NCBI GenBank assembly: GCA_021513695.1 | Contig: CP084166.1 | Coordinates: forward strand, 2,688,001-2,752,000 | Direction of reading: 5' to 3' | From: Candidatus Heimdallarchaeum aukensis | Lineage (GTDB): Archaea > Asgardarchaeota > Heimdallarchaeia > Heimdallarchaeales > Heimdallarchaeaceae | Length of the DNA: 64,000 nucleotides | Shown: positions 1-64,000 of the stretch, piece by piece | How positions within the stretch are numbered: the first letter of the stretch is position 1 | Layout of the letters: every line of letters begins with the position of its first letter | Made by a program: the position numbers and the translations under genes | Notes under the pieces: generated by a model | The model's database searches: none | What the model was told of the DNA's origin: nothing | Seen by the model: only the letters and a program-made list of their open reading frames with translations

Positions 1-152
1 GATTTTGGGATATTTTTGAACGGGCTAGAGATTCGAGAAAAGAAATTCTAATCCTAGAAGAGCAAATAAGAAACATGAAATTAGTTTTTTCCAACTAATT
101 TCTTATTTGTGACCGTGATAAACCTTATTAATTTAATGCAAGTTTTTCATTA

Positions 153-3125
153 ATGAATAGTCTAAATCCAAAGAAGGTAGGTAAAAAGCTCCAAAGGAGA
201 ATTAAAGGAAAAGTAGTTTGGGACAAAGTTTCTAGATACTTGTATTCCACCGATGCTAGTATCTATAAACTTATGCCCTTGATTGTTGCTCAACCTAAAT
301 GCACAGAAGATGTCCAAGAAATAGTAAAATTCTGTAATAAACACAAACTTTCTATTCATCCTCGAGGTGCAGGAACAGGGTTGGGAGGACAAGCTTTAGG
401 AGAGGGCGTGGTAATAGATTTTGCAAGATTTATGCGTAACATAATCGAAATTAACCTTGAAGAAGACTATGTCTGGACTGAGGTAGGAATAAAGGGTGCC
501 CCCTTACAAAAAAGATTAGGGGAATATAATAAATACATTCCTCCAGATCCAAGTAGTCAAGATTATGCTACCTTGGGTGGAATGATTGCAAATAATGCTT
601 CTGGCTCTCATTCTGTGAAATATGGTGATTGTGATAAATGGGTAGAAGAATTGGAAGTTGTTCTTGCAGACGGAAATGTAATTCATACTAAAGAATACGA
701 TATTGAGAGTGAAGAGTTTAAAAGAATATTAGAAAAGGATACACTAGAATCATACATATATAAAAACCTGTTAGAACTTTGGAAAAAGAATGAAGAAAAA
801 ATAAAGAAAGCTTATCCTCCTGTCCCACATAATGCTACAGGATATGAACTTAGAAAACTGATTTACGACGGAAAAATAAATCTTACAAGGTTATTTGTTG
901 GTTCTGAAGGTACATTTGGGGTTATAACAAAAGCAAAAATGAGAATCAAGACCAAACCAAAATACAAAGTTCTTTCAACAGTCTATTTTGATGATTTAGT
1001 AAAAGCAGGAAAGGCAATTCAATATATTTTAGAACAAGATCCAGCAGCCATTGAATTACTAGGTAAAAAACTTCTAAATATGGCAAGAGAACGATATCCT
1101 TCTCTAGATAAGAAACTACCTAAAGAATTAGATACGATGCTTTTAGTTGAATTTGAAGGAGATGACTTAGAAGAATGCAAAAAGCTAACTGAAATTACAA
1201 AAAAGAAAGTTACTCAAACTGAAAAACTAGCTTTTGAATTTCTCTCGGCAGAAGATCCTGAAGAACAAGCTAATCTATGGGAAGCAAGAAAGTCTGCTGT
1301 GCCACTTTTGTATAAAATTAAAGGAGATAAGAAAATAATTGCATTAATTGAAGATGCAGTAGTTCCTCCAGAGCATCTAGCAAGATATGTAACAGAATTG
1401 GAGAAAGCTTGTAAAGATCTGGGAGTTGAATTTATTGCATATGGACATGCAGCAAAAGGATTACTACACAATCGCCCTCTAATAGATATGAAAAACCCTG
1501 AAGATATAAAGAAAATGCAAAAGTTAGCAGATAAAAGCTTTGAACTAGTTAAGGAGCTTGGGGGCGCAATAAGCGGTGAGCATTCAGATGGAAGGATAAG
1601 GGCGAAGTATATAAAACCACAATATGGAGAAGAAGTTTTTAATATTTTTAGAGAAGTAAAAAGAACCTTTGACCCTGAAAACATGTTCAATCCTGATATT
1701 AAAGTAATGGCTAAAGAAGATGTTCAAATTAGTAATTTGAAATTTGGAGAAAAATACAAGCCCAAAGCTCATAACACAATTCTAAACCTTGGTTCAGAAG
1801 AATATCAAAGAATCATTGAGACATGTATTGGTTGCGGAAAGTGTGGTATCGACGAACCAATTCTAGTTATGTGCCCAGTATATAAAGGTAAGCCTTACGA
1901 GCACACTTTAACTAGAGGAAAGAATAACATACTCAGAGGATATATTGAAGGAGAATTTACTCTTAAAGAATTACTAGAAAACGATGTCTTTGAGTTTATT
2001 ATTTACAATTGTGTGAATTGTCAGCAATGTATGTATGATTGTCCAAGCGAGGTAGACACAGCTATTTTGATGACAGAAATGAAAATACAATACATGGAAT
2101 ACCATAAACCTACATTGAAAAACCTATTTTCAACAATCAAATTACACAGAACTTTCCATTGGACTTATCAATATTTACGTAATTTTTCACTTGCTAAAAT
2201 AGATCTTATAGGGAAATTGGCATCGATATTTTCTCCTTTCTCTAATTGGATGACTAGTTTTATACTTACTAGATTCGGAATGCATTTGACAATAGGTATC
2301 GATTATAGGAGAAAGATGCCAGCTTTCCAAAGAAAGACATTCGTTAAATGGTGGAAGAAGCATCAAAAAACAGCTAATGCTGAAGAACCAAAGAAAGAAA
2401 AACTAAAAGTCGTTTATTTCCATGGTTGTTCAGCAAATACGATTACACCTGAAGTAGGAAAATCAACTGTTGAATTGTTAGAAAAACTAGGTGTAGAAGT
2501 TGTTGTACCTCCACAAAAATGCTGTGGAAGTCCAGCTTATTCTTATGGTGCTAAGAGTGTTCTAGATAAAAATGTTAAATTCAATTTAGATAGCTTAAGT
2601 CAATATTTAGATGATGGTTGTGATGCAATTGTTACTAGTTGTACTAGTTGTTCTCTTGCTCTTAAAAGTGAATATAAACATATAACTAACAATGAGAAAG
2701 CATTGAAGGTTTCTGAAAAAACCTTTCTTACTACTGAATTTGTTGATAAACTATTAAAAGAAAATAAGCTGGATGTTGAATTCAAGCCAGTTAAAGCTAA
2801 AGTACTCTATCATACATCATGCCACTTAAAAGCACAAAGAGAAATTACAACTATTTCTTTTGATCTCCTCAATAAAATACCAGAACTCGAAGTGGAAAAA
2901 GGTCCAAATACTTGCTGTGGTGTTTCTGGAAGTTGGGGAATGAAAAAAGAAAATTACTACGCTTCAATGAAAATCGGACATTGGCTTTTTGATTCTGTAA
3001 AACAAGAAGATATTGATGTTGCTGTCACAGATTGCCCAACTTGTAAAATGCAAATTGAGCATGGAACATCTAAAGAAGTTGATCATCCAGTGATTCTTCT
3101 TTACAAGTCAATAACTGTTAAATAA
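153..3125 (+). CDS. Fused FAD-linked oxidase (GlcD-like) / Fe-S + CCG-domain (GlpC/GlcF-like) dehydrogenase. Putative D-lactate or glycolate dehydrogenase.
   Basis: N-terminal FAD-binding oxidase region ('HPRGAGTGLGGQAL', 'GTFGVITKAKMRI'). The C-terminal half carries two ferredoxin-type motifs ('CIGCGKCGIDEPILVMCP', 'CVNCQQCMYDCP') and two CCG-like cysteine motifs ('KCCGSPAY', 'TCCGVSGSWG'). 990 aa single ORF. Confidence 0.7.
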   Translation: MNSLNPKKVGKKLQRRIKGKVVWDKVSRYLYSTDASIYKLMPLIVAQPKCTEDVQEIVKFCNKHKLSIHPRGAGTGLGGQALGEGVVIDFARFMRNIIEINLEEDYVWTEVGIKGAPLQKRLGEYNKYIPPDPSSQDYATLGGMIANNASGSHSVKYGDCDKWVEELEVVLADGNVIHTKEYDIESEEFKRILEKDTLESYIYKNLLELWKKNEEKIKKAYPPVPHNATGYELRKLIYDGKINLTRLFVGSEGTFGVITKAKMRIKTKPKYKVLSTVYFDDLVKAGKAIQYILEQDPAAIELLGKKLLNMARERYPSLDKKLPKELDTMLLVEFEGDDLEECKKLTEITKKKVTQTEKLAFEFLSAEDPEEQANLWEARKSAVPLLYKIKGDKKIIALIEDAVVPPEHLARYVTELEKACKDLGVEFIAYGHAAKGLLHNRPLIDMKNPEDIKKMQKLADKSFELVKELGGAISGEHSDGRIRAKYIKPQYGEEVFNIFREVKRTFDPENMFNPDIKVMAKEDVQISNLKFGEKYKPKAHNTILNLGSEEYQRIIETCIGCGKCGIDEPILVMCPVYKGKPYEHTLTRGKNNILRGYIEGEFTLKELLENDVFEFIIYNCVNCQQCMYDCPSEVDTAILMTEMKIQYMEYHKPTLKNLFSTIKLHRTFHWTYQYLRNFSLAKIDLIGKLASIFSPFSNWMTSFILTRFGMHLTIGIDYRRKMPAFQRKTFVKWWKKHQKTANAEEPKKEKLKVVYFHGCSANTITPEVGKSTVELLEKLGVEVVVPPQKCCGSPAYSYGAKSVLDKNVKFNLDSLSQYLDDGCDAIVTSCTSCSLALKSEYKHITNNEKALKVSEKTFLTTEFVDKLLKENKLDVEFKPVKAKVLYHTSCHLKAQREITTISFDLLNKIPELEVEKGPNTCCGVSGSWGMKKENYYASMKIGHWLFDSVKQEDIDVAVTDCPTCKMQIEHGTSKEVDHPVILLYKSITVK

Positions 3126-3202
3126 TAAAATACAGCAAATCTGATTTTTTCTTTTTCATTTTTTTTCAAATAGCAAAGAATTTATAGTTCAATCTGAACA
3201 TA

Positions 3203-4180
3203 TTGTTGTTAAACATGAGCGAAACAGAACCTTGTCCTTATTGTTTTAGAGAAATTAAAAAAGGGGTAAATTTTTGTAAATATTGTGGCTCTGCAATAAA
3301 ATATTGTCCAGAATGTAATTCTGCAAATAAAGCTGAAAGCCTTTTCTGTAGTTCTTGTGGAAAAGATATTAGAGATATCATCGCGAAAAAGAGAGAGACA
3401 GAGCCTCCAATCTCTCATCGCGTTGTTGGTCCAACTGCAAGTCAAAAAATAGTTATGTGGCCTCCTCCAGGCCAATTTTTTCCAACACAACCAAAATATA
3501 GACCTTATCAAACACCAGAGGAACAATTATTTGGAACAGCAGATAAACAAGAGTCTTTTCAACCAAAAATCGTTTATCCTTATTCGAAGGTAGCAATACT
3601 CGGGTTCTTGAGAGGTCCAATCTCAACTTCAAAAGTTTTTTCTTCTGTTATTGAAGCATTTGCTTATGGACTGTCTCTCATTGCCGCAGGAGTGTTAATC
3701 ATAAGTTTAAGTTTTCTTTTTCTCCAAACTTTGATCTTACCAATAATAGGATTGCTGTGGGGAGGAACTTTAATTCTATCTGCTCCTTTTTTCGGTATGT
3801 ATTTTGTTACTTCAAGCTGGTTATATAAAGCATTTAAAATTAAAAAACCTGTTAGCGATATGACTATATTGTGGAACTATCTGTTTAGTATAATTTTCTT
3901 TTCCTTTATTTCGCTCATTTTATTACCTTTGCTCGCAACAAACACTCTATTTGCTACAATTTTTGGGATAATAGCTTTAATTGTTATCTTTGCTGTATTA
4001 ATTGTGATCCCACTAAAAGCTTTTCTTATTGACTTAGCCTACGTAAAAGCAGCTGTAATGGAACGAGAGAGTCAAAAAGATAAAGAAGAAACTTCAGATG
4101 AAGATAAAACTCAAAACGATAAAGAGGAAGTTGAAGAAACAAAAAAAGAAGCTTATAAAATAGAAAAAAAGGAAAGTTAA
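3203..4180 (+). CDS. Membrane protein with an N-terminal double zinc-ribbon, a Pro-rich linker, about 4 TM helices and a charged K/E-rich tail
   Basis: 'CPYCFREIKKGVNFCKYCGSAIKYCPECNSANKAESLFCSSCGKDI' gives two CxxC...CxxC ribbons. Long hydrophobic segments follow, then 'ERESQKDKEETSDEDKTQNDKEEVEETKKE'. Confidence 0.5.
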   Translation: MLLNMSETEPCPYCFREIKKGVNFCKYCGSAIKYCPECNSANKAESLFCSSCGKDIRDIIAKKRETEPPISHRVVGPTASQKIVMWPPPGQFFPTQPKYRPYQTPEEQLFGTADKQESFQPKIVYPYSKVAILGFLRGPISTSKVFSSVIEAFAYGLSLIAAGVLIISLSFLFLQTLILPIIGLLWGGTLILSAPFFGMYFVTSSWLYKAFKIKKPVSDMTILWNYLFSIIFFSFISLILLPLLATNTLFATIFGIIALIVIFAVLIVIPLKAFLIDLAYVKAAVMERESQKDKEETSDEDKTQNDKEEVEETKKEAYKIEKKES

Positions 4181-4758
4181 ACTAATCTTTGAACCAATTT
4201 TACTGTCTTATTATCTTCAGCAATATCCACTATTCCATTATTCCTCAAGTCATAAAGAGCTTTCATAACTGCTGCAGGAGTTATTCCCGTTGTTTTTACT
4301 ATCTCATCTCTTGTCCATTCTTCTTTATCTGTGCCTTGCAATAATAACAGAATTTTGGTGTGAGGATTCGCTGCAAAGACATTTTCAAATAGTATAGAAT
4401 AAATTGCAAGTAGCTCTTCAATATCCATTTCTTTAGCTTTTTCAGCAGCTAACTCTTCATACAATGTTCTAAATTTTGACATAGATTCTTCAAGATTATT
4501 TAACTTTTCTTCATATTCTTTGTTTTTTTGCTCTAATTCATTGACTTTCTCAAGTTTTTCTTTAGTCTCAATGGCTAATTTTTCAAGTTCAGCTTCCTTC
4601 TCTTTTAACTCTTTAGAGTATCTTTTATTTGCTTTCTCTAAATTTTCTGCATATTCAATTAGACCAAGTAAAAGGACGGGTAATTGCTCAAAGTTATCTT
4701 TAATAGAAAAATAAAGTTCTTTAAATTCCTTTAAAGTATTTGAATCTAAGTTTGTCAT
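4177..4758 (-). CDS. Coiled-coil protein with a C-terminal winged-helix (MarR/TrmB-like) domain
   Basis: Residues ~40-105 are heptad-rich K/E/L ('KELKEKEAELEKLAIETKEKLEKVNELEQKNKEYEEKLNNLEE'). The C-terminus 'WTRDEIVKTTGITPAAVMKALYDLRNNGIVDIAEDNKTVKLV' fits a wHTH pattern. Confidence 0.45.
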   Translation of the reverse strand: MTNLDSNTLKEFKELYFSIKDNFEQLPVLLLGLIEYAENLEKANKRYSKELKEKEAELEKLAIETKEKLEKVNELEQKNKEYEEKLNNLEESMSKFRTLYEELAAEKAKEMDIEELLAIYSILFENVFAANPHTKILLLLQGTDKEEWTRDEIVKTTGITPAAVMKALYDLRNNGIVDIAEDNKTVKLVQRLV

Positions 4759-5016
4759 AATACTTTAACTATAATAATTATAGTATTTATTTGTTTTGTA
4801 AAATTATTAGCTAATATTAAATTTAAAGATTTAAACAAGTTATTCATCCTGTTTTCAAATAGAGAGGTGTTTAACTTTCTCTTTTATCTTAATTGACTTG
4901 ATTTTTGTGCAAAGTGGTTGTACGCCAATCTTGTTATCGGGAAAGTTCTATGAATGGTAATGTCTTAATACACAAAACCAAGAACCGGATTAATGTAAAA
5001 AAGCAATTATGAAAAA

Positions 5017-5451
5017 TCAAGTTGATGAGATAATTTCAATTTTATCTCCTACAGATATAATGCCTGGTCTAACGACTTTTGCGAAAATTCCTTCTTCTAT
5101 CATAGCTTTCTTTTTCTCATATTCTTCTGGACTAAATTGCTCTTTTGGTTTTCCTATCTGAACGATTTCTAAAACAACCTTATTTATTTTTATTTTAGTA
5201 CCTATTGGTTTATTATTGAGTTCAATTCCGTCGATTGTTAGATTTTCAAAAAGATCTCCATAACTTAGTTTATCTGGGTTTTTCATAAGTTTTTGAATAC
5301 TCTTTATACTTAATAATGAAACTTGTTTATCCCAATTTCCTGAATGAGAATCTCCTTTTAAACCCAAATTAGTTACTTCTACGGTATTAATGTTCTTTTT
5401 TGGCAATTCTCTCTTTGGGCTAATGTTTACAGCTAAAACTGTACCAATCAT
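5017..5451 (-). CDS. MOSC-domain protein (YiiM-like; Mo-cofactor sulfurase C-terminal family)
   Basis: 144 aa. 'MIGTVLAVNISPKR...GLKGDSHSGNWDKQVSLLS...IDGIELNNKPIGTKIKI' matches the MOSC beta-barrel pattern. Sits next to MoaD-like and AOR genes. Confidence 0.55.
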   Translation of the reverse strand: MIGTVLAVNISPKRELPKKNINTVEVTNLGLKGDSHSGNWDKQVSLLSIKSIQKLMKNPDKLSYGDLFENLTIDGIELNNKPIGTKIKINKVVLEIVQIGKPKEQFSPEEYEKKKAMIEEGIFAKVVRPGIISVGDKIEIISST

Positions 5452-5520
5452 AAGAGAAAAAAAATAAATGAAAAGTTAAATTTTTCGTAATTTATGAAGA
5501 ATGGAATTACTGAAAAATCA

Positions 5521-5760
5521 TTATCCTCCTCCAATAGGTGGAAACAGTGAGATAGTACAATTGTCTTCTAACAGTTCGCTTTTAGATACTTTTTTCCCGT
5601 TTAAGAGAATAAGATGAATTTCTTCAGGTTTAAAATCTAGTTTTTTTATTACATCTTCAACAGTAGCATTTTCATCAACATCTAATTCTAAAGGATTTAA
5701 ATCGTTAACATGTGGATATTTTTGTCTTAGGTAAGCAAATACTTTGACATAAATTTTCAA
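5521..5760 (-). CDS. MoaD/ThiS-family beta-grasp sulfur-carrier / ubiquitin-like small protein with a C-terminal Gly-Gly
   Basis: 79 aa ending '...ISLFPPIGGG'. The size and GG terminus are typical of MoaD/SAMP proteins. Confidence 0.6.
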   Translation of the reverse strand: MKIYVKVFAYLRQKYPHVNDLNPLELDVDENATVEDVIKKLDFKPEEIHLILLNGKKVSKSELLEDNCTISLFPPIGGG

Positions 5761-5806
5761 CTAATTAATCACCTTTGTTGAGTAATAGAAAAAAAAATAA
5801 AAGAGG

Positions 5807-7651
5807 TTATATTTCAAGTTCTAATTCTTTAATTTTTTCGGGTGTAGGAATACCATCTTCCCATCCACGTAGCTTATAATACTCTTGTTTCATTTGTTCT
5901 AATTCAACAATTTGTCCTTCTGATGCTCCTTCTGGCATCTTTTCCTCAAGTAGTCGTTTAGGTAATGTGTCATCTTTTCCAGATATTCCTAACTTATTTA
6001 GGATCATCCTTTCTAAATTAGTTATTCTTTCACCTGTCTTCAATAGTTCATCGGTTGTTACGTCCCAACCAGTTACTGGGCCTATCATTTCAGCATACTC
6101 ATCTAAACCAAGAGCAAAAGTTAAGAATAAACAATTAACGCTTGAATTTACTACACTAGTGAAATCTTGGAACGTTTTAGTTAGTTCAGCTTTTCCTTCT
6201 ATTGTGAATCTATCAACATCTCCTAGAACTTCTGCAGCAATAGTATAACCTGTGACATGGCAACCTCCTCGATTAGCTGTAGCATAATTTAATCCAATGC
6301 CTTTTGCTCCTCGTGGGTCATATGCTGGCATTTCTAAACCTTTTACTGACATCGATAATTCAGGAGCTCCATAATGTTCACACATTTTACGTGATCCTTC
6401 TCCAATCCAATAACCTAAACCTTGTCTAAAGGCAGCCATCCATGTGAGTTCTACAATAGCATCAGGGTTTCCAAATTCTACTTTTAATCCTTGTAAATCT
6501 TCTTCAGGTATTAACCCTTTTTCATTTAATTCCATCGCTGCAGCAATTGTGGAGCCAATAGATATCGGATCCATACCAAAGATGTCACAATAGTGGTTAG
6601 CTCGAATAACAGCTCCCATATTGTTGACATTTGTTGTACCTCCTAGTGCCCAAATTGCTTCATATTCAGGACCTTCTGTAAATGAAATCTTATAAGGGCC
6701 AAGTTCAACCTTTGTTTTTCTTCCACAAGCAACAACACAACCCCAACATGGGTGTTTGGAAATCAAATATTTCTCTGTCAAAGTCTCTCCTGAAATATTT
6801 TCTGCTTCTTTATCTACTCCTGTTTGCCAATTTTTAGTCGGGAAAAGACCATTTTGATTGATTATATTAACTAATACTGCAGTTCCATAAGTAGGTAAAC
6901 CTTCTCCTGTGACTCCATTTTCTTTTAGTTTTTCAACATGTTCTTTTACTTTTGTTTCAAATTCCTCTTGTTTAGCAATTTGTGGCTTAGCATTTCCATC
7001 TACAATTATGGCTTTTAACTTCTTTGAACCCATTATAGCTCCTAAACCTGTTCTACCGGCTGCTCTGTGTATTTCATTCATAATTACGGCACAAGGAACA
7101 AGATTTTCTCCTGCTGGGCCTATGCAACTAACTCCTGCTCTTTTTCTTTCGTGTTTTGATTGTAACCACTTTGTAGTGTCTATAGTATTTTTACCCCATA
7201 TTTCGCTAGCATCATGTAATTCTGGTTTTCCATCAATAATAGACAAGTAAACGGGTGTATCACTCTTTCCTTCAATAACAATTCCATCGTATCCTGCAAA
7301 TTTAAGCTTTGCACCCCAAGTACCACCAGTATTTCCAGAACCAATAGATCCTGTGAGAGGAGATTTCAAAGCCATTACATGATGTCTACCACTATTTGGA
7401 GAACGTGTTCCTGTAACTGGGCCTGTAGAAAAGAATAAAACGTTGTCAGGTGATAAAGCATCCATCTCTTTTAAATCTACACCTTTTTTTTCTAATTCTT
7501 TTGCATAATTCCAAAGATAGTAAACAGCTAAACCTTTTCCTCCAATAAATTTGCGTAGTATATCTTCTGGGAAATCAAAATCAGACATTTCTTTTGAACT
7601 TAGATTAACTTTTAACCATTTTCCCATATATCCATAATTCATTTTGCTCAC
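5807..7651 (-). CDS. aor: Aldehyde:ferredoxin oxidoreductase (tungsten/molybdopterin AOR family), canonical length
   Basis: 614 aa. N-terminal AFOR_N-like ('GGKGLAVYYLW', 'GPVTGT...SPLTGSIGSGNTGGTWGAKLKFAGYDGIVIEGKS'). The C-terminal AOR catalytic domain is collinear with the second AOR paralog at 53557..55935. Confidence 0.85.
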   Translation of the reverse strand: MSKMNYGYMGKWLKVNLSSKEMSDFDFPEDILRKFIGGKGLAVYYLWNYAKELEKKGVDLKEMDALSPDNVLFFSTGPVTGTRSPNSGRHHVMALKSPLTGSIGSGNTGGTWGAKLKFAGYDGIVIEGKSDTPVYLSIIDGKPELHDASEIWGKNTIDTTKWLQSKHERKRAGVSCIGPAGENLVPCAVIMNEIHRAAGRTGLGAIMGSKKLKAIIVDGNAKPQIAKQEEFETKVKEHVEKLKENGVTGEGLPTYGTAVLVNIINQNGLFPTKNWQTGVDKEAENISGETLTEKYLISKHPCWGCVVACGRKTKVELGPYKISFTEGPEYEAIWALGGTTNVNNMGAVIRANHYCDIFGMDPISIGSTIAAAMELNEKGLIPEEDLQGLKVEFGNPDAIVELTWMAAFRQGLGYWIGEGSRKMCEHYGAPELSMSVKGLEMPAYDPRGAKGIGLNYATANRGGCHVTGYTIAAEVLGDVDRFTIEGKAELTKTFQDFTSVVNSSVNCLFLTFALGLDEYAEMIGPVTGWDVTTDELLKTGERITNLERMILNKLGISGKDDTLPKRLLEEKMPEGASEGQIVELEQMKQEYYKLRGWEDGIPTPEKIKELELEI

Positions 7652-7741
7652 CTCACGTGAACTACTGAAGTAAACTCTTTCACATATAAAAGATTTTTTG
7701 AAAATTACGAACTTTTTTAAATAGAACAGTTAAAAAAACTC

Positions 7742-9073
7742 TTGATATACTTGTCTAATTTCCCAGAAATAATACAAATTGAACCAACAAATTCATGTAA
7801 TTTCTCTTGCTCTATGTGTTTGTTGTCTTTATGGAAAAATGAGAAAAGAAACTCGATTTCTCTCTCTCTTTTTGAGCATATTGCGCAAGAAACATTTCCT
7901 CATATCTCGCGAGTAGTATTGTATGGAATGGGAGAACCTCTTACACATGAGAAATTTCTTGATCTACTCAGAATAGCAAGAAAATATCTGCAACCTGAAG
8001 GAACAATTGCATTTACGACAAATGGTTCATTATTTAATAACAATATGATTGATGAAGTTCTTGAAAACAATCTTGCAAATGAGATTGTTTTTTCATGTGA
8101 TACTTTTGAAGAAGAAGAGGAGTCATTAGGTCATTCTATGGCAGTAACCACAGTAAGAAAAAATCTGGATTATCTCTTAAAACATGAAAAACGAGGTAGA
8201 ATCAAAGTAGGAATCGAAATTGTTGTGATGAAGAGAAATTATAAATCTCTTGAAAAATCGATACAAATGTTCTGCGATAAGAAAGTGGATTTCATTACAG
8301 TTAGTCATATGTACCCATACAAAGAACATGTCCAAAATGAGACAATGTATACGATGCTTACAGAAGAAGCACTAGATATTTTTGAAGGGTCAGGAGAGAA
8401 ATGGGATGAGCTTATACTTGGTGTAACACGAGAAAAATTCGCAGAATCTATGCAGTTACAATATAGAGAATTATACAAATACAAAGACAGATTAGTAAAA
8501 AAGGAAAGGCCGTATTCAGAAAGATATAATGAATTATTATCTAAAGCAAAAAAGAAAAATGTTCTTTTAAACACTTCATTATACTTGAAAGAAAAAGAAA
8601 AATTAGAACGTTTAAGAGAACTTGAAACAATTTTCAAAAAAATTATTCAAATATCAAAAAAATCAGGGGTAAAAGTTTTTCTTCCTGATATTATCCCATC
8701 TTTTAAACGCAGAGAATGCCCCTATCAATCAAATAATGCTGTAGTTATAAGGTCAGATGGAGAAGTCGTTCCTTGTTTTAAATATCTTTATGATCATCCC
8801 TCATATTTGGATTATCATAGTAGAGAGTCTTCATTCTTTTCTTTTGGGAATGTGAAAAACAATTCTTTTTCAGAGATTTGGAATAGTGCTGATTTTACTT
8901 CTTTTAGAAACAAACTTAAAGATATGAATAAAAATGTTCCATACTGCGGAAACTGCAGTTTCTCGACAAATAATTGTTTTTATGTTACAGAAGGACAAAG
9001 TGATTGTTGGGGAAATGAACCTTTTTGTTCAGAATGTCCATATAGTTTGAATCTTACGAAATGTTTGCTTTAG
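7742..9073 (+). CDS. Radical SAM enzyme with a Cys-rich C-terminal SPASM/twitch-like domain
   Basis: 'EPTNSCNFSCSMC' matches CxxxCxxC. The C-terminus has 'RRECPYQ...VVPCFKY...PYCGNCSFSTNNCFY...CWGNEPFCSECPY'. Confidence 0.7.
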   Translation: MIYLSNFPEIIQIEPTNSCNFSCSMCLLSLWKNEKRNSISLSLFEHIAQETFPHISRVVLYGMGEPLTHEKFLDLLRIARKYLQPEGTIAFTTNGSLFNNNMIDEVLENNLANEIVFSCDTFEEEEESLGHSMAVTTVRKNLDYLLKHEKRGRIKVGIEIVVMKRNYKSLEKSIQMFCDKKVDFITVSHMYPYKEHVQNETMYTMLTEEALDIFEGSGEKWDELILGVTREKFAESMQLQYRELYKYKDRLVKKERPYSERYNELLSKAKKKNVLLNTSLYLKEKEKLERLRELETIFKKIIQISKKSGVKVFLPDIIPSFKRRECPYQSNNAVVIRSDGEVVPCFKYLYDHPSYLDYHSRESSFFSFGNVKNNSFSEIWNSADFTSFRNKLKDMNKNVPYCGNCSFSTNNCFYVTEGQSDCWGNEPFCSECPYSLNLTKCLL

Positions 9074-9204
9074 AGTTTGTTACAAGAATAAGAATGTTAC
9101 TAAAAACAAAAAAGTTCTTTACTTTGAATTATCACTTTATCTTTCGAATTCTATATTGAAAATTTCGTCTACTTTAAGTTTTTTATTTTGCAAAGAATTT
9201 TTAA

Positions 9205-9927
9205 ATGATTACTTTTTCAAAATCTTCGATGGAAGCTATAATTCTTTGTGGGGGATTAGGAACAAGAATTAGAACTATTACTCAAGATTCTATTCCTAAA
9301 GCAATGGTGAAAATTAAAGGTAAAACTATTTTAGAATGGGAAATAGAATGGTTGAATAAATATGGAATTGATCATGTTATTTTAGCAGTAAGACATTTGG
9401 CAGATTACATACAAAAAAACCTTGGTAATAGCTATCAAACTGAAATAGGTAAAGTAAAAATTACTTATAGTAAAGAACCAGAAAAACTTGGTTCAGGAGG
9501 AGCTGTTCGATTTGCTCAAAAACATGTTTCAGATGAGCAAGTTATTATTATGAATGGAGATGTTTTAACAAATTTTAACCTTAAAGAAATGATCGACGAA
9601 CATTTAAAAGGAAATTTAACAGGTACAATAGGCGTTTCAATGATGCGTAGTCCCTACGGGATAGTCGAATTTGATGATAACTTAGTAATATCAGAATTTA
9701 AAGAAAAACCTCTGCTTAATCATTGGATTCACTCTGGTGTTGACATCTTCCAAAAAAAGGTTTTACTTTCTTTTCCTGAAAAAGGTCAGATGGAGGACAC
9801 TATATTTGTAGAACTTGCAAAGAAAAAAGAACTTGCGGTGTTTAAAATAGAACCTAAATATTATTGGAGAAGTATCGATACAACAAAAGATTTCCAAGAA
9901 GCAGAAAAAGATTGGACAGGAATATAA
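9205..9927 (+). CDS. Sugar-phosphate nucleotidyltransferase (NTP_transferase family). The likely true start is at the internal 'MEAIILCGG' (~9229).
   Basis: 'AIILCGGLGTRIRTIT...IPKAMVKIKGKTILEW' is the G-x-G-T-R glycosyl-1-P nucleotidyltransferase signature. Confidence 0.65.
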   Translation: MITFSKSSMEAIILCGGLGTRIRTITQDSIPKAMVKIKGKTILEWEIEWLNKYGIDHVILAVRHLADYIQKNLGNSYQTEIGKVKITYSKEPEKLGSGGAVRFAQKHVSDEQVIIMNGDVLTNFNLKEMIDEHLKGNLTGTIGVSMMRSPYGIVEFDDNLVISEFKEKPLLNHWIHSGVDIFQKKVLLSFPEKGQMEDTIFVELAKKKELAVFKIEPKYYWRSIDTTKDFQEAEKDWTGI

Positions 9928-9930
9928 TTC

Positions 9931-10728
9931 TCAAAAAGTTGGATTCCACTCAAATCTTCTTTGAATATATATTTGTTCAAATCCGAGACTATAATATAAT
10001 TGTTCTGCCTTACTGTTTAATACAGTTTGAAGGCAAAATTCTAAATCTTTGTCTTCAATCAATTTTTCTGAAATGAAGTTCGATAACATAGCTTTAGCAT
10101 AACCCCTTCTTTGAAAACGTTTTTTAGTTCCAACTCCATAAATTCCAATGAGTTCTTCAGTCTTTATACTGCAAAAACATGATATGTCCTTTCCTGAAAC
10201 AACTCCTACATAAAAAGAAATGTTATTCTTCATTTGAAGAAGAACCATGTCCGAAATATATTTCTTTAAACTTCTTGGATATTGAAAAGCATCAAAAAAA
10301 ACATTAACCCATCTGTTGTAATTTTTTTCTGTTAATTCATCAATTTGTAAGGCATTATTTCTGAAATAATTAATTTTATCAAATTTTGTAAGAGACATTA
10401 CATCTACATCAGTTAGAGACCTAAGAAAACCTTTTTCTCTAAGAACTTTTGCGTTGTAATTATAATTGGAATCCTGTGGAATTTTTACTGTAAAATACTT
10501 TTTTCCATTATCAAAAAAAGAGAAACATTGTTCAAGAAACAGATCAAATTCAGAAGACCCCAAATGTGTTGGAGTAATATAACTGTAGGTGTCGATTGTA
10601 TTATTTTTTAAAAAATAGCCATATTTATTGTGAAAAACTTCTGAATTGGGCATAAAACTATAAAATAAATACTCGTTAAAATCATATTTCTTTCTTATAT
10701 CAATTTTTGATTGAGACATTAGATTCAA
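9931..10728 (-). CDS. GNAT-family N-acetyltransferase
   Basis: The C-terminal 'IGIYGVGTKKRFQRRGYAKAMLSNFI...LYYSLGFE' matches GNAT motifs A/B. Confidence 0.5.
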   Translation of the reverse strand: MNLMSQSKIDIRKKYDFNEYLFYSFMPNSEVFHNKYGYFLKNNTIDTYSYITPTHLGSSEFDLFLEQCFSFFDNGKKYFTVKIPQDSNYNYNAKVLREKGFLRSLTDVDVMSLTKFDKINYFRNNALQIDELTEKNYNRWVNVFFDAFQYPRSLKKYISDMVLLQMKNNISFYVGVVSGKDISCFCSIKTEELIGIYGVGTKKRFQRRGYAKAMLSNFISEKLIEDKDLEFCLQTVLNSKAEQLYYSLGFEQIYIQRRFEWNPTF

Positions 10729-10849
10729 CAGAACTTATTTCGATTAAGAGCTTATTATAGTTTCCTTTTCTTAATTAAGATACTAGCTCAAATTTAATAA
10801 ATTAGCAAAAGATTTTAAAGCACTCTTTTTTTTGCAAATATGAAATATA

Positions 10850-11128
10850 ATGAGCACAAAAACAGAAAGAAGTTTCGCTAAAGAAGTAGGGAGAGCAATT
10901 ATTGGAGCTCTAGTTCTAATAGTCTTACTAGTTATATGGTTACTTTGGGATAAAATATATCATGTTTTCTACAATGATTTGTTCCCTAACGCACCTAAAG
11001 GAACGCTTTTGATTTATTGGTTGTTGTTCTTGTTTCCAATAACTTTTGGAGGAATCTCTTTACTGATCGATGGAGGATACAAAGCTTATAAAATAGCCGT
11101 TCCTGAAAAAGAAGAAGAGGAAGAATAA
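10850..11128 (+). CDS. Small membrane protein (2 predicted TM helices, acidic C-terminus)
   Basis: 92 aa with two long hydrophobic stretches and a poly-Glu tail. No family recognised. Confidence 0.35.
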   Translation: MSTKTERSFAKEVGRAIIGALVLIVLLVIWLLWDKIYHVFYNDLFPNAPKGTLLIYWLLFLFPITFGGISLLIDGGYKAYKIAVPEKEEEEE

Positions 11129-11201
11129 TCTAAACAAAATATTTTTTTAGTTTTTCTACATTATTTCACTAAAAGGTTCAACTCTTTATTTTGGTGAAGC
11201 A

Positions 11202-12233
11202 ATGTTTGAAATTGATCTAAGAATTCAAAAGGTAATAAAGAAAGTACTAAAAAACAATTTAGCATTACAAGACGGTGAAAAGTTTCTAATAGCTACTGAT
11301 TATCCATCTACCTTAGATTTAAAGTACAAGGAACCAGAAATTCTTCAGAGAATTTTTGCAAGAAATTTTCTTGCTCGATTTATCCAAAAAATCGCAAAGG
11401 ATAAGTTTCCTAATGTAAAAACTGATTTTATTGCTTATCAATGTCCTTGGGTACATTACCCTGAAAAGATAGATGATTTAGTTGATAAGGTTAAAAATTA
11501 TGATGTATGTTATATTCTTTCAGAGTTTTCTGTCTGGAATATTTTTAGATCTAAAGATTCAAAATTAATAACTAAAACTAGATTTGCTTTTTCTCCAAGT
11601 TGTGATGAAACCATTTTTCGCCCACATGGCCCTTTAGATATCGATAGTAACAAACTTGAAAGAAATGTAATGAATACTTATGCAAAGATCAATAAAGGAA
11701 AAAATGTAAGAATATGGAATCATATAGGCACAAATTTAGAAATAAATTTAACAGAATATAAATCTAGAATTGCCTATGAATCAGGTATCATAAATTATCC
11801 TGGGAAAAAGTCCAATCTTCCTGCTGGCGAAGTACTTATTATGAACCCTGATATTAACGGCACTTATGTAGTTCCTGCTGGTTGGATAGAAGAACTAAAA
11901 TCTAATCTTGTTATTGAGATTAGGAATAGTGAAATAACAAAGATCTACCAGCAGGGAGAAGGAAATTGGATAGAAAATAATTATTTTCTAGTTAAATATC
12001 CTAACAAAATCTCATTTTTCTCTATTGGTCATAACTATCAAGCCAACAACCCTTTTCTAATAATTGAGATGCTAAAAATGAGAGGATTGGCTTCAATAAA
12101 GATTAACAATCGAGGGCTAAGACAACTAGATATTCTGAACACTAAAGTTTTCACAGGTCATTTTCCCTCTCCAAATATTTATCTTGAGGTAGACGGGGAA
12201 GAAATATTCCGTAATGGACAATTCATGCTATAG
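11202..12233 (+). CDS. Hypothetical protein, 343 aa
   Basis: Long ORF with an upstream Shine-Dalgarno-like context. No confident domain assignment. Confidence 0.35.
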   Translation: MFEIDLRIQKVIKKVLKNNLALQDGEKFLIATDYPSTLDLKYKEPEILQRIFARNFLARFIQKIAKDKFPNVKTDFIAYQCPWVHYPEKIDDLVDKVKNYDVCYILSEFSVWNIFRSKDSKLITKTRFAFSPSCDETIFRPHGPLDIDSNKLERNVMNTYAKINKGKNVRIWNHIGTNLEINLTEYKSRIAYESGIINYPGKKSNLPAGEVLIMNPDINGTYVVPAGWIEELKSNLVIEIRNSEITKIYQQGEGNWIENNYFLVKYPNKISFFSIGHNYQANNPFLIIEMLKMRGLASIKINNRGLRQLDILNTKVFTGHFPSPNIYLEVDGEEIFRNGQFML

Positions 12234-12320
12234 CATATTTTAATTAACAGAACTCAAGTTTTATCATATAAAAGAAAATTGAAAAAATAAACGAAAATAA
12301 ATGAAATAAAATTTTAAATT

Positions 12321-12554
12321 TTATTGCTCAACACATATCATTGTCATCGTTGAACGAACATTATCTAATGCACGAAGATTTTCAGTAACAATCTTTTTCA
12401 AAGATTCTGTGTCTTCTGCTTCAATTTTTGCAATTAGATCATATACTCCGTATACTACGTGAGCTTCTTTCACATTAGGAAGTTCTAATAACTGCTCCAT
12501 TACGTTATTTTCCTCCCCAATTTCGCTATTTATTAAAATAAAAGCTGTTGCCAT
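12321..12554 (-). CDS. Stand-alone RAM (Lrp/AsnC C-terminal ligand-binding) domain protein
   Basis: 77 aa 'ILINSEIGEENNVMEQLLELPNVKEAHVVYGVYDLIAKIEA' matches the AsnC_trans_reg RAM fold pattern. No HTH. Confidence 0.55.
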   Translation of the reverse strand: MATAFILINSEIGEENNVMEQLLELPNVKEAHVVYGVYDLIAKIEAEDTESLKKIVTENLRALDNVRSTMTMICVEQ

Positions 12555-12806
12555 TCTTTCATCACCAATATTAGTTCTATATGTATGTATATTTTAATAT
12601 TAATAAACTTTATTCCTAAAATATACTTTCTACTCATTTATTGGTAATAGGATACGGGTATTTTATACATATCTTATATTTTTAATTAACTAGTGATGTT
12701 ATTTATTAAAGAACTTTTATTTTCAAAACTAGTCAAAGTGGTGAAAAAATTTAGTCTATTGAGAAAATAAAGAAAAGAATTTAAGTTAGAGAGAAAAGGA
12801 AAAAAT

Positions 12807-13244
12807 ATGGAAGACATATCAAAGTTAAATGAAAACTGTTTTGCTTGTGGAAAAAACAATCCTATAGGCCCTAAATTACAGTTTCGTATTAATTCTGAAA
12901 ATCAAGTAGAAACAAGTTTTACTCCCCCACAAGAATGGAGCGGTTGGGGAGAAATAGTTCACGGGGGATTACAGACTGTGATTCTAGATGAAATTTCAGC
13001 TTGGGCAATTGTTCTTCTAACAAAAAAATTTACTCTGACGATAAAAGCAAACGTTGAATTTTTAAGGCCTGTGTATGTTAATGAAAGCCTAACAGCTACA
13101 GCAAAAATTGAAAAAATTGAAGATGACATTATCTATGTATCTAGTGTAATTTTAAATGAAAAAGAGAAAATATGTACAAAAGGTCGATTTATTTTTAAAG
13201 AAGTTTCAGAAGAAAAACTTGCAAGCGTAGCCGTTAAAAGATAA
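12807..13244 (+). CDS. Hotdog-fold thioesterase (PaaI/YbgC-like) with an N-terminal CxxC
   Basis: 'CFACGKNNPIGPKLQF ... GWGEIVHGGLQTVILDEISAWA' is a typical PaaI-type pattern. Confidence 0.55.
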   Translation: MEDISKLNENCFACGKNNPIGPKLQFRINSENQVETSFTPPQEWSGWGEIVHGGLQTVILDEISAWAIVLLTKKFTLTIKANVEFLRPVYVNESLTATAKIEKIEDDIIYVSSVILNEKEKICTKGRFIFKEVSEEKLASVAVKR

Positions 13245-13382
13245 AAGATTCTTCATATTTCTCTTGTTTTTTCGTTTTTTGTAAAAATTTTTTACAATTA
13301 CGAATATTTATGAAAAATATTTATAGAAGGAATATTTTTGAATATTACTGATATGGGGATTGAGAATATATGGGGAAAATAA

Positions 13383-14810
13383 ATGAAAAATGAACATAGG
13401 CTACTACGTAAATTTGAAGAAATGGAAAAAGAACAAAAAATAGCTGAAATTGTTGAAAGTTCTGTAGATAAAAAGGAAGATAATTTAACAGATTTTGAAT
13501 TCTATAGTATTTTATACATTAAAGCTAGAGCTAATTTTATTCTTAGGAATTTTGAAGAAGCAAAAAAGTTTCTCTCTCAAATAGAAAAGTGGGCGATAGA
13601 TCATAATATTGAGTTATTTGTAAAAAGTAAAGTGTTAGAAGCTAATTGCTGTACTATTACAGGACAGTTGGTTGAAGCACAGAAAATTTTCGAAGAAATT
13701 TTCACGAAATATCCTGAAATAAAAGAATACCCTTTTTACACAAACATAATTATTAACTACGGACACACTTTTTTCTATCAAGGTAAGATTATTGATGCAA
13801 ATAATCAATATATAAAGGCTTTAACTATAGCTAAAGAACGAAATCTCCGTCAGGATAAAATAAAAAATAATCTTGCTCTAACATATACTCAATTAGGTAA
13901 TTATGAGAAGGCTATAGAATTATTAGAAGAAGTCATCAAAGAAAAAGAAAGAATGAATGATTTTCAAGGATGGACTATTGCCAAAGTTAACTTAGGTTCG
14001 ATATGTAGCTACCATGGTGATTTTCAAAGAGCTAATGAAAATATTGACATTGCAATAAAATTTGCTGAAGAAAAATTGTTCATAAGAGAGCTAGCAGGAG
14101 CTCATTCAGCTAAAGGTTTGGTTTTGCTTAAAGAAAAGAAGGTGTTAAAAGCCCAACAACATTTAGAAAAAGCAAAATCCATACTTGAACAGATTAATGT
14201 TAAAGATATTCTTCCTGAAGTGCTAGTAAGGCTAGGCTTCATATATTTTCTACTTGGTGAATATGAAAGAGTTGAACCTATTATCGACACTATTGAAAAA
14301 TTTGCTGAGGAACAAAAAAGTACTCTTTTCTTAGTCTGGGGTATCTGTTTGGAAACAATGGTGAGATTCGAAAAAAATCAAGACAAAAATGCCTTAAGGC
14401 AGATTGAAAATGTTCTTGATATTTCATTAGAGTTTAATATTATTCCTGCTTTCATTCAAGCATCAGTTTTAGCTCTCTATATCTATGCTGCAATTGAAGA
14501 TGTTGAACAGGTAAATGAAATATCAATTCGTGCTCTAAAAGTAGTTGAAGAGAAAGAGATAAAACTTGTCCAAATCCAACTTTACATCATTTTATGTTTT
14601 GTAAATTTGATTCTAAATAATAATAAGGCACTTATGAAGTATTTCAATAAATTATCAAAATTAAACAAAGAAAATTTATACCCTGATGATATTAAAAAAT
14701 TAAACTATTTTGTTGAAAATAGAAGAAAAACAAACAATTCTGATAATATAGACAATGAAATTCGTAATGTACTTATCGATTTTCTTCAAAGAATAAGTCC
14801 TTGGTTTTAA
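13383..14810 (+). CDS. TPR-repeat protein
   Basis: Repeated 34-aa-like units such as 'NNLALTYTQLGNYEKAIELLEEVI'. Confidence 0.55.
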   Translation: MKNEHRLLRKFEEMEKEQKIAEIVESSVDKKEDNLTDFEFYSILYIKARANFILRNFEEAKKFLSQIEKWAIDHNIELFVKSKVLEANCCTITGQLVEAQKIFEEIFTKYPEIKEYPFYTNIIINYGHTFFYQGKIIDANNQYIKALTIAKERNLRQDKIKNNLALTYTQLGNYEKAIELLEEVIKEKERMNDFQGWTIAKVNLGSICSYHGDFQRANENIDIAIKFAEEKLFIRELAGAHSAKGLVLLKEKKVLKAQQHLEKAKSILEQINVKDILPEVLVRLGFIYFLLGEYERVEPIIDTIEKFAEEQKSTLFLVWGICLETMVRFEKNQDKNALRQIENVLDISLEFNIIPAFIQASVLALYIYAAIEDVEQVNEISIRALKVVEEKEIKLVQIQLYIILCFVNLILNNNKALMKYFNKLSKLNKENLYPDDIKKLNYFVENRRKTNNSDNIDNEIRNVLIDFLQRISPWF

Positions 14811-14984
14811 CTTATTCCACTGTTTTATTTTTTTACTTATTCTCGCGTTTTATACCTAAGAAGTTGTTTTTCACAATGTAATTTTTTTATTAGTAACATT
14901 TATATCAAATAAAGACAATTTCATAATGTTACACTTTTGAGTATAAATTTTATCCTCATTTTGTAACTTAAAAGGTGAGATAAT

Positions 14985-15404
14985 ATGTTTGATACTGTTG
15001 GCGAATGGCTAGATAAAATGGAATTGAAATATCAAAAAAATGAAGAAAAAAGAACTTTTGTTCTTCCTTATGACATTAACAATGTGAAATTTATGGTTAT
15101 TATCCTTGTTTTTCCTGAAAAATGGATAAAAATAGGAGCACTAATAATGAAGGCAGAAAAAGTCGTGGAAGAAATGTATTTAGCTCTACTTCAAGAAAAT
15201 TGGAACTTGTTTGAAGTTACATATTCTGTTGACGAACAAGGAAATATTTTTTCAGAAAATGATATACCCCATACATCCAATTATGAAAACTTTGTGTCTG
15301 AATTTCAAGCTGTTATTTTTGGTGTGATAAACTTTTTCGATAAAATTGCACCTAAATTCCAAGCTAAAGCGGTAGACACTTACAACTCAGAAGCATGGGT
15401 TTAG
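14985..15404 (+). CDS. Hypothetical protein, 139 aa
   Basis: Upstream 'aaaaggtgagataatATG' ribosome-binding context. No confident family. Confidence 0.3.
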   Translation: MFDTVGEWLDKMELKYQKNEEKRTFVLPYDINNVKFMVIILVFPEKWIKIGALIMKAEKVVEEMYLALLQENWNLFEVTYSVDEQGNIFSENDIPHTSNYENFVSEFQAVIFGVINFFDKIAPKFQAKAVDTYNSEAWV

Positions 15405-15435
15405 TTCTAATTTTGTTTCTATCTTTTTTATCCAT

Positions 15436-16671
15436 TTATTTTGGTTTTTTTATTAGAAGATAACCAAGAGAACTGATAAATCTTCCAACTGTTATTACAG
15501 TCAATAAGAAAACAATCGCTTTCCATTTTCCCAAAGAACTAAACATTATCTCTGCAATTAAACCAAATATTAAAGAACCTAAGAATGTTGATACCCCAAG
15601 AAAAAGGTTGTAGATTCCAGTATATGTCCCTTTTTCTTCAGTAGCCGCACAATCAAGAATAAAACTATTTTGCCCTACAATAAAGATCGCGTTACTCATT
15701 CCTGAAACAGCTGAACCGATAGCTATTATCCACCAATAAGGCCACCAGAGAACAGTAAAAATAAGGTTTAGAGGGATGTAAAACATAAAAACTCTACCAA
15801 AGAAAAGCAATGTTTTTCTGGGGATTATATTTATTATTTTGCTTAATATGAGTAGGGTCAATATTTGTGTTACACTAAAAGCTGCCCAAATAAACGTGTT
15901 TTCTTGAGCAGTAGCGTACTCAGCTCTAACAAAACTAAAAATAGGCCAGCCTGCAGCCATAAAGAAAAACATAATTGAGTTTACGTAAACGAATCTTCTA
16001 AATTCTTTATTCTTTTTAACTGGTGCTAATGAAAAAACAGTTTTTTCTTGAAGTTTCTTTACTGGAGGGTCAAAAATAAATAGACTTACACAAGCACTTA
16101 ATAAAAATAATAAAGCAGTGACACGCAAAATAATCGAGTATTGTTTAAAAGTTGTGTCTCCTAAGCTTCCTAGCTGTCCAATAATTAAAAGAGAAGAAAG
16201 AGTTGCTATCGCTCCAACTATAGTAATCATACTGATTAGACCTGCTCTATTAGCTCTATTTGTCAAATCACCTTGTAAGGCAGTAAAAGCTGGATAGTAA
16301 ATAGCATAACCAAATGAAAAAATAATTACGGCTATTAAAAGAACCCAACCTTTTGAAATAAAAGGAAAGGTAAAAAGAGCTAGCCCGGAAAATAGAAAAC
16401 CAAAAATTAACATGATTTTTCTACCAATTCTATCAGATATTCTTCCAAATGTTGATTGAAAAATTTGCTGAATCAGGTTTCTACTTGAAGTAATTAGGGA
16501 AATTATGGCCGGAGACGAACCGATTATAACAGCAAAGAGTTCAATAAAAAGCCTAGCAATAAAACTAGCAGCTGTTCCAAAGCCTGTAATAAGGTAAAGA
16601 ACTGTTTTACTGAAATTTGAAGAAGAATAGAATGTTCTGTATCTAGCATAAATTTTTTTGAAATCAGTCAT
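15436..16671 (-). CDS. MFS-family transporter
   Basis: 411 aa with about 12 hydrophobic helices. 'GRISDRIGRK' is an MFS loop 2-3 signature. Confidence 0.7.
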   Translation of the reverse strand: MTDFKKIYARYRTFYSSSNFSKTVLYLITGFGTAASFIARLFIELFAVIIGSSPAIISLITSSRNLIQQIFQSTFGRISDRIGRKIMLIFGFLFSGLALFTFPFISKGWVLLIAVIIFSFGYAIYYPAFTALQGDLTNRANRAGLISMITIVGAIATLSSLLIIGQLGSLGDTTFKQYSIILRVTALLFLLSACVSLFIFDPPVKKLQEKTVFSLAPVKKNKEFRRFVYVNSIMFFFMAAGWPIFSFVRAEYATAQENTFIWAAFSVTQILTLLILSKIINIIPRKTLLFFGRVFMFYIPLNLIFTVLWWPYWWIIAIGSAVSGMSNAIFIVGQNSFILDCAATEEKGTYTGIYNLFLGVSTFLGSLIFGLIAEIMFSSLGKWKAIVFLLTVITVGRFISSLGYLLIKKPK

Positions 16672-16778
16672 TATTCCATAAATAAGAAAATTGTTTTTAA
16701 ATTTAAGTTTTCACAACTTATTAATCAACGATTTAAAAGTTCCTGTTGTTAAACCTATAAGTATTTATTCAATTCTTT

Positions 16779-17927
16779 CTATTTATCCTTTTTCTTTTCA
16801 ATATAGGAATAGAAGATTGTATCTATTTCATTTAGTATTATTAGAATTTTTTCTAAGTTAACTTTCATTAAGGAATTGTCAGGCATATTTACTTCAGTTT
16901 CAAAAATTAATACTTGAATAGGATTTCGTAGCCCATCAATAAGAGTTTCTAAATAATCATAACTGTTCTCTAGAAAAGAAAACATTTTGTTACTTTTATC
17001 TTTTTCAACTTCTATTTCCTTATTTCTAGATCTTAACTTACTCTTAATATTAAGTACTCTTAAGGTAAAATATGAAATTATTATAGTTGCAAATCCCAAA
17101 AAAATTTTTATGAATAGAATTAAGTAGTTTTCTTCAGTCTCGAAATAGTTTCTTAAACAATCGTAGTATGATGAATCTTTATCTTGTTTAAGTTCAGAGA
17201 GATAGTGATCTATTGTTCCAAGTAAATAATACTTATTTAAATTATCTTTTCCTGAAGAAAATTTCAAACTAAGAGGGTTAAAAATTATATCTAGCTCTCT
17301 AACTTTTGTGTTTTTCAATTTATAATTATAAAATAAGTTATTTACAACTCCTGCATCTAACTTGTGCTTATCTTCTAAATCTTCAATTAAGTCATCGTAA
17401 TTTTGATACTCTATAAAGGAGCTTTCTATTTTGTATTCATTGAGCAAGTTCTTAATTCCATTATTACTTTTATACATAGGATCATCAACTACAACTCCTA
17501 TTCTTTTATGATGAAGATCAAAAATTGTGTGTATTTCAGAACTAGTTGTTACTACTACTCCCATAGTTGATATAACTGTTTCATTGTTAAATTCTAGACT
17601 ATTATATGTATCAAAAGAGTAGTCAACTGCTAGAATAATGTCAATCTCATTACGAATTGTTTTATTATACACATCAGAAAAAGTTCCAAAATAATAATTG
17701 ATTTTCCAATTTACTTTTAAACCAATATATTCGATTAGATCAATAAAAATCCCTTTTATTGCATCATCTTCTTTAAATGAAAAGGGAGGATTATTGTAAA
17801 TACCTATAGAAACTTCTGTTTGATTGACATCAAAATTGATTGAGGATACATTAATGTAACCTATAGGAAATATAAAGAAACAAACAATAAGAAAAAAAAT
17901 AAAAGGTTTTTTTTTGTATAAATTCAT
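16779..17927 (-). CDS. Membrane sensor-like protein. Signal peptide/TM, extracellular solute-binding (SBP_bac_3-like) domain, one TM, and a short cytoplasmic helical region resembling a degenerate HisKA/DHp. No ATPase domain.
   Basis: 'SIGIYNNPPFSFKEDDAIKGIFIDLIEYIGLKV' resembles family-3 SBPs. The TM is 'LILFIKIFLGFATIIISYF'. The cytoplasmic stretch 'FSFLENSYDYLETLIDGLRNPIQV' is H-box-like but has Tyr where His is expected. Confidence 0.4.
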   Translation of the reverse strand: MNLYKKKPFIFFLIVCFFIFPIGYINVSSINFDVNQTEVSIGIYNNPPFSFKEDDAIKGIFIDLIEYIGLKVNWKINYYFGTFSDVYNKTIRNEIDIILAVDYSFDTYNSLEFNNETVISTMGVVVTTSSEIHTIFDLHHKRIGVVVDDPMYKSNNGIKNLLNEYKIESSFIEYQNYDDLIEDLEDKHKLDAGVVNNLFYNYKLKNTKVRELDIIFNPLSLKFSSGKDNLNKYYLLGTIDHYLSELKQDKDSSYYDCLRNYFETEENYLILFIKIFLGFATIIISYFTLRVLNIKSKLRSRNKEIEVEKDKSNKMFSFLENSYDYLETLIDGLRNPIQVLIFETEVNMPDNSLMKVNLEKILIILNEIDTIFYSYIEKKKDK

Positions 17928-18316
17928 TTTTCTAACACAATACAGAAAATATTATTATAGTATTCTAAGTATTTCATCTTAATAAAAATTATGATGTGCT
18001 AATTTTTGAACTTTAAACATAAAAAAGTTCTTTACTAAAATGATTCAAATTATTTGTTAAATTAAATTAAGGTACAAGATATTTGGAAATCAAAACATAT
18101 GCAAATGATTTATTTAATAAAGAAATAATTTATCCTAATACATTATATTAGTTACTGCTGTAACAACGATCTCTGTTAATAACTTTTTTTTTCATAATTT
18201 GCAATTAAACTCTTTATGTAATTCTTTTAATGTCAACTATATTACCACTTAAAAACAAAATTTGTCAAATAATAATATTTATTTTTTTCAGTATTATAAA
18301 TTTTAATAGATAATAA

Positions 18317-18676
18317 ATGAAAATTTTAATCGTGGACGATGATGAAAATATTCGATTTATTTTTTCTAAAGTGTTACAAGGTTATTGTATTAAAACAGCA
18401 ATTAATGGTTTAGAAGCTGTTGAAACTTCGATATCTTGGAATCCTGATTTAATACTAATGGATATTCGTATGCCTATAATGGATGGTATTGAAGCAGCAA
18501 TAAAAATTAAAAATATTAACGAAAATCAGAAAATTATTGGAATTTCAGCTTATAGTGAAATAGAATCTGAACATTTGGAAAACAATCCATTTACTTCTTT
18601 TTTACGAAAACCAATTTCAATTAATCAATTACGTGAAGAAGTGGAAAAGTATTTACAACATAATAAATTTTTGTAG
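18317..18676 (+). CDS. Stand-alone response-regulator receiver (CheY-like)
   Basis: 'MKILIVDDDENIRFIF...DLILMDIRMPIMDG...IGISAY...FLRKP' has all the conserved D/D/T-S/K positions. Confidence 0.75.
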   Translation: MKILIVDDDENIRFIFSKVLQGYCIKTAINGLEAVETSISWNPDLILMDIRMPIMDGIEAAIKIKNINENQKIIGISAYSEIESEHLENNPFTSFLRKPISINQLREEVEKYLQHNKFL

Positions 18677-18863
18677 TTAAATTTTTATCTAATTTTCTTA
18701 ACAAACTTGGTTTTTTATTGAAAGAATAGTAATTAATCTTTATAAGATGCGATTAGCTCAGTATTACTATTCATTTAAACTATAAAATATATTGATACGA
18801 AGTGTATCTTAATCTTTATTAATGAGAAAGAGAAAAGTATACACTTAACAAAGAGGGAAACAA

Positions 18864-19625
18864 TTGGAATTGCTAGGTATAAACTCTTTACCTTCAATTG
18901 AAATATCCTTGAAAAGAAAAGAAAGAATCAAAGAAAGTAAAAGTCAACTAGTTTTAGGCTATCATGATGAAAAGTGGAATATTATAACTTCCACCGATCG
19001 AAGAGAAGAAATAGAAAATTTAAAGACTTACAAAGGAACTACAGTTATCTCCTCATTGGTAAATAAAGGTAAGATAGTAAGTGAAGATACATTAAGAAAA
19101 CAGCTGTTCCAAAAATACTGGTTTTTCAGTATGAAAGGAGATGTAAATATTATAAAGTTGGTCGATGATATTTATAACCGTAGCTTTCCCATTTTTTTAG
19201 AAAATTTTGTTCCTAATTCTGATTCTGAAGAAGAGTTAATTTTTTCAATCATTCTAGAAGGTATTTCTAAAATCAGATATAATATTCATGAAGAAAAAAT
19301 AGCTCTTAAACTTAAAGAAATACTTAGTTGGATTGAACCTTATGGAAAAATATGTTTTTTGCTCTCTGATGGAAATTCTATGTTTGCATATAGATCTGCT
19401 CCTGCTCTATACTATAACCAAGTAGAAAAACCTCTGTTCTCTAGTATTTCTGTTTCTCTTGACATGTATGAACTAAATTTACATACTAAAAATCTGAAAA
19501 AATTAGTTCTCATATCTTCGTCCCCGAAAGAGAGAGAAAATTGGTCTTTGATGGAAAGAGGAAAAGTTTACTGCTTTTGTGGTGGAGAAGATATAAGCAA
19601 TAAAGAGAAAGTCTATTGGAGATAA
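18864..19625 (+). CDS. Hypothetical protein, 253 aa (TTG start as listed)
   Basis: Long ORF. It weakly resembles class-II amidotransferase-like folds but has no N-terminal Cys, so no call is made. Confidence 0.3.
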   Translation: MELLGINSLPSIEISLKRKERIKESKSQLVLGYHDEKWNIITSTDRREEIENLKTYKGTTVISSLVNKGKIVSEDTLRKQLFQKYWFFSMKGDVNIIKLVDDIYNRSFPIFLENFVPNSDSEEELIFSIILEGISKIRYNIHEEKIALKLKEILSWIEPYGKICFLLSDGNSMFAYRSAPALYYNQVEKPLFSSISVSLDMYELNLHTKNLKKLVLISSSPKERENWSLMERGKVYCFCGGEDISNKEKVYWR

Positions 19626-19719
19626 TAGAATTATTTCTCCTAGATTTATTCTCGAAATAAAAGTTCTAATTATTAATGTCCTAAATAAAAAGTAAAAAAG
19701 AAAAAAAAAGAATTTGATG

Positions 19720-20844
19720 TTACCAGATGTAGAACAATGCTGTGTTTCCATCAAATTCCTGAGGAGCATCTACTCCATGATTTTTTGGATAGTTAGCAAA
19801 AGCATAATCAAAGACATCTTCCATTGGAGTAGTAACATCTCCATTAAAGTGTCCGATTAGGGTGTATTCAAGGAAATAGTATGTCCACATTCCATTTTGA
19901 TGTTCAGAGTCATCATAACCGTATCCTCTCTCTGTACAGGTAGTAGTAAGATAAACATGTTCACTATTTGGCATGTTCATCAAATCATCTCCAAACCCTC
20001 CAGAGTAGCAATGGTCTAAAAAGACGAAAATTCTATCTGCAACAGCATTATCTAAAATTGCTGCTAACTCTGTATCATAGAGATTTCCATCTTCTCCGTT
20101 TTCTCCTGAACTGCAGTCCCACATACATAAGTAGGAAGACCCTCTTCCATTACCCGAACCATGACCACTACTGATAAATGCAATTACATCATCACTATCA
20201 GCCGAAGCAACCATGTCTTGTAAGGCTTGCTTTACATTATATTCTGTAGCTAGGCCATCATATTTTGGGTAATTATCGGTATGTCCATCACCGAGAACAA
20301 CTATGTGCTCATATCCAATTCCATTCAAATAATTATACCAATCGGTTGCATCTTCGTCACAATAAGAGAGATCACTTATTGCTTTGTAGTCGCTAATGCC
20401 AACTAAAACTGCCCAATGCTCTACTTCAGTAGAGGGTGGTGGAGTAGCATCATTTGCAACTGTTACAGAAATGGTGTCAGAACCAGTTTGTCCACCACTA
20501 TCAGTAGCTGTTGCTTCAATTGTGTGAGAACCATCAGCATAAGCTGTTGTATCCCAATCATATTGATTTGCATGAACAATGAATACACCGTCTATATAGA
20601 TATCTGCTATGAGATCTCCATCTTCTTTATCAGTAGCTGAAACTAAAATAGTAACAACTCCACTAACTGTATCTCCATTAGATGGAGAATCAATGGAAAC
20701 TGTAGGAGCTTTATTTAGACCAGGTGGGACAAGAGGTTTTGCTCTCACATTAGCCTGAGTTTGTAATGGTATCATAGTAATAAGAAAAGCTCCAATCACC
20801 AAAACTGTAAATATTGTTATCTTTTTTTTCATTTTTTTCACCAA
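19720..20844 (-). CDS. Secreted caspase-family (C14, metacaspase/orthocaspase-like) cysteine peptidase with N-terminal Ig-like domain(s)
   Basis: Signal peptide 'KKITIFTVLVIGAFLITMIP'. Caspase-domain start 'HWAVLVGISDYK'. His motif 'AFISSGHGSGNG' and Cys motif 'FVFLDHCYSGGF'. Confidence 0.65.
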   Translation of the reverse strand: MVKKMKKKITIFTVLVIGAFLITMIPLQTQANVRAKPLVPPGLNKAPTVSIDSPSNGDTVSGVVTILVSATDKEDGDLIADIYIDGVFIVHANQYDWDTTAYADGSHTIEATATDSGGQTGSDTISVTVANDATPPPSTEVEHWAVLVGISDYKAISDLSYCDEDATDWYNYLNGIGYEHIVVLGDGHTDNYPKYDGLATEYNVKQALQDMVASADSDDVIAFISSGHGSGNGRGSSYLCMWDCSSGENGEDGNLYDTELAAILDNAVADRIFVFLDHCYSGGFGDDLMNMPNSEHVYLTTTCTERGYGYDDSEHQNGMWTYYFLEYTLIGHFNGDVTTPMEDVFDYAFANYPKNHGVDAPQEFDGNTALFYIW

Positions 20845-21028
20845 ATAAACTTGGTTGATTGAAATTATTTAAACAATTATTTAAATACTATGTTAAAATT
20901 ATTTCACTTTTTTATTAACTAGTAATGCATAAAAGTAAAAAATAGCATAAAAGGCAAAAAAAATGACCTGACACCAAATATGAAGCAAAGAACATAATAT
21001 TTTGTTTTTTAAAAAAAAGAAAAAAGAG

Positions 21029-22048
21029 TTATGGAGCTTGAATTAGACCATAACCAAATTCTGGATCCCAACCAGGTTCACCAAGATCTAAAGCATTGTT
21101 GATTAACCAATCTTTAACTGCAGCAGGATCTCTTTGTCCACCCATTGCTAGATAGAGAGCAACTAAACCACTTACATGTGGGCAAGCCATGGATGTACCA
21201 GAGAGTGTATCATAACCTCCGTTTTTGTAGGTGGAATAAATACTTACTCCAGGAGCAGCAAAATCTAGAAATGGACCAGAGTTTGAGAAACTGGCAATTG
21301 TGTCGTCTTTGTCCGTTGCTCCAACAGCTATAACTTCATCGTATGCTGCTGGCCAACTGTATTCGTCAGTTGTTGGATCACCATCTCCTTCATTTCCTGC
21401 AGCTGCTACAATAGTAATTCCAGCGTTATAAGCATCGATAATTGCATTGTGAACTTCTTCACCAGGGTCTCCAGAAGCGCCTAGAGACATGCTAATAACA
21501 TCAGCATCGTCTTCTGTACCAACAACACCATCAGGCCCTTCCATTGCAAGATATATTCCTGTGATTAAATCATCCCAATCTCCACGACCGCCAGCTCCTA
21601 GAACCTTTATGGCATAGATTTGGACATTAGCATACATACCTACTACTCCATTGTTGTCTCGAATAGCTCCTATTGTTCCAGCTACGTGAGTTCCATGACC
21701 ATTTTTATCATCAGGATCTCCTCCTCCTGTAGCGTCAACAGCCCAAGCAATATTTGGCATTAAGTCTGGATGATCTAAATCGATACCAGAATCCAGAATA
21801 GCTACTTGAACTGCAGTTGTATATTGGTCACCATAATAAGCACCATTAAAAACTCGTTCGATACCCCAAGGAGTCTCTGGATCATCATCTTGCCAATCAT
21901 AAGTTGTATCATCTCCTCCTCCAAATAGCCAATCAGGAGGACCAGCAAGTGCGAAGGATTGTTTAGCGTAACTTGAAATGGGTACAGCGATTAGACCTAG
22001 TATTAGGGTTGCTAGTAATATACTTTTTATGCTTTTCATTTTTATCAC
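21029..22048 (-). CDS. Secreted subtilisin-like serine protease (S8)
   Basis: Signal peptide, then the D/H/S triad motifs 'VAILDSGID', 'HGTHVAGTIGA' and 'GTSMACPHVSG'. Confidence 0.85.
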   Translation of the reverse strand: MIKMKSIKSILLATLILGLIAVPISSYAKQSFALAGPPDWLFGGGDDTTYDWQDDDPETPWGIERVFNGAYYGDQYTTAVQVAILDSGIDLDHPDLMPNIAWAVDATGGGDPDDKNGHGTHVAGTIGAIRDNNGVVGMYANVQIYAIKVLGAGGRGDWDDLITGIYLAMEGPDGVVGTEDDADVISMSLGASGDPGEEVHNAIIDAYNAGITIVAAAGNEGDGDPTTDEYSWPAAYDEVIAVGATDKDDTIASFSNSGPFLDFAAPGVSIYSTYKNGGYDTLSGTSMACPHVSGLVALYLAMGGQRDPAAVKDWLINNALDLGEPGWDPEFGYGLIQAP

Positions 22049-22292
22049 TTTTTATATGGTTGTGTTCAACCAAAAGAAAGTTCATATTATCTTATAAAAA
22101 CATTGTGTCAAATTTTTATAAGTAAATACTTATTTGAAAAAACGGCGCACTTGCTTGCCTTAGTTTAACAAATTGTTTGCCTTACAAGTTTCTGAAAAAA
22201 GGAGTTTAATTGCGGGGTAACAGTTGTTTTTTGATACCTACAAAAAAGTTGGTTGAGACAAAGGGATAAAAATATAAATGTTAATTTGAAAT

Positions 22293-22793
22293 ATGTCTCT
22301 GAGTAACATGCAATTGAAAAAGAAATTGTTATTATTAATTATTGGTTTCATAGTATTTAGTTCTTTAGTGAGAGCGCTTCCTCAAGATGATTCAGTTTCA
22401 ACTAACTCTACAGATAATTTGTTGAGACTATCACTTTATGATGCTTCTTATAACGATTTTGATGATGATGGAAGAATGGATGATGTTGAGTGTTTTCTTG
22501 ATATCATGATTTCAGATGACTTGAACAGGAAAAATTTTATCTGTGATATATCAATTTATCTGCCTAATGGAGATAGTTATGAATATAGTATCTTAGTATC
22601 TATGAAGTATGATAGCATAACACTCAGAATCGTTTTCATGAATCATGCATATGTTTCTGGAGATTATAGAATCAAAGTGGAAATAAATTTATTTACATCT
22701 GGTTTCTACTATGATGAAACAGAAATAGTTTTTGATCCACCAAGTGAAGAAATTCCTGATGATGAACCATTTATAACTTACTCCACAGTATAA
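22293..22793 (+). CDS. Small secreted acidic protein (hypothetical), divergent from the S8 protease
   Basis: N-terminal hydrophobic signal 'KKLLLLIIGFIVFSSLVRA'. D/E-rich mature part. Confidence 0.4.
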   Translation: MSLSNMQLKKKLLLLIIGFIVFSSLVRALPQDDSVSTNSTDNLLRLSLYDASYNDFDDDGRMDDVECFLDIMISDDLNRKNFICDISIYLPNGDSYEYSILVSMKYDSITLRIVFMNHAYVSGDYRIKVEINLFTSGFYYDETEIVFDPPSEEIPDDEPFITYSTV

Positions 22794-22844
22794 TTATAAT
22801 TTAAAGAATATATTTTAAAAAATTCTGAAAGCAGTTGCTAGAGG

Positions 22845-23969
22845 GTGCCTATTGGATTGATTACAAAAACAGACTACCAATTACTAATCTTATTGCAATC
22901 TAAGCCTACAATTAGCTATTCTGATATTGCACGCATTTTTAATATAAGTTCAGCAACTGCAAAAAGAAAAATTGTTGAATTAAGAAATAAAGGATTATAT
23001 TCTGGTAAGTATGCACAATTTTATCCTACAGCTTTAGGGCTGAATAAATTTATAGTGGTTTCTTTTGTTAAGAGTATTAAGCAAATTTTAATGCTTGAAA
23101 AAGCTCTACGAGAACACCCTTATACAATTCACAGATCAAGGATTTATTCGCCTAAACTAGGTATCTACTCTGAATTTAATTTTCCAATGGAGAATACAAG
23201 TTTTTTAGAAGAGTTTTTTGACAATCTAAAAAATGAAAAGGTGATTGACTCTTTCACCATTTTTGAATCAACCCATATTGAGAAAACGTTACCATTAAAT
23301 CTCAATAAAGTTAGTTTAGATACTCTTAGTTGGGAATATGATTGGAATACCTTAAAAGAATCCTTAGACAAAACAGAAAAAGCTGTTATTCCTGTTCCTC
23401 CCCGAAATATGCTTAAATCTATGAAAGAACTTGATTTTAAGATCTTAAGCATTCTTACCGTTAATGCAGATTATTCTCAGAGAGAGATAAGTCGGATGTT
23501 AAAAAGAGATAGAACTGAAGTTTGGAGAAGATTCAAGTTTCTTGAAGAGAATATTATATCTGGATATCGTTCCAAAATTAATCGTCAAAAATTTAACATC
23601 ACAAGCAATAAAATCATTTTCTTAAGGTTTGAAGATGAGTTGGAACTCTGGCAATATTTTTCTCTTCTTTCTGACGAACAACTGCGCCCTCCTTTTCGAT
23701 ATAGAATAGAAATATTAAAAGAAAAAAATTCTATGAAGAAAATCTTTCAAATTTATATTTCACTTCCTCAAAATCATGAGGCCCAGTTATTTTACTTTAT
23801 TGCAGATAATACGGATTTTGAGAGTTATAATATTGATACAGTAGGTACTCATGGTGTAAGATATTCCTTTTATGAACCTAATTTTGATTATAATGATTGG
23901 GAATGGAAAATAAACAGAAAATATGTTGTAACTGACCCTATTAGAAATATTATACCTAAAAAAATCTGA
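22845..23969 (+). CDS. Putative regulator with two AsnC/Lrp-type HTH domains and no RAM domain
   Basis: 'DYQLLILLQSKPTISYSDIARIFNISSATAKRKIVELRNKGL' and 'LDFKILSILTVNADYSQREISRMLKRDRTEVWRRFKFLEENIISG'. Confidence 0.5.
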   Translation: MPIGLITKTDYQLLILLQSKPTISYSDIARIFNISSATAKRKIVELRNKGLYSGKYAQFYPTALGLNKFIVVSFVKSIKQILMLEKALREHPYTIHRSRIYSPKLGIYSEFNFPMENTSFLEEFFDNLKNEKVIDSFTIFESTHIEKTLPLNLNKVSLDTLSWEYDWNTLKESLDKTEKAVIPVPPRNMLKSMKELDFKILSILTVNADYSQREISRMLKRDRTEVWRRFKFLEENIISGYRSKINRQKFNITSNKIIFLRFEDELELWQYFSLLSDEQLRPPFRYRIEILKEKNSMKKIFQIYISLPQNHEAQLFYFIADNTDFESYNIDTVGTHGVRYSFYEPNFDYNDWEWKINRKYVVTDPIRNIIPKKI

Positions 23970-24098
23970 TTTGATTCCTGAATTATCAATTAAAGCTAAA
24001 TTATTGGAAAACATTTCTAATTTTTCTTTTTCTGTCACAAAGTCTTAAAGAAATATATTTAAAGAAATTAGATAGTCTTTGAATTAGAGGAAAGAAAA

Positions 24099-25409
24099 AT
24101 GAATATAATGAATGACATTAATGATTCTGACCCTATAGTAGCTGATACAATTTTAAAAGAACTAAAGCGTCAAGAGGAAGGAATCGAACTTATTCCTTCT
24201 GAGAACTACACCTCAAGAGCTGTGTTGCAAGCAATTGGAAGTGTATTTACTAACAAATACTCTGAAGGTTATCCTAAAAAGAGATACTATGGTGGAAATG
24301 AAATTGTTGATGAAGTTGAACAGATAGCCATTGACAGAGCAAAAGAACTATTTGGTTGTGAGCATGTTAATGTACAACCTTATTCTGGTTCTCCTGCAAA
24401 TCAAGCAGTTTTTTTTGCTCTTTTAGAACTGGGAGATAAGTTTTTAGGCTTAAATCTCACTTCTGGTGGACACCTTACACACGGAAGCCATGTGAATTTT
24501 TCAGGTAAAAACTATACTTGTGTGAGCTATGATGTCGATAAAGAAACAGAAATGTTAGATATGGACTCAATTAGAAAACTTGCAATAGAAGAGAAACCCA
24601 AAATGATTATTTCTGGATTAACTGCTTATCCACGAGAAATTGACTTTAAAGCTTTTCAAGAGATTGCTGAAGAAGTAGACGCTTATCACTTTGCTGATAT
24701 CTCTCATATTGCAGGATTAGTCGCAGGAGGGGTTCATCCAAGTCCTGTTCCACATGCTGATGTGGTAACAACAACAACTCATAAAAGCTTGAGAGGTCCT
24801 AGAGGAGCTATTATAATGACCAAAATTGAAGATCGGTTACATGACAAATATCATTCAAATACGAAGAAGAACCTTGCTCAACTTATCGATTCTGCTGTTT
24901 TTCCAGGTCTCCAAGGAGGGCCTCATGATAATACAACAGCTGCGAAAGCAGTAGCTTTTGGAGAGGCACTTAAACCTGAGTTCAAAGAATACGCCTCGCA
25001 GATAGTAAAAAATGCTAAAACTCTTGCAGATGAACTAATGTCACTTGGAATTAAGTTGGTTACTAACGGAACAGATAATCATTTAATATTGATAGATCTC
25101 CGTCCAGAAGGATTAACTGGTCAAGGTAAACTAATTCAAAATGCTTTAGATGCAGCAGGAATAACAGTAAACAAGAATACAGTACCATATGAACCATCAA
25201 CACCATTCAACCCGTCAGGAATAAGGTTAGGTACACCTGCAGTAACTACAAGAGGAATGAAAGAGTCAGAAATGAAAGTTATTGCAGAAGGTTTAGCTAA
25301 AGTTATAAAAGCTAAAGGAGATCCTGAAGTTAGTGCTAAAGTTAAGAAGGATATCTTAGAACTTACAAAACAATTCCCATTATACCCTGGGATGAAAATA
25401 CTGCAATAA
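24099..25409 (+). CDS. glyA: Serine hydroxymethyltransferase
   Basis: 'LIPSENYTSRAVLQA...YSEGYPKKRYYGGNE...TTTTHKSLRGPRGA' is the SHMT PLP-lysine signature. Confidence 0.9.
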   Translation: MNIMNDINDSDPIVADTILKELKRQEEGIELIPSENYTSRAVLQAIGSVFTNKYSEGYPKKRYYGGNEIVDEVEQIAIDRAKELFGCEHVNVQPYSGSPANQAVFFALLELGDKFLGLNLTSGGHLTHGSHVNFSGKNYTCVSYDVDKETEMLDMDSIRKLAIEEKPKMIISGLTAYPREIDFKAFQEIAEEVDAYHFADISHIAGLVAGGVHPSPVPHADVVTTTTHKSLRGPRGAIIMTKIEDRLHDKYHSNTKKNLAQLIDSAVFPGLQGGPHDNTTAAKAVAFGEALKPEFKEYASQIVKNAKTLADELMSLGIKLVTNGTDNHLILIDLRPEGLTGQGKLIQNALDAAGITVNKNTVPYEPSTPFNPSGIRLGTPAVTTRGMKESEMKVIAEGLAKVIKAKGDPEVSAKVKKDILELTKQFPLYPGMKILQ

Positions 25410-25442
25410 ATTTCCTTCTTTCTTTTTTTATAGATTATAAAA

Positions 25443-25716
25443 TTAAACTCTTTTTCCTGAAAGGTTTAATTTATAGGTTCGAATTGTTTCTGGTTGAATA
25501 ATTTTACCTGTTGGAGTTATAAATGATAAAGCATCGAAGGGACATTGAACAATGCAAGTTCCACATTTTATACAATCTATTGAATTGACTATTTTCACTT
25601 TTTTTTCCTCTTCATCCATTGAATAGCAGTTACGATGACAGACATCTATACAAATTCCTGTTCCTTTACATTTTTCTTTATCTAAAAGTATTTTGTACTT
25701 GCTTTCTTCAATAATG
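25443..25716 (-). CDS. Small 2x[4Fe-4S] ferredoxin-like ORF that is not in the ORF track. No in-frame ATG/GTG/TTG covers the first Cys cluster, so the start is uncertain.
   Basis: Minus-strand translation by hand gives '...DKEKCKGTGICIDVCHRNCYSMDEEEKKVKIVNSIDCIKCGTCIVQCPFDALSFITPTGKIIQPETIRTYKLNLSGKRV*'. The only in-frame Met (~25619) would keep just one cluster. Confidence 0.4.
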
Positions 25717-25761
25717 TCATTTTTATATAACTTTGATGAAGATAAAAAGATTTACAATTTT

Positions 25762-26262
25762 TTAATACTCTGGTGTTGCGTCTTCCCAAAGAAAATCCCA
25801 CATTTCTGAAGTGTAAAGAGTTTCTTTTTCTACAATTACTCTCATAAGTCTTTTTAGAAGAGCATGATGTCGAATTTCATCCTGATAGATAGCCCGAATT
25901 ACAAATCGCTCTTTTTCACTTTCTAGTTTTTCAAGGAGTTCCTTGTAAGTTTTAATAGCAGATGATTCAAGTTCAATATGTTGCTGAATTGCATCACTAA
26001 TAATATCAGATTGTTTTTCACCTATAAAAGGAGTGGTTTCACCAATTAATGCAATTAAGGCATTTAGCATACTTTTATGTTTTTGAGAATCTATAGCAAT
26101 AGCTAAGACAAGCTCTTTAATTAAACTATTTTTTATTTTTTCCACAGATTCTTTTGCCTTTTCAATTATTTTTTCTTCAAGTTTTACTTGTTTTTTATAA
26201 AAATCCAGTTTTTCTTCTTGATTCATTGTTACCAATTGTACATAAAAGTTGTTTTTATACAA
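25762..26262 (-). CDS. Hypothetical helical protein, possibly ferritin-like/diiron, low confidence
   Basis: 166 aa. 'QDEIRHHALL' and 'AIDSQKH' could be E/DxxH-type motifs. Co-oriented with the ferredoxin-like ORF. Confidence 0.3.
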   Translation of the reverse strand: MYKNNFYVQLVTMNQEEKLDFYKKQVKLEEKIIEKAKESVEKIKNSLIKELVLAIAIDSQKHKSMLNALIALIGETTPFIGEKQSDIISDAIQQHIELESSAIKTYKELLEKLESEKERFVIRAIYQDEIRHHALLKRLMRVIVEKETLYTSEMWDFLWEDATPEY

Positions 26263-26369
26263 GAACTTTTTTATCGGAGAATCTCAATTTGTATATTGAT
26301 AGTAAAATAACACTTCAAGCGAATAGTTTTTAAATTAACATCAAACTCGAGAAATAAGTGAGATAGATA

Positions 26370-26648
26370 ATGTCCTCAGAAAGAAGAGTTGTTAGAAAGA
26401 AGAAGAAATTTGGTCTAGTTCTTGAATTTGTACCTGTTGTTAGAGATCTATTTCCTGATGATGAAGTTAAAGAAAAGATACAAGGAGAAATAAAAAGAGC
26501 AAATGGACTTACTCCTCAATTTCTTGCAGATAAATATAATGTACGAATTAGTACCATCAAGAAAATGCTCAGAGAAGCAGAAGCGAATGGTATTATAGAA
26601 TGTGTTGCAAGTAATAAACGTACAAGAGTTTATAAAGCAAAACAATAA
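26370..26648 (+). CDS. rps25e: Ribosomal protein eS25 (S25e)
   Basis: 92 aa with a basic N-terminus 'RRVVRKKKKF'. 'LTPQFLADKYNVRISTIKKMLREAEANGIIECV...RTRVY' matches the S25e winged-helix pattern. Confidence 0.5.
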   Translation: MSSERRVVRKKKKFGLVLEFVPVVRDLFPDDEVKEKIQGEIKRANGLTPQFLADKYNVRISTIKKMLREAEANGIIECVASNKRTRVYKAKQ

Positions 26649-26715
26649 GAAGATTAGTTTGTTTTTACAACTACTAATTTATTATTTTAACTATTTTTAG
26701 AACCTTAAATAATTT

Positions 26716-27690
26716 TTAGTAAAATTCAAGACTAGCTGGTGAAGTATCAGAAATTCCCTGTTCAGTAACATAAAATAGAATCTCTCTATCAGGAAAACGA
26801 GAACTGTCAAATAATCTAGCAATTCTTGCACTTCCTCTACTTTTTCGAAGGAAAATCCTTTGTTGAGGACGATGAGCCCAAGCAAAGCCTAGGGCTGGTT
26901 CTTCTCCACTTCCATAGAGAAATTGATCTATAGCAGCAATTATTTGGTTAGTAACAACTATAGCAACATCATAATCTACAGCTATTTCTACAAGTTTTTC
27001 AGCCAAACTCATAATCTTTTGTTGTCTCTCAACTAGTCTATCTTTTCCAATAAATTCTGCTCGAAAGTGTGCAGCAAGAGAATCAATAATTACAAGTTTA
27101 ATATTCTCTTCAGGAATAATTTTTTCTAATTGATTTATGTATGCAAGCATTATATCTGTGTTGGAAGTAGGGGCGACTAGTATATTGTCTAAAACCTTTT
27201 TCGTATTCTTTACCTTGTAAGAAGCAATTTCCTCTATTCTTTGGGGAGAAAAAGTTCTTTCTGTATCAATGAAAAAAGCTTTTCCTTCAAGTCCGCCAAG
27301 ATCTTTAGGCAGTTGTACATTAATGCATAGTTGAAAACAAAGTTGAGTTTTCCCGCTGCTGAAAGAACCAACTAATTCTGTTATTTCTCCTGTCCAAATA
27401 CCACCATTAAGCATACTATCAAATTCTTCTGAACTTGTAGTTATTCGTCCTCTATTACGTTCAATTTCCAAAAACTCTGTAGCAGTATAAGGGTGAATAC
27501 CTAACTGATCTTGCGCTTTTTGAATAATTAAAGCAGATAGTTCTTCTTCTATTTCTAAGTCTTCAGCAAGTTCTTTTTCACTCATAAGAGATAATTGACC
27601 TAAAGAATAATTTTTCTGTTCCAATTTTTTTATTATCTCTTTTTCAATTCCTTCAAGTTGTGTCATAGTTGTCTGTTCAACGTTGAACAT
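26716..27690 (-). CDS. radA: RadA recombinase (Rad51/RecA family)
   Basis: N-terminal HhH region 'LEGIEKEIIKKLEQ'. Walker A 'GEITELVGSFSSGKTQLCFQL'. The true start may be the second Met 'MTQLEG'; a 'ttttatatat' TATA-like element ends 7 nt upstream of the listed ATG on the coding strand. Confidence 0.9.
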   Translation of the reverse strand: MFNVEQTTMTQLEGIEKEIIKKLEQKNYSLGQLSLMSEKELAEDLEIEEELSALIIQKAQDQLGIHPYTATEFLEIERNRGRITTSSEEFDSMLNGGIWTGEITELVGSFSSGKTQLCFQLCINVQLPKDLGGLEGKAFFIDTERTFSPQRIEEIASYKVKNTKKVLDNILVAPTSNTDIMLAYINQLEKIIPEENIKLVIIDSLAAHFRAEFIGKDRLVERQQKIMSLAEKLVEIAVDYDVAIVVTNQIIAAIDQFLYGSGEEPALGFAWAHRPQQRIFLRKSRGSARIARLFDSSRFPDREILFYVTEQGISDTSPASLEFY

Positions 27691-27852
27691 TTAGATATAT
27701 AAAACTATTACCAGAGAAAAGAGAAATCATCAATAAATGAAAATCAATGATTTTAAAAGCTATATTGGATTATTCTAGATTTCAAGTTTTACAACACTTT
27801 TTTTAAAAAATAAATACTTATATATAAAGAATGTAATACACATACGATAAAA

Positions 27853-28074
27853 ATGAGTTACGATATAAAAAATGAATACGTAACGCCGAAAAAAATCGAA
27901 AAAGAACTAAAAGCAATATTATACGATATGGAAAGTAAAAATACAGCTATAATTGAAGATGCATGTTATAAATGGGTTAAACTGGAGGAAAGATTTGCTA
28001 AGTATATTCCTGAAGAAAAAAGAAAAGAATTAGCGAAAAGAATAAGTAAACTTAAGCATTATAATGATAGTTAG
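27853..28074 (+). CDS. Hypothetical small protein, 73 aa
   Basis: ORF only. Confidence 0.25.
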   Translation: MSYDIKNEYVTPKKIEKELKAILYDMESKNTAIIEDACYKWVKLEERFAKYIPEEKRKELAKRISKLKHYNDS

Positions 28075-28321
28075 AAATGGCTAAAAATTGATTGCAAAAA
28101 TTAATTTAAATTCAACTTCGATTTTGTATTTGTGTTCTTTTTAGAGACTTAAAATCATTATTTTATTAAAAGTTGACTGACCGTTAATTTTATATATCAG
28201 TCTAAGTCGAATTTTTACGGAAATTGTTTCTCATGCTAAAAAAGACAAACAAAAAAGCTAGTTAAAAATCACTTGGTAAAAAAAATTAACAAAATTGATT
28301 GAATACAAAAAACCAAGATGA

Positions 28322-29968
28322 ATGAGAAATAAAATAAAAAAGGTGAATGAAATGTACGGACAACCAATATATATTTTGAAAGAAGGAACAGAAAGAACAA
28401 CAGGAAAAGACGCACAAAGAAATAATATTTCAGCTGCTAAGGCAGTAGCAGAAGCAGTAAGAACAGCTCTTGGTCCAAAAGGAATGGACAAAATGCTTGT
28501 AGATGGATTTAGTGATGCAACAGTAACAAACGATGGAGTAACTATTCTTAAAGAAATTGAAGTTCAGCATCCTGCTGCAAAATTTGTTATCGACCTAGCT
28601 AAGACCCAAGACCAAGAGACTGGAGACGGAACTACTACTGTTGTTGTTATTGCTGGAGAACTTCTTAAACAAGCTGAAGAGCTTTTAGATATTAATATTC
28701 ATCCAAGTTTAATTATTGAAGGTTACAAACTTGCTATGGAAGAAGTAAAGAATATTCTTGAAAAAATTGCTATACCTGTTCCATTTGATGATGCTGAAAT
28801 GATGAAGAATATTTCAATGACTTCCATGAGCAGCAAAATTATCGCTAGCGAGAAAGAATTTATGTCAGATATCGTTGTTGAAGCCGTTAGATCCGTTACA
28901 GAGGATCGTGATGGCAAAAAATTTGCTGATATTGACAACATTCTAATTCAAAAGAAACGTGGTGGAAGCATTAGAGATACAGAATTAATCAAAGGTTTAT
29001 TGATTGATAAAGAGTTTGTTCATCCAGATATGCCTAAAAAAGTAACAGATGCTAAGATTCTTCTTTTAGACAAAGGACTAGAACTTTCCAAGACTGAAAT
29101 TGATGCTAAATTACAAATTAGCACTCCAGATCAAGTACAGGCATTTCTAGATAATGAACACCAAATGCTTAAAGACATGGCAGAAAAGATTATTGCTTCT
29201 GGAGCAAATGTAGTGCTTTGTCAAAAAGGAATCGATGATATTGTTCAACACTATCTAGCAAAATCTGGTATTGCAGCTGTAAGACGAATTAAGAAATCTG
29301 ATATGAAGAAACTAGCTCGTGCTACTGGAGCTAAGATCACAACCAGTCTTGAAGATTTATCCAATTATCTTGGAACAGCTGGTTTAGTTGAAGAGGTCGC
29401 CATTGGAGACGACCACATGATAAAAATCACAGACTGCAAAGATCCAAAAGCTGTTTCCATTCTCATTCGTGGTGGAACTGAAATGGTTGTTAATGAAGCT
29501 GAACGTGCTATTCATGATGCTCTATGCGTAGTCCGACAGATCATTCACGATGAAAAAGCAGTTGCTGGTGGTGGAGCTCCTGAAATTGAGATAGCTTATC
29601 GTTTAGCTGAATTCGCAAAAGGTCAACCAAGTAAAATACAAAAGGCCGTTGAACAATTCGCTAAAGCCATGGAAATTATCCCCAGAACCCTTGCTGAAAA
29701 TGCAGGATTAGACCCCATTGATATTCTCAGCGATTTATACAGTAAACATGCCAAAAATGGTACAACTTTTGGTGTAGATCCTTTCAGTGGCTCTGTTGCT
29801 GATATGAAAAAACTCAATGTTATTGAACCTATTTCAGTTAAGAAACAAGCTATTAGCAGTGCCTCTGAAGCTGCAATGATGATACTCAGAATTGATGATG
29901 TCATCGCTGCAAAAGAACTTGGAGAAGGTCCTAATCCACCAGGTCCAGGTGGAGAAGACTTCGATTAG
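28322..29968 (+). CDS. ths: Thermosome (group II chaperonin) subunit. The likely true start is 'MYGQPIYIL' (~28352).
   Basis: '[49 protein letters not shown]' and '[15 protein letters not shown]'. The C-terminal 'PGPGGEDFD' tail is typical of thermosomes. Confidence 0.9.
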
Positions 29969-30056
29969 TTTTTTCTTTTTCCTTATCTTTTCTTTTGTAT
30001 AATTTTCTTTATTTTGTTATAGAAAACTTCTTTAGTTTTCTCCTCAATTCCACTAT

Positions 30057-30863
30057 ATGAAAGCAAAACGTGCTATTATAGGTGGTTCAGGAGTTTATGA
30101 AATATTTGAAGAATCTGAACCTATTAATGTAAATGCTTTTGGTCGTGATGTCACGCTCTATAAACTCGAAAGAGAAGGAAGAGAAGTTTTCTTTTTACCT
30201 CGACATGGTAAAGATCATAGTGTTCCACCGCATAAAATTGACTATTTAGGAAATATTTATGCGCTTTATTCTCTTGGTGTTAGTGAGATTATTGCAACAA
30301 ATGCCGTTGGATCAATTGTTCCTGAAGTTAAACCAGGAGAATTTGTTCTTCCAGACCAGTTTATTGATAACACCCGTAATCGTACTCTCACATTCTTTAG
30401 TGGAGAGAAAATTAACGGTTGGGAACCAAAGATTAAGTTAGGCGATGGAACTGTTAGAGAAGGTGTTGTCCATTTAGATTATACAGAACCCTATTGTCCT
30501 CGCCTTAGAAATCTATTAGGAACTATAACGGAAAATCTTGGAGAAAAAGTTCATCATTCTGGTGTTTATGTATGCTCAGAAGGTCCTCGCTTTGAGACCC
30601 CAGCAGAAGTTGAAATGTATCGTCATTTTGGTGGGACAATTGCAGGAATGACTACTATTCCTGAAGCTGTTCTTGCTAGAGAAGCAAACATGTGTTATGC
30701 TACAATATGTTTAGTTACCAATTTTGGTGCTGGTATGCAAAAAAAGGTGACACATGAAGAAGTTATTGAACTGTTCAATGAAAAAACACAAATTGTAAGG
30801 AAAATTATTGAAACAGCTGTTTTCTCTGATGTTGAAAATACAACTTGTAATTGCAGGGTATAA
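30057..30863 (+). CDS. mtnP: 5'-methylthioadenosine / purine nucleoside phosphorylase (PNP family 2)
   Basis: 'AIIGGSGVYE...FLPRHGKDHSVPPHKIDY...ATNAVGSI'. Confidence 0.8.
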   Translation: MKAKRAIIGGSGVYEIFEESEPINVNAFGRDVTLYKLEREGREVFFLPRHGKDHSVPPHKIDYLGNIYALYSLGVSEIIATNAVGSIVPEVKPGEFVLPDQFIDNTRNRTLTFFSGEKINGWEPKIKLGDGTVREGVVHLDYTEPYCPRLRNLLGTITENLGEKVHHSGVYVCSEGPRFETPAEVEMYRHFGGTIAGMTTIPEAVLAREANMCYATICLVTNFGAGMQKKVTHEEVIELFNEKTQIVRKIIETAVFSDVENTTCNCRV

Positions 30864-30887
30864 TTTCCTTTATTTTTTAGTTTTTTT

Positions 30888-31664
30888 CTAAAAGAACCTG
30901 CTAAATTTCTCAAGCTTTTCAGAAAAATATCCTCTTTTAGATTGCTCAATTGCTTCTTTATAATATCTTAAAGCTGCATTCTTATTTCCTGCTAAAAGAT
31001 GAGATTGAATGAGATCAATTCTTAAAGTAAATAAGATCCTTTCTGATTTTCCACTCTTGTAATAATTATACGCTTGTTCAAGATATTTTAGAGAATCAGC
31101 ATATTTTTCTAATGATATCAAAAATTCTCCCAATTCTAAGGATGTTACTGCCATTTTTTCTTTAACATTAACTGATTGAAAGAGTTTAAGGGCATTAGTA
31201 AAATTAGATATTATTTCTTCTTTTTTCTCAACAAACTTTCTAGGATTTTTTATTCTTGCAATTGCCAAAGCTCTTAGAGCATCTGCTTGTTTTTCTAAAT
31301 TGTTAACAAATTCAAATGAATTTATTGCTCTAGTTAAATATTCTTTAGCTTTTGAAATGTTGTTTTTGTTGTCTCTATAGATCAAACCTAGAAGATATTC
31401 ACAAGTCCCTTTTTTTGAAGTATTTTTCCCCTCAAATTTGAAAATGGCTTCTTCATAAGCTTTAATCCCTTTATCTAATTGTCCTAATTTAATATATGAG
31501 TTTGCTATATAAATTAAACATTCTCCTTCCAATTCCTTATCGTTTAAAGCAGCAAATAATTGTTCTGCGTATGTTAAGCTTCTGATACAAGCAATATATT
31601 TTCTTTCTTTATATTCTTGCTTGCCTAGTTCAAGATACTTCTTTGCTTCGTCTTTTTCTTTCAT
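30888..31664 (-). CDS. TPR-repeat protein
   Basis: TPR-like 34-mers ('YIANSYIKLGQLDKGIKAYEEAI'). Confidence 0.5.
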   Translation of the reverse strand: MKEKDEAKKYLELGKQEYKERKYIACIRSLTYAEQLFAALNDKELEGECLIYIANSYIKLGQLDKGIKAYEEAIFKFEGKNTSKKGTCEYLLGLIYRDNKNNISKAKEYLTRAINSFEFVNNLEKQADALRALAIARIKNPRKFVEKKEEIISNFTNALKLFQSVNVKEKMAVTSLELGEFLISLEKYADSLKYLEQAYNYYKSGKSERILFTLRIDLIQSHLLAGNKNAALRYYKEAIEQSKRGYFSEKLEKFSRFF

Positions 31665-31813
31665 AGTTTGTATTCACCGAGCTGACATATGACATGATCA
31701 ATTTTGTCGGTCAGATAATAAATTTATCCAAACAAATTTTTATTGTGTAAAATTAAAATCTATCATTTAAATAAAAGGGAAAAATTAGTTTAGGTGATTG
31801 TTCTGAAAAAATC

Positions 31814-33523
31814 CTACTTCTTTGAGAAAAATAGCTTTTCTTGTTCATAATTGGTAGAAACTTTATTCCAATCGATATCCTGTGAAATAATTCTTTTTCC
31901 TGCATCTTCCAAGGTAGTCACATCTCTTGAGTTGATAATACTTAGTAATTCTCTGGCTTTTCTAATTATAGTCCTTCGTTTGTAGATTTGTTTTTGTTTT
32001 GAACTTAATTTGTGTGTTTTTTGATATTTATCTGCTAAAATGCCTACAACTATTTTTCCATCTGTAACAAATTCTAACAATCTAGGTATAGAACTGTTTA
32101 TGTCCAAGTAGAAAGCTTCTTCAGGAATAATTGAAATGATGGGAAGATCTTTGGTTTTCTCAAGGAACAAGTAATTGAACTTTGTAAGGGCAATAATTGG
32201 GTCTAAAAGTTCTGTAGGATAACTAACATTCTCTTCAGAAATAAACGTTGTTGGATTCTCTTCTTTTTCTTGAGACTGAATAAGTGCTGTAATTGCAAAA
32301 TTATCTTCTCGGTAAGAATCATATACTTCTATTCCTGGTTCTATACCTGAAACGCTGTTATAAAGCATCTCTTCCAGAAACAAGTTGTTCCATCTTTCAA
32401 AATCTTTAGTTATAGTCACTGACTTTACAAATAAAGCTTTTATCTTTGAAAAGAAACCTTTAGATTGTTTTTTAGTTTTTGTTTCAGTTTCAAGTGGATC
32501 TAATATATGATCTTTGTTTTTGTATAATGAAAGGAGGGTGGAAATTTTATTTTTCATCATTACTTCTAATTTTGTTAAATTTATGTCATCGATAGTACTA
32601 CTAATTCCTATCCATCCATATGAGTCACCCTTGTTTGCACAAACAATTATGAAGTTTAATGGGGCTGATTCTTCGAGTTTACATTCCATCCTACAGTATT
32701 TCAACATATGAGGTTGATTCTCTGATACTTTAAGTTTTGATGCGCTATCTATGAATGCTTTTTTAATCTCTTCTATTTTCTGTTTGTTATCGATATTTGA
32801 ATCAAAGAATTTCTTTTTCTTCCCATTGACATTAAGTTCATAATAGTGAAATATATCTGTTTCATTTACATAAGGAACAGGAACTGTATCATTTCTTTCT
32901 CCTATTAATTCATTCTCTGCTTTCAAAACTATCAAGTAACTTGCATAATCTATGTCTTCTATGTCTAATAATTTTAGACTCTCTGGAACTTGAGAAAGTG
33001 TTTTAGAAAATATAGACTGATAAAGAGCTGTTTCAATTAACGCTGCCCACCAAAAAATAGGTACTACTGGGCTTTTTTTATTTAGAAATTCAAATAAATA
33101 GCGTATGAAATAACTAGCAAGTCTAAAGGAAGCTATCTTTTTTGGTATTCCCTTATCTAATTGGAAATAATATCTTTTTCTTAAAATAGAAGCAATATGA
33201 TAAATAAAAGCTACCAAATGAGTAAAATCTATCCAATTATCAATATCATGGTAAGGTAAACATAACCAATATTCAATTATTTCTTTTCTTCTAGCTTCAT
33301 CATCAAGTTCCACCTTTACTTCTGACGACATAATAATGTAATCAGATGTATAAAGAGCAGAGCTTATTAATTCTTTAACTAATGTATATTTCTTCTGATA
33401 TTCATTTATTATAGATTTGAACAAAGGTAAGGAGTCATACCTGTTAAAATGAGAATTAATTTTATGTGTTCGTACAATATTTTGAAATTCATTTTCAAAA
33501 AATTGAAGTATAGTTTTATCCAT
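31814..33523 (-). CDS. Hypothetical protein, 569 aa, no recognisable domain
   Basis: Long uninterrupted ORF whose AT-rich codon usage is consistent with its neighbours. Confidence 0.4.
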   Translation of the reverse strand: MDKTILQFFENEFQNIVRTHKINSHFNRYDSLPLFKSIINEYQKKYTLVKELISSALYTSDYIIMSSEVKVELDDEARRKEIIEYWLCLPYHDIDNWIDFTHLVAFIYHIASILRKRYYFQLDKGIPKKIASFRLASYFIRYLFEFLNKKSPVVPIFWWAALIETALYQSIFSKTLSQVPESLKLLDIEDIDYASYLIVLKAENELIGERNDTVPVPYVNETDIFHYYELNVNGKKKKFFDSNIDNKQKIEEIKKAFIDSASKLKVSENQPHMLKYCRMECKLEESAPLNFIIVCANKGDSYGWIGISSTIDDINLTKLEVMMKNKISTLLSLYKNKDHILDPLETETKTKKQSKGFFSKIKALFVKSVTITKDFERWNNLFLEEMLYNSVSGIEPGIEVYDSYREDNFAITALIQSQEKEENPTTFISEENVSYPTELLDPIIALTKFNYLFLEKTKDLPIISIIPEEAFYLDINSSIPRLLEFVTDGKIVVGILADKYQKTHKLSSKQKQIYKRRTIIRKARELLSIINSRDVTTLEDAGKRIISQDIDWNKVSTNYEQEKLFFSKK

Positions 33524-33607
33524 ATCAGAAACATCTTTTAGATTAGATATAAATGTTTTTCAAAAAAAGATTTAATAAACTGAAAACAATTTTGGTTTTA
33601 AATGAAA

Positions 33608-33676
33608 GCGTTGAGATGATGATGGTTTTACCGTTTGAGGAAAAACCGATGAAATGAACTGGCACACTGATCACGC
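33608..33676 (+). ncRNA. Candidate C/D-box sRNA (archaeal snoRNA-like)
   Basis: Sits in a 180-nt non-coding gap. The layout is 5' 'gcgttga' then 'gATGATGA' (C box), a 13-nt guide, D'-like 'tgag', a spacer, 'gATGAAAtga' (degenerate C'), a 12-nt guide, 'CTGA' (D box) and 3' 'tcacgc'. The ends form a short terminal stem, and 'ttttcttttttaaaaaa' (T-rich) follows. Confidence 0.4.
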
Positions 33677-33702
33677 TTTTCTTTTTTAAAAAATAAAAAA
33701 AA

Positions 33703-35064
33703 TTATAGTAAAAGCTTTGCTGCTTTATTTTGTTTTTTCCAATATTGGTTATATAGAATCACAGGTTTCTTTAAAGGAGTACTTGCTTCAATTTTTTTTA
33801 TCCACGTTTTTGTTTTTTCTACACTTAATGTAAAAGCTTTTTTCGTAATCTTTTTTAGCTCTTCTTTGTCTTTTTTGGATAATTTTCCTGTAATTTTACT
33901 TATTTTCTCATAGGTTTCTTGTATAAATTGTCTTTCTAATTCATCACGTTCAGATCTATACATATTTAATCGATTGACATAGTCCGTTAATACGAGTCGG
34001 TGTAGTTTTTCGTGAATCCACCAAAGATTATCAGGATCGTAAGTAGAGCTAATAGCTTTTTTCTCATTTTCTTTTCCAATACCCGGTAGAAAAATAGGTT
34101 TAAAGATACTAGTACACGGAGCTGACGTTCCAGTAACCCAATGAATCTGTATATTCTCTTTTAAATGTGAAACCATTGAGCCAGTACTCTGGCTGGGTGT
34201 CATCATTGAAGTTGCATGTAAACAAGGACTTTTCATTGAACTTTTGTGTGGAGCCCATTTTTCTTCTTTTTTTGATTGGATGTTATGATCTCGTAAAACA
34301 CTCATTACTATTTCAGGAGTAATCTCTCCTTTATGTTTTTCAAGAAGGAATTGAGTTCTTTTTTTTCTCTTTTTACCCATGGCGCCAATTTGATTAATAT
34401 TTAATTTTTGAACAAAACATTTGGTAAAATCAAAATCTTCTTCTGATTTGCAGTAACCCTTTTTTACAGCGTAATCAACCAATTCTGGGTGTATAAGATC
34501 ATATTCTTTTCCAATTGTAATGGTGTTAGAGATTGTTCTAACTCCTTTTACTTTTTCAGCAATCCAAAATTTATCTGCTGTCTCTAGAACCCATGCTTCT
34601 TTTTTATCTGCAATGATGAAAGAATTGTGATAAAAGAGTTTCTTATCGGTATAGCCTCCTGGACCTCCTTGACCATATTCTTCTAACAATTTAGTGATTA
34701 AAGTCAAAGCTTCAGAAGCAGTTTTTGTACGTTCTAAAGCTAAACGCATCAGATCCATTCCTAAAAGACCTATTTTTCTATAGGGCATTTTAGTCCAAAC
34801 AGCTTCATTACCTATAGTTACTCCAAATTCATTACTCCCCATTTCGCACCCCCAAATCCAGAAGGGTTTGAGGAGTAACACTTCATATGTTTCCTCTACT
34901 TGAGGGATGTTAAGATAAGTTGTTCTAACAGTTTCCTCTTCATGTTTCTTTCTGGGATAATATTCAATAACATGAACTTCATTTGGTTCTCTATCAGAAT
35001 TTTTTCCAAATATTACACTCCCATCCTTCGTTGCATCTCCAATAGCTACAATTGTATCGCACAT
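33703..35064 (-). CDS. Peptidase C69-like dipeptidase (Ntn-hydrolase; N-terminal Cys nucleophile)
   Basis: The protein begins 'MCDTIVAIGDATKDGSVIFGKNSDREPNEV'. Cys2 followed by 'KNSDR' is typical of C69. Confidence 0.6.
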   Translation of the reverse strand: MCDTIVAIGDATKDGSVIFGKNSDREPNEVHVIEYYPRKKHEEETVRTTYLNIPQVEETYEVLLLKPFWIWGCEMGSNEFGVTIGNEAVWTKMPYRKIGLLGMDLMRLALERTKTASEALTLITKLLEEYGQGGPGGYTDKKLFYHNSFIIADKKEAWVLETADKFWIAEKVKGVRTISNTITIGKEYDLIHPELVDYAVKKGYCKSEEDFDFTKCFVQKLNINQIGAMGKKRKKRTQFLLEKHKGEITPEIVMSVLRDHNIQSKKEEKWAPHKSSMKSPCLHATSMMTPSQSTGSMVSHLKENIQIHWVTGTSAPCTSIFKPIFLPGIGKENEKKAISSTYDPDNLWWIHEKLHRLVLTDYVNRLNMYRSERDELERQFIQETYEKISKITGKLSKKDKEELKKITKKAFTLSVEKTKTWIKKIEASTPLKKPVILYNQYWKKQNKAAKLLL

Positions 35065-35108
35065 ATTATTAGAAATGAATATTGAAAAAATAAAAAGATT
35101 GTGAAAAG

Positions 35109-36554
35109 CTATCTGTATTTCTCGATAAGATAAGCGATAAGTTCCATTCCTTTAATCCAGTCTTCGACAAATATGTTCTCATTTGGAGCATGAGCATTAG
35201 AATCAGCATGACCTGTCCCTATTGATACACAAGGAATATCCTTAAACAGATACATAGGACCAGATCCTCCCACAATTGGCCAACAAATTGGATCGTGGTT
35301 ATAAACCTCTTTTATAACAGAAATAACTTTTTGGGCAAATTCATTTTCGATAGGAGTAACAGCTGCAGGATAACCATCCCATGAAGTTATCTCAATATGA
35401 GAAAAGTTTTGTTCATCTAAGTAAGTTCTAATTTTTTTAACTAAATCGTCTGGATTTTGTCCTGGAACCAATCTACAATCTACTTTAGCAAATGCTTCAT
35501 TTGGTGTAACGGTTTTACTTCCTTGTCCTTGGTATCCACTCCATATTCCACAAATATTAAGAGTAGGTTCGAGGAAATATTTTTTCTTTAAATCCATTCC
35601 TGATAAATTCATTCTGAATTTTTCAATCCCAAATGACTCTTTTAGATGTTCTTCTTTAATTTTAAATTCTCTTATTGTCTTCATCTCTTTCTCAGAGGGG
35701 GGTGTTATATTTTCATAAAAACCAGGAACAAGTATTTTGTCTTTTCTATCTTTGAGTGAACTTAAGGCCCAAACCAGTTCATAAGCTGCATTATCGACAA
35801 ACTGTGTATATCCAGAATGAATATCTCGTCCTATTGTTTTTGTATGAAAATGTAGGTATAGAATTCCTTTAACTCCTAAATTTACTTGCTGGATTCCATC
35901 CTTGTCCTTTCCTCCAAACTCCCAAATAATGCCATCTGTGTTTAGAGCAAAATCTTTGTTTTTCTCTACAAAATATCCTAAATTGGGGCTACCTATTTCT
36001 TCTTCTCCTTCTAATATAAATTTAATATTGACGGGTAACTCTCCAAAGATTTCTTTATAAGCTTTTATTGCTTGTAGCCTACAAATTATTTCTCCTTTAT
36101 TATCCGCGACACCACGAGCAAAGATCTTTCCTTCTCGAATAGTAGGTTCAAATGGAGGACTTTCCCATAATTCTACTGGGTCTTCAGGTTGAACATCATA
36201 ATGATCATAAAAACTGATTGTTTTTTCTGCTCCTGAATTTAACTCTGCACAAAAAACAGGGTTACCTGGTGTTTCTGCAACAAAGAAGTCAAATCCCGCT
36301 TCTTTAAAAATTTTCGTTAGAAAATCGATCGCTTCTTCTGTCCCTAATTTTTTTGCTGCAACTGTAGGGATTCTTAAAAATTCAAATAACAAGTCAAGAG
36401 ACTTTTCTTTATTTTGGTGAATAACTTTTGAAACATCATGAGAAGACATGATTAGTAATTGTTTGTTTAATTTATAAACTCTTTCGTTAAAATTAAGCTT
36501 TAAACTATTGATTATAAAAATTAAGAAAAATAGGATAAAACGTCTTTTAGGCAA
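35109..36554 (-). CDS. M20-family metallopeptidase (ArgE/DapE/carboxypeptidase-like). The start is probably the internal 'MSSHDV'.
   Basis: 'ISFYDHYDVQP...WESPPFEPTIREGKIFARGVADNKG' and 'HAPNENI' give the M20 metal-ligand pattern. Confidence 0.65.
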   Translation of the reverse strand: MPKRRFILFFLIFIINSLKLNFNERVYKLNKQLLIMSSHDVSKVIHQNKEKSLDLLFEFLRIPTVAAKKLGTEEAIDFLTKIFKEAGFDFFVAETPGNPVFCAELNSGAEKTISFYDHYDVQPEDPVELWESPPFEPTIREGKIFARGVADNKGEIICRLQAIKAYKEIFGELPVNIKFILEGEEEIGSPNLGYFVEKNKDFALNTDGIIWEFGGKDKDGIQQVNLGVKGILYLHFHTKTIGRDIHSGYTQFVDNAAYELVWALSSLKDRKDKILVPGFYENITPPSEKEMKTIREFKIKEEHLKESFGIEKFRMNLSGMDLKKKYFLEPTLNICGIWSGYQGQGSKTVTPNEAFAKVDCRLVPGQNPDDLVKKIRTYLDEQNFSHIEITSWDGYPAAVTPIENEFAQKVISVIKEVYNHDPICWPIVGGSGPMYLFKDIPCVSIGTGHADSNAHAPNENIFVEDWIKGMELIAYLIEKYR

Positions 36555-36586
36555 ATATTTAAGAGAGAGAGAAAAAGAAAATTCTT

Positions 36587-37774
36587 ATGGAAAAAAGAAA
36601 GTACAAGTTTGATACTTTATCAGTTCATGCTGGAGAAAACGTTGAAAAAACAGGAACTATAGCTCCTCCAATTTATCAGTCTGTTGCATACCCCTATTAT
36701 TCTGCAGAATACGCTGCAAAGTTGTTTAGATATGAAATAGAAGGATATATGTATGGAAGAATGGATAATCCCACAAATGCAATGTTTGAAGAAAGAATTG
36801 CAGCGTTAGAAAATGGTGAAAAAGCTGTTGGAACATCATCTGGTATGTCTGCTGAATTTTTAGCTTGTCTTCACTTGTTAGAGCATGGGGATAATTTTGT
36901 TACTGCTGGAAAAATATATGGAGGTACAAATCAACTCTTTACTGTAACATTACCCAAGATGGGCTTTAATCCTAAATTTGTATATGAACCAGATAATTTA
37001 GAAAATTGGGAAAAAGAAATTGACAAGAGAACAAAATTTCTTTATTTAGAAACACCCTCAAACCCCAATTTATTTGTTGGAGATATATCTGGTATAGCTA
37101 AACTTGCTCATGAACACGGAATTCCTCTAATTGTAGATAATACTGTAGCTTCTCCTGCTTTACAGAAACCTTTGAATCTTGGAGCAGATATAGTGGTTCA
37201 TTCAGCAACAAAATATCTTAGCGGAAATTCGACATGTATTTCGGGTGTAATAGTGGGTAAAGCTGATTTTATTGATGGAATAAGAGAAAAAGAGTACAGA
37301 AACATTGGTCCATCTATTAGCCCATTTAATAGTTGGTTGTTACTATTAGGGATGGAAACACTAAGCCTAAGAATGGATAAGCACAGTAAAAATGCTTTAG
37401 CTATTGCTGAGTTTTTAGAAGACCATTCAAAAATTGTTTCTGTTAACTATCCTGGTTTGAAGAGTCATCCTCAACATGAACTTGCGAAAAAACAAATGAA
37501 AGGATATAGTGGGCTATTATCCTTTGTAACTAAAGGAGAACTAGATGATGCGAAAAACGTTCTAAATAGTTTTCAGCTAATTATCCACACAGGACATCTG
37601 GGCACTACAAAAACACTAGCGACCCATCCAGCTTTTACTACACATCAGCAACTATCACAAGAAGAGAGAGAAGCAATAGGAATACCTGATACTATGATCA
37701 GAATGTCTGTAGGAATAGAAGATGTTGATGATTTAATAGAGGATTTAGATCAAGCCTTAACAAAGATTAAATGA
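36587..37774 (+). CDS. PLP-dependent Cys/Met-metabolism enzyme (O-acetylhomoserine sulfhydrylase / cystathionine gamma-synthase family)
   Basis: 'VVHSATKYLSGNSTCISGVIVG' is the PLP-Lys motif. There is overall MetY/MetB-like collinearity. Confidence 0.8.
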   Translation: MEKRKYKFDTLSVHAGENVEKTGTIAPPIYQSVAYPYYSAEYAAKLFRYEIEGYMYGRMDNPTNAMFEERIAALENGEKAVGTSSGMSAEFLACLHLLEHGDNFVTAGKIYGGTNQLFTVTLPKMGFNPKFVYEPDNLENWEKEIDKRTKFLYLETPSNPNLFVGDISGIAKLAHEHGIPLIVDNTVASPALQKPLNLGADIVVHSATKYLSGNSTCISGVIVGKADFIDGIREKEYRNIGPSISPFNSWLLLLGMETLSLRMDKHSKNALAIAEFLEDHSKIVSVNYPGLKSHPQHELAKKQMKGYSGLLSFVTKGELDDAKNVLNSFQLIIHTGHLGTTKTLATHPAFTTHQQLSQEEREAIGIPDTMIRMSVGIEDVDDLIEDLDQALTKIK

Positions 37775-37801
37775 AAATAATATGAGTTTAGTAGAGAATA
37801 A

Positions 37802-38641
37802 TTAGAATAATTGCTTTAATTGTTCAATTTTTTCTGCAGAATAATTATTTCTTTTCATTATTTTAAGAGCTTTATCGTAATATTCCTGTGCTTTTTTCTT
37901 CTTTTCTAGTTTAAGATATATCTTTGCTATTTGCATAACTATTGTAACCAGAAAGTCATCTTGTTTCTTATGTTCAAAATAAGACATTGCAGATAGAAAG
38001 TAATTTAATGCATCTTTTTCATTTTCTGTTGAGAGAGAAAGTAAAGCTAAGTCTATCTCTGCTAATGCTTTTTTTTCTTCAGCTTTTGCCTTCTTAAACA
38101 ATTGTATTGCTTTTTGATAAGCCAACTTAGTATTTTGAACAGAATTAGGGTTCTGTACATCTTTTAAAAGAGTATTTCCTATTTCTTTCCACGAATCACC
38201 TAAATGTTCTATAGATCCTATATCTTCAAAAAGTTCCTTTGAAATATCTAAAAATTTTATACTTTTTTCTATATTTTTGCATTCTCTGTGAAGAGAACCC
38301 ATCTTTAATGCACATTCAGCAGCCTTCTCAATATTTTGAATTTCAGTGAACTTAATGAAAGCTTCATTGAGAGACTTTAAGGCATAGTTCATCTGGTTCA
38401 AATTTAAGTATGCATGACCTAAAATAAACATACTTTCCGCAGCTAATTCCTTTGAATTTAAAGTTGAAAAAAGACTCTCTGCAAACTGTAGGTCTCTTAC
38501 ACACTTTTCATAATTCCCTTTTTCAAAATTAATTTTACCTTGATTAAAATACATGTTTGCTTGAGCTTTATGCGGATTAGCTGCTTCGACCATATGTGTA
38601 CTATTTGATTTTTCTTTTTTTAAATTCATGGATAGTACCAA
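37802..38641 (-). CDS. TPR-repeat protein
   Basis: TPR-like repeats ('ILGHAYLNLNQMNYALKSLNEAFIKF'). Confidence 0.5.
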   Translation of the reverse strand: MVLSMNLKKEKSNSTHMVEAANPHKAQANMYFNQGKINFEKGNYEKCVRDLQFAESLFSTLNSKELAAESMFILGHAYLNLNQMNYALKSLNEAFIKFTEIQNIEKAAECALKMGSLHRECKNIEKSIKFLDISKELFEDIGSIEHLGDSWKEIGNTLLKDVQNPNSVQNTKLAYQKAIQLFKKAKAEEKKALAEIDLALLSLSTENEKDALNYFLSAMSYFEHKKQDDFLVTIVMQIAKIYLKLEKKKKAQEYYDKALKIMKRNNYSAEKIEQLKQLF

Positions 38642-38880
38642 TTAGAAATTTTAATAGAAACGTAATACTCTCGATTTTTTTGAGAAAAGAGTAATTAAAA
38701 ATTAATGGAAAATGGATAAACTACAGTTTAATAATTAATCCTCTTTTGGTTTTTGTTATTAAAAAGTTTAAACTTATTTAAGCTATTCTCTATTTATATA
38801 GTTGTCATCACCTAATTTTGACAAGGAATCTATAAAAAAAGAAAAAAAAGAAAAAAATTTAGGCGCGAAATAGATAATTT

Positions 38881-39552
38881 TTGCTAGCTAAAGAAAAAGA
38901 AATAATTAAATTAGAAAAGCTTTATAAAGGCTATAAAGAAATCGACATGAATTTAAAAAAAAGGTGTTTAAAACCAATGACAAAATTAGATTTTGGTATA
39001 GTAATACAAAATGTAGTAGCAAGTATAAATCTGTACTGCACTATTGATTTAGTGAATGCTTATCAGATGCTTATTGATGACGATCAACTTTTTGTTTCTT
39101 ACAACCCTGAAACTTTTCCTGGTTTGATTCTTAAAATTAAAAAACCAAAAATTTCTTCTCTAGTTTTTTCTAGCGGCAAACTTGTTTTAACTGGCGCTAA
39201 ATCCACTGATATGGTAAATAAAGGCGTTCAACAGATGATTAAAATACTAAGATCTGTTGGCACAGAGATTACTGAAGAGCCTGAAATTATTGTTCAAAAC
39301 ATTGTTGCTAGCGGACATTTTAACAACCGTTCTATTAACTTAGAACTTGCTTCTTTATGGTTAGACCATTCTATGTATGAACCTGAACAATTTCCAGGTT
39401 TAATTTATCGTTTAGCTGAACCAAAAACAGTCTTACTTCTTTTCCAGAGTGGTAATCTTGTTTGTACTGGAGCTAAAACTGAAGAGCAAGTGCGGCAAGC
39501 AGTTGAAAATACGTATAACCACTTAGACGAAATTAATGCCTTTGAATTTTAA
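38881..39552 (+). CDS. tbp: TATA-box binding protein. The true start is likely an internal Met (~38947 or ~38977).
   Basis: Two direct repeats: 'IQNVVASINLYCTIDL...FPGLILKIKKPKISSLVFSSGKLVLTGAKS' and 'VQNIVASGHFN...FPGLIYRLAEPKTVLLLFQSGNLVCTGAKT'. Confidence 0.85.
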   Translation: MLAKEKEIIKLEKLYKGYKEIDMNLKKRCLKPMTKLDFGIVIQNVVASINLYCTIDLVNAYQMLIDDDQLFVSYNPETFPGLILKIKKPKISSLVFSSGKLVLTGAKSTDMVNKGVQQMIKILRSVGTEITEEPEIIVQNIVASGHFNNRSINLELASLWLDHSMYEPEQFPGLIYRLAEPKTVLLLFQSGNLVCTGAKTEEQVRQAVENTYNHLDEINAFEF

Positions 39553-39636
39553 TTTTATTTTTCACTTATTTTTTTATTATACTTCTACATCACGTAAAAT
39601 CTTTGTTACTAAATTAATAACTTAATTCTTTTTTCT

Positions 39637-41223
39637 TTATTTTTCTATAATTGTTAAATAGTTCTTCTGTACATTTTCACTTACTGATACAATTTCCACC
39701 TTCTTGAATTTTTGAGGAGACTTTATCAGCTCATATATTAATAAAATATCAAATTCTTCAAAATGCTTCTGTCTTACTACTGAATCAGGTACTATATGTC
39801 CTATTATTTGATATCCATCAAAAATTCTTTTTTTCTTGTTTAACGATTTCTCGTTTACAGTTGAGCCTGATAACAGTAGAGAACACATCTCATTTTCATA
39901 AGTTATTGCATTTATTAACAAAATCTCTATATTTTTTATTATTTCTTCGTTTTTCTTTTCATGTGTTATTGAACTTATTGCAGGGGTTATATGAATAACA
40001 TCTTTTAGATTTTCTATGATTTTTTTCTTGATATCATTTCTTTTCAAACCAAATATTGCATCAGAATCGGTTATTGCGGATCGATATTTGTAAACTCCGG
40101 GTTTTCCAAGCAAACTATCAGAATCTGTTTTAATCTTTAGATTTTTTAATTTAACAATGTCACTAGAAGATGAAGCAAGGTCGTAAACCATAGTAATATT
40201 TATTGCATTAGCCAACAAGTAAGCATAGTTTTTTCTTATTCGTTGTTGTTCATCATCTGTCAACTTTTTAGTATTTTTCAAAGCTTCAGGAAAAATGGAT
40301 AGAGCTTTAGAATATCCTTTATAATCACCTAATCCATTTGCGATAGCAGCATAAAGAATAGATTTTTTAGTTGTTTTATGTTGTTTTACAAAGTCTAAAA
40401 GTAAGGGTAGAATTCGCTCTACTTGCTCATCAGAAATCTTGCTCATCATTGTTAGAATGGATAACCTTTTTGCTATTTCGTTAGGATTTTTAACTTTAGA
40501 GAGTGTACGTAGAACTAGATTAACTCCATCTACAACCATTGATTTATACTTAGGTGCAACTATTAATCCTTGATTTTCGCTAAAAAGGTGAAGAAAAAAG
40601 TCTGAGGCCATATGTAGTTTTGTAGATGAATAAGCATTATCTTTAACTATTTCTATTACTTTCTTACATGAGTCTGCAGCATCGTTGATTTTTTTGTTAA
40701 ACATATGCATTAATCCGATATTTACTTCTGTGTATACCAAATTTTCTACCATGTTGTTTTTTTCTGCTATTTGCTTCGATTTAATGAGATATTCAAGAGC
40801 TTTATCCTTTTCCAGAGTTCTATAAATGGCAAACAGAAGATTTAAGGACTTAACTATCAATTCGGGGTTATTTATTTTATATGCCATATTTTTTGCTTTT
40901 TCTGCAGCTTTTCTTGCCCCTTCATATTCATTGTTTATCATAAAAGAATTAGCTAAGTTTAGGTAAAACCTAACATAATTCTCTCTTGAAGATAAAGGAA
41001 TTAAAGGTTTTATTCTTTTAAGGAGAATTAAAGCTTGAGAACGTTTTTCTTCTAATAACAATTCATATGTTTCGGATAAAAGAAAATCAACAAAACTGCT
41101 GATATCCATCTCTCTCTCGATTTCAAGATCAGATAATAGTTGTTTTCTCTTTTTATTATCTACGACAATTTCCTTTAACTCATCGACGCTAAAAGCTCCA
41201 ATGTACTTAACTACATCGCTCAT
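39637..41223 (-). CDS. Hypothetical helical-repeat (TPR-like) protein, 528 aa
   Basis: Helical repeat composition. Immediately downstream of hisS on the same strand. Confidence 0.4.
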   Translation of the reverse strand: MSDVVKYIGAFSVDELKEIVVDNKKRKQLLSDLEIEREMDISSFVDFLLSETYELLLEEKRSQALILLKRIKPLIPLSSRENYVRFYLNLANSFMINNEYEGARKAAEKAKNMAYKINNPELIVKSLNLLFAIYRTLEKDKALEYLIKSKQIAEKNNMVENLVYTEVNIGLMHMFNKKINDAADSCKKVIEIVKDNAYSSTKLHMASDFFLHLFSENQGLIVAPKYKSMVVDGVNLVLRTLSKVKNPNEIAKRLSILTMMSKISDEQVERILPLLLDFVKQHKTTKKSILYAAIANGLGDYKGYSKALSIFPEALKNTKKLTDDEQQRIRKNYAYLLANAINITMVYDLASSSSDIVKLKNLKIKTDSDSLLGKPGVYKYRSAITDSDAIFGLKRNDIKKKIIENLKDVIHITPAISSITHEKKNEEIIKNIEILLINAITYENEMCSLLLSGSTVNEKSLNKKKRIFDGYQIIGHIVPDSVVRQKHFEEFDILLIYELIKSPQKFKKVEIVSVSENVQKNYLTIIEK

Positions 41224-41241
41224 ACTTCACCACTACCACTT

Positions 41242-42744
41242 TTATTCTGTGTTAACTATTTTTCTTAGTTCGTCCTCTATTCCTTCAATTGGAAGTAATG
41301 TTTGTTCTCCTGTTTCAAGGTTTCGTAGAGTTACTTTATTTTGCTCTAGTTCTCTTTTTCCAACTATTATCATGTGTTTAATTTTTCTAGCAGCTGCATC
41401 TTCTAATTGGTTGGATAATTTCCATCCAAAAGGGTTGAACAAGACTCTAAACTCTTTTCTTAGTCTTGCAGTTATATCTGCCGCTTCCTTTATAACTTTC
41501 TTATTTACAGGAGCAACATAAAAATCTACTTTTTGACAATAAGTAGGTAACCTTCCCAAATCTTCTAAGATTGCCATTAATACGGTTTCTCCCATCCCTA
41601 TTCCAGTTGCAGGTATCTTTTCTCCACCGAAACTTGAGACCAATTGATCATATCTTCCACCACCAGCTATGGCTCTTACAACAGAACCAGTACGATCAAA
41701 AAATTCATAGACAATACCCGTATAATAATCTAAACCTCTAGCAATTGAAGCATTATATTCACAATTATTGATAACTCCAAAATATTCTAAATAAATAGCT
41801 AGTTCTCTTAATTTTTCTAATGCTAAACTAGCTTTCTCTCCCAAATCCAATTTTGAAATTTCTTCGAGGAAGAAAGAAGGCGTCCCTTTAGTTTTTGAAA
41901 AAAAGTATACCTTCTCTGCAATTTCTTCATCCAACCCTATTTTTATGAGCGTTTCAATGATTTTCTGTTTCTCTATTTCTGGGGAAAGTTCGTAATAATA
42001 ATTTATGTACTCCTTATCTTTATTGGATAAGTTTGGGAACTCTTTCTCTTTTTTTTGCTTTTTTAGTCTAACAAAAGTTGCAATTTCTTTTGCTTTAGAA
42101 GCAGTAAATTTTTTTTCTAAAAGTTCTTCTACAATAAAATCTTGGATGTACTTCTCTTTTGAATCTAAAACTTTGATTACATCAAGGTAATTTTCAATTC
42201 CTAAGTATTCAATATAACTTTGAACTAACTCTCTACTATTTATTACACAGATAAATTCTCCATCTTTTAATCCACTAGTTTTAATAATGTTACATGTTAA
42301 AGCAATAATTTCTGCATCAGCTGCAGGGTGATCGACACCTATAATATCTGCATTAAATTGAAAAAATTCTCTTACTCTCCCTTTCTGAGGAGTTTCATTT
42401 CTAAAAATTCTAGGTATTGAAAACCAGCGGATTGGTTTAGGATAACGTTGTTGTTCATTTACAATCATTCTAGCTAAAGTGGGTGTTTGCTCTGGACGAA
42501 GAACAAGTTTTCGATCATCTTTACCTTTAACAATAAAAGTCTCTTCTAATATTTCCTCACCTGATTTAATCTCAATTAATTTTGCATATTCTAAAGAAGG
42601 GCCTTCGTATTCCTCATAACCAAAACTTTCAGAGACTTTTTTCATAATATCTAGAATGTAGTTTACCTTCGCAAAATCTGCAGGATAATAATCTCGAAAA
42701 CCTTTAATTCCTTTTAGTATCTCCTTAAGTACTCCGTCATCCAT
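41242..42744 (-). CDS. hisS: Histidyl-tRNA synthetase (class II)
   Basis: 'GFRDYYP...RPEQTP...RWFSIPRIFRNE' (motif 1/2) and 'AIAGGGRYD' (motif 3). Confidence 0.9.
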   Translation of the reverse strand: MDDGVLKEILKGIKGFRDYYPADFAKVNYILDIMKKVSESFGYEEYEGPSLEYAKLIEIKSGEEILEETFIVKGKDDRKLVLRPEQTPTLARMIVNEQQRYPKPIRWFSIPRIFRNETPQKGRVREFFQFNADIIGVDHPAADAEIIALTCNIIKTSGLKDGEFICVINSRELVQSYIEYLGIENYLDVIKVLDSKEKYIQDFIVEELLEKKFTASKAKEIATFVRLKKQKKEKEFPNLSNKDKEYINYYYELSPEIEKQKIIETLIKIGLDEEIAEKVYFFSKTKGTPSFFLEEISKLDLGEKASLALEKLRELAIYLEYFGVINNCEYNASIARGLDYYTGIVYEFFDRTGSVVRAIAGGGRYDQLVSSFGGEKIPATGIGMGETVLMAILEDLGRLPTYCQKVDFYVAPVNKKVIKEAADITARLRKEFRVLFNPFGWKLSNQLEDAAARKIKHMIIVGKRELEQNKVTLRNLETGEQTLLPIEGIEDELRKIVNTE

Positions 42745-42863
42745 TTAATTTCAAAGACAATTTCCAGAGGAGTTTAAATAATTTAGCTTCTTTAAGATAT
42801 TTCTAGATATATGCCAGTAGAAAAATTAAGGAAAAAAAAAGAATAAATGTTAAAATGATCTAT

Positions 42864-43844
42864 CTATTCATCTTGAAAATCTCTTATTAGGGTAACTTCA
42901 AAGAGTGGTGCAGCTTTTACAGACCAGAAAACTTGTTTATCTATTATATTGCTTAGAAGGTAACGCGTTATTTCAGTTTCAGTTAAACCTGTTTTTGTTT
43001 TCTTGATACCTTGTAAATCCTTCACAAATTCTATCAACAATTTCGTTAATAGATTTGTAGATCTTATTTGTTCCATTCTGGTGGTAACTAACCAACACGA
43101 AACAGAATCATCAGCAGCCATGATAAACTGACGGTCTCTATATTTCAAAATTTCAATTATAGGAAAATGACTAGAAGAAAATTTACACTGAATGACTGGA
43201 GATAAAATATCAGAGTTCAAATTAGATTGAGGAGTAGTTAATCTCATCTCGTAAACTCCCTTATCAGTTTTGATGTAAGAAATAAACATCTCAACAGTTA
43301 TTTTGTCAACTATTAATTGTTGGATAATGCTTGAAGCTAACCAATTAATTGTTCTATCAAAATTTTTTCCTGAACTAAAGGATGTGCTTAAATACTCGAT
43401 GTTTTTTTTTCTTACTCCATCTGAAAATTTCTTAACTATGGATTTTACTTCAGAGTTAGAGAATTCTTCATCTCTCATGTTAAATAATACTAAAACAGGA
43501 TTTTCTTCTTTTAACCAATTTAAAGAGCGAGTAAACCACTTTTTAGATTCATGTAGCTGATCTTTTTTAGTAATATCTGTAACATAAATAAGTGCATCAG
43601 AGCGAGAAATAAAACTCTTCCATAAGGTCTTTCTAAAAGAAGGAAGACCACCTAAATCAGTAATATCTAATATTATACCATCGGCATTATATAACTCGTG
43701 GTTAACTCCCATTGTAGAAGTGATAATGGTGTTGTTGTAACCTAATAGACGGTTAATGAAATAAGTTTTGCCAGAATTTTCTAATCCAGCAACAGTAACA
43801 GAAATATCACGTTTCAAATAATAATAATTCGGTGACACATCCAA
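42864..43844 (-). CDS. Rag/Gtr-like small GTPase with a C-terminal extension of about 150 aa (possible roadblock/longin-type domain)
   Basis: G1 'VAGLENSGKTYFINRL'. Switch-I Thr in 'IITSTMGV'. G3 'LDITDLGG'. 'ALIYVTDI' then 'VLVLFNMRDEE' parallel RagA 'VLIYVFDV' and 'LVHKMDL' (an H/N-K/M-x-D G4 variant). 326 aa matches Rag length. Confidence 0.55.
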   Translation of the reverse strand: MDVSPNYYYLKRDISVTVAGLENSGKTYFINRLLGYNNTIITSTMGVNHELYNADGIILDITDLGGLPSFRKTLWKSFISRSDALIYVTDITKKDQLHESKKWFTRSLNWLKEENPVLVLFNMRDEEFSNSEVKSIVKKFSDGVRKKNIEYLSTSFSSGKNFDRTINWLASSIIQQLIVDKITVEMFISYIKTDKGVYEMRLTTPQSNLNSDILSPVIQCKFSSSHFPIIEILKYRDRQFIMAADDSVSCWLVTTRMEQIRSTNLLTKLLIEFVKDLQGIKKTKTGLTETEITRYLLSNIIDKQVFWSVKAAPLFEVTLIRDFQDE

Positions 43845-44274
43845 TCCCCAGCAATAGGTAACCCCGAAACGATCTTCATCGTAAGTAGATGTAAATTGAA
43901 TATTAAGAAGAAATACTTCTTAGTATATTCAGATTTTTAACATCCAATGAAGATTGTTTATTAAACTAGTATTAACAATATAAATATATAATTATATCGT
44001 TTTTAGTTTAAATGAACTTCTTTTAAAGTTAAAATCGTTGAAAAAAAAATTAGAGGATTGAATTAGATGAAATTACAAGAAAAAAATCAAAAAAGAGGAA
44101 GAAAGAAAAACAAAAAAAAAGCTTTTAGTTAAATTGGGAGACTGCTACTTAAAAAGAATTATCTGAACCTATAAATAGAAAGTAATGCTTATAAATGCGT
44201 CTGGTTTTCGTTGTTATAGTTAGTATAAGGAAATTTATTGTTCAAAGTGAACAAAAAGAAAAAGGTGAAATTAT

Positions 44275-45282
44275 TTGAGTTTAAAAGGATATATACTCAG
44301 ACGAACAATCTACATAGTTCCTATTATGCTTGCAATTACACTAATGAACTTTACACTGATTAACATCAGTCCAGGAGATCCTGTTTTAGTAAGATTAGGA
44401 CTGATTAAATGTGAAACACCTGAATGTTACAACGCAGCGTACAACAAAGAAGCAATAGAAATGGGACTACTAGATAATAGTTTATACACTGTTCCATGGT
44501 TCGAAAGATATATAGATTTTGTAAATGATCTATTGCATTTCGACCTAGGAAAAAGCTGGTCATATACCCAAGCAGGAGAAGGGATACCGATATCGAAAAT
44601 AATTGGAGACCACGCAGTTTATACGGTGGTGCTAAACTTACTATCATTTGTTTTATCACTATTATTATCAACAGCAATAGGGGTAGTATCAGCAACAAGA
44701 CAAAACAGTTTCTGGGATAGAACACTAACAGTAGCAATGCTATTAGGATATTCTATGCCTTTGTTCTGGTTAGCAAAATTGTTAATGCTAGTGTCCTATT
44801 ATTTATTTAACTTTACAGGAGTAGCAAACAAATCGGCGTTTAACAAACCGTTAATACTGAACCCGATGTTCTATAAGTTCTTAATATTACCAACATTGTC
44901 ACTAACACTGGGTGGACTAGTGTTCATGGCAAGGTTAATTAGATCACAACTGCTGGAGATATTAAGACAAGATTACATAACAACTGCAAAATCAAAAGGA
45001 TTAGATAGAAGAGCAGTAATATACAAACACGCGTTCAGAAATGGTTTATTGCCTATAGTAACAATTATAGGAAATTCACTACCAGGATTACTATCCGGGT
45101 CAGTAATGGTTGAGTCAGTCTTCGGATGGCCAGGATTAGGAACAATATTCCTAGAAGCTGCATTTATGAGAGATTATCCAATGATGATGGCAACAAACAC
45201 AATATTTCCATTCCTGTTCCTAATAGCAAGATTGCTGACAGATATAACCTATGTCTTTATAGACCCGAGAATAAAATACTAA
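44275..45282 (+). CDS. oppB: Oligopeptide/dipeptide ABC transporter permease (OppB/DppB-like)
   Basis: 6 TM. 'EAA'-loop region 'ITTAKSKGLDRRAVIYKHAFRNGLLPIVT'. Confidence 0.8.
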   Translation: MSLKGYILRRTIYIVPIMLAITLMNFTLINISPGDPVLVRLGLIKCETPECYNAAYNKEAIEMGLLDNSLYTVPWFERYIDFVNDLLHFDLGKSWSYTQAGEGIPISKIIGDHAVYTVVLNLLSFVLSLLLSTAIGVVSATRQNSFWDRTLTVAMLLGYSMPLFWLAKLLMLVSYYLFNFTGVANKSAFNKPLILNPMFYKFLILPTLSLTLGGLVFMARLIRSQLLEILRQDYITTAKSKGLDRRAVIYKHAFRNGLLPIVTIIGNSLPGLLSGSVMVESVFGWPGLGTIFLEAAFMRDYPMMMATNTIFPFLFLIARLLTDITYVFIDPRIKY

Positions 45283-45301
45283 AAGAGGAGAGTAAAGAAA
45301 A

Positions 45302-46363
45302 ATGGCAACAGTTGATAAAAAAGCAGTAGAAGAGGAAGGACCAATTCTAGATGAAACAACTTTAAAAGAAATTGAAAGCATGAAAGGAGCAGGACAATGG
45401 TCTATTGTATGGAGAAGATTGAAAAAGGATACAATGGGAATGGTAGGATTATACATTGTAACATTCCTAATATTGATGGCAATAGTGTCCTGGTTCTTAC
45501 TAATGTACGATAAATGGCTATTTAATAATGTAGCACTAACAAGAGATCCAGATAATCCATACTCACTAGCTAATCTATATGTAGACTTCTGGCTACCTGG
45601 AATGAAGGAACCAATAATACTGTTCCAACATCCAGAATGGCAATTCGCAGATCAAGTAAAATTGCCACCAAGCATTGAACACCCATTTGGAACAGATAAA
45701 AACGGAAGAGATATGTTCTCAAGAGTGTTCTTTGGAGCTACAATATCAATGGCTCTAGGTTTCATTGGACAAATGACAACCGTAATCATCGGAACAATTT
45801 TAGGATCACTTTCTGGATATTATGGTGGATTATTTGACGACATCCTACAAAGAATAGTAGAATTACTATACTCAATGCCTGGATTTATCTTGCTAGTGTT
45901 CGTAATCGTGCTATTCGAAAATACAAATATACCAGGAGGAAGATACGCAGTAGTAGTAATATTCTTCTCACTAATAAGCTGGGGAGGAACAGCACTTATA
46001 GTAAGATCGAACTTCTTCTCGCTAAAACAACAAGACTTTGTAGAAGCAGAAAAAGCACTAGGGGCAGCAGACATGAGAATAATATTCAGACATATACTAC
46101 CAAACTCACTAGCACCACTGATAATTATAATAACGCTAGGTATAGCAGGAACAATATTCACATTCGCAGCACTAGCATTCTACGGATTCGGAGACCCAAA
46201 CGTCGTTTCCTGGGGTGACGACCTTAACCGCTGGCAAAATGATCTCATGACTTATCCGTGGATGCCCATGTTTCCCGCTCTAATGATATTTTTCACAGTG
46301 TTGGGTTTCAACTTACTTGGTGACGCCCTTCGTGATGCTCTTGATCCTCGTTTGAAAGATTAA
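45302..46363 (+). CDS. oppC: Oligopeptide/dipeptide ABC transporter permease (OppC/DppC-like)
   Basis: 'VEAEKALGAADMRIIFRHILPNSLAPLII' is the EAA loop. N-terminal extension before TM1 is typical of OppC. Confidence 0.8.
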   Translation: MATVDKKAVEEEGPILDETTLKEIESMKGAGQWSIVWRRLKKDTMGMVGLYIVTFLILMAIVSWFLLMYDKWLFNNVALTRDPDNPYSLANLYVDFWLPGMKEPIILFQHPEWQFADQVKLPPSIEHPFGTDKNGRDMFSRVFFGATISMALGFIGQMTTVIIGTILGSLSGYYGGLFDDILQRIVELLYSMPGFILLVFVIVLFENTNIPGGRYAVVVIFFSLISWGGTALIVRSNFFSLKQQDFVEAEKALGAADMRIIFRHILPNSLAPLIIIITLGIAGTIFTFAALAFYGFGDPNVVSWGDDLNRWQNDLMTYPWMPMFPALMIFFTVLGFNLLGDALRDALDPRLKD

Positions 46364-46650
46364 ATTAATTCTTTTTTTCCTTTTTCAATTATTTTTTCAA
46401 CTATTTCTAAAAATAATAATACTTTGAGTTTAGATAGACTCTTGTAACTTTTAAGGAAGTAGAAGCGCTAATTTATCTCTTTCAATAAAATTATTCCAGA
46501 AAACAATTGACATTTATTTCCTATCCTGTTGTTCATCAAGCAGAATTTGAGCAACCTATGCTTATATAGCATGTGGAAAAGCTTATACAGAAGGCAGAAA
46601 AGCGACATAATTATTATAAATATCTGTAAGAAAATATAGTCGCTCAACTA

Positions 46651-47340
46651 GTGGAAAATGTAACAAGGGAGATAAAAAAATCATGCCTAAATTACTTAGG
46701 AAAAAAAATTATGTATAAATTGCTGGGAAAATTATTAATACTAATATTACTGCTTCCAATACTTATTTTTCATGGTGTGTTATCAATTAGAGGTGCTCAA
46801 CCTGTTCTCGCTTCTAGAATTTCTGAGATTACTGAAATCACAATTTCTGAATCTACTGATAACCCTTTATTTGAAAATTATACTGCTTTTAAAATCGAAG
46901 CTGAAGTAGAGATCTTAAATAGAGCTGATGAAAATCAAACAGTTATTTCTCCTGATCTTAAACTTATGATTAATGCAAGCTTGGTTAATCAATCATTGAA
47001 GTTGGTAGTGGAAGCAATGGGTTCTTGTATGGTTACTTACGACACCTATTCTCCTGGTATCACTATTGAAAATCACTCTCTTAAATTCTATATTAATCAA
47101 ACGGATTTAAGTTATCTCCCTGATGGTAATTATACTCTCTGGAGACCTATTAATGGGGGAGAAGAATTACCTACGATTATTATAATTAAATCTGGTATAA
47201 TGAATATTACTTACAGTAGTTTTGGCAATCAAGAGACTGAAGCGGTGAGCTTTTTCCTTCTGTTTCCTTTAATGTTATTCCTTCCACTCTTTTCATATGT
47301 GATTGTCTTTTCTAAATGTAAAAAGTCAGAGATTGCTTAA
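46651..47340 (+). CDS. Membrane-anchored extracellular protein (N-terminal signal/TM, N-glycosylation-sequon-rich ectodomain, C-terminal TM anchor)
   Basis: 'MYKLLGKLLILILLLPILIF' near the N-terminus, several N-x-S/T sequons, and C-terminal 'VSFFLLFPLMLFLPLFSYVIVF'. Its 3' end plus downstream sequence is repeated at 51467..51564. Confidence 0.4.
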   Translation: MENVTREIKKSCLNYLGKKIMYKLLGKLLILILLLPILIFHGVLSIRGAQPVLASRISEITEITISESTDNPLFENYTAFKIEAEVEILNRADENQTVISPDLKLMINASLVNQSLKLVVEAMGSCMVTYDTYSPGITIENHSLKFYINQTDLSYLPDGNYTLWRPINGGEELPTIIIIKSGIMNITYSSFGNQETEAVSFFLLFPLMLFLPLFSYVIVFSKCKKSEIA

Positions 47341-47391
47341 AAGTTTCTTAGAAAAAAAACCTTACCATTTTTTGTTAAATTTTTGCCTTTG
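47299..47391. repeat. Left copy of a ~95-bp direct repeat (3' end of the 46651 gene plus downstream)
   Basis: 'ttttctaaatgtaaaaagtcagagattgcttaaaagtttcttagaaaaaaaaccttaccattttttgttaaatttttgccttt' re-occurs at 51467..51564 with a few mismatches. Confidence 0.8.
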
Positions 47392-47539
47392 TAATCATCT
47401 TATGTGCTCTTTAGGAATTATTTAAGAGATTATATGCGACAAAGGAGTTTTGTACTGACGTGGATGAAGAAGTACATAAATTTTTTAATGTTTTTGGGAA
47501 TATGATTTAAATCTTTATAATTGGAGGAAAATTGTTCTC

Positions 47540-48484
47540 ATGTTATCAGCTAGCAATATATCAAAAACATATCCGAATGGTATTAAAGCATTGCAAGACG
47601 TAAATCTTGAGGTTTCCGAAGGAGAGATAATGGGATTTATTGGCCTAAATGGTGCAGGAAAGACTACTTTTATTAAAATTGCGAATGGTGTGCTGCAAAA
47701 TGATACAGGTAACATTACGATATGTGGTATGAACCCCATATCTGAATTAAAAAAAATAACTCGTAAAATTGCTTGGATTCCTCAAGATGGTCTAAGAAAA
47801 TTCAACACATTTCTTTCTGGTCGTGATAATATAATCTATTTTTCAAGACTGAAGGGTATGAATTCCTTGCAGATTAATCAAAAGTTAGATGAACTCTTGG
47901 AGCATCTATGTCCAGCAAAGGATTTTATTGATAAGAAAATTTCAATTATGAGTGGAGGACAAAAGCAATTGTGCAATCTGTTAACGGGTTTTGTGTTAGA
48001 TAGCGAGTTTCTATTTTGTGATGAAATTTCAGTAAATATTGATCCTATAACCTTAGATAAGATCTACTCTTATTTGCGAGAATATGCATCAGAAGGTAAG
48101 TCTGTATTATTAACCTCACAAAATCTCCATGAAATTGAAGAGTTGTCAAACACTATCGCACTATTACACAAAGGAAAGATTATGCAGGTAGGAAAACCAA
48201 AGGACATATCCAATAAACTTCTAAAATATGAAATAATCGACATAGGGTTTGAAGAAAGAATGAAGGAACTGAATTCAATAAAAGATTTTAGCTTAAAACT
48301 GGAATCAATAGCTGATAAAATAATTATTGATAATGAAAAAAATTTGATACGTATTTATTGTGAAGATTCACTGAGCCTTTTACCTCAAGTAGTTGAGTTT
48401 CTAAAAGAGTATAACTTTGCTGCATCTATAGAAAGTGGTAAAGCTGATTTAACTAATGCAATTATAACTTTAGCGGGGAGATAA
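47540..48484 (+). CDS. ABC transporter ATP-binding protein (ABC-2/CcmA-like) with a C-terminal accessory domain of about 90 aa
   Basis: Walker A 'GLNGAGKTT', signature 'MSGGQKQ', Walker B 'FLFCDE'. 'ggagg' lies 8 nt upstream of the ATG. Confidence 0.8.
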   Translation: MLSASNISKTYPNGIKALQDVNLEVSEGEIMGFIGLNGAGKTTFIKIANGVLQNDTGNITICGMNPISELKKITRKIAWIPQDGLRKFNTFLSGRDNIIYFSRLKGMNSLQINQKLDELLEHLCPAKDFIDKKISIMSGGQKQLCNLLTGFVLDSEFLFCDEISVNIDPITLDKIYSYLREYASEGKSVLLTSQNLHEIEELSNTIALLHKGKIMQVGKPKDISNKLLKYEIIDIGFEERMKELNSIKDFSLKLESIADKIIIDNEKNLIRIYCEDSLSLLPQVVEFLKEYNFAASIESGKADLTNAIITLAGR

Positions 48485-48486
48485 CT

Positions 48487-49326
48487 ATGAAAACGTTTAT
48501 TGCGAACTTTATAACACAAATAAAATATTTTACTGGCCTCAGAGTCATATGGATTTCAAGGATCGTTTATGTTTTTGTATCCTTACTCACCTCATTTACA
48601 ATGGGTATGGTGTATAAATTTAATGAAGCAACACAAAATTTGATAGGTGTCCAAAATGTTGCTATATTTGTTCTTACTGGCTTTTTCTTGCAATTTTTAA
48701 TGAATGCAAGTTCAGGTTATACACCAGCAGCAGTTAGGGAGATGATACAAAATGGAAACCTTGAGTATTCAGTACATTGTGGAGCTAATATTGTTCAACA
48801 AATATTGGGTATATACATCGCTTCATATCTCTTCGATTTCGTTATTTGTTTGCCTTTCATTGTTACTTTGTCTCTCTTAACCATTAATACAATTTCAGTT
48901 TACGCTTTATTGTCTTTTATAGGTTTTCTCTTTATTTCAGGTTTGTGTCTTTTTTCTATAGGCTTTCTGTTTTCTTCTCTTTACGTTCTGAGCAAGGGAT
49001 TTCTTGGTTTTCATAGTGTGATTGCAAACATAGTCTACTTTATCTGTGGGGTCTATTTTCCAATACAAGGCTATTTAACTCTATTCGGTTCTGTGGGTGG
49101 CTGGATTGCCATAGCTATTGTGTCTATTTTTCCGTATACATATGTATTTGACCTATCACGTTATATGATTTTTCTCGGGCAAAATTATCAAACGTTTTTA
49201 CCTTTTGGTATTGAATTGATAATATTCATTTGTTCTTCAATTTTAATAATGCTTATTGCAATGCAACTATTCAAGTTAGGATTTAAAAGAATGAGAAAAA
49301 AAGGTTTCATAAGTTTTATCTACTAA
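48487..49326 (+). CDS. ABC-2-type transporter permease
   Basis: Six hydrophobic helices. Start overlaps the upstream ATPase stop by spacing, which suggests an operon. Confidence 0.6.
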   Translation: MKTFIANFITQIKYFTGLRVIWISRIVYVFVSLLTSFTMGMVYKFNEATQNLIGVQNVAIFVLTGFFLQFLMNASSGYTPAAVREMIQNGNLEYSVHCGANIVQQILGIYIASYLFDFVICLPFIVTLSLLTINTISVYALLSFIGFLFISGLCLFSIGFLFSSLYVLSKGFLGFHSVIANIVYFICGVYFPIQGYLTLFGSVGGWIAIAIVSIFPYTYVFDLSRYMIFLGQNYQTFLPFGIELIIFICSSILIMLIAMQLFKLGFKRMRKKGFISFIY

Positions 49327-49451
49327 TTCTAAATTTTCATTTTTCCCTTATTTTTTCTTATTCTTCCTTTTTCTTGATTTTTAGATTGTTTTTACTGCAA
49401 CTTATTAAGTAACAATTAAAAATAATAAAACTAATTATCTCTTGATTAAAC

Positions 49452-51464
49452 GTGCGTGATAATTTTTTCTTTCTTAGAAGGTTAAATCTTTTGGGTAAAC
49501 TTGAGAAGTTCGATAAATATTTTTCTTCTATTGATTGGACTTCTATTTTGGATGAAATCAATGAACGCTTGTTTTTTTTTGGTGGAGGTTATAGTCGCAT
49601 TCTTGATTTATTTTCTGCTACTCTCATTGAACGTGGTATTTGGTTTGATTCTCGTTATTATATGAGCAATAAAGTTCTTAAAATTGTCTTTAAGGTTTTA
49701 TCTCAGTTTGCAGATAACAACCTTATTTTTTCTTTAGTTTCTGCTTTGGATGACTACGATTCTGATGTTCGTGCTGCTGTTGCTGAGCTGTTAGGTCTAA
49801 TTGGCCATTCTCTTGCTGTTGACCCCTTAATCAAATTACTCAAAGATGAGAATTGCTTTGTTCGCAGTAGTGTTGTCATAGCTTTGGGTAAGCTTGGTGA
49901 TCCTCGCTCCATTGCTGCATTTAATGATATTGCCTTATATGATGATTCCCAGGGTGTGCGTGCCGATGTTATACGATCCTTGAGAGAGATAGGTGATCCT
50001 CTTGGTGTTTCCCTTCTAATCGAAGCCCTAAAAGATGAGGATAGTATTGTTGTAAGAGCTGCTTTAGAAGTCTTGCTAGAATTGGTTGATTCTGGTTCTG
50101 TTGAGTTATTAATAGAAGCTCTAAAAGATAGGCATTGGTTTGTTCGCAGTAGTGTTGCAGAAGCGTTAGGCAAAATAGGAGACCCTAGAGCCATTGACTC
50201 CCTAGTAGCTGCCTTGAAAGATAAGGATTATTTTGTTCGCAGTAGTGTTGCAAAAGCTTTAAGTAAAATGGACGATTCTAGAGCCATTGACTCCCTAGTA
50301 GCTGCCTTAAAAGATAAAGATTTGCGAATGCGTCGTATTGCTGCAGAAGTGTTGGGAGAAATAGGTGACTCTAGGGCAGTTGAACCCTTAATAGATGTAG
50401 CTCTAAAAGATGAGGGTTTTTTTGTGCGTGAAAAAGCTATAATACTGTTAGGTGAACTAGGTGATTCTAGAGCAGTCAAGCCCTTAATAGAATTACTAAA
50501 AGATGAAGATTGGGAAGTGCGTCGTAATGTTGCAACAGCGTTGGGTAAAATAGGTGACCCTAGAGCCATTGAACCATTAATCAATGCAACTCTATATGAT
50601 GGTAATTGTGAAGTGTGTTATTTTTCTAAAGAGTCACTGATAAAAATAGGTGATATGAGTGCCGTTGAACCTCTAATAGAAGGACTGAAAGATAAGCATC
50701 CTTCTGTTCGTTGTGTTGCTGCTGAAGTGTTAGGTGAACTAGGTGATTCTAGAGCTGTCAAGCCCTTAATAGAATTACTAAAAGATGAAAATAGGAAAGT
50801 GCGTTGTGATGCTGCAGAAGCGTTAGGTAAAATAGGTGACCCTAGAGCCATTGAACCATTAATCAATGCAACATTATACGATGATGTTTTTCATGTGCGT
50901 AATAATGCTGCCTCGGCACTGAGAGAAATAGGCGTTTCTAGTGCTGTTGAACCATTAGTTAAACTAGCCTTATATGATGAAGATTCAGAAGTGCGTAAAA
51001 ATGCTGCTTATGCTTTAGGTGAAATATGTAATCCTAATGTCGTTGACCCATTAATCGATGCAGACCTATATGATGATGAGGAAGTGTGTGAAAATGCTTC
51101 CTCTGAGTTAGGTTTAAGATGTGATCCTAGTTCAGCTGAATTATTAGTAAATTTAACACTCTATGAGGAGGATTCAGTAGTGCGTGCAAGAGCTTTAAAT
51201 TTATTGGTTCAAATACGTGATTCAATTGCAATAGAAAAATTAATCAATATAGTGCTGTATGATGAAGATTCAGAAGTGCGTAAAAATGCCGCAAAAGCCT
51301 TAGGTGAGATAGGTGATACAAATTCATTTGAAACATTAATAATGAATGCCCTAGATGATGACGAGGGGAAAGTGACTAAAAATGTTGAAGAAGCTGTAAG
51401 AATAATGGGCGATCCTGAATTAATTGAATCACTAGAAGATGCCCTATTAAATAAGAGTTGGTAA
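49452..51464 (+). CDS. HEAT-repeat (PBS-lyase HEAT-like) protein with about 17 tandem 31-aa repeats. A likely ATG start is at ~49662.
   Basis: Reiterated 'D.xVR..AA.ALG.IGD.RAI.PLI..LKDE' units. The 5' 70 codons start with GTG and are low-complexity. Confidence 0.75.
   Translation: MRDNFFFLRRLNLLGKLEKFDKYFSSIDWTSILDEINERLFFFGGGYSRILDLFSATLIERGIWFDSRYYMSNKVLKIVFKVLSQFADNNLIFSLVSALDDYDSDVRAAVAELLGLIGHSLAVDPLIKLLKDENCFVRSSVVIALGKLGDPRSIAAFNDIALYDDSQGVRADVIRSLREIGDPLGVSLLIEALKDEDSIVVRAALEVLLELVDSGSVELLIEALKDRHWFVRSSVAEALGKIGDPRAIDSLVAALKDKDYFVRSSVAKALSKMDDSRAIDSLVAALKDKDLRMRRIAAEVLGEIGDSRAVEPLIDVALKDEGFFVREKAIILLGELGDSRAVKPLIELLKDEDWEVRRNVATALGKIGDPRAIEPLINATLYDGNCEVCYFSKESLIKIGDMSAVEPLIEGLKDKHPSVRCVAAEVLGELGDSRAVKPLIELLKDENRKVRCDAAEALGKIGDPRAIEPLINATLYDDVFHVRNNAASALREIGVSSAVEPLVKLALYDEDSEVRKNAAYALGEICNPNVVDPLIDADLYDDEEVCENASSELGLRCDPSSAELLVNLTLYEEDSVVRARALNLLVQIRDSIAIEKLINIVLYDEDSEVRKNAAKALGEIGDTNSFETLIMNALDDDEGKVTKNVEEAVRIMGDPELIESLEDALLNKSW
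50430..50890. repeat. Near-identical internal tandem duplication of about 280 bp (three HEAT units) inside the HEAT-repeat gene
   Basis: 'ggtgaactaggtgattctagagc.gtcaagcccttaatagaattactaaaagatgaa...ggtaaaataggtgaccctagagccattgaaccattaatcaatgcaac' occurs at ~50451 and ~50733, about 90% identical. Confidence 0.7.
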
Positions 51465-51466
51465 AT

Positions 51467-51564
51467 GTGATATGTGCTTGTTTTTTCTAAATGTAAAAAA
51501 TCAGAAACTGCTTAAAAGTTTCTTAGAAAAAAATCTTACCTTTTTTGTTAAATTTTTTCTTTTC
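51467..51564. repeat. Right copy of the ~95-bp direct repeat. Together the two copies flank the 4.1-kb ABC-2/HEAT module.
   Basis: 'ttttctaaatgtaaaaaatcagaaactgcttaaaagtttcttagaaaaaaatcttaccttttttgttaaattttttcttttc', same orientation as the left copy. Confidence 0.8.
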
Positions 51565-51597
51565 TCTTTCCTTTCTCTTCTTTTTTGCTAACTTTTG

Positions 51598-51810
51598 TTA
51601 ATACCTGAATCTTTCTCTAGATTTTAAATAAATTTCCATCAGTTTTGGTTTTTTTGACGCTCTATCCATTAGTTCTTCAATTTCTTTCTTTGGTTGTCCT
51701 TTTTCTGCTTTAATTCTTGATGTAGTAACGATCACATAAATTAACATCGCAGTAATAGCTAAAAAACCTCCAAAAACGATTATACCGAAGGCTACTATTA
51801 CTATATTCAT
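51598..51810 (-). CDS. Small single-TM protein (copy 1 of a tandemly duplicated gene)
   Basis: 70 aa 'MNIVIVAFGIIVFGGFLAITAMLIYVIVTTSRIKAEKGQPKKEIEELMDRASKK'. About 75% identical to 52082..52297. Confidence 0.45.
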   Translation of the reverse strand: MNIVIVAFGIIVFGGFLAITAMLIYVIVTTSRIKAEKGQPKKEIEELMDRASKKPKLMEIYLKSRERFRY

Positions 51811-51879
51811 CGAATAATAATAGCTTTCAACAATTAAATACTTTTGGAAAAAAGGTATAATTAATTATCTCTTAATTTT

Positions 51880-52065
51880 TTGTTCATATGCCTTCATTAG
51901 TTCCTTAAAGCTTCTTCTTTTGTAATATCTTTTGGATTTAAGGTAAGTGTTCCATCGTTTATCGCTTTTTCTGTTATTTCTTCTAGCTGTTCTTCTTTTT
52001 CTCCCTCCTCTTTCAATGTTTTTGGTAATTTTGTTAATTAACCTTTCTTGAAGTTCTTCTACTTT
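51880..52065 (-). pseudogene. 3'-terminal fragment (about 60 codons) of an iron-alcohol-dehydrogenase gene, frameshifted and with the stop mutated. It is a relic of a ~480-bp tandem duplication.
   Basis: The DNA aligns with the 3' end of the intact ADH gene at 52361..52545 ('ttcatatgccttcattag...aaagcttcttcttttgt.a.atcttttggatttaaggtaagtg'). There is a ~5-nt indel relative to the intact copy and a tta->ttg stop change. Confidence 0.55.
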
Positions 52066-52081
52066 TTTTTACTGACTTATG

Positions 52082-52297
52082 TTAAAACCATAATCTTCCC
52101 TTATACTGTAAATAATTTTCCATTAATTTTGTATTTTTTGCTGCTCTATCCATTAATTCTTCAATTTTCTTTTTTGGTTGTCCTTTTATTGGTTTGATTC
52201 TTGATGTCGTAGCAATTAGATAAATTAATATCGACATAATAGCAAAAAAGCCTACAAAAACAATTACTCCAAAGGCTACTATTAGTGAACTCATCAT
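52082..52297 (-). CDS. Small single-TM protein (copy 2)
   Basis: 71 aa 'MMSSLIVAFGVIVFVGFFAIMSILIYLIATTSRIKPIKGQPKKKIEELMDRAAKN'. Confidence 0.45.
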   Translation of the reverse strand: MMSSLIVAFGVIVFVGFFAIMSILIYLIATTSRIKPIKGQPKKKIEELMDRAAKNTKLMENYLQYKGRLWF

Positions 52298-52360
52298 ATA
52301 ATAATAGTATTCGACAGTTATATACTTTTGGAAAAAGGGTATTAATTATTTCTTAATTTT

Positions 52361-53551
52361 TTATTCATATGCCTTCATTAGTATCCTTAAAGCTTCTTCT
52401 TTTGTTACATCTTTTGGATTTAAGGTAAGTGATCCATCATTTATCGCTTTTTCTGCTATTTCTTCTAGTTGTTCTTCTTTCACTCCTGCTTCTTTCAATG
52501 TTTTTGGTAATTTTATTAGTTCATTTAACCTCTCTTGAAGTTCTTCTATTTTTTCTATGAACTTTCTAGCTCTTTCTTTTTCTTCAGTTTTTACATATAT
52601 TTCTTCTCCCGCTAGTGGTAAAAGTAGTTCTTTTAACTCTTCTTTAATCTCTTCGTAGTTGAATTTAAGCACATGTGGTAGAAATATGTTCATTGCTACT
52701 CCATGAGGAATTTTTGCTACTGCTCCTGCAGCGTGTCCTAAACTATGTACTAGACCGACCATAGAATTAGAAAAAGCTACTCCTGCCATTGTTGCTGCTA
52801 TTGCCATTTCTAATCTTCTTTCTTTGTCCTTTCCATTTTTCACTAGTTCAACGATGTTTTTACTAATTAATTCTATAGCCTTCCATGCATAGACGTCGCT
52901 AAAGAGGTTTTTTTGTAAACAAGTATATGCTTCTATAGCGTGAGTTAGTGCGTCCATAGCTGTTAAAGCTGTTATATAAGCTGGTAGGGTAATAGTCATT
53001 CGTGGATCTATTACTGCTACGTCAGGCATAAGATATCGTGAAGTAAATAACATTTTAGTTGCAGACTTGTCATCTTTTATCACAGCAACTGCTGTTACTT
53101 CTGAACCTGTACCTGCAGTAGTAGGAATAACAAAAAGAGGTCTAAGCGGACGTTTTAATCTTTCTGCTCCAGCAAATTCTTTTAGATCTTTTCCTTTTTC
53201 TGAAACTAAGATATTTACTCCTTTTGCTGTATCTATTACTGATCCTCCGCCTATTGCTATTATCCCATCACATTTTTTTTCATTATAGATTTCTGCTATT
53301 TTATTTACTTCCTCGGTTGAAGAATCTTGAGGTATGTCATCTATTATAGCAGGGAATATTACATCTGCTCCTCCACATGCTTTAATTACTTTATCTACCA
53401 ACCCTGCTTTGTTTACTCCTCTATCAGTGAGAATGATAGGTCTTTTTACTCTGAAATTATCAAATTCCGAAGGCAAGTTTTCTAAAGCTTTTTTGCCTGC
53501 TAATATTTTTGTCTTATTCTGAAATTCAAAATATTCTTTCATTTTTTTCAC
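52361..53551 (-). CDS. Iron-containing (group III) alcohol dehydrogenase
   Basis: 'AIGGGSVIDTAKG', 'TTAGTGSEVT', 'DALTHAIEAY' and 'GLVHSLGHAAG' are Fe-ADH metal/NAD motifs. Confidence 0.85.
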   Translation of the reverse strand: MKKMKEYFEFQNKTKILAGKKALENLPSEFDNFRVKRPIILTDRGVNKAGLVDKVIKACGGADVIFPAIIDDIPQDSSTEEVNKIAEIYNEKKCDGIIAIGGGSVIDTAKGVNILVSEKGKDLKEFAGAERLKRPLRPLFVIPTTAGTGSEVTAVAVIKDDKSATKMLFTSRYLMPDVAVIDPRMTITLPAYITALTAMDALTHAIEAYTCLQKNLFSDVYAWKAIELISKNIVELVKNGKDKERRLEMAIAATMAGVAFSNSMVGLVHSLGHAAGAVAKIPHGVAMNIFLPHVLKFNYEEIKEELKELLLPLAGEEIYVKTEEKERARKFIEKIEELQERLNELIKLPKTLKEAGVKEEQLEEIAEKAINDGSLTLNPKDVTKEEALRILMKAYE

Positions 53552-53556
53552 CTTTA

Positions 53557-55935
53557 TTAAATGTTAAAAGGAATTGAGAATAAATATAGGTAAATTCTAA
53601 CAATATATCTCTTCATTAAATTAATAGTAGGTATTTTTCGCATTATTCTTTTTGCAATAATTCTTGGAAAAAGATAGGTTTCTGTGATATTTAGGCAACG
53701 TATTAGAGACATAGCAATTTGAGTATCTCCTTTAACTTTTATTGCATTAGATGCATAAGCATGATGTATGCCTTTCTGAGCAGTCATTAACTCAAAAGCA
53801 GCGTCTATAGTTCTAAAAGTAATAACTAGATCTGCTTGTTTTTCTGGAATCTTTTGAGGATTTAAGACTCCTTTTTTATTCTTTAAAAGCCCTAAACTAG
53901 TTTCATAGTTATCTACATTAAATAAAATCTTGAAATTTGTTGGCCAAGATCTAATCTCTTGCTTAATATTAGAATCAATAGTTGATAATGTCTTCATTGC
54001 TCTTCCTAAAATTGTAAAAACTAAAGATACTATTCTTTCTTTAATTCTCTTAGGTTTAGGTTGGAATCCTTCTTCTATTCCTAACTTTTTCATGACCTTT
54101 GCTGTTGGGACACCGTTTCTTGAATAACCTCTAATCTTGTAATACTTTTCTTGCATCTCTTCTAAGGGGACAACTTTTTTCTTTTTATCGCTCTCTCTTC
54201 CTTCATTTAGGAATCGTTCAGGAAGAGTATCATCTATTCTTGAGACACCTATCAAGGTGTTCATATATCTTTCTAGAATATGAATTCTTTCACCTGCTTT
54301 GAGAAAATCACGAGAACTTTGTTTTATTCCAGTTACAGTTTCAAATAATTTAGAGTAAATACTTATATCTAATACTTTTTGCGTTATTCTTGGAAAATAG
54401 CTAATAAAGATTTTCAGAAATATTTTTGGCGGATACTTTGCTATTGGTGCTTCTAACATAAAGGCATAAGAAGTAAAAATACATAATTGTAGTGAATTAA
54501 TTGCTGAAAAGAGATTTTCCATGTAATAAACAAACTGTGCTTTAGCTCGCTTCGATTCTCCTTTAAGAAAATTGAAAAATGCTTCTAGGGTGAATAATGA
54601 TGCAGAAAGGTGACACGCTCCTCTATTTGCAACACTGTAGGATAGCCCTTGTCCCCAACATCCTCTTGGATCATATCCTGAAAATTCTAGACCTTTAATA
54701 TTCATTGCAAATCCTTTTCCACCATATTTTTCTGCTAGCCTTTTAGTTCCAAGGGCTAACTCTTCTCCTATTCCTTTTCTGTATGCAATGTCATAAAGTA
54801 TTTCAGAAACTCCTTCTGGAGAACCAAATTTTAGTGGAAAAGAAAAGAGATTTTTCTCATTAGCTTCTATGGCATATGCTAATGTTACAGATATAGAAAT
54901 AGTATCTAATCCTAATCTTGAACAAATTTCATTCCATTCAGCAATTTTTTCAGCATCATATATCTCTAGATTAGAACCAAATAAACTTGTGGTCTCATAT
55001 TCTGGAGCTTGAATTAATTTACCGTTGAACATTCCTTTATGTCCACAGAGGATTGCACAGTTCCTGCAAGAGCTGTATTTCTTATAGAATTCGGACTTTA
55101 ATCTTTCACCATACAGTTCACTAGCTTTTTCGCTCATACCTTTTGTGAAATTGCGAACTGGTAAGATCTTTTTTTCGTTACATATCCTAAAACCAGCGTT
55201 TGTGCCATAATTTCTGTATAAATCTGAAGTATATTCGTTTCTATTAATATACTTAATTGCTTTTCTTTTTATTTTCATGTATTTCTTTTCTTTTTTTGGT
55301 TTTATTCTGAAAGAACCTTTTTCAACAACAATAGCTTTAAGGTTTTTAGCTCCAAAGACAGCTCCTATTCCTCCTCTACCAAAAAATCTGTGTCCAGAAG
55401 CTACATTGGCATAAAGAACCCTATTTTCTCCTGCAGGACCAATAACTAGATTCCCTTTATTTTTTGCTTCTAGTAATTCTTGAGTCTCAAAGATATCTTT
55501 ACCCCAAATTTTAGAAGCACTGTTAAATGAAACACCGTTTTCTGTAATAGATAGATAAGTTGGTTCTTTTGCTTGCCCTTTTATTATTACTCCGTCATAA
55601 CCTACAGATTTCAAGAAAAACGCAAATGACCCTCCACAAGATGAAGAAACTATTAAACCTGTAAGCGGAGATTTAGTAACAGCAGCAAAGCGAGAAGAAT
55701 TGGGTGCACCAGTTCCAACCATTACTCCACCAAAGATGGCAATAATGTTATCTTCACCTAAAGGGTCACAAGACAGATCCATCTTTTTATATAGATAGTA
55801 AATGGCTAATCCCTTTCCTCCGAGATAAAGTTTTCTTTCTTCATTACTTATAGAAACTGTTGTAAAAGCTTTCTTTGTAAGATCAATCTCAAGTAGTTTG
55901 TTGTGAGACCCTAAAATCAACCTAGGACTAGTCAT
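53557..55935 (-). CDS. AOR-family aldehyde:ferredoxin oxidoreductase fused to a C-terminal SCP2 (sterol-carrier-protein-2) domain and a hydrophobic/basic tail
   Basis: Residues 1-~615 are collinear with the AOR at 5807..7651 ('GGKGLAIYYL', 'SPLTGLIVSSSCGGSFAFFLKSVGYDGVIIKG', 'GPAGENRVLYA'). Residues ~640-750 read 'NFKILFNVDNYETSLGLLKNKKGVLNPQKIPEKQADLVITFRTIDAAFELMTAQKGIHHAYASNAIKVKGDTQIAMSLIRCL'. This parallels the SCP2 core '[46 protein letters not shown]'. Confidence 0.8.
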   Translation of the reverse strand: MTSPRLILGSHNKLLEIDLTKKAFTTVSISNEERKLYLGGKGLAIYYLYKKMDLSCDPLGEDNIIAIFGGVMVGTGAPNSSRFAAVTKSPLTGLIVSSSCGGSFAFFLKSVGYDGVIIKGQAKEPTYLSITENGVSFNSASKIWGKDIFETQELLEAKNKGNLVIGPAGENRVLYANVASGHRFFGRGGIGAVFGAKNLKAIVVEKGSFRIKPKKEKKYMKIKRKAIKYINRNEYTSDLYRNYGTNAGFRICNEKKILPVRNFTKGMSEKASELYGERLKSEFYKKYSSCRNCAILCGHKGMFNGKLIQAPEYETTSLFGSNLEIYDAEKIAEWNEICSRLGLDTISISVTLAYAIEANEKNLFSFPLKFGSPEGVSEILYDIAYRKGIGEELALGTKRLAEKYGGKGFAMNIKGLEFSGYDPRGCWGQGLSYSVANRGACHLSASLFTLEAFFNFLKGESKRAKAQFVYYMENLFSAINSLQLCIFTSYAFMLEAPIAKYPPKIFLKIFISYFPRITQKVLDISIYSKLFETVTGIKQSSRDFLKAGERIHILERYMNTLIGVSRIDDTLPERFLNEGRESDKKKKVVPLEEMQEKYYKIRGYSRNGVPTAKVMKKLGIEEGFQPKPKRIKERIVSLVFTILGRAMKTLSTIDSNIKQEIRSWPTNFKILFNVDNYETSLGLLKNKKGVLNPQKIPEKQADLVITFRTIDAAFELMTAQKGIHHAYASNAIKVKGDTQIAMSLIRCLNITETYLFPRIIAKRIMRKIPTINLMKRYIVRIYLYLFSIPFNI

Positions 55936-56078
55936 TTTTTTTAAAAGAAAAGAACTTGTTTAAATTTTTTTGTACTGGTAACGGAAATATTATGGTTTTC
56001 TATATTGGTAGAACTCAAAGAGAGAAAGTGAAAAAAAATGAAGAAGCAAACAAAAAAAGAAAAAAGAAAAAAAGGAGT

Positions 56079-59021
56079 TTAGTTAGTTTTAGCGAAAACA
56101 AGACCTTTTTTCTTGAGTAATAGCAGTATTACTGTAATAAGACCAATGCCGCCCACTGCAGCTAGAGGAATAATATACATTAATGGATTAATTTCTTTTT
56201 CTACACTGTAATTTATTTCAAATATTTCAGTTTCTGTAGTTAAAGATGAGTCATCAGTTGCACTTATCTTGAAAATTAAGGTTCCTGATTTTTTGGGTAA
56301 TTCTATGTCAAAGAAGTAACAATCTGTCTCATTGTTGTAAAGCATTGTTTCAACCATCCATTCATCTTCTGTAGCAAATTTGTAAGAAAACAGGACATTT
56401 GTTATATTTCCATCATCGGTCACATTAGCTCTGATTCTTATCGCTTTTTCTTCTAGGACTAAAGGAGAAGAGAATGACGTATCTAACACGATAATTATTG
56501 GAGCTAAAGCTTTTGTAAACTCTATAATGGTAATATTAGATTCTGAAGAAAATCCAGCAAGATCATATGCTCTTACTTTGTATGTCAAGTTCCCTGAAGA
56601 AATAATGACCGGTATCGAAACTGTGTATAAAGATATAGAAGAGTCATATTTCATTGAAAGTATTTTCCAATCGCTTTCTTCATCAAATGTGTAATAAACT
56701 TCTACTGTAAGTAATCCTCCTTTATCTGTGACATTTGCTTGAACTTCAATATCATAACCCCCAGCTAGGTCAAGAGGACTTGTAATAGGAATTAGACTAA
56801 TATTTGGAGCTAATCCATCTGAATAATAACTAAAGGTAGAACTATTAACTGAGTTATCTAATGCGTCAGTTAAGGTAATATAAAATAGAACATCTGTATC
56901 CATATTTGTTCTGGGGATAGTAGAAATAAATTCATAACCTATTGGAATAGTATAATGCTTTAATACAATCTCATAATTTATTACAGAACCAGAATATAAA
57001 TCAGAATAATCTGTAATTTTTAGAGTGAAATTAGCTTCTGTGAAGTCAGATTGAGTTAACCCAAGTTCTAGTAAGTCGATGCTTAAAGTAAAACTTGTTG
57101 GTCTAGTTTCTCTATCAAAAATCAAAAATTCTCTTCCATCATCTAATTCTAACCAGATTCTAATATCTGCAGATTTCTCGTGAGTGATGTCAACGTTTAG
57201 TGTTGCTTCTGATACTCCTCCTCCTCTTTCAACATTTAAAGTTACAAGTGTTGTACTATTGTCTTCAATTAAGGCAGGTAAGTCTACAGCAGTAAAAGTT
57301 TCCATATAATCCATAAAAGAATTGTAGTTTATGACATAGGATATTGTGTTGTTCCACGTTATTCCTCCATCTGTACTATACCAAACAACAGAAGTTTTAA
57401 GGTCTGTGTAGTCGGTCGCATTAAATAACACTTGGACATCGGTAATATTTGAGATTACTGGGGGGTTAACAAGTAGTTTGCCCAAAATAGGTGCTGCACC
57501 ATCAGCATAATAGAAGTTGACTGAAGTGTTCCCCACATTGTCAAAAAAGTCATAAGTTTCAAAGAAGTACTCAACAAACGTTGTTTCGTTTGTTTCAGGT
57601 AGAATAACTGTAAAAGTTGTGGGGGATGTTCCTTCTTCTATTGGCGTTGTATTGACCATCTGTTTTCTTAAGAAAGTTGTTCCGTTAGGCATTGAGTATA
57701 AAATATCAACTCTTTTTGTTCCTGAAGGGTCAACAAATTTTGCAGTAATATTAACTTCTGAACTTGTTAATGTTACATTTTCTATTCCTGGAATAGATAT
57801 TCCGCCATAAATTGAAATTGAATTTACTCTGGGATTCATGTTATCTACTATGGCGGTTTTTAATCCAGATGATCCCTCTCTTCCTTTTTTAGAGTCAACT
57901 ATATCTGAAGCATTTATCATGTATAGAAGATTAGCTTCTACATTAGAAATATCGTCTATTTGAAGTGTTGTACGGTAACTTGCCGCTGTACTACTTAAAT
58001 CTGTCAAATATTCAAAGTTTTGCGATTTATAGTCTTCCTCACCTTCAATCTTATAGTATAAAGTTACACTAGTATCATTAATCGTTTCTACTCCATCATA
58101 ATCCGTAACTGTGACATTAAATACAAAACCAGTGTCTGCATTAATAACTGTTGGTACTTCATGAATGGTAATCTTGGGGGTCCAATCCATAAGAAATGTG
58201 TATGTTTCACTGGTCATTGAATTATTGAATAGATCAAACGAGGTAACATAATATTCAACCCAAGTGGGAGTGTTAGTTGTGACGCTAGGTGGAGTTATAT
58301 CTCCACTAAAATATTCTTCATATATACGCAAGTAATTAAATACTGGGTCATTTACATTAGGATGATCTCCAATATGTGTGATCGCAAATATCTTATATCC
58401 TAATACAGATTCTGTGCTATCATAATCTACAGGAAATGGTGAAACTTCTTCTGTCCCTCCATATGATCCATCAATATATCTTTGTTCCCATGTTTCTGAA
58501 GTAATATTAAAGGCTTCAATTGAGACATAGACAAGATTGTTACGACTTGTTTCCTTATCAATTGAGCAATATATTCTCTTTATTACATCTCCTTCATTAG
58601 CTATGAAAATGTATTCACCATATCTCCATTCTGTTTTATCATTCGTTTTGATTCCAGTGTCAGTTATGTATCCTGTTGATTCAAACTCTGTCTCATCCAC
58701 AACTAGTTGTAAATCTCTACTCATCGAAGCGTTAAACAAAGTATCGTTTAGTGAAATATACTTCCACCACAGAGTAGCATTCCTTATTTCATCTGAATCA
58801 CTTATTGTCAAAGAAACCGTTGCTGTTTCATTGCTATTTGGAGCATCAGGACTAACCTGTGGTGTTCCGAAGAAACTATATTCTGAACTGAATTTTATAG
58901 GTGTTTCTCTGTCTAAAGTTCGGTTTGAAGATAAGTAAATATTCAGCGATACTTCTACACTAGCAGTTATTAAGACAGCTGTAATTAAAATAATTTGGCT
59001 AAATTTCTTTAATTCTTTCAT
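56079..59021 (-). CDS. Large secreted surface protein (980 aa) with repeated Ig/beta-sandwich-like modules and a C-terminal TM anchor
   Basis: N-terminal signal 'IILITAVLITASVEVSL'. Many N-x-S/T sequons. C-terminal 'PLMYIIPLAAVGGIGLITVILLLLKKKG'. Confidence 0.6.
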   Translation of the reverse strand: MKELKKFSQIILITAVLITASVEVSLNIYLSSNRTLDRETPIKFSSEYSFFGTPQVSPDAPNSNETATVSLTISDSDEIRNATLWWKYISLNDTLFNASMSRDLQLVVDETEFESTGYITDTGIKTNDKTEWRYGEYIFIANEGDVIKRIYCSIDKETSRNNLVYVSIEAFNITSETWEQRYIDGSYGGTEEVSPFPVDYDSTESVLGYKIFAITHIGDHPNVNDPVFNYLRIYEEYFSGDITPPSVTTNTPTWVEYYVTSFDLFNNSMTSETYTFLMDWTPKITIHEVPTVINADTGFVFNVTVTDYDGVETINDTSVTLYYKIEGEEDYKSQNFEYLTDLSSTAASYRTTLQIDDISNVEANLLYMINASDIVDSKKGREGSSGLKTAIVDNMNPRVNSISIYGGISIPGIENVTLTSSEVNITAKFVDPSGTKRVDILYSMPNGTTFLRKQMVNTTPIEEGTSPTTFTVILPETNETTFVEYFFETYDFFDNVGNTSVNFYYADGAAPILGKLLVNPPVISNITDVQVLFNATDYTDLKTSVVWYSTDGGITWNNTISYVINYNSFMDYMETFTAVDLPALIEDNSTTLVTLNVERGGGVSEATLNVDITHEKSADIRIWLELDDGREFLIFDRETRPTSFTLSIDLLELGLTQSDFTEANFTLKITDYSDLYSGSVINYEIVLKHYTIPIGYEFISTIPRTNMDTDVLFYITLTDALDNSVNSSTFSYYSDGLAPNISLIPITSPLDLAGGYDIEVQANVTDKGGLLTVEVYYTFDEESDWKILSMKYDSSISLYTVSIPVIISSGNLTYKVRAYDLAGFSSESNITIIEFTKALAPIIIVLDTSFSSPLVLEEKAIRIRANVTDDGNITNVLFSYKFATEDEWMVETMLYNNETDCYFFDIELPKKSGTLIFKISATDDSSLTTETEIFEINYSVEKEINPLMYIIPLAAVGGIGLITVILLLLKKKGLVFAKTN

Positions 59022-59297
59022 TATTTTAACCTTTTATAGTTTACTAGTACATAGTTACTTTTCTTACATATATAAGGTAACTTCTCCAAAAAAGTAAAGT
59101 TTGTCTCTTAAACGAAGAAAAATAAGTAAAGTGGAATAATTCCTTAAAAAACTAGTATATTTTTATTTTCTAATTAAAGTAAATTATTAATAAGATTACT
59201 ATCTTTCAAAAAAGTTATAAAGTTCTGTAGTTTTTACGTTTATAACAAGGTAAAGCATTAAGATAAACTTATGCAAATGAAAATTTAAAGTGATTTT

Positions 59298-60347
59298 ATG
59301 AGTGTAAGAGCACCGGAAGATATTCTACTAGAAGTAAAAGGCTTAAAAACCTACTTCTTTACAGAAGAAGGAGTAGTGAAAGCTATAGAATCAATTAATT
59401 TTGTTGTTTATAAATCAGAAACATTAGGGCTAGTAGGAGAATCTGGATCTGGAAAAAGTGTAACTGCTCTAAGCATCTTAGGAATAGTACCGGACCCACC
59501 GGGAAAAGTCCTTGAAGGTGAAGTTATTTTCCATGGTCAAGATTTACGTAAATTAAGCCCTGCTGAAATGCGCAAAATCAGAGGAAACCAGATTGCCCAA
59601 GTATTTCAAGATCCAATGACCTCTTTGAACCCTGTTTTCACTGTTGGAGACCAAATCGGAGAAGCTATTATTCTTCATCAACAAGTTTCAAGGAAGGAAG
59701 CTAGAGAAAAAGCTATCAAAATTATGTCTCTTGTTGGTATTCCTTCTGCAGATGAACGTGTTGATAACTATCCCTTTGAGTTCTCAGGAGGTATGCGCCA
59801 AAGAGTTATGATTGCTATGGCTCTCAGTTGTAATCCTGAGCTTCTCATCGCAGACGAACCTACAACAGCTTTAGACGTAACTATTCAAGCTCAAATTCTC
59901 GAGCTTCTAAAAGCAACCAGTGAAGAGTTCGACATGAGTATTATTCTTATTACACATGATATGGGTGTTATTGCAGAGATGTGTGATCGTGTAGCAGTCA
60001 TGTATGCAGGGTATATTGCTGAAGTTAGCGACATAATGACTATTTTCAAGTCTCCTTTGCATCCTTATACCAAAGGTTTGCTCGGAGCTATTCCTCGTCC
60101 TGATGCGAAAAGAGAAGACTTGACGATTATTAGAGGAAGTATTCCTAATCTTATTAATCCTCCATCTGGATGTCGTTTCCATCCTCGATGTGATTACTGG
60201 ATTAAAGGCTTATGTGAAGTGAAAGTTCCTGAGTTTATAGAAATTGAACCAGGACATGAATTAATGTGCCACTTATACACTGAAGAAGGTAAAGCTTATC
60301 TGGAAGCTCACAAAGACCACCCCAGAATATCTTATGCAGCAAAGTAG
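59298..60347 (+). CDS. oppD: Oligopeptide ABC transporter ATPase (OppD/DppD-like)
   Basis: Walker A 'GESGSGKS', signature 'FSGGMRQR', Walker B '[12 protein letters not shown]', and a C-terminal oligopeptide-ABC 'GCRFHPRC' motif. Confidence 0.85.
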
Positions 60348-60358
60348 GTGAATAAAGA

Positions 60359-61564
60359 ATGTCAACACCATCTATTATAGAAAAATTACAAGCAAAAAAA
60401 GGAAAAGATGCAAGAATTAAAACTAAAGAACTCGAGGAAGATGTTGTTCTCGAAGTTGAAAATTTAGCTAAATACTTTAAAATCCCTAATCCTATGGATA
60501 CAACTTGGTTCTTAGTTGCTTTTGTAGCCTCATTAGTAATATTCGCATTTTTCAAAATTATTGGACTTATTCTTATAGGATTGATTATTCTAGCTTATTT
60601 CATTATACCTTATATTCCACCATTCAATAAAAGACCAAAATTTGTTTATCTGAAAGCAGTTGATGGTCTAAACCTTAAAATTAGAAAACAAAAAATTGTA
60701 GGTCTTGTAGGAGAAAGTGGATGTGGAAAGAGTACAGCAGCTAGAACTATTTTACGTCTTCTCGAACCAACCAAAGGTTCTGTTTATTTCAGGGGTATAG
60801 ACATCAACAGATTAACTTCTGATGAATTAAAAGAAATGAGAAGATATATGCAGATAGTGTTTCAAGATCCTTATGCCAGTCTTAACCCAAGAGCAACAGC
60901 TTTTGATATTATATCTGAACCATATATCATTCATGGAGTAGCTTCTGGAGACGAAATAAGTATTAATGTTCTCAGATTGTTAAAGGAAGTAGGATTAGCT
61001 CCTCACCACGCTTACAGATATCCTCATGAGTTCTCTGGTGGTCAAAGACAAAGAATAGGAATTGCTCGTGCTTTAGCTTTAGAGCCTGATTTCATCATCA
61101 TGGACGAACCTGTAAGTAACTTAGACGTTTCTGTAAGAGCAGCAATTATTCAACTAATTCTAAAATTACAACAAAAAATGGGTTTGACTTATCTATTTAT
61201 TGCTCATGATCTTGCACTAGTTCGTATCCTCTGTGATGAAGTAAATGTTATGTATCTCGGAAAACTAATGGAAGCTGGAACAAGCGATGAAATCTTCGAG
61301 GATATGAAGCATCCTTATACAAAAGCTTTAGTTTCTGCAGTTCCAATAGCTGACCCAACAAAAAGATCTAAGAAAATATTCTTACAAGGAGATATTCCTA
61401 CACCAATTAATCCTCCACCAGGTTGCCGTTTCCAAACTCGATGTCCTCTTGTGAGTGACATCTGTCGAGCTGAAGATCCTAAACCTAAATATTTCAGTAA
61501 AACACATGTTGTATATTGCCACAATGTTGAGGGTGGAGAAGATTCTCCAAACGCTTTTGAATAA
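60359..61564 (+). CDS. oppF: Oligopeptide ABC transporter ATPase (OppF/DppF-like) carrying a hydrophobic insertion of about 40 aa ahead of the Walker A motif
   Basis: Walker A 'GESGCGKST', 'FSGGQRQR', 'IIMDEPVSNLD' and 'GCRFQTRCP'. The inserted segment is 'TTWFLVAFVASLVIFAFFKIIGLILIGLIILAYFIIPYIPPF'. Confidence 0.8.
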   Translation: MSTPSIIEKLQAKKGKDARIKTKELEEDVVLEVENLAKYFKIPNPMDTTWFLVAFVASLVIFAFFKIIGLILIGLIILAYFIIPYIPPFNKRPKFVYLKAVDGLNLKIRKQKIVGLVGESGCGKSTAARTILRLLEPTKGSVYFRGIDINRLTSDELKEMRRYMQIVFQDPYASLNPRATAFDIISEPYIIHGVASGDEISINVLRLLKEVGLAPHHAYRYPHEFSGGQRQRIGIARALALEPDFIIMDEPVSNLDVSVRAAIIQLILKLQQKMGLTYLFIAHDLALVRILCDEVNVMYLGKLMEAGTSDEIFEDMKHPYTKALVSAVPIADPTKRSKKIFLQGDIPTPINPPPGCRFQTRCPLVSDICRAEDPKPKYFSKTHVVYCHNVEGGEDSPNAFE

Positions 61565-61653
61565 AACTTTCTTTTTTCCTTTTCAACCTTTTTTAAATAT
61601 AGCATAATTCTTATATTACTTATTATTATATTTCAATTGTTAAAATAAAATGC

Positions 61654-62421
61654 TTGGTGACCAAGTCAATGAGTAAGGTAAATGTACAAACAGCTCTAAA
61701 TAATATTGAAAGAATAAAGTCAGAATTAGAAGAATTAACTCAATTAGTTGTTGGGTTGAAAGAAGATCTTAATTATTCTGTAGAAAATAGTAAAAATTCA
61801 TTGTCAAGTATACTAAAAAAAATAGAAGAGAAAAGTGAAAATATAACCAATCTTGAAAATTCTAGAAAAGAATTACAACGTCAAATTAGCGAAAAAACTG
61901 GTGAATTAAACGAAAAGACATCAAAGAAGGATATTTTGGCCTCTGAAATACAAAGTAAAAGGCAAGACTTAGAAAAGCTTAATTCTGTCATTCTCACAGA
62001 AGAAAAGAATAAAACAGAACTGCAAACCGAAACAGTTGGAAAAGAGGAGAAGTTACAATCACTTAACAGAAAAATAGAAGAGAATCAAGTCTTAATTGAA
62101 GCAACAAAAGAAGAAACAGAGAAAGAAATTTTAGCCAAGAATCAAGAACTTATGAAATTAAGTGATGAAAAAGATAAAATTATTTCAAGAGCTAAAGCGC
62201 TAAAATATCTCCTGAAGAAAAACATTATCAGCTTACCAGAGATCAATGTAATCAGAAGTCTAAATGTACCAGGAGTAGATACTGAAGAAAACATTAGAAA
62301 AACTTCTGGCGTTTCTGACCAGATTGTAAGGAAAATTTTGATGGATCTGGATGAGAGAGGAATTATAACCTATGAAACATTATCGGGGAAGGTGCAAAAA
62401 CTAACTAGAATAGATATTTAG
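61654..62421 (+). CDS. Coiled-coil protein with a C-terminal winged-helix domain (paralog 1 of a tandem pair). TTG start as listed; an ATG at ~61669 is an alternative.
   Basis: About 190 aa of heptad K/E/L/Q-rich sequence, then 'SGVSDQIVRKILMDLDERGIITYETLSGKVQKLTRI'. Confidence 0.45.
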   Translation: MVTKSMSKVNVQTALNNIERIKSELEELTQLVVGLKEDLNYSVENSKNSLSSILKKIEEKSENITNLENSRKELQRQISEKTGELNEKTSKKDILASEIQSKRQDLEKLNSVILTEEKNKTELQTETVGKEEKLQSLNRKIEENQVLIEATKEETEKEILAKNQELMKLSDEKDKIISRAKALKYLLKKNIISLPEINVIRSLNVPGVDTEENIRKTSGVSDQIVRKILMDLDERGIITYETLSGKVQKLTRIDI

Positions 62422-62432
62422 GAGGAATAAGA

Positions 62433-63197
62433 ATGCAAGAAGTTGAACAACTTAGGTCTCATTTAGACAGAATTAGAGAATCAATAGACAACTTGAGCAA
62501 TAAGCTCAATAATAAAATCAATACAATTCGTTCTATTTCTTCTTCTACTGATGAAGAAATAAATGTAATTCCTGGATTCTTCGAAGAACTAGAAAAAAAA
62601 GAAAATGAACTAAATGAAGAAATCAAAAAACTAAAAGAAGACCTTCAAAATTTAGTAGATAATATACAAAAAACTGAAGAAGAAATCTCTCTCAATGAGG
62701 TTGAACTACAGAAGTTAAAAGAAAAAGAAAATGAAAAAAGAGAAGAGAAAGATAAGATTATTTCTGAAATAGCTGAGTTGAAAAACAAGAATATTCTTTT
62801 AGATACTCAAATAGAGGAAAAAACAAAAGAACTTGAAACATTAACAGAACAATATTCACAAGTACAAATTAATTCAAAACAACAGATAGAAGAACTAACA
62901 GCAAAAATTAGCGCACTTGAAGAGGAACTAAAGAAAGCGAAAGAAGATAATAAACTTATAGTTTACTTGATGGACGCAGGATTGATGGATGTTCCTGAAG
63001 CTGAAATAATCTCGGTAATTGCAGCAAGTACTGATGGATTAACATTAAACGAAATAAAGGAAAAAGTTTCTATCCCTAGCGTAAGAGTACAACCTACACT
63101 AAATAATTTACTTGAAAAAGTCTTAACTTATGATGCAAGAAGAGAGAAATACCAGATTAGTTCAATAGTACAAGAAGAAATGAACAATAGATCCTAA
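62433..63197 (+). CDS. Coiled-coil protein with a C-terminal winged-helix domain (paralog 2). Preceded by 'ggagg' 7 nt upstream.
   Basis: Long coiled coil, then 'STDGLTLNEIKEKVSIPSVRVQPTLNNLLEKVLTYDARREKYQI'. Confidence 0.45.
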   Translation: MQEVEQLRSHLDRIRESIDNLSNKLNNKINTIRSISSSTDEEINVIPGFFEELEKKENELNEEIKKLKEDLQNLVDNIQKTEEEISLNEVELQKLKEKENEKREEKDKIISEIAELKNKNILLDTQIEEKTKELETLTEQYSQVQINSKQQIEELTAKISALEEELKKAKEDNKLIVYLMDAGLMDVPEAEIISVIAASTDGLTLNEIKEKVSIPSVRVQPTLNNLLEKVLTYDARREKYQISSIVQEEMNNRS

Positions 63198-63222
63198 AAT
63201 TCTATTGTTCATTAAACTTTAT

Positions 63223-64000
63223 TCATTTTTTCTTAGATTCAAAATTCTTCTTTATTTCATAATAATCTTTATTGTTAAAAGGACAGACCTTTAAACATAT
63301 GCTACATCCGTATTCATTAGTAAAATGTGGCATACATTTTTCCTGTATAATATGAGTTATTCTTCCTGAGCTGTGAATAATTGGTTCATCTAGAATTGCT
63401 TTACCTGGGCAAGAACGAATACATTTTCTACATTTTTTACAATAATCCTCTATCCAAGAGTGCTTATTCTCTTTCGCAAAAGGTAAATTTTCAATATTTG
63501 TATATATTGCTGATATTCTAAATCTAGGACCAAACTCAGGAGAAATCATTAATCCGGAGTAACCGATCCAAGCTAATCCCGCAGCTTGTGCTAAAGGTGG
63601 ATATAGAGAAATCCCTCCTAAAGGGTGTCCTGCATGAGCTGAAAAGCCTAGCTTTCTTAAATATTTAGTTAATTTGTTTGTTAAGATGCCAAGTTTGTTA
63701 TAAGTGTGCATTACTTCTTTAATTGCTTTAAAGCTGGGGGATGTATCCATTTTTTCTTTATTCATTTCCATTCCTAAAACAATAGCATTTTTGTACAAAA
63801 CGCATTTTTCCTTGAAAATGTTTTGTGGTTCTACTTTTGCATAACCAATGAGGTCAATACCTATCTGTTTTGCATAATTTTCAACATCTTTTAATTCTGC
63901 TTTTGTAATTCTTTTCTTAGGATTAGAAGGGTTCTTCTTTAATGTATCAATTGCCTTGTGTAAATTAATTACATTAGAAATTACTATTGGAGATAAACGA
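63223..64000 (-). CDS. QueG-like Fe-S oxidoreductase (DUF1730 + 2x[4Fe-4S]; epoxyqueuosine-reductase family). The reading frame stays open to the window edge, so the N-terminus is uncertain or partial.
   Basis: 'CKKCRKCIRSCP...CSICLKVCPF'. By hand, the frame upstream of the listed TTG start continues without stops ('...KRITKAELKDVENYAKQIGIDLIGYAKVEPQNIFKEKCVLYKNAIVLG') and resembles the QueG N-terminus. Confidence 0.5.
   Translation of the reverse strand, partial: RLSPIVISNVINLHKAIDTLKKNPSNPKKRITKAELKDVENYAKQIGIDLIGYAKVEPQNIFKEKCVLYKNAIVLGMEMNKEKMDTSPSFKAIKEVMHTYNKLGILTNKLTKYLRKLGFSAHAGHPLGGISLYPPLAQAAGLAWIGYSGLMISPEFGPRFRISAIYTNIENLPFAKENKHSWIEDYCKKCRKCIRSCPGKAILDEPIIHSSGRITHIIQEKCMPHFTNEYGCSICLKVCPFNNKDYYEIKKNFESKKK

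Follow-up and report, generated by a model that had tools for sequence, protein, structure and literature searches.

A small-protein–regulator cassette with variable exported endopeptidases: a proposed archaeal module for the control of extracellular proteolysis in Candidatus Heimdallarchaeum aukensis

Four genes at positions 19720-23969 of a 64,000-nucleotide stretch of Candidatus Heimdallarchaeum aukensis DNA (hereafter, the window) are interpreted here, at a probability of roughly 0.55, as a conserved archaeal module that joins a small protein-regulator core to variable exported endopeptidases for amino-acid-responsive control of extracellular proteolysis. The invariant core is a small exported Ig-like protein followed, in an operon, by a tandem Lrp/AsnC-like regulator, while the exported C14 and/or S8 enzymes are the variable part. 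The most likely function is control of proteolysis outside the cell in response to amino acids, although regulator and proteases are linked through guilt by association, and the extracellular protein degradation originally predicted for the locus is still its most economical reading. The features discussed below are:

19720..20844, minus strand: C14 peptidase with leader, Big_7 domain and caspase fold of the metacaspase/orthocaspase type (Pfam, alignment, AF2, Foldseek)
20845..21028, minus strand: S8-C14 spacer (sequence reading, comparison with H. endolithica)
21029..22048, minus strand: exported subtilisin (S8A, Tk-subtilisin-like) with leader and mature domain (Pfam, Tk-subtilisin alignment)
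22049..22292, no strand: divergent control region between the S8 and small-protein genes (sequence reading, comparison with H. endolithica)
22293..22793, plus strand: small exported acidic protein, Ig-like (leader features, AF2)
22845..23969, plus strand: double-HTH Lrp/AsnC-like regulator of 374 aa (Pfam, Lrp/AsnC structures, half-versus-half comparison)
33703-35064: C69 peptidase, window context
35109-36554: M20 peptidase, window context
44275-46363: OppB/C-type permeases, window context
59298-61564: OppD/F-type ATPases, window context

All four open reading frames lie where the original prediction had placed them, with two minus-strand proteases, a divergent small protein and the regulator. 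Signal peptides had been proposed for both proteases, and the leader features are indeed present, together with intact catalytic residues: C14, S8 and the small protein share an N-terminus rich in Lys, a hydrophobic segment of 14-15 aa (Kyte-Doolittle 2.8-3.0) and small residues at positions -3/-1 of the putative cleavage sites (QAN/V, SYA/K and VRA/L). No lipobox Cys, twin-Arg motif or later transmembrane segment was found in these three proteins. The two proteases are as acidic as the small protein, mainly because of Lys/Arg depletion (K+R of 0.04-0.07 in the three, versus typically ~0.13 in other window proteins).

The C14 reading frame encodes 374 aa, and the public annotation P0001 (370 aa, 100% identity) implies that the true start is probably the ATG at 20832. 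Its layout comprises a leader (~1-32), an Ig-like Big_7 domain (47-129), a Pro-rich linker and a catalytic domain (142-374). Pfam confirmed the predicted Ig-like fusion (Big_7, E=2.2e-10, residues 47-111) and matched Peptidase_C14 at residues 143-326 (E=1.7e-10, 41.5 bits against a cut-off of 21.4), with no C11 or C25 match at E<=0.1. The caspase-family motifs first read as His 'SGHGSGNG' and Cys 'LDHCYSGGF' are real, as SGHG (H227) and DHCYSGG (C278) do not vary across a 19-sequence alignment and the H227/C278 dyad lines up with the catalytic His-Cys pair of the yeast metacaspase Yca1 (E=1e-10). Foldseek matches of C14, for which AF2 gave a model with pLDDT 81, included GSU0716, AtMC9, legumain, Yca1, MALT1 and caspases. 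Residues C161 and D164 align with the metacaspase CxxD motif and D276 stands two residues ahead of C278; the TbMCA2 counterparts of these acidic S1 residues are Cys92, Asp95 and Asp211 (PMC6426788, PMC4357240). Since the acidic S1 residues of metacaspases are kept, C14 is predicted to cleave after Arg/Lys. The family is a large expansion centred on Asgard archaea and Bathyarchaeia (629 matches at E<=1e-3, with at least four paralogous loci in one genome), in which SGHG is found in 86 of 87 members and DxCx[SA]GG in 83 of 87, and the complete members listed, including minimal forms of ~265 aa, have leader-like N-termini. Exported archaeal caspase homologs had been described as poorly characterised, and this holds: a 2019 survey lists only the architecture, recording an N-terminal Big_7 in 15 archaeal orthocaspases (PMC6426788).

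The neighbouring enzyme (339 aa, likely starting at the ATG at 22039) is the classical D/H/S subtilisin that had been predicted, with a Peptidase_S8 match at E=6.7e-60 and the triad D86, H118 and S286. It lacks a propeptide: aligned with Tk-subtilisin (E=1.7e-65), its residue 32 corresponds to residue 67 of the pro-form. The enzyme falls in an Asgard-specific clade of ~336-361 aa, the whole of which is without a propeptide, with the catalytic Asp at residues 78-100 versus 115-142 in the propeptide-bearing relatives examined.

Divergent from the proteases, the small secreted D/E-rich protein was likewise recovered as predicted, with a leader, a pI of 4.08 and 17.5% D+E (21% in the putative mature part). 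A leader (1-28) and a flexible linker (~29-43) precede an eight-stranded Ig-like beta-sandwich of a generic kind (44-165); it carries a DxDxDG-like loop at 55-64, an invariant FDPP motif at 147-150 and a conserved C-terminal tail beyond that motif. The protein had no family match in Pfam, NCBIfam or PADLOC.

The regulator is a basic, cytoplasmic protein (pI 9.3) whose gene begins 51 bp after the small gene, with which it is probably co-transcribed. It had been described as a 374-aa double-HTH protein with no RAM domain. The two HTH_24/HTH_AsnC-type matches stand (~residues 6-51 and 193-235), whereas the claim of a missing RAM domain is not supported: Pfam found no AsnC_trans_reg (RAM) domain, but the N and C halves are homologous well past the HTH (96.8% probability over 157 columns, that is, the HTH plus ~110 further residues), both match the Lrp/AsnC structures 7fby, PH0140, LrpA and FL11, and these PDB alignments continue beyond the HTH to take in the first beta-alpha of the RAM domain. 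Judged from these alignments, the regulator arose from a complete Lrp-like unit (the HTH with ~110 aa after it) duplicated in tandem and is not just two bare HTH domains. Both units close with a conserved NFD...W extension.

Both intergenic regions carry putative control elements. In the S8-C14 spacer, an oligo-T run (T6CT8, coding strand) immediately follows the S8 stop and two TTTAAATAA TATA-like boxes lie ~30-45 nt ahead of the C14 start, which suggests that C14 has its own promoter; the spacer is 89% identical in H. endolithica, with an indel in its middle. The divergent region 22049..22292 is AT-rich with TATA-like elements at both sides, and contains a GC-rich direct repeat (TTGCTTGCCTTA at 22151-22162 and TTGTTTGCCTTA at 22173-22184, 22-bp spacing) as a candidate operator. 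At 96% identity, the H. endolithica region is too close for footprinting.

Comparison across relatives shifted the conserved unit away from the protease pair, which had been treated as the unit: S8 was present in just 2 of 80 C14-anchored loci (one genome per species), and the C14-S8 pair kept the same synteny in the sister species only, with a looser co-occurrence in L063. Of 31 unique full-length regulators, by comparison, 30 have the small gene directly upstream on the same strand, at a median gap of 46.5 bp, and 27 lie no more than 1.5 kb from a C14 or S8 gene, in divergent and co-directional layouts. Most loci (L006-L085) came from the C14 query, and C14 linkage is therefore over-sampled; the informative protease-independent anchors number only five, and in four of these five loci, found via the small protein or regulator with room to judge, an S8 gene was present. 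Lineages with the module are Heimdallarchaeota, Promethearchaeum syntrophicum MK-D1 (L036), Lokiarchaeum ossiferum (L044), Harpocratesius (L015) and Bathyarchaeia (L076, L084). P. syntrophicum and L. ossiferum are cultured. The cassette of L094 has no protease nearby, that of L061 adjoins an alpha/beta-hydrolase with a C14 gene 7 kb off, and L090 has a shorter regulator homolog (263 aa) that lacks the small-family gene and has as neighbours ABC exporters and a small Big_1-type protein of no relation. The Heimdallarchaeum locus carries both types of protease partner, C14 and S8.

The high GC of the protease genes had been taken as a hint of horizontal transfer or expression bias. The elevation itself is confirmed (0.420 in the 1-kb window 21001-22000, against ~0.28-0.30 in the flanks), but it follows from amino-acid content: observed GC of the two protease genes (0.379/0.420) is within 0.001 of the expectation when the codon usage of the window is applied to their amino-acid composition (0.378/0.421; SD 0.008 over 32 genes), and their GC3 (0.229/0.197) is close to the ~0.21 of the window. 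Codon usage of both genes is native, with no sign of horizontal transfer or expression bias. We give almost no credence to the view that the proteases form a recently acquired foreign island, for which their GC of 0.38-0.42 beside flanks of ~0.30 would speak, or a caspase/subtilase anti-virus or cell-death system: both enzymes have their closest homologs in other Asgard archaea and the synteny of the locus is kept in H. endolithica, while the generic PADLOC 'caspase' and 'subtilase' domain matches and the NCBIfam caspase_w_EACC1 match are offset by defence-family scores far under the cut-off (44 versus 140 bits) and by export leaders on two enzymes that lack NTPase, sensor or effector partners.

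A dedicated trans-acting role for the small protein, as inhibitor or folding chaperone substituting for a propeptide, is doubtful. It would suit a subtilisin clade lacking the propeptide that subtilisins normally need and a window enzyme without most of the Ca-loop that aids Tk-subtilisin folding, and the nearest homologs of the small protein (53-58% identity) do adjoin S8 genes. The family is, however, found equally beside caspase-fold C14 enzymes of an unrelated catalytic class, without a protease in L094, and beside the S8-fn3 enzymes of L087 and L088, whose catalytic Asp (~141) lies ~50 residues further from the leader and which seem to keep an N-terminal pro-region, weakening the propeptide-like partnership that had been suggested. 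Its constant partner is the regulator, no fusion to proteases was found among 218 clusters, and Pfam gave no I9 or BsuPI match. As the small protein is tied to the regulator and not to one protease type, a general role, accessory or regulatory, is likelier for it than that of a dedicated propeptide or foldase; it might tether proteases or substrates on the cell surface or provide an input to regulation.

Maturation or remodelling of the organism's own envelope or surface proteins, with the module controlling surface architecture, fits the data as well as the nutritional reading. Processing is a common task of clan-CD enzymes (legumain and gingipains, for example), legumain/AEP is among the top fold matches, and the expanded C14 family, with lengths of up to 1496 aa, has many paralogs that carry domains of adhesin type (Big, PPC, CUB, fn3, Y_Y_Y), as is typical of surface proteins, in which Ig-like domains such as that of the small partner also occur. 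Yet no envelope or S-layer genes were found in the locus, the window enzymes lack a membrane or C-terminal anchor, regulators of this family are typically tied to amino-acid metabolism and genes for peptide uptake and for peptidases abound in the window; we consider this role unlikely. Very improbable is a protease-linked extracellular signalling circuit resembling the Gram-positive RRNPP systems, by analogy with Bacillus PlcR-PapR-NprB and NprR-NprX-NprA, where protease genes adjoin a regulator and exported small-protein pair: the neighbouring protease would cut the small protein, and a fragment brought back into the cell, perhaps through Opp, would bind to the regulator's effector domains. 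The invariant operon with a variable exported protease alongside, the conserved tail after FDPP and the Opp genes in the window would suit such a circuit, but the small protein folds as a domain of 120 aa and is not a short pro-peptide, its tail is modelled as a confident sandwich strand (pLDDT ~94), a TPR domain is absent from the regulator, RAM-type domains are known as binders of amino acids and not of peptides, and Opp is not syntenic with the module.

Under amino-acid-responsive control of proteolysis, the regulator, as a feast/famine-family protein whose effector domains bind amino acids, would sense amino-acid status and, through the divergent promoter region, govern expression of S8, of its own operon and possibly of C14. 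The exported subtilisin, presumably of broad specificity, and the orthocaspase-like enzyme would then cut extracellular or cell-surface proteins, and the products could supply the Opp importer and the C69/M20 peptidases of this peptide-fermenting organism. The original prediction had linked these genes to the proteases; the genes are real, but because they lie 10-40 kb away, not syntenic with the module, and do not flank the related loci for which gene tables were examined, they are context and not part of the module.

Each component resembles a known system in part. Tk-subtilisin of Thermococcus kodakarensis (S8A, PDB 2z2z, 2e1p) is 46% identical to the window S8 over the entire mature domain, with the same triad and shared N-terminal motifs (PPDWLFGGG versus KPSWLGGG, and PWGIERV), but it has a 69-aa propeptide where the window leader joins the mature domain directly, and the Ca-binding insertion loop that its folding requires is mostly deleted in the window enzyme. 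With orthocaspases and type I metacaspases (MEROPS C14B: Microcystis MaOC1, Geobacter GSU0716 3bij, yeast Yca1 and T. brucei MCA2), C14 shares the caspase/hemoglobinase fold, the His-Cys dyad in SGHG and DxCxSG motifs and the acidic S1 pocket of Cys/Asp plus Asp; it differs in its predicted Sec-type export, the characterised enzymes being intracellular, in its link to a regulator cassette and in an identity of only 15-18% to solved metacaspases. Lloyd et al. in 2013 reportedly proposed extracellular clan-CD clostripain (C11) and gingipain (C25) for protein degradation in sediment archaea (Bathyarchaeia, MBG-D); these are likewise exported cysteine peptidases of predicted Arg/Lys specificity in anaerobic peptide-using hosts, although of families C11 or C25 rather than C14. 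The Bacillus systems have a similar gene-order logic and an Opp importer in the genome, an analogy only, since their regulators have an unrelated TPR fold in place of the Lrp-like one and their pro-peptides measure ~40-50 aa against a folded 166-aa Ig-like protein in the window. The Lrp/AsnC feast/famine regulators (P. furiosus LrpA 1i1g, Pyrococcus FL11 and PH0140) share with the window regulator an AsnC-type winged HTH, the start of the RAM domain, a basic cytoplasmic character and a gene adjoining likely targets; they are single ~150-aa units that oligomerise, whereas the window protein has two complete units in one 374-aa chain, with effector-like domains too divergent for Pfam PF01037.

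The four genes between 19720 and 23969 represent one instance of a recurrent module, the core of which is a gene for a small, probably exported protein followed by a gene for a double Lrp-like regulator, with an exported protease of either class as the variable partner. All four open reading frames of the original prediction were found at 19720-23969, and a Pfam check recovered the domains claimed for them (Peptidase_C14 with Big_7, Peptidase_S8, and two AsnC-type HTH domains):

19720-20844, minus strand: C14 caspase-fold peptidase with Big_7, 374 aa (Pfam)
21029-22048, minus strand: S8 subtilisin, 339 aa (Pfam Peptidase_S8, PF00082, 203 bits)
22293-22793, plus strand: small protein, 166 aa (matches no family)
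22845-23969, plus strand: regulator, 374 aa (two AsnC-type HTH matches)

The C14 protein matches the H. aukensis entry "hypothetical protein K9W45_11965" at 100% identity. Two circularized Heimdallarchaeum genomes, H. aukensis among them, have been described, although the genes of this locus are not discussed there (PMC8813620).

Scanning with the C14 alignment, one genome per species, gave 80 loci with 10-kb flanks, to which five were added by exact-protein look-up (85 in all), and every open reading frame in them was searched with the four window proteins. S8 is present in just 2 of the 80 scan loci, and in the same number of the 85: in the sister species H. endolithica (L006), where synteny is identical to that of the window, including the downstream SHMT gene, and in a looser C14/S8 arrangement (L063). 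The pairing of the two proteases is therefore ruled out as a conserved unit. Homologs of the small protein and of the regulator are found at 23 and 24 C14-anchored loci, respectively. One Heimdallarchaeote with C14 at 53% identity has the order regulator ← small ↔ C14 and no S8; identity to the window is 24% for its small protein (E=8e-8) and, across the whole regulator, 25% (E=2e-24). The window small protein has its closest relatives (53-58% identity) beside S8 genes with no C14, in the order S8 → small → regulator (L086) or S8-fn3 ↔ small → regulator (L087, L088). A regulator-anchored metagenome scan with a narrower alignment yielded only 10 loci, a small protease-independent sample, and added one locus with S8, one further gene, the small gene, and the regulator (L092), one with no protease (L094), and one at a contig edge (L093).

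Family HMMs run over all 98 loci identified 31 unique full-length regulators; 30 of their genes are immediately preceded by the small gene in the same orientation (median gap 46.5 bp), the sole exception being on a 1.4-kb contig. A protease gene lies within 1.5 kb of 27 of the 31 (C14 in 22, S8 in 5), a tally biased toward C14, the query behind most of the loci; of the five protease-independent anchors with enough flanking sequence for a judgment, four have S8. Cassette layouts vary (divergent, co-directional downstream of a minimal C14, or upstream), which argues for functional linkage between protease and cassette rather than inherited synteny. Exceptions are the protease-free L094 and a cassette that adjoins an alpha/beta-hydrolase gene (L061), and at a further locus (L090) the regulator is truncated and is accompanied by an unrelated small Ig-like protein and ABC exporters. 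Seen against this pattern, the window order regulator ← small ↔ S8 → C14 is that of an S8-type module extended by a C14 gene. The module occurs in two cultured Asgard strains, Promethearchaeum syntrophicum MK-D1 (L036, from NZ_CP042905.2, with regulator, small gene, and C14 at 7363-8550, 8704-9270, and 9449-11581 of the locus) and Lokiarchaeum ossiferum (L044), making it directly testable. We found no published description of an exported protease, exported Ig-like protein, and double-Lrp module, nor anything specific on Heimdallarchaeum proteases or Lrp-linked archaeal extracellular proteases, in a literature search of incomplete coverage that amounts to absence of evidence.

Other genes near the cassettes were also observed. 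Pairs of ABC exporter half-transporters (ABC_membrane with ABC_tran, ~580-630 aa) adjoin the cassette at four unrelated loci (L086, L088, L090, and L061), and are possibly a further recurrent partner. Two S8-linked loci have an additional gene (L063 13358-14662, L092 4934-6229) between the S8 and small genes, its 431-434-aa product carrying a Big_1/CarboxypepD_reg-like domain at the C-terminus, and on one Heimdallarchaeote contig two complete cassettes flank a single minimal C14 gene of 269 aa (L071 7600-12344).

In the C14, S8, and small proteins, a Lys-rich N-terminus leads into a 14-15-residue segment of strong hydrophobicity and then a cleavage-type site with small residues, and all three lack a lipobox, a twin-arginine motif, and any later transmembrane segment, features that make export by the Sec route likely and agree with the signal peptides claimed for both proteases. 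Cleavage of the leaders, as opposed to N-terminal anchoring, is presumed from the same features. Only four window proteins have a pI below 4.3, namely these three (19720-22793) and a 980-aa leader-bearing protein (56079-59021), and their acidity comes mostly from depletion of Lys and Arg (K+R 0.04-0.07 vs ~0.13). Should the exported C14 enzyme cleave behind Arg or Lys, this depletion could, speculatively, lessen self-digestion.

The caspase-family assignment is supported by both sequence and model. PF00656 matches residues 143-326 at 41.5 bits (gathering cut-off 21.4), while a C13 match is weaker (19.4 bits) and under its cut-off. In the AF2 model (pLDDT 81, catalytic domain mostly confident), a leader helix is followed by a beta-sandwich (Big_7) and a catalytic domain predicted to adopt the caspase/hemoglobinase alpha/beta fold. 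Foldseek comparison of this model with the PDB returned GSU0716, AtMC9, Yca1, MALT1, TbMCA2, and caspases 3/7/9 (E 1e-10 to 1e-6), and also Arabidopsis metacaspase 4, Candida metacaspase 1, and legumain/AEP. Likewise, a profile of 19 family members matches metacaspases (Yca1 E=1e-10), with SGHG in register with SGHG (His), DhCySGG with DSCHSG (Cys), and YCDEDA with GCINDA. The catalytic dyad, H227 (SGHG) and C278 (DHCYSGG), aligns to the Yca1 and AtMC4 motifs, and both residues are invariant across the 19 sequences, as are C161, D164, and D276; the predicted His and Cys motifs are therefore real. C161 and D164 fall on the aligned CxxD motif, D276 precedes the catalytic Cys by two residues, and the three correspond by alignment to Cys92, Asp95, and Asp211 of TbMCA2, which form an acidic S1 pocket selecting basic P1 residues (PMC6426788, PMC4357240). 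The acidic S1 residues of the C14B group (metacaspases/orthocaspases) are accordingly present in the alignment, and their conservation predicts specificity after Arg or Lys, not Asp. A p10 domain, which follows p20 in type I/II metacaspases and precedes it in type III, would set a metacaspase apart from an orthocaspase; here the Pfam match stops at profile position 189 of 233, and downstream of the catalytic Cys come ~95 conserved residues (TTTCTxxGYGYD, NGxWTY). Among C14 homologs of the fetched loci, SGHG is retained in 86 of 87 and the Cys motif in 83 of 87, so that family members do not appear to be pseudo-enzymes.

Caspase-fold enzymes that carry export leaders and retain the dyad constitute a large, mainly Asgard and Bathyarchaeia family. 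There were 629 matches at E<=1e-3, the best 120 of which are all better than 1e-99, centered on the Asgard lineages Heimdall-, Hod-, Thor-, Loki/Prometh-, Njord-, and Hermod-archaea and extending to Bathyarchaeia and, in a few cases, Thermoplasmata. Several paralogous loci may be found in one genome (at least four in H. endolithica), and lengths range from ~265 aa (leader and catalytic domain) to 1496 aa, the longer homologs having added Big, PPC, CUB, fn3, or Y_Y_Y domains. The cassette-linked homolog of L. ossiferum (L044 7103-11593) is 1496 aa long, compared with 374 aa in the window. Secreted archaeal caspase homologs had been called poorly characterized, which holds for their function: the Big_7-orthocaspase architecture is a known protein type, tabulated for 15 of 93 archaeal p20 proteins in a 2019 survey (PMC6426788), but is functionally uncharacterized. 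A literature search on Asgard caspase homologs returned nothing specific.

The S8 protein is a classical D/H/S subtilisin of the S8A group, as predicted, with D86, H118, and S286 in order within D[ST]G, HGTH, and GTSMA motifs and aligned to the triad of Tk-subtilisin, its best solved relative (E=1.7e-65, 46% identity). Unlike Tk-subtilisin, which has a propeptide, the window enzyme seems to consist of a leader and mature domain with no I9-type propeptide: its residue 32 aligns to pro-form residue 67, approximately the mature N-terminus, only ~57 residues separate the leader from D86, and Pfam gave no I9 match. The Ca-binding insertion loop of Tk-subtilisin (DGVADKDGDGIIAGDPDDDA) is also mostly absent, reduced to DGVVGTEDDAD in the HMMER alignment. 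The propeptide-less build is common to an Asgard-specific clade of S8 orthologs (~336-361 aa, 54-97% identity), whereas more distant archaeal relatives (394-426 aa) have an extra N-terminal region. Subtilisins normally need the propeptide, as intramolecular chaperone and inhibitor, to fold, and how this clade dispenses with it is a concrete protein-folding question.

The small protein was originally put forward as a candidate propeptide, inhibitor, or chaperone. Its family accompanies three kinds of protease, namely propeptide-less S8, S8-fn3, and C14, and the S8-fn3 partners seemingly keep a pro-region (catalytic Asp at ~residue 141). Presence beside C14 and pro-region-bearing S8-fn3 weakens the case for a dedicated trans-propeptide, and comparison with protease inhibitors and propeptides (I9, BsuPI PF12690, chagasin-type) gave no family or specific structural match. 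A role as inhibitor or chaperone nonetheless stands as a rival to other readings of the protein. The family is absent from sequence-family databases, and its members share a leader, a variable linker, conserved LPxG and NxAxxSGxY motifs, and an invariant FDPP motif before a short tail, with a DxDxDG-like acidic loop in a subset. A word-indexed homolog search found only six close relatives; an exhaustive profile search extended this to 218 clusters (E<=1e-3), which came without taxonomy or gene context, nearly all of them stand-alone proteins of 150-170 aa and none fused to a protease. Giant multi-repeat matches (database proteins P0254, P0274, and P0297) were rejected as Rosetta-stone fusions, sharing only short repeated Ig-type motifs.

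The regulator had been described as having two AsnC-type HTH domains and no RAM sensor domain. Two winged HTH stretches are indeed present (HTH_24 65 bits, HTH_AsnC-type 57 bits), and both halves match the Lrp/AsnC crystal structures 7fby, PH0140, LrpA, and FL11. The claimed lack of a sensor domain fares less well: Pfam gave no PF01037 (AsnC_trans_reg/RAM) match, but the region aligned in the PDB matches begins at the HTH and reaches chain residue ~98, into RAM beta1-alpha1, and the N and C halves match each other in profile-profile comparison (96.8% probability) over 157 columns, including ~110 post-HTH residues. This homology identifies the protein, at the level of sequence, as a tandem duplication of a complete unit comprising a wHTH, a ~110-residue domain possibly of RAM-type fold, and a conserved NFD...W tail.

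Within the AT-rich divergent spacer between the S8 and small genes, a 12-nt GC-rich direct repeat (TTGCTTGCCTTA / TTGTTTGCCTTA, 22151-22184, 22-bp spacing) is a candidate operator. The repeat is nearly intact in H. endolithica (one mismatch), where the entire spacer is 96% identical; phylogenetic footprinting of both intergenic regions against this species gave no information, the sequences being too alike (96% and 89% identity). The two protease genes may be on separate transcripts, as suggested by an oligo-T run behind the S8 stop codon and TATA-like boxes ahead of C14.

The elevated GC of both protease genes that had been noted is real (0.378 for C14 and 0.420 for S8 vs ~0.30), but neither explanation offered for it, HGT or expression bias, holds. 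The excess is limited to codon positions 1 and 2 (GC1 0.51 for C14, 0.61 for S8), and GC3 (0.229 and 0.197) is the same as in the remainder of the window. When every amino acid was given window-wide codon frequencies, observed minus expected GC was +0.001 for C14 and -0.001 for S8 (SD 0.008 over 32 genes). The rise is wholly explained by richness of the proteins in Gly, Ala, Asp, and Pro (31% of C14, 42% of S8), and both foreign origin and expression-linked codon bias are ruled out by GC3 and by this test, based on codon usage of the 64-kb window, removing a false lead. The nearest relatives of both families are in other Asgard archaea.

The true synonymous-codon outliers of the window are the OppB/C-type permease genes (44275-46363) and one OppD/F-type ATPase gene (59298-60347), with observed minus composition-expected GC of +0.017, +0.026, and +0.019 (SD 0.008) and GC3 of 0.26-0.30 vs ~0.21, and it is these rather than the proteases that are candidates for foreign origin or expression bias. 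Directly upstream of the OppD/F-type ATPase genes is the gene for the 980-aa acidic protein (56079-59021, minus strand), whose N-terminus resembles a leader and which has some hydrophobic windows of TM type; it had no Pfam match at E<=1e-5 and may be a surface or substrate-binding protein that has diverged strongly. An Arf-family small GTPase of 326 aa, a typical eukaryote-like signature protein of Asgard archaea, is encoded at 42864-43844 (minus strand; Pfam Arf E=7e-19). Directly upstream of the locus (16779-17927, minus strand) is the gene for a 382-aa protein with a hydrophobic N-terminus, SBP_bac_3, and a hydrophobic segment before a C-terminal tail, and divergent from it is that of a stand-alone response-regulator receiver of 119 aa (18317-18676, plus strand). 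Both have very low GC (0.25-0.26), and the two products could be an amino-acid-sensing signaling pair.

Cultured members of the Asgard archaea, the group most closely related to eukaryotes among those known, live on peptides and amino acids. The best-supported reading of the locus is amino-acid-responsive control of exported endopeptidases, in which a feast/famine-type regulator would respond to amino acids and control the proteases together with its own operon, and the proteases would supply peptides to the organism. Genes for peptide use and metabolism occur in the same window (Opp-type permease and ATPase components, C69, M20, aldehyde:ferredoxin oxidoreductase, and Fe-ADH). What the analysis shows is the identity of the proteins, their export signals and catalytic residues, the recurrence of the module, and its native origin; regulation, ligand, cleavage specificity, the nutritional role, and the part played by the small protein are inferred. 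Two readings stand as rivals, that the proteases serve surface maturation and that the module is a signaling circuit. What began as an isolated observation of two proteases becomes a recurrent, testable module of an exported protease of either class, an uncharacterized exported family, and an unusual fused double Lrp.

A bolder proposal, which we consider a long shot, is that the FDPP protein and double-Lrp pair is an unrecognized archaeal device for sensing or controlling proteolysis outside the cell. The exported Ig-like FDPP protein would serve as a bait, a tether, or a source of signal, and information on its state would reach the regulator (e.g., via cleavage products taken up), which would set expression of whichever exported protease gene adjoins. 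Equally far from assured, and independent of the device, is that the Asgard C14 expansion bears on the origin of eukaryotic metacaspases or luminal clan-CD enzymes.

A defense or cell-death system of the EACC1-caspase or IetAS kind was rejected, with caspase_w_EACC1 at 44 bits against a cut-off of 140 and IteS at 12.6 against 900; PADLOC returned generic domain matches only, and the export leaders of both enzymes speak against defense. Membership among RRNPP-type systems was rejected for want of a TPR regulator and a short pro-peptide: those systems combine a TPR-domain regulator with a short exported pro-peptide, whereas here the regulator is Lrp-like and the small protein is apparently a folded Ig-like protein of 166 aa.

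Follow-up and report, generated by a model that had tools for sequence, protein, structure and literature searches.

The gene analyzed here encodes a two-domain small GTPase that is confined to Heimdallarchaeaceae and present in a single copy per genome. We interpret the protein, with a probability of roughly 0.6, as a lineage-specific GTPase that combines a G domain of the Arf/Rag supergroup, closest to those of Arf, Arl, and ArfR proteins, with a C-terminal longin-like domain (Table 1). An initial annotation based on the nucleotide sequence had placed it in the Rag/Gtr family, a membership that our analyses do not support. The gene lies in a 64-kb stretch of DNA from "Candidatus Heimdallarchaeum aukensis," hereafter called the window.

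The 326-aa open reading frame and the motifs quoted for it in the initial annotation are present (GLENSGKT at residues 20 to 27, DITDLGG at residues 60 to 66, and VLVLFNMRDEE at residues 117 to 127). The frame corresponds to UJG40556.1, a protein of 324 aa from "Ca. Heimdallarchaeum aukensis" that is identical to it from V3 onward and bears the GenBank label "50S ribosome-binding GTPase." Translation probably starts at the GTG at position 43838, which yields the 324-aa product, because a GGGGA sequence is found 6 nt upstream of this codon and the starts of the homologues coincide with it in the family alignment. With 21 clusters of full-length homologues, 27 genomic loci, a mean column identity of 66%, and numerous invariant residues in each half of the protein, this is a genuine gene and not a chance reading frame. 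None of the papers searched cites UJG40556, UJG43283, or OLS32647.

Table 1 Features of the GTPase locus, in window coordinates
Feature	Position	Strand	Basis or remark
Two-domain small GTPase gene	42864..43844	(-)	Listed ORF of 326 aa with TTG start; homologues, upstream GGGGA
G domain, residues 12-179	43308..43811	(-)	Pfam Arf, PDB matches, AF2 pLDDT mostly 83-96
G1/P-loop GLENSGKT, residues 20-27	43764..43787	(-)	G20, G25, K26, and T27 invariant
G3 DLGG plus L67, residues 63-67	43644..43658	(-)	Family alignment
Degenerate G4 NMRD, residues 122-125	43470..43481	(-)	Family alignment
C-terminal longin-like domain (predicted), residues 182-326	42867..43301	(-)	β-β-loop-β-β-β-α-α-β
GTPase-hisS spacer	42745..42863	(-)	T-run directly after the GTPase stop codon; TATA-like element
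TATA-like AAATTATTTAAA	42773..42784	(-)	~30 nt before the hisS ATG
hisS, histidyl-tRNA synthetase, 500 aa	41242..42744	(-)	Conserved downstream neighbor
528-aa TPR-like protein gene	39637..41223	(-)	Conserved third gene
Archaeal TBP gene	38881..39552		
279-aa TPR protein gene	37802..38641	(-)	Adjoins the 528-aa gene in most loci

Scanning 185,579 species genomes yielded the 27 loci, never more than one in an assembly. By sequence, all of them belong to the Heimdallarchaeota lineage, including some that were deposited as Thorarchaeota or as "uncultured archaeon." The named sources of the 21 clusters were likewise all Heimdallarchaeaceae or Heimdallarchaeota, except for one deposited as Pacearchaeota. 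The Asgard origin anticipated in the initial annotation is thus confirmed by the correspondence with UJG40556.1, and the argument made there that such a protein would be remarkable outside eukaryotes loses its object, as the window itself comes from an Asgard archaeon. The G+C content of the window is approximately 31%. Searches for other small GTPases, tRNAs, and Rfam RNAs across its 64 kb detected none. No paralogous heterodimer partner was found, there being one small GTPase in the window and one family locus in each of the 27 assemblies.

Profile searches assigned the G domain to the Arf family. The Pfam Arf model (PF00025) matched residues 11 to 172 of the window GTPase with 68.4 bits against a cut-off of 22.3 (E = 7.2e-19), and the alignment spanned positions 12 to 173 of the 174 in the profile. 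Gtr1_RagA (PF04670) gave no match to this protein even at E<=10. The MMR_HSR1, Roc, Ras, and SRPRB models came far behind Arf, and NCBIfam returned generic matches only, all below threshold. Across the family, Arf matched 19 of 19 members (best E = 8e-29), and Gtr1_RagA matched 7 of 19 (best E = 2e-9). Because Tran et al. (2024, PMC10933270) report that Rag-like Asgard GTPases defined by structure are often annotated as Arf, we submitted to the same search 10 Helarchaeales proteins curated as RagGtr in Table S3 of Vargova et al. Gtr1_RagA was the top Pfam family for all 10 (70 to 102 bits), with Arf second. Pfam therefore separates Arf from Rag, and it places the window GTPase with Arf. A best match to Arf without any Rag signal, as obtained here for the G domain, is the outcome that the initial annotation itself had named as contradicting the Rag/Gtr assignment, which accordingly does not hold up.

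Comparisons with known structures pointed in the same direction. The best phmmer matches in the PDB were Arl8A and Arl8B (E = 8e-15), followed by Asgard ArfR proteins (8ouk and 8oum), Arl1, Arl3, and Arf1. For the G domain, Foldseek gave target-normalized TM scores of 0.87 with both Arl8b and Arl1 and of 0.81 with HodArfR1. When seven family members were searched with phmmer, Arl8A, ARF1, and the Loki ArfR OLS16410 outranked all 27 Asgard RagGtr references; the Arl8A sequence was copied from the PDB search, and the human ARF1 and RagA sequences served as auxiliary references only.

The alternative that survives best is that the protein is a divergent but genuine member of the Rag/Gtr lineage, which would dimerize like RagA/C or behave like the homo-oligomeric LokiRagO. 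We regard this as unlikely, and yet several observations speak for it. Besides the weak Gtr1_RagA matches in 7 of 19 members and the frequent Arf labels of Rag-like Asgard proteins mentioned above, an HMM built from the G domains of Asgard RagGtr proteins gives the family 50 to 70 bits. In a neighbor-joining tree (BLOSUM62, 63 sequences), a crude method applied to a limited reference set, the family was monophyletic (100%) and stood outside RagGtr as its sister group, with 66% bootstrap support. This weakly supported placement may reflect a distant affinity with Rag, but it does not support membership. In hhalign comparisons, the family scored 179 to 181 against ArfR, 158 against RagGtr, and 104 to 116 against ArfL. 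ArfR and RagGtr scored 188 against each other, as high as the family against either, and the family, ArfR, and RagGtr are therefore roughly equidistant. For the window ORF itself, the ArfR HMM gave 68 bits versus 57 bits for the RagGtr HMM. Profile scores thus favor ArfR slightly, and we place the G domain closest to Arf, Arl, and ArfR, with any deeper position among ArfR, RagGtr, and other groups being tentative.

The G-domain motifs were then compared across the family alignment (Table 1). Threonine 44 of switch I and the D63-L64-G65-G66 stretch are invariant, as are R71, W75, G159, N161, and W168. In Arf, Rag, and Ras proteins, the residue that follows DxGG is the catalytic Gln. In this family the position varies among L, R, K, S, and D and is Gln in no member. 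The G4 motif reads N-[TKMQ]-[WRK]-[DTKN]; its Asn is invariant, the canonical Lys is missing in most members, and the Asp is kept in most. Both the switch II (FRxxLWxSY) and the helix-5 signature (SGKNxxxTxxWL) of the family are of the Arf type, and FRKTLWKSF and SGKNFDRTINWL match FRSMWERY and KDNIDITLQWL of Arl8A column for column. In Arf proteins the interswitch toggle works together with an amphipathic helix, which may carry a myristoylated Gly2. Neither this N-terminal helix nor Gly2 was found in the family alignment or in the AF2 model. The 11 to 16 residues that precede strand 1 are polar or aromatic and poorly conserved (e.g., MSPNYYYLKRD and MLESKENNELVTSSRD), and they are modeled with a pLDDT of <50.

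Hallmarks of Rag proteins were absent as well. Most of the curated Asgard RagGtr sequences examined have a longer switch II and read HK.D and (T/S)(T/S)I(Y/F). The window GTPase lacks the HKxD, DxGGQ, and TSI[FYW][DN] motifs and the long switch II, and it has NMRD, DLGGL, and STSFSSGKN. The G4 motif, which the initial annotation had taken for a variant of the Rag HKxD, is accordingly not one, given NMRD in the window protein and the G4 pattern of the family. Similarly, the stretch "ALIYVTDI...VLVLFNMRD," presented there as RagA-like, fits "AIVYMVDA...VLVLGNKRD" of Arl8 at least equally well.

We analyzed the C-terminal half using the family alignment and AF2 models. The non-GTPase half postulated in the initial annotation is real, comprises approximately 145 aa, and is conserved, with the motifs SCWLVT, NLLxKLLxEF, QxFWS, and PxFE and an invariant R238. 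The R238-Q239 pair as a whole is invariant and is predicted to lie in the turn between β3 and β4. The models were built from shallow alignments of 9 to 19 sequences; the full-length model has a mean pLDDT of 79 and a pTM of 0.66, and that of residues 178 to 326 has a pLDDT of 81 and a pTM of 0.79. The longin topology is β1-β2-α1-β3-β4-β5-α2-α3. Both models have the order β-β-(coil 204-228)-β-β-β-α-α-β, in which the region expected to form helix 1 is modeled as coil with a pLDDT of ~62. By structure comparison, the predicted domain resembles longin domains more than roadblock domains. The isolated C-terminal model gave no significant Foldseek match in the PDB (best E of 0.03, TM of at most 0.49).

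At the sequence level, the C-terminal domain had no match in Pfam or NCBIfam, and a profile built from it yielded no PDB match at E<=10. An exhaustive HMMER search of 1.84e9 proteins with the C-terminal profile returned five clusters only, all from the family itself, and hhalign detected no similarity to the CRDs of Asgard Rag proteins or to the N-terminal longins of ArfL. We therefore describe this domain as a sequence orphan with a predicted longin-like fold. The roadblock CRD of Rag/Gtr proteins was not recognized in it. Of the Rag-type roadblock that had been proposed, what stands is the broader class, a longin/roadblock platform with a longin-like order of elements in the model of residues 178 to 326; the roadblock fold itself gives way to the better longin match and the lack of profile similarity with Rag CRDs.

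The architecture of the whole protein also speaks for the Rag/Gtr alternative. Foldseek with the full-length model ranked LokiRagO (8yl2_B) first, with 322 aligned columns over both domains, and also matched Schizosaccharomyces pombe Gtr (8fw5_D); the LokiRagO match has the same E value as that of the single-domain Arl8b and a TM score of only ~0.4. The predicted model thus shows an overall two-domain layout that resembles Rag, with the G domain first and the platform second. We found no paper on the LokiRagO structure (8YL2). The more general part of the initial annotation holds up: the protein is a small GTPase with two domains and belongs to the Arf/Rag supergroup.

From the conserved sequence, domains, motif states, and neighborhood, a mechanism may be sketched for an Arf-like GTPase with a built-in longin-like platform. 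An intact P-loop, the switch-I Thr, and DxxG, all with invariant residues, would be expected to permit nucleotide binding and conformational switching. Since the catalytic Gln is absent family-wide and the G4 Lys is absent from most members, intrinsic hydrolysis would be very slow or negligible, and nucleotide affinity or exchange and the contacts with the base would be altered. Turnover would then hinge on a residue contributed in trans. Platform domains serve Rag, MglA, SRβ, Rab, and Arf, and in Rag CRDs, MglB, SRX-SRβ, and longin GEFs and GAPs they mediate dimerization or the docking of regulators or effectors. By analogy, the longin-like domain could provide such a platform for dimerization or docking within the same polypeptide, and the lineage-specific TPR proteins encoded nearby would be the most likely partners.

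The gene neighborhood is conserved as well. As annotated initially, the neighbors in the window gene inventory are hisS and a gene for a TPR-like protein. The order GTPase gene, hisS, and ~530-aa TPR-like gene was found in every locus with enough sequence, and the ~530-aa gene is usually followed by a convergent gene for a ~265-aa TPR protein. In Heimdallarchaeum, the 279-aa TPR gene is inverted and split from the 528-aa gene by the TBP gene. The triplet is kept in both Heimdallarchaeum and the most divergent member of the family (31% identity), despite different outer flanks. One locus considered as an exception to this gene order was rejected as such, as its GTPase gene and hisS are merely set apart by an insertion of 4.4 kb.

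The 528-aa protein is K9W45_12060 of "Ca. Heimdallarchaeum aukensis" (100% identity). Its TPR matches in Pfam are all below threshold, and those in the PDB, to LGN/GPSM2 and TTC29, are not significant (E of 0.04 to 0.3). All of its homologues with a named source belong to the lineage in which the GTPase occurs, so that this protein is as lineage restricted as the GTPase. For the 279-aa TPR protein, a relationship to SNAP (alpha-SNAP) was considered and rejected, as its PDB matches are generic TPR proteins.

The spacer between the GTPase gene and hisS harbors a TATA-like element whose equivalent, GTTAAATATTTTT, is kept in most other loci about 27 to 35 nt before the hisS ATG. hisS thus probably has its own promoter. 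The idea of a GTPase-hisS operon is weakened by this conserved element and by the T-run that follows the GTPase stop codon in the window. As hisS has a TATA-like element of its own, the gene order does not require co-transcription or functional coupling, and the genes may have stayed adjacent through shared regulation or simply by inheritance. Gene order, and only gene order, suggests a link between the GTPase and HisRS. If the protein did belong to the Rag/Gtr lineage, its adjacency to an aminoacyl-tRNA synthetase gene could hint at amino-acid-related signaling. A bolder proposal, which we consider a long shot, is a signaling module specific to Heimdallarchaeaceae and made up of the GTPase, HisRS, and the two TPR proteins, in which the Gln-less Arf/Rag-like switch with its own longin platform would sense histidine or the charging of tRNA-His and the invariant R238 or a TPR partner would supply the catalytic residue. 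If this were true, the module would parallel in archaea, as an analogue or as a separate invention, the eukaryotic nutrient sensing that runs from aminoacyl-tRNA synthetases to Rag.

The same adjacency, which is found in essentially all loci, could be read as the sign of a translation- or ribosome-associated GTPase tied to hisS, in line with the names "50S ribosome-binding GTPase" and "GTPase Era" that depositors have given to family proteins and with a Pfam MMR_HSR1 match (E = 2.3e-07). However, the MMR_HSR1 model is generic for G domains, with a score 37 bits lower than that of Arf, and the NCBIfam models for Era, Der, YlqF, MnmE, and HydF reach 11 to 25 bits against cut-offs of 124 to 631. 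No KH or other RNA-binding domain was found in the protein, its C-terminal fold is predicted to be longin-like, and hisS has its own promoter-like element, which together make this reading very improbable. Equally hard to credit is a fused analogue of the eukaryotic pair in which the longin-like SRX domain binds SRβ-GTP, with the G domain as an Arf-derived, SRβ-like moiety and the C-terminal domain as SRX, since SRPRB ranks well below Arf (22.8 for the window GTPase, against a gathering cut-off of 25), about 30 other longins rank above SRX, the protein has no N-terminal transmembrane anchor, and no FtsY/SRα NG domain or SRP gene is found nearby.

Our preferred reading, an Arf-like G domain followed by a longin-like platform, bears on a wider question, as Asgard GTPases and their longin or roadblock partners are central to debates on the origin of the eukaryotic switches for membrane trafficking and nutrient signaling. 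The family combines an Arf-type sequence with a Rag-type domain order and a longin-like platform. Its analysis shows that motif-based "Rag" calls in Asgard genomes need profile controls, and the conserved position of the gene beside hisS and lineage-specific TPR genes provides a short list of candidate partners.

Among known systems, the G domain is matched best, in profile as in structure, by the Arf family (PF00025; HodArfR1, 8OUK; GerdArfR1, 8OUM; human Arl8A/B). Shared with Arf are the P-loop GLxxxGKT, the T-x-G-x-N of switch I, a switch II FRxxLWxxY of equal length, and the helix-5 pattern G-x-N-[IL]-x-x-[TA]-[IV]-[DN]-W-L. In contrast to Arf, the window GTPase has neither the amphipathic helix and Gly2 nor the Trp of WDxGGQ, it has Leu in place of the catalytic Gln (ITDLGGL), and it reads NMRD instead of NKxD. 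Published Asgard Arf proteins carry their additional domains at the N terminus, such as the longin of AArfs (Zhu et al., PMC11914678), whereas the 145-residue longin-like domain is C-terminal here. With Rag/Gtr proteins, including LokiRagO (8YL2), the window GTPase shares a total length of about 300 to 330 aa and the succession of a G domain and a C-terminal alpha/beta platform of the longin/roadblock class. It differs from them by the absence of a Gtr1_RagA profile match, HKxD, TSI[FYW]D, and an extended switch II, by a longin-like C-terminal domain without profile similarity to the Asgard Rag CRD, and by the lack of a detected paralogous partner. Longins of the GAP type (FLCN, NPRL2, SMCR8, and their Asgard look-alikes) have a GP motif in the β1-β2 loop and a catalytic Arg finger (PMC12290439). 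Compared with such longins (NPRL2/NPRL3 of GATOR1, FLCN/FNIP, and SMCR8/C9orf72), the family lacks the GP motif (the loop reads K-T-[DSEN]-x-G-[VIL], and all members are without Pro there), and the longin-like domain is part of the GTPase polypeptide itself.

Vargova et al. sort the Asgard Ras superfamily into ArfR, ArfL, RagGtr, RasL, MglA, Rup3, and unclassified small clusters. Fusions of GTPases with longin or roadblock domains have been published for Lokiarchaea (Tran et al. 2024, PMC10933270); they stand between Arf and Rag and are often annotated as Arf. With its Asgard origin, Arf/Rag-like G domain, and fused longin-like domain, the family joins this described class. Because GenBank already holds the protein, its general class has been described, and many such GTPases exist in Asgard genomes, the finding is an incremental one. 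We found no description of the features particular to this family, namely, the pairing of Arf-type sequence with Rag-type domain order, the loss of the Gln in all members, the degenerate G4, and the conserved hisS/TPR neighborhood. Judged by their descriptions, the Lokiarchaeal fusions differ from the present family, which belongs to the Heimdallarchaeaceae lineage and is set apart by its orphan C-terminal domain, the absence of the catalytic Gln from every member, its degenerate G4, and a conserved hisS/TPR neighborhood.

Comparison of Heimdallarchaeaceae loci carrying homologues of the two-domain GTPase gene revealed a conserved gene neighborhood. The order GTPase gene, hisS, gene for a TPR-like protein of ~530 aa was found in essentially all of the 27+ loci (37802..43844 in the window; loci L001-L031), usually followed by a convergent gene for a ~265-aa TPR protein. 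The order of the first three genes persists despite differing outer flanks and GTPase identity that falls to 31%. In MAG 18H4_34, a 4.4-kb insertion (7196..11290 of its locus, L009) separates the GTPase gene from hisS. Besides three ORFs, of 411, 388 and 383 aa, it contains a fragment of 120 aa that is encoded on the other strand. Judging by eye, we take the 383-aa product to resemble BadF/BcrA-type ATPases (activases), and the two larger products may, we presume, be 2-hydroxyacyl-CoA-dehydratase-like.

Features of the GTPase-hisS neighborhood
Feature	Sequence	Position	Strand	Remark
279-aa TPR protein gene	window	37802..38641	-	
TBP gene	window	38881..39552	+	
528-aa protein gene	window	39637..41223	-	restricted to the GTPase lineage
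hisS	window	41242..42744	-	HisRS, 500 aa
TATA-like element	window	42773..42784		equivalent spacer position in L001-L031
TBP gene	locus L005	10294..10911		

The GTPase ORF as listed begins with a TTG at 43844 of the window. A GTG two codons downstream, at 43838, is the start in the GenBank model and in all GTPase homologues, and is preceded 6 nt upstream by GGGGA. At the other end of the gene, a T-run follows the stop codon in the window. A TATA-like element of sequence GTTAAATATTTTT, which reads AAATTATTTAAA in the window, is conserved in the spacer between the GTPase gene and hisS. It lies ~27-35 nt ahead of the ATG start codon of hisS and follows a likewise conserved (G)AACAATAG. This element probably serves as the promoter of hisS, whose leader would then be very short.

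The 528-aa protein has a TPR-like N-terminal half, whose similarity to the TPRs of LGN/GPSM2 is non-significant. In its last ~150 residues, which matched nothing known, several motifs are strongly conserved (DSDA, SLLL.G.T, GYQ..GH..P and KH.EE). The 279-aa TPR protein scored 33.8 bits against Pfam SNAP (alpha-SNAP/Sec17; gathering cut-off, 25). We did not retain this identity, as the match probably reflects TPR cross-matching, given that a PDB sequence search returned generic TPR proteins only.

A TBP gene lies between the genes for the 528-aa and 279-aa proteins only in the two Heimdallarchaeum genomes. Between H. aukensis and H. endolithica, its product is 100% identical over 206 aa, the proteins flanking it are 87-92% identical, and the upstream OppB is 99% identical. 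Across the whole 64-kb window (1..64000), ARAGORN predicted no tRNA genes and no Rfam family reached the gathering threshold. G+C content rises locally to 0.386 at 20001..22000, against a background of ~0.30.

In the window HisRS, the insertion that separates the catalytic-core segments (insertion at residues ~208-305) exceeds that of Thermoplasma HisRS (1wu7) by ~65 residues. The C-terminal 230 residues of the window protein align along their entire length with human cytosolic HisRS.

Follow-up and report, generated by a model that had tools for sequence, protein, structure and literature searches.

The 64-kb window analysed here, from the genome of Candidatus Heimdallarchaeum aukensis, carries two gene pairs of a predicted Opp/Dpp-family (peptide/nickel-type) ABC importer, oppBC and oppDF, which are separated by a composite, natively composed island in a lineage-variable gap (46364-59297, unstranded; 12,934 bp with nine unrelated genes). 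This arrangement probably arose step by step, through insertions into a gap of long-standing variability between two separately promoted opp pairs. A first-pass annotation had placed oppBC (44275-46363) and oppDF (59298-61564) on the same strand about 12.9 kb apart, and all four genes are indeed intact and located on the plus strand. It had also described the interval as holding a membrane-anchored protein, an ABC-2 transporter, a HEAT-repeat protein, small transmembrane (TM) genes, an Fe-containing alcohol dehydrogenase (Fe-ADH) and a 980-aa surface protein, with several genes on the opposite strand. This content was recovered in full, the minus-strand genes being both small TM genes, the Fe-ADH gene, the aldehyde:ferredoxin oxidoreductase (AOR) gene and the 980-aa gene. 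Along the accessions UJG40557-40569, the order is oppB, oppC, 209-aa gene, ABC-2 ATPase, ABC-2 permease, HEAT, two small TM genes, ADH, AOR, 980-aa gene, oppD and oppF.

Two opp gene pairs with their own promoter-like elements

The oppB-type permease (335 aa, UJG40557.1, 44275-45282, plus strand; Pfam BPD_transp_1, E 4e-34) is followed by an oppC-type permease (353 aa, UJG40558.1, 45302-46363, plus strand; OppC_N and BPD_transp_1). On the far side of the interval lie the oppD-type (349 aa, 59298-60347, plus strand) and oppF-type (401 aa, UJG40569.1, 60359-61564, plus strand) ATPases, both with ABC_tran and oligo_HPY domains in Pfam, and two coiled-coil genes of about 250 aa each (61654-63197, plus strand; 61654-62421 and 62433-63197), which are found downstream of oppF wherever the contig reaches. 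NCBIfam Opp/Nik/Dpp B-type models match oppB, all below their equivalog cut-offs, and every NCBIfam equivalog cut-off was missed by the opp genes. Near its N-terminus, OppF carries a hydrophobic insertion of ~45 residues that is conserved in six lineages, and its homology to solved OppF/DppF proteins begins at residue ~97. All four opp genes are under strong purifying selection, with dN/dS values of 0.02-0.15 (oppB against locus L010: 96% amino acid identity, dN/dS 0.02; oppD against L010 and L004: 95-96%, 0.02-0.04). The coiled-coil genes evolve fast, showing 44-62% and 37-54% amino acid identity where oppD shows 83-97%. No SBP_bac_5 (OppA-type) protein was found among the ORFs scanned over the 64 kb (at least 120 aa up to 39.7 kb, called genes beyond), in agreement with the earlier remark that an OppA-like binding protein is absent from the window.

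A TATA-like element, GCTTATAAATGC (44187-44198, plus strand), precedes the oppB start codon by about 77 nt; it has one exact match in the whole window and may serve as the oppBC promoter. Its CTTA-AAA core and the GC after it are invariant over six lineages, whereas the surrounding upstream sequence has diverged. The putative promoter of oppDF and the coiled-coil genes, AAAAGTTATAAA (59210-59221, plus strand), is situated 77-88 nt before the ATG of oppD, and its TTATAAA does not vary among six lineages, even where the gap is as short as 0.3 kb. Since a TATA-like motif by itself is no rarer than chance in AT-rich DNA, the argument for a promoter at oppD rests on this positional conservation. 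Downstream of oppC, T-runs at 46370-46400 would be suited to termination. With TATA-like elements of their own at oppB and oppD and oligo-T after oppC, oppBC and oppDF with the coiled-coil genes are predicted to form separate transcription units, so that no transcript would have been broken by the intervening DNA.

A gap of variable length and content in related genomes

We compared the locus with twelve related Heimdallarchaeaceae loci, eight of them from outside the genus. The order oppBC, gap, oppDF, two coiled-coil genes is kept in all of them (the coiled-coil genes where the contig extends). In none is the gap between oppC and oppD closed; outside the genus it measures 0.3-4.3 kb (L004, 1.0 kb and non-coding; L007, 2.8 kb; L008, 1.3 kb; L010, 0.32 kb; L024, 1.9 kb; L026, 4.3 kb; L027, 2.7 kb; L028, 0.36 kb) and its content is lineage-specific, including a NosD/beta-helix protein, DegV, a DUF2341 surface protein and a conserved 260-aa protein. 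The related population L023 has an IS6-family transposase fragment in the gap, ~400 nt ahead of the region of the oppD promoter, and L019 a small helix-turn-helix (HTH) ORF. None of the H. aukensis island genes occurs in the eight loci outside the genus, where tblastn detected no pseudogene remnants either. Nucleotide homology to all relatives ends at 46383-46400, after oppC, and picks up again at 59040-59275, before oppD.

The first-pass annotation had interpreted the arrangement as an operon split by one or more insertions and proposed to look for contiguous oppBCDF genes in relatives. Such contiguity was found in none of them, a spacer with lineage-specific content being always present. Insertion as such is supported by the eight loci outside the genus, with their short gaps and without the island genes, and by the unrelated position of the closest homologue of the ABC-2 pair in GCA_016840095.1. 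The operon part of the claim did not hold up, given the ever-present spacer, the separate TATA-like element of oppD and the T-runs after oppC; the separate promoter-like elements suggest that two existing transcription units were pushed apart and that no operon was cut.

Gene content of the interval

In the sister species H. endolithica, the gene order, as deduced from protein accessions and locus tags and not from DNA, is oppB (UJG43284), oppC (43285), 43286, the 209-aa gene (43287, K9W46_13055), two small TM genes (43288 and 43289, tags 13060 and 13065), ADH (43290), AOR (43291), five accessions between AOR and oppD (UJG43292-43296), oppD (43297) and oppF (43298). A core of the 209-aa gene, two small TM genes, Fe-ADH and AOR is therefore common to both species, and its interleaved position in H. 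endolithica indicates that the split dates back to the ancestor of the genus and came about in several steps.

The 209-aa gene (UJG40559.1, 46711-47340, plus strand; longest ORF from 46651) encodes a membrane-anchored surface protein with hydrophobic segments at the N- and C-terminus of the translation, no family match in Pfam or NCBIfam and an orthologue of at least 90% identity in H. endolithica (UJG43287.1). A repeat search confirmed the tandem duplication of ~484 bp claimed earlier (51573-52540, minus strand; units 51573-52056 and 52057-52540). Each unit comprises a 70/71-aa single-TM gene (51598-51810 and 52082-52297, minus strand) and an ADH 3' end, the copy at 51902-52039 being a non-functional ADH fragment. 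H. endolithica likewise has both small TM genes (UJG43288.1, UJG43289.1). The Fe-ADH itself (UJG40565.1, 52361-53551, minus strand; annotated with 393 aa from 53542) matches Pfam Fe-ADH and ADH_Fe_C and has its orthologue in UJG43290.1. For the adjoining AOR (792 aa, UJG40566.1, 53557-55935, minus strand; orthologue UJG43291.1), a fusion with SCP2 had been claimed: the AOR part stands, with strong AFOR_N and AFOR_C matches, and the C-terminal extension of ~170 aa is SCP2-like with a weak match below the Pfam cut-off (E 8e-4). Five close relatives of the AOR show 54-95% identity, the two named ones being Heimdallarchaeaceae; beyond these, the named full-length relatives are bacterial (44-49%). 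A donor locus for the core block was not found. M20 and C69 peptidases are encoded ~8-10 kb from the AOR and ADH genes.

Between the core block and oppD, and divergent from the latter, lies the gene for the 980-aa surface protein (UJG40567.1, 56079-59021, minus strand), which has an N-terminal signal anchor, a C-terminal TM segment and no match in Pfam, NCBIfam or PDB. Compared with strain L016, this gene is only 80-93% identical at the nucleotide level, while the adjoining oppDF and coiled-coil genes reach 98-100%, and its dS is 0.61 versus 0.02-0.05, making it a local divergence hot spot. ADH and AOR show 94-98% identity to L016 in most 300-nt bins. Relative to this strain, the locus is a recombination mosaic.

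The remaining three genes form a cassette downstream of the 209-aa gene. An ABC-2-type exporter pair (47540-49326, plus strand) consists of a 314-aa ATPase (47540-48484) with ABC_tran and DrrA-like NCBIfam matches and a 279-aa permease (48487-49326) whose homologues carry ABC2_membrane; in 5.8 billion proteins, no homologue of the permease above 51% identity was found except itself. Homologues of the pair with 46-47% identity lie in unrelated contexts, the closest in GCA_016840095.1, and only H. aukensis has the pair at the oppC-oppD site. The last cassette gene encodes a 670-aa HEAT (PBS-lyase-like) repeat protein (49452-51464, plus strand; HEAT_2, E 7e-114) and holds internal repeats of ~93-96/189 nt. 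The cassette is bracketed by the direct repeat of ~100 nt that had been noticed before, present in exactly two copies in the window against none expected by chance. The left copy (47295-47396, plus strand) spans the final ~15 codons of the 209-aa gene and ~55 nt downstream; the right copy (51470-51569, plus strand) begins 5 nt after the HEAT stop codon and is a relic in which 14 codons from the 3' end of a 209-aa-type gene are followed by downstream sequence. H. endolithica lacks the ABC-2/HEAT cassette precisely between the genes bracketed by these repeats, and a JGI contig of 992 nt joins the 3' part of the 209-aa gene to a small TM gene, as expected of an empty site. These data fit an insertion in H. 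aukensis just as well as a loss from H. endolithica by deletion between the repeats. With an identity of only 86-90% between the two repeats, either the event took place long ago or the copy that came in had already diverged.

Alternative origins of the separation

Rather than in steps, the 12.9 kb could have arrived at once, as a single horizontally acquired island or integrative mobile element landing in an operon, which we regard as quite unlikely. Presence/absence polymorphism among relatives would fit such an event, as would the mostly bacterial AOR-SCP2 subfamily (apart from a few Heimdallarchaeaceae), the mobile-element-type sequences in the gaps of L023 and L019 and the many mobile elements reported in these genomes (PMC8813620). 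However, no transposase- or integrase-like family turned up in the scanned proteins of the window. Searches of the window also gave no tRNA, Rfam family or defence system and no match to the IS6 fragment of L023, and there are no terminal repeats at the interval edges (46384/59196). The first-pass annotation had also proposed to look for a compositional difference from the flanks, and there is none in GC (0.320 versus 0.322 in the rest of the window), GC3 (0.223 versus 0.214), codon usage or tetranucleotides (r = 0.986); the interval has native composition and is no compositionally foreign island. Moreover, its content is of at least two ages, with a core shared with H. endolithica and a cassette restricted to H. 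aukensis, and the blocks differ two- to four-fold in their divergence from strain L016. Interleaving that was ancestral for the whole family, with short gaps elsewhere resulting from repeated deletions, is unlikely as well. A gap does exist in every lineage, the core is common to the sister species, and direct repeats such as those at 47295 and 51470 could mediate deletions; the eight loci outside the genus, however, hold unrelated genes instead of any island gene or remnant, and homologues of the ABC-2 pair reside in other contexts.

It appears very unlikely that oppBC and oppDF are halves of two transporters, or no longer cooperate, so that nothing functional was split. The separate conserved promoter-like elements, the lack of a nearby oppA, solitary oppC paralogues in the related genomes L011 and L012 and the distinct synonymous codon usage of oppB and oppC (GC3 0.30 versus 0.19-0.26) could be read in this way, but the GC3 offset is kept in all relatives and is therefore gene-specific, with no sign of a separate origin. 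Against it also stand the B-C-gap-D-F order in all lineages examined, down to 75% OppC divergence, the correct stoichiometry of two permeases and two oligo_HPY ATPases, and the similar purifying selection on all four genes. Since the pairs occur together in every lineage, they very probably form one transporter, into which the four Opp proteins would still assemble. Finally, the separation of oppBC from oppDF is not an assembly artefact, because the genome was circularised with long reads (PMC8813620) and two independent Logan contigs (SRR15988954) match the window with 100% identity across both junctions. These short-read contigs both break within the HEAT repeats, leaving only 50215-51259 without independent cover, but a chimeric join there is hardly conceivable: the two contigs contain one half each of a locus whose halves are neighbours in all relatives, and the accession order in H. 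endolithica independently puts ADH and AOR between oppC and oppD.

Concerning the direction and mechanism of each step under stepwise insertion, the data suggest the following course. The Heimdallarchaeaceae Opp locus would consist of two adjacent, separately promoted units, oppBC and oppDF with two coiled-coil genes, whose spacer has long been variable and differs in length and gene content in every lineage examined. In the genus ancestor, the gap may have gained the core block (209-aa gene, small TM gene, Fe-ADH, AOR with SCP2-like tail), whose small TM gene was presumably duplicated in tandem later; in H. aukensis, the large surface-protein gene adjoins this block. A further cassette of 4.1 kb (ABC-2 pair and HEAT gene) may then have entered just downstream of the 209-aa gene, leaving the ~100-nt repeat on either side. 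Most likely, homology-mediated integration (Campbell-type or by template switching) brought in this DNA, either from an archaeon of similar composition or from another place in the same genome. With a putative promoter for each pair and the T-tract after oppC, these insertions would have interrupted no transcript.

Comparison with known systems

Canonical bacterial oppABCDF/dppABCDF operons belong to the ABC peptide/nickel uptake family (TC 3.A.1.5). The locus resembles them in its two BPD_transp_1 permeases, one with OppC_N, its two oligo_HPY ATPases and the B-C and D-F order with 11-19-nt spacing in each pair. It differs in lacking a cis-encoded cluster-C/SBP_bac_5 binding protein, in B-C and D-F pairs that are never contiguous in Heimdallarchaeaceae and have separate promoter-like elements, and in the conserved hydrophobic OppF insertion and the missed equivalog cut-offs. 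Peptide-fermenting Thermococcales possess modules of AOR and alcohol dehydrogenase; here, too, a tungsten-type AOR adjoins an ADH beside a peptide-type importer, although this AOR has the SCP2-like tail and, beyond its five close relatives, bacterial nearest full-length relatives. A metabolic link of AOR and ADH to the transporter is a conjecture.

IS6/IS26-family elements mobilise genes via translocatable units and cointegrates, of which the transposase fragment in the gap of the L023 population is reminiscent. The window, in contrast, contains no IS copy and no 8-bp target duplication, and its repeats are ~100 nt long and derived from the 3' end of a host gene. Bacterial pangenomes are known to contain chromosomal hot spots, or regions of genome plasticity, that are flanked by conserved core genes. 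The site shares with these its conserved flanks (oppC and the oppD promoter), cargo of lineage-specific length and content in about ten lineages and mobile-element remnants in some, but it lies inside a transporter gene cluster, and the H. aukensis cargo is native and without a recombinase. For the two Heimdallarchaeum genomes, which share 88% ANI, Wu et al. 2022 described sharply variable sites bounded by conserved sequence, comprising CRISPR-Cas loci whose flanks are conserved despite "complete local displacement", tRNA-integrated aloposons and HeimV/HeimM elements (PMC8813620). The phrase "ABC transporter" is absent from the main text of that paper. The present locus is a variable site with conserved borders in the same two genomes, but without a tRNA target, giant Otus/Ephialtes genes, CRISPR or viral hallmark genes. 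It represents genome plasticity of a known kind and not a new system.

Organisation of the opp locus

Based on the ORF map and Pfam, the locus comprises four intact opp genes on the plus strand. oppB (44275-45282) and oppC (45302-46363) encode BPD_transp_1 permeases (E 4e-34 and 8e-30), the latter with an OppC_N segment (E 2e-10), while oppD (59298-60347) and oppF (60359-61564) encode ABC ATPases with an oligo_HPY domain (E 2e-18 and 4e-18). The spacing is 19 nt between oppB and oppC and 11 nt between oppD and oppF, and 12,934 bp separate the two pairs, in agreement with the first-pass annotation, which had described them as lying on the same strand about 12.9 kb apart. By domain content, the locus is a member of the Opp/Dpp ABC importer family, and the closest solved structures to the ATPases are OppF, DppF and DppD chains. 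NCBIfam placed all four proteins in the peptide/nickel family with all equivalog and subfamily scores far under the cut-offs (e.g. 235 vs 350 for Opp2B, 371 vs 575 for the OppD subfamily), and no curated equivalog model for a specific substrate class (oligopeptide, dipeptide, nickel or opine) was passed. Compared with relatives, all four opp genes showed dN/dS values of 0.02-0.15, at saturated or near-saturated dS.

The absence of a visible OppA-like protein was also noted at first pass, and Pfam indeed gave no SBP_bac_5 (OppA) match among the scanned ORFs of the 64-kb window; no substrate-binding protein was recorded adjoining the opp locus in the relatives compared. The 980-aa surface protein of the interval was considered as a cryptic OppA and rejected, as Pfam, NCBIfam and PDB sequence comparison lent this no support. 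OppF carries a hydrophobic insertion of ~45 residues (TTWFLVAFV...GLILIGLII..AYF..PYIPPF) at residues ~46-90, after the first beta-strand of the ATPase domain and before the 'LKAVDG' strand. It is strongly kept in six lineages, similarity to solved OppF/DppF begins only at residue ~97, and the insertion may form a membrane-embedded hairpin in this ABC ATPase subunit. oppB and oppC are the top outliers of the window in synonymous codon usage (distance 0.28-0.30 vs a mean of 0.13; GC3 0.30 vs 0.21). A recent foreign origin of the two genes was rejected, because the raised GC3 is kept in relatives (L010, L004 and L008) and is therefore gene-specific.

Several further genes surround the transporter. 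The immediate 5' neighbour of oppB (42864-43844), on the minus strand, encodes an Arf-family small GTPase with a C-terminal extension of ~150 aa. Of the genes upstream of oppB, H. endolithica, the sister species, keeps HisRS, and the L016-type strain keeps HisRS, Arf and a TPR protein; this context is missing in more distant relatives. Peptidase genes also occur near the transporter (33703-36554 and 19720-22048), namely C69 and M20, 8-10 kb upstream, and, farther off, S8 and caspase-like C14; this cluster is consistent with a peptide-utilisation neighbourhood. Lone oppC paralogues without adjoining oppB, oppD or oppF were found at L011 (8051-9109, GCA_016840095.1) and L012 (10001-11053), encoding proteins 70% and 53% identical to the OppC of the window, and one of these two genomes also has a complete B-C-gap-D-F locus.

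Gene content of the interval

The interval between oppC and oppD (46364-59297) harbours nine genes, the last five on the minus strand, which bears out the earlier description of unrelated genes, several of them on the opposite strand. The first four encode a membrane-anchored protein annotated with 209 aa, an ABC ATPase, an ABC-2-type permease and a 670-aa HEAT-repeat protein. These are followed on the minus strand by two paralogous TM genes (70 and 71 aa), an Fe-ADH, an AOR whose tail is weakly SCP2-like (53557-55935) and the 980-aa surface protein (56079-59021). No family or PDB match was obtained for the 980-aa protein, and its search against genome contigs returned one 5-kb locus only (50% identity), which was uninformative. 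The best homologue of the ABC-2 permease among 5.8 billion proteins reached at most 51% identity. Homologues at 46-47% occupy unrelated neighbourhoods, including one in GCA_016840095.1, whose opp gap contains a single gene different from the island genes. PADLOC, run on the interval proteins, recognised no defence system and gave generic ATPase, HEAT and coiled-coil matches only.

The AOR with the SCP2-like tail has five close relatives (54-95% identity), of which the two named ones belong to Heimdallarchaeaceae. The other named full-length relatives are bacterial (Anaerolineaceae, Thermodesulfobacteriota, Desulfosoma; 44-49% identity), which hints at an old inter-domain transfer; a search of metagenomes with the AOR-SCP2 query gave no match. 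A second, canonical AOR of 614 aa is encoded elsewhere in the window (5807-7651).

Putative promoters of the two gene pairs

A TTATAAA motif within an A-rich block at 59210-59221 (AAAAGTTATAAA) is located ~80 nt 5' of the oppD start codon and is invariant across six lineages, including ones whose gap measures just 0.3 kb. Also invariant is a ribosome-binding motif of the GTGA type upstream of oppD; a block comparable to the A-rich one (GCTTATAAATGC) lies 5' of oppB at 44187-44198, and T runs follow oppC in every lineage read. Since such a TATA-like motif is statistically not rare in this AT-rich DNA, the argument for two promoters relies on positional conservation. A scan for bacterial-type promoters and terminators yielded fewer matches than shuffled sequence; this model is bacterial and hence irrelevant for an archaeal host. 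We infer from the conserved motifs that oppBC and oppDF are separate, individually promoted transcription units, in which case the gap would lie between units and insertions into it would interrupt no transcript.

The gap in related genomes

We compared the contexts of OppC and OppD relatives. The order oppB-oppC-gap-oppD-oppF is kept in all eight loci from outside the genus (8/8), and nucleotide homology to the window ends 20-37 nt past the oppC stop codon (46383-46400) and restarts 20-260 nt 5' of oppD (59040-59275). The gap itself varies widely. It is without content in L010 (0.32 kb) and L028 (0.36 kb), lacks an ORF in L004 (1.0 kb) and holds a single 262-aa gene in L008 (1.3 kb). A gene of the same ~260-aa family is accompanied by a 187-aa unknown ORF in L024 (1.9 kb; here a shorter ORF of 188 aa), by DegV in L027 (2.7 kb), by a NosD-like beta-helix protein and a 121-aa gene in L007 (2.8 kb), and by a DUF2341 surface protein and a 227-aa anchored protein in L026 (4.3 kb). 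In six lineages belonging to a single clade (L008 11355-12143, L007 3837-4616, L026 8962-9744, L027 8426-9214, L024 8383-9176 and L025 485-1249), the ~260-aa protein is encoded directly 5' of oppD; it is missing from Heimdallarchaeum-type loci and has no Pfam or NCBIfam match, and no relics of its gene occur in the window, L004, L010 or L028. Neither the 209-aa nor the 980-aa protein of the window showed homology to its L026 counterpart (227 and 582 aa, respectively). Wherever the relatives' contigs reach far enough, two ~250-aa coiled-coil genes follow oppF. The window's pair (61654-63197) matches no Pfam family above threshold and, at 44-62% and 37-54% aa identity, evolves much faster than oppDF.

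Related populations add further variants. In L023 (OppD 99% aa identity), the gap contains a fragment of an IS6-family transposase (175-543, minus strand; NCBIfam E 3.8e-8, under the full-length cut-off), located ~400 nt 5' of the conserved putative promoter region of oppD. In L019 (OppC 96%), an ORF rich in lysine/glutamate and a small HTH ORF directly follow oppC (entry 2691-3106, minus strand). Mobile DNA thus does enter the oppC-oppD gap in related populations. Overall, conserved flanks enclose unrelated cargo in eight out-of-genus loci and three Heimdallarchaeum-type populations, as expected for an insertion hot spot.

Probable stepwise build-up and recombination

H. aukensis and its sister species H. 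endolithica share 88% ANI (PMC8813620). The H. aukensis accessions UJG40557-40569 (K9W45 tags, in steps of five) coincide exactly with the ORF map, and the H. endolithica gene order was therefore likewise read from protein accessions and locus tags (K9W46). There, oppB (43284) and oppC (43285) are followed by one unknown (43286), the 209-aa protein (43287, K9W46_13055), two small TM genes (43288, 13060; 43289, 13065), ADH (43290), AOR (43291), five unknowns (43292-43296), oppD (43297) and oppF (43298). Because this order includes the same genes, the core block is older than the divergence of H. aukensis and H. endolithica.

H. endolithica lacks the ABC-2 pair and the HEAT gene precisely where its 209-aa gene adjoins the first small-TM gene. 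Around this 4.1-kb cassette, the window has ~100-nt direct repeats (47295-47396 and 51470-51569) that are 86-90% identical to one another. On the left, the repeat comprises the authentic 3' end of the gene for the 209-aa protein and downstream sequence; on the right, it is a relic of 14 codons starting 5 nt past the HEAT stop codon. A 992-nt metagenomic contig likewise carries the 3' part of the 209-aa gene beside a small-TM gene. Target-derived repeats and an empty site in the sister species form a Campbell-type configuration, compatible in direction with insertion or deletion. Adjoining the cassette, a 484-bp unit (small-TM gene and ADH 3' end) is tandemly duplicated, so that both the direct repeats and the duplication reported at first pass were recovered; both small-TM genes are present in H. 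endolithica, too.

Strain L016 has the right half of the island and was compared in 300-nt bins. Nucleotide identity was 98-100% for oppDF and the coiled-coil genes, 94-98% in most bins of ADH and AOR and 80-93% for the 980-aa gene, with corresponding dS values of 0.01-0.05, 0.14-0.18 and 0.61. As the identity step is sharp (~59,100), the right border of the island is a recombination boundary as well. These values suggest that the 980-aa surface-protein gene is a hot spot of allele replacement via recombination.

Weighing of alternative explanations

A misassembled interval is very unlikely. The H. aukensis genome is a circularised 3.08-Mb sequence (Wu et al. 2022, PMC8813620), and two independent short-read contigs (SRR15988954) are 100% identical to the window, one running from oppC into the HEAT gene and the other from the 3' end of the HEAT gene past oppF. 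Both end in ~1 kb of HEAT repeats (50215-51259), which is not doubly covered; here the number of repeats (units of ~93-96 and 189 nt) comes from the long-read assembly only. The putative separate promoters could be read as two unrelated transporters, oppBC and oppDF. Since order and flanking homology are conserved in relatives, the two pairs clearly belong together, and this explanation is disfavoured.

The entry of mobile DNA in related populations would be in keeping with a single mobile island, which we likewise disfavour. The composition check proposed at first pass did not set the interval apart from the rest of the window (GC 0.320 vs 0.322; GC3 0.223 vs 0.214; tetranucleotide profile r = 0.986), with no significant difference in GC, GC3 or codon-usage distance (p 0.2-0.9). 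tRNA and Rfam scans found no such families in the window, the window proteins scanned included no integrase- or transposase-like family, the outer borders of the island showed no att-type or terminal repeats, and the L023 IS6 fragment had no match in the window. An ancestral interleaved arrangement followed by repeated loss would fit the spacer of 0.3-12.9 kb found in every lineage; the eight out-of-genus loci contain no homologues of the island genes, and this scenario is disfavoured, too. Contiguous oppBCDF, for which the first-pass annotation proposed to check related genomes, was found in none of the relatives examined. Its notion of an operon split by insertions thus stands only in part: stepwise gene gain in the gap is retained, while the lack of a contiguous arrangement and the inferred separate promoters speak against a once-intact operon. 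In the best-supported account, genes would accrete stepwise in a spacer that already existed and varied between lineages, flanked by the two halves of a single Opp-family transporter, each with its own promoter; the ABC-2/HEAT cassette with its homology-type direct repeats would be the final step.

Significance and relation to known systems

Going further, the ~100-nt repeats around the cassette could be taken to indicate that the gap is a dedicated, recombinase-free landing pad capturing cassettes by short homology, with non-random cargo cooperating with the OppA-less importer. We consider this improbable. Membrane-anchored or non-cytoplasmic-looking proteins do recur in the gap (209 and 980 aa here, DUF2341 and 227 aa in L026, NosD-like in L007), and if the landing-pad reading were true, such surface proteins might capture substrate at the surface while ADH and AOR might remove aldehydes from peptide fermentation. 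Aldehyde disposal by AOR and ADH is conceivable.

Heimdallarchaeia are the Asgard lineage nearest to eukaryotes, and the locus offers a dated, stepwise case of gene-neighbourhood erosion and rebuilding within them. A conserved transporter locus tolerates repeated insertions because its halves are presumably transcribed separately. With conserved flanks and variable cargo, it also provides a practical comparison point for gene flow among Heimdallarchaeum populations. The main text of the genome paper (PMC8813620) does not use the term 'ABC transporter' and does not discuss the opp locus.

No new molecular system is revealed by the locus. It shares two BPD_transp_1 permeases, one with OppC_N, and two oligo_HPY ATPases with Opp/Dpp ABC importers, but departs from them in two usual features, having no cis-encoded OppA and apparently not forming one operon. 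Presence/absence polymorphism between conserved flanks is common to the interval and to classical genomic islands or integrative elements, whereas an integrase or recombinase, tRNA or att repeats and atypical composition are missing here. Unlike an IS6/IS26 translocatable unit, it is not bounded by IS6 copies in the window, and only the fragment in L023 recalls this type. As a genomic phenomenon, the opp gap fits a known kind, the region of genome plasticity with conserved sequence on either side.

Follow-up and report, generated by a model that had tools for sequence, protein, structure and literature searches.

A 4.08-kb block of three genes, lying immediately downstream of a gene for a 229-aa protein (gene229) in Candidatus Heimdallarchaeum aukensis, constitutes an insertion/deletion difference between this species and its sister species, Candidatus Heimdallarchaeum endolithica PR6, two Asgard archaea, and the target sequence has been duplicated at either side of the block. 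The features of the locus, numbered from the first nucleotide of the window (the whole 64-kb stretch of H. aukensis DNA that was analysed), are as follows.

46651 to 47340, plus strand: gene229, the target gene, with a 229-aa product (209 aa if the start is M21)
47295 to 47391, plus strand: left repeat copy, comprising the live 3′ end of gene229 (15 codons and the stop) followed by a T-rich stretch of 51 nt
47392 to 47539, plus strand: left inner end of the insert, 148 nt, non-coding, upstream of the ABC ATPase gene
47540 to 48484, plus strand: ABC transporter ATPase of the DrrA/ABC-2 type, below the cut-offs for that family (Pfam ABC_tran, E = 2.8e-22)
48487 to 49326, plus strand: ABC-2-type permease K9W45_12095, classed by its position next to the ATPase gene and by the family matches of its relatives
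49353 to 49451, plus strand: upstream (promoter) region of the HEAT cassette, about 85% conserved relative to the region upstream of the PR6 HEAT paralogue
49452 to 51464, plus strand: 670-aa HEAT/PBS-lyase-type repeat protein (Pfam HEAT_2, E = 7e-114)
51470 to 51564, plus strand: right repeat copy, in which the last 15 codons of gene229 recur in dead form, followed by the T-rich stretch
51553 to 51586, plus strand: homopyrimidine tract of 34 nt, the longest in the window
51573 to 52540, minus strand: older tandem duplication of 484 bp (units 51573-52056 and 52057-52540)

Direct repeats around a three-gene block

An initial annotation, made from the letters of the DNA, had described direct repeats of about 95 bp in the same orientation, and these were readily confirmed: the left copy (97 nt) and the right copy (95 nt) lie on the same strand and are identical at 86 of 96 positions, with one 2-nt indel. 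No other such pair occurs in the window, where the 51-nt and 24-nt cores of the repeat are each found exactly twice, against zero occurrences expected from 100 dinucleotide shuffles. The left copy does consist of a coding and a downstream part, as had been claimed, but the two parts measure 46 and 51 nt rather than about 30 and 65 nt; that is, the last 46 nt of gene229 lie inside the repeat, and the T-rich 51 nt that follow are probably its terminator region. The right copy now forms the 3′ flank of the HEAT gene. It carries the coding relic that the annotation had placed directly after the HEAT stop codon (51462-51464), but this relic begins 5 nt past that codon and would read YVLVFSKCKKSETA followed by a stop, two amino-acid changes away from the live C-terminus of the gene229 product. 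Because the last 46 nt of gene229 and the 51 nt downstream were duplicated, gene229 remains intact on the left while a dead 15-codon copy stands after the HEAT gene. Exactly three ORFs lie between the repeats (47540-48484, 48487-49326 and 49452-51464), so that the proposed bracketing of the ABC ATPase, the permease and the 670-aa HEAT protein was also borne out. Both junctions, gene229-repeat-ABC and HEAT-repeat-small-TM, were recovered in Logan short-read contigs from SRR15988954, SRR15988958 and SRR15988959 at 99.8-100% identity, and all of the assembled contigs inspected represent the occupied state. Since three independent assemblies reproduce both junctions, the arrangement is not an assembly artefact.

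The product of gene229 has one transmembrane (TM) segment at the N-terminus and another at the C-terminus, and gave no match in Pfam or NCBIfam. Its 95 homologues all come from Heimdall-group or Asgard MAGs or metagenomes, and the family is a Heimdallarchaeia-specific, multi-copy group of proteins of about 220 aa. The PR6 orthologue shows 87-92% protein identity.

The empty site in the sister species

Both H. aukensis repeat copies map onto a single stretch of PR6 (10615-10708). Window positions 46571-47390 align with PR6 segment 9921-10708 at 91%, the left copy being contiguous leftward with PR6, and window positions 51470-57021 align with PR6 segment 10615-16193 at 92.8%, the right copy being contiguous rightward. 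PR6 thus has the exact empty site, in which the stretch runs on the left into gene229 and on the right into the small-TM and Fe-ADH genes. This is the allele that the initial annotation had suggested looking for, with the target gene followed directly by the small-TM gene and ADH, and its presence in PR6 supports the core idea that the repeats mark an insertion/deletion with a duplicated target. Beyond the single orthologous copy, no further copy of the repeat was detected in 38.7 kb of PR6 or in the other fetched loci; with a unique pair in the window and one copy in PR6, a dispersed intergenic motif, named in the annotation as the case that would speak against it, is excluded within the available data.

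The insertion site is the short gap between the convergent genes gene229 and small-TM. Its right flank is formed by the 484-bp tandem duplication, which is present in PR6 too and in which each unit contains a 70/71-aa small-TM gene and a 3′ end of the Fe-ADH gene, live in unit 2 but surviving as a relic in unit 1. Homopyrimidine tracts of at least 24 nt number four in 64 kb, whereas 0.01 would be expected from shuffles. The 34-nt tract takes in, or lies a few bases from, both the equivalent of the left junction of the insert and the left edge of the 484-bp duplication. This sharing of the tract by the insert junction and an older duplication breakpoint suggests a recurrently broken spot, although an intergenic gap of only about 80 nt makes some of the clustering unavoidable.

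A composite cargo

The insert is filled by its three intact genes, separated from each other and from the repeats by spacers of 148, 2, 125 and 5 nt. The 148-nt left inner end shows no similarity to any other fetched sequence; an 8-mer within it, TATGTGCT (47401-47408), also opens the right repeat copy, a marginal match that would arise by chance in about 5% of cases. The best NCBIfam match of the ATPase is drrA (167 bits versus a cut-off of 312). The permease has no Pfam match of its own, but four relatives were identified at 47-51% identity, two of which have precomputed ABC2_membrane family matches, and the ATPases paired with these relatives are 45-48% identical to the ATPase of the insert. 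PR6 has no relative of the permease anywhere and lacks the ATPase-permease operon. Elsewhere, the relatives of the ABC pair at about 50% identity are never accompanied by a HEAT partner, and the contigs that carry them have the same GC content of 31-32%. The insert is itself native-like in composition, and the proposed comparison of 47392-51466 with its surroundings consequently gave no signal of foreign origin.

The HEAT protein, which has a unique N-terminus of about 95 aa and whose gene contains internal repeats of 93/96 nt (families D1-D3), is 47% identical to and collinear with a 677-aa HEAT protein of PR6, the gene for which is inverted and located on the opposite side of gene229. The HEAT gene is promoted separately. 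Homology with the PR6 paralogue stops 8-12 nt past the stop codon, where the repeat starts. The HEAT tail (GATA... in the H. aukensis and PR6 paralogues) overlaps the start of the repeat (CATATGTG) by 3-7 nt, in a comparison made with a paralogue and not with the donor, and the bases shared at this border are ATA, possibly up to ATATGTG. The right junction resembles a joint made through microhomology, placed right where a gene cassette ends. The insert is composite: the ABC relatives occur without a HEAT gene, and the HEAT cassette possesses a conserved promoter of its own and is sharply bounded on its 3′ side. The three genes, which the initial annotation had treated as one module, do not form a single conserved unit; the ABC pair is one cassette and the HEAT gene another.

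Origin of the block

The explanation that we prefer, tentatively and with somewhat less than even confidence, is a one-time insertion, most likely through illegitimate, microhomology-type joining, in which 95-97 bp of the target were duplicated around or soon after the species split. In a single event and without a dedicated recombinase, DNA would have been joined into the site by illegitimate recombination of this type. This could have happened by the filling-in of a break whose ends were staggered by about 95 nt, by replication template switching with a return 95 nt behind the departure point, or by homology-facilitated illegitimate recombination in which a related archaeon supplied the DNA, and each of these routes would re-copy about 95 bp of the target. 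A target duplication surrounds the insert with no recombinase signature, as such an insertion would leave. A gain in the H. aukensis lineage would be the more likely direction; the repeat copies would since have drifted about 10% apart, and the structure would be a fixed scar rather than an active element. This left-right divergence is about the local neutral divergence between the species (5.5-11% at third codon positions of the adjacent orthologues), and the event is accordingly old. Some observations sit uneasily with this reading. The microhomology at the right junction is deduced from a 47%-identical paralogue, target duplications of about 95 bp are unusual for break repair, and no donor locus was found, so that neither junction could be compared with a pre-insertion partner.

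The block and its repeats may instead be ancestral, in which case the empty site of PR6 would be secondary, produced by homologous recombination between the copies, and each species would have kept one HEAT paralogue of a neighbouring pair. We consider this a possibility, but on the whole an unlikely one. The two repeat copies are about 10% apart, and the left, right and PR6 sequences are related in a star-like manner, with about 10 differences each, the divergence between the H. aukensis copies equalling that of either one from PR6. The local neutral divergence between the two species lies in the same range, at 5.5-11%. Direct repeats of 95 bp readily recombine so that the DNA between them is lost, and exactly one HEAT gene of the same subfamily lies beside gene229 in each genome, on opposite sides. 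Loss from PR6 by recombination between the repeats is conceivable because the two outgroup-polarised sites conflict: at position 37 the left copy groups with PR6 against the right copy, whereas at position 18 (Tyr to Ser codon) a derived state is common to both H. aukensis copies and absent in PR6. However, the PR6 copy is not a clean left/right chimera, its states alternating along the sequence, and PR6 has no ABC-2 pair at all. More distant gene229 relatives likewise show no such block downstream, although synteny is not conserved there anyway. Moreover, an ancestral block concerns only the direction of change and leaves the origin of the repeats unexplained.

Site-specific integration, which the initial annotation had put forward for the repeats, would make them the attL and attR of a small island at the 3′ end of gene229, the integrase having been lost cleanly or acting in trans; the island would have carried a replacement 3′ end for gene229. 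Direct repeats of about 95 bp that rebuild a gene 3′ end are a textbook mark of integrase-mediated integration. Here, the repeats exactly bracket the cargo and correspond to one attB-like site in the empty allele, and they span the end of a gene that stays intact. A 25-nt core is identical in all three copies (left, right and PR6), as in an att core and contrary to what we prefer, although by our own estimate such a run has a chance of roughly 20% at the observed divergence. A crossover inside the core would also predict a switch of the odd copy across it; to the left of the core the right copy is usually the odd one, and to the right the left copy sometimes is (3:1 versus 2:2, not significant). 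The two genomes contain many integrases and transposases, 11 families of which could act in trans, as well as tRNA-adjacent integrations (PMC8813620), and such a supply in trans would run counter to the preferred insertion without a recombinase. Nevertheless, we rate integration as a possibility that is rather unlikely. The statement that no integrase or transposase is present holds for the insert and for all but three of the window ORFs of at least 150 aa, those scanned or with precomputed Pfam matches. The insert contains no recombinase gene, pseudogene or remnant, nor is there room for one between its three intact genes, and thus no tyrosine or serine recombinase lies inside the element beside the att-like site. 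Searches of viral and metagenome contigs did not recover the repeat core, and those of viral contigs, plasmids and phages did not recover the cargo; no attP, second use of the site or 3′-end duplication was seen in these contigs or downstream of other gene229 relatives. Inverted repeats and arms are lacking in the repeat (its predicted fold is not significant, with z-scores of +0.87, -1.16 and -0.10), and the cargo, which has no element backbone, stops exactly where a gene cassette does. The att-site proposal hence received no positive evidence.

Other classes of element were considered and rejected. A DDE transposon or insertion sequence does not fit, as there is no transposase, the best inverted match between the ends of the insert is no better than in shuffles (p = 0.66), and the duplication measures 95-97 bp versus 2-15 bp. 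An integron cassette with attC is contradicted by the lack of a palindrome fold, the presence of two copies only and the lack of an integrase. A structured RNA or tRNA-derived att site was discarded because positions 46000-53000 gave no Rfam match at E up to 1 and the window contains no tRNA.

A scar of several steps seems improbable to us: a tandem duplication of gene229 with its downstream region, arrival of the block between the two copies, and deletion of the second gene copy down to its last 46 nt. The family comprises multiple copies, some of them neighbouring paralogues in other genomes; in PR6 a truncated paralogue lies 18 kb downstream; and a true tandem duplication lies next door. 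But this account needs three events and the coincidence that the block has its left edge precisely where the first duplication unit ends. The right copy begins exactly at the HEAT cassette border, and the neighbouring paralogues elsewhere are in divergent orientation and unrelated to ABC-2 or HEAT genes. That there is no meaningful feature at all, but a match by chance, a dispersed promoter/terminator motif or a product of misassembly, is barely credible, since the repeat, although AT-rich and in terminator-like sequence, has a 24-nt core that occurred twice in 0 of 100 shuffles, is found only twice in the window and once in PR6, and has both junctions agreed on by three independent assemblies. 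The locus records a gain or loss of genes cleanly, if in a fairly ordinary way, and bears no mark of an active mobile element.

Comparison with known systems

Wu et al. 2022 described, in these same two genomes, HeimV1, which is integrated beside tRNA-Gly, as well as aloposons and CRISPR-Cas operons that adjoin tRNA genes (PMC8813620). That study makes no mention of the 4.08-kb block, and its repeat catalogue has a cut-off of at least 100 bp at 95% identity (PMC8813620), below which the repeat of the block falls. Like those elements, the block is present in one genome and absent at a conserved site in the other. Unlike them, it neither carries integrases or transposases nor adjoins a tRNA gene.

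Integron gene cassettes, which have been reported in archaeal MAGs, are each followed by an attC site. The present repeat of about 95 nt both precedes and follows a gene block and has a length within the attC range. However, it lacks the imperfect-palindrome structure, as the fold z-scores given above indicate, exists in only two copies with no IntI gene or attI site, and half of it is coding sequence of the neighbouring gene.

Att islands arise when tyrosine or serine recombinases integrate into the 3′ end of a gene, giving attL and attR direct repeats, and the cis-mobilisable elements (CIMEs) of Streptococcus thermophilus are integrase-less derivatives of such islands. In common with both, the cargo lies between direct repeats of tens to about 100 bp, a target gene that stays functional has its 3′ end within the repeat, and a related genome has a single-copy empty site; as in CIMEs, the flanks are att-like and the block has no recombinase inside. 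In contrast to them, no cognate integrase, attP or helper element was identified for the block, no reuse of the site was seen at gene229 relatives, the target is a lineage-specific protein gene rather than a tRNA gene, and the cargo, devoid of an element backbone, stops where a gene cassette does, in what looks like a microhomology joint.

Illegitimate duplicative insertion is represented by template switching (FoSTeS/MMBIR) and by homology-facilitated illegitimate recombination in transformable bacteria; to our knowledge, neither has been demonstrated in Asgard archaea. Compared with such insertions, the 95-bp duplication is long for break repair. As in such insertions, the inserted DNA is flanked by a duplicated stretch of target, the cargo is composite and needs no recombinase, and a breakpoint falls in a long homopyrimidine tract beside an older tandem duplication; one junction would share a few bases, to judge from a paralogue.

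Structure of the repeat pair

Two direct repeats, at 47295-47391 (97 nt) and 51470-51564 (95 nt), are identical at 86/96 positions with a single 2-nt indel. Within the 64 kb, their 51-nt and 24-nt cores have exactly two occurrences each, against none in 100 dinucleotide-preserving shuffles. The left copy takes in the final 46 nt of the ORF at 46651-47340 (+), with codons YVIVFSKCKKSEIA and the stop, followed by 51 nt of downstream sequence rich in T. This ORF, which encodes a 229-aa product, will be named hereafter gene229. The right copy starts 5 nt past the stop codon of a HEAT-repeat gene, with the predicted reading YVLVFSKCKKSETA followed by a stop. Exactly three ORFs are enclosed by the two copies, and a tandem duplication lies directly to their right:

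47540-48484, ABC ATPase, nearest to DrrA-type ATPases
48487-49326, permease, 279 aa, K9W45_12095 of Candidatus Heimdallarchaeum aukensis
49452-51464, HEAT/PBS-lyase-type repeat protein, 670 aa
51573-52056 and 52057-52540, units of a 484-bp tandem duplication, small-TM gene (70/71 aa) plus Fe-ADH 3′ end

Both junctions, gene229-repeat-ABC and HEAT-repeat-small-TM gene, were recovered at 99.8-100% identity in the short-read assemblies of three separate runs (SRR15988954, SRR15988958 and SRR15988959). An assembly artefact is thus excluded, and the direct repeats described in the initial annotation are confirmed. No empty site was present in any aukensis assembly on record, exact-protein look-ups returning the occupied aukensis state only. 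A dispersed motif was also ruled out, the copies being the two in the window and one in 38.7 kb of the sister species Ca. H. endolithica PR6; metagenome scans for further alleles, with the DNA core and with the gene229 protein, gave no match. At 51462-51514, the gene229 C-terminus in its dead copy is in frame with the HEAT ORF, two stops lying between them (TAA, then ATG TGA), and this shared frame is probably a coincidence. H. aukensis is one of the two closed Asgard genomes published by Wu et al. 2022 (PMC8813620), who do not mention the locus and whose repeat catalogue required 100 bp and 95% identity.

The empty site in PR6

When reference genomes were scanned with the 229-aa protein, PR6 (CP084167.1) was found, and the window was aligned to 38.7 kb of this genome. 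Window positions 46571-47390 correspond to PR6 segment positions 9921-10708 (91% match), and 51470-57021 to 10615-16193 (92.8% match). Since the two blocks overlap at PR6 10615-10708 (chromosome ~2,974,004-2,974,097), both repeat copies map to one single-copy stretch. In PR6, the small-TM genes and Fe-ADH come immediately after gene229; this is the empty-site allele that the initial annotation had proposed to look for. In a three-way alignment, the left copy runs on leftward into PR6 sequence and the right copy rightward, while the inner borders are abrupt. The two species differ by an insertion or deletion with a 95-97-bp target duplication, whose cargo is composite and carries no mobile-element hallmark.

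Composition of the insert

The 4.08-kb insert is a composite of an ABC pair and a separate HEAT gene. The ATPase and permease genes adjoin, with an upstream spacer of 148 nt. Four relatives of the permease were found anywhere (47-51% identity), none of them in PR6, and they lie on contigs of 31-32% GC, the same as Heimdallarchaeum. All four keep the pairing of ATPase and permease, followed by unrelated genes and never by a HEAT protein, which rules out a conserved three-gene module. The initial annotation had suggested comparing the composition of the insert with its surroundings; the insert was native-like when judged by GC, GC3 and tetranucleotide usage, and the HEAT repeats alone account for a mild deviation over its full length. 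As the ABC pair itself is typical on all three measures, a foreign composition was rejected. Neither viral contigs nor plasmids nor phages contained a match to the cargo, and a role in anti-phage defence was discarded, PADLOC giving generic ABC and HEAT matches only.

The HEAT gene has its own upstream region, the ~100 nt preceding the aukensis and PR6 genes being ~85% identical. Its PR6 paralogue (677 aa, 47% identity) is collinear and shares the unique N-terminus, and it lies inverted on the opposite side of gene229. A homology search with the HEAT protein was dominated by generic HEAT proteins; the top match came from a PR6-like strain in a JGI metagenome (L019), with the same arrangement as PR6. 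In both PR6 (segment L003, 6678-9920) and L019, the inverted paralogue is carried by a 3.2-kb segment between oppC and gene229, where aukensis has 164 unrelated nt (46407-46570); gene229 is thus accompanied in either species by one HEAT gene of the same subfamily, on opposite sides. No convincing direct repeats flank the PR6 segment, and no deletion scar was seen in the 164-nt replacement.

HEAT homology between aukensis and PR6 ends 8-12 nt past the stop codon (GGTAAATGTGATA versus GGTAAATTTGATA). At this point the aukensis sequence enters the repeat directly, with ATA, perhaps up to ATATGTG, common to the repeat start. The right inner junction thus falls just where a promoter-to-stop cassette finishes, and it resembles a microhomology joint. 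The 8-mer TATGTGCT, present three times in the window, is found at 47401-47408 (9 nt past the left copy) and at 51471-51478 (start of the right copy), a marginal coincidence (~5% by chance). Local alignment of the left inner end of the insert with the HEAT tail gave no significant similarity (p ~0.2).

Age and direction of the change

Within the repeat, the left, right and PR6 copies are about equidistant, with ~10 differences each, and the sites singling out one copy number ~4 for PR6, 5 for the right copy and 3-4 for the left copy. Taken with the third-codon identity of adjacent orthologues between aukensis and PR6 (0.89-0.945), these differences put the duplication at roughly the age of the species split. 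The repeat alone gives neither timing nor direction, as the pattern is star-like and the outgroup-polarised sites conflict: position 18 unites the two aukensis copies, whereas position 37 unites the left copy and PR6. Concerted evolution behind the repeat similarity was rejected, since the copies of the neighbouring tandem duplication group by orthology and not within genomes. A gain in the aukensis lineage is slightly favoured because PR6 lacks the ABC-2 pair, because no block of this kind follows gene229 in the outgroups, and because the PR6 copy shows no clean chimerism between left and right copies. Possibly, PR6 instead lost the block via recombination between the repeat copies.

Codon-position identities of gene229 between aukensis (46651-47340) and PR6 (L003, 10001-10660) are nearly equal (0.968, 0.941 and 0.945), which suggests that the gene may be under relaxed or diversifying selection; the PR6-specific changes in its last 15 codons are all amino-acid-changing. 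Along the region, third-codon identity to PR6 varies, being 0.80 for oppB/oppC (44275-46363) but 0.89-0.945 for gene229, Fe-ADH and AFOR (46651-55935), a hint of possible mosaic ancestry or of recombination between the two species.

A plastic neighbourhood

The insertion site lies within a very plastic stretch. The 484-bp tandem duplication directly to its right is older than the species split, as it is common to PR6. The Fe-ADH 3′ relic in unit 1 (51863-52056) is 97.9% identical between the species, above neighbouring coding DNA, and retains a 39-aa ORF (51897-52016, -) just upstream of the first small-TM gene; such conservation suggests that the relic may function as a leader, promoter or micro-protein. 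A homopyrimidine tract at 51553-51586 (34 nt, near-mirror symmetry) is the longest in the window, in which only four tracts of at least 24 nt occur versus 0.01 expected. Both the point equivalent to the left junction of the insert and the tandem duplication's left edge lie in this tract or a few bases from it, a clustering that is partly forced as the convergent genes lie only ~80 nt apart. Since the tract lies at the right edge of the repeat and the left edge of the tandem duplication, it may be a fragile site.

The block from gene229 to a 980-aa gene parts oppB/oppC from oppD/oppF-like genes, and the species differ there at two further places. The gap between the oppB/oppC-type permease genes (44275-46363) and two oppD/oppF-like ABC ATPase genes (59298-61564; assigned by ORF order, with a weak ATPase match for the second gene only) is 12.9 kb, and ~15.8 kb in PR6. 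The genes within it (gene229, the insert, small-TM genes, Fe-ADH, AFOR and the 980-aa protein) are unrelated, and the block between oppC and oppD looks like a putative variable island inside an opp operon. A further segment is replaced: aukensis 57021-59040, part of the 980-aa protein without Pfam match, stands opposite ~6 kb in PR6 (16193-22238, L003/L004) with other genes; one of these encodes a 480-aa TnpB-like protein (Cas12f1-like TNB domain), and another may be a fragment of a transposase gene. PR6 also has a truncated gene229 paralogue ~18 kb downstream of gene229 (L004, 10055-10378), a 107-aa ORF in which the gene229 upstream region and first codons are fused to the last ~106 codons, the DNA being 93% identical to the aukensis gene; its aukensis equivalent would fall ~1.1 kb past the window end. 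A 326-aa Arf-family small GTPase gene with a long C-terminal extension (42864-43844, -) adjoins the histidyl-tRNA synthetase and TBP genes. Arf-family small GTPases are among the eukaryote-like signature proteins of Asgard archaea.

Possible mechanisms of the insertion

A single illegitimate, microhomology-type insertion that re-copied ~95 bp of the target is the reading we prefer, tentatively. It could have proceeded by fill-in of a staggered break, by a template switch returning 95 nt behind its departure point, or by homology-facilitated illegitimate recombination with DNA of a related archaeon.

The main alternative, less likely, is integrase-mediated integration into the gene229 3′ end by a recombinase that has since disappeared or works in trans, as it does for cis-mobilisable elements. 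This would fit the repeat length, the preserved target gene and the 25-nt core identical in the left, right and PR6 copies. Against it stands the lack of any recombinase, attP, element backbone or reuse of the site. The absence of an integrase or transposase stated in the initial annotation holds for the insert and, among window ORFs of 150 aa or longer, for those scanned or with precomputed Pfam matches. The 25-nt core is absent from viral and metagenome contigs. Relatives of gene229 (80-85% and 56% identical) diverge directly after the stop, with no downstream duplicate of the 3′ end, and neighbouring gene229 paralogues in another Heimdall genome bear no relation to ABC-2 or HEAT genes. A transposon was ruled out, as there are neither terminal inverted repeats nor a transposase, and a tRNA-linked att site likewise, the window having no tRNA gene. 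A structured RNA, riboswitch or attC was also rejected, with no Rfam match at E up to 1 and no significant fold in the three repeat copies. Of the earlier interpretation, an att-like site or duplication scar, the insertion scar with target duplication stands with the PR6 empty allele, and site-specific integration was not demonstrated.

A scar left in several steps by a tandem duplication of gene229 is improbable, requiring more events and a coincidence of borders. Very doubtful is a still undescribed gene-cassette movement in Heimdallarchaeia, host-encoded or acting in trans, which would use the repeat as its recognition and duplication site and put promoter-to-stop cassettes into gene 3′ ends while duplicating ~95 bp; the HEAT gene, whose side relative to gene229 differs between the two species, would be an example of such a cassette. 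If true, it would offer a path for piecemeal gene gain in the archaea closest to eukaryotes.

Whichever route was taken, the occupied site in aukensis and the exact empty site in PR6 record, at base-pair resolution, the states before and after one gene gain or gene loss. Heimdallarchaeum provides the closed Asgard genomes closest to eukaryotes, and the event is a clean, datable example of accessory-gene turnover there. Accessory genes in this genus can be gained without visible mobile-element machinery, and the oppC-oppD stretch is a patchwork of such gains and losses. Should long duplications of gene 3′ ends prove to accompany many insertions genome-wide, they would indicate a specific mechanism; as a lone case, this one is tidy, unsurprising genome plasticity, a further example of a rearrangement type already known and not a new system.
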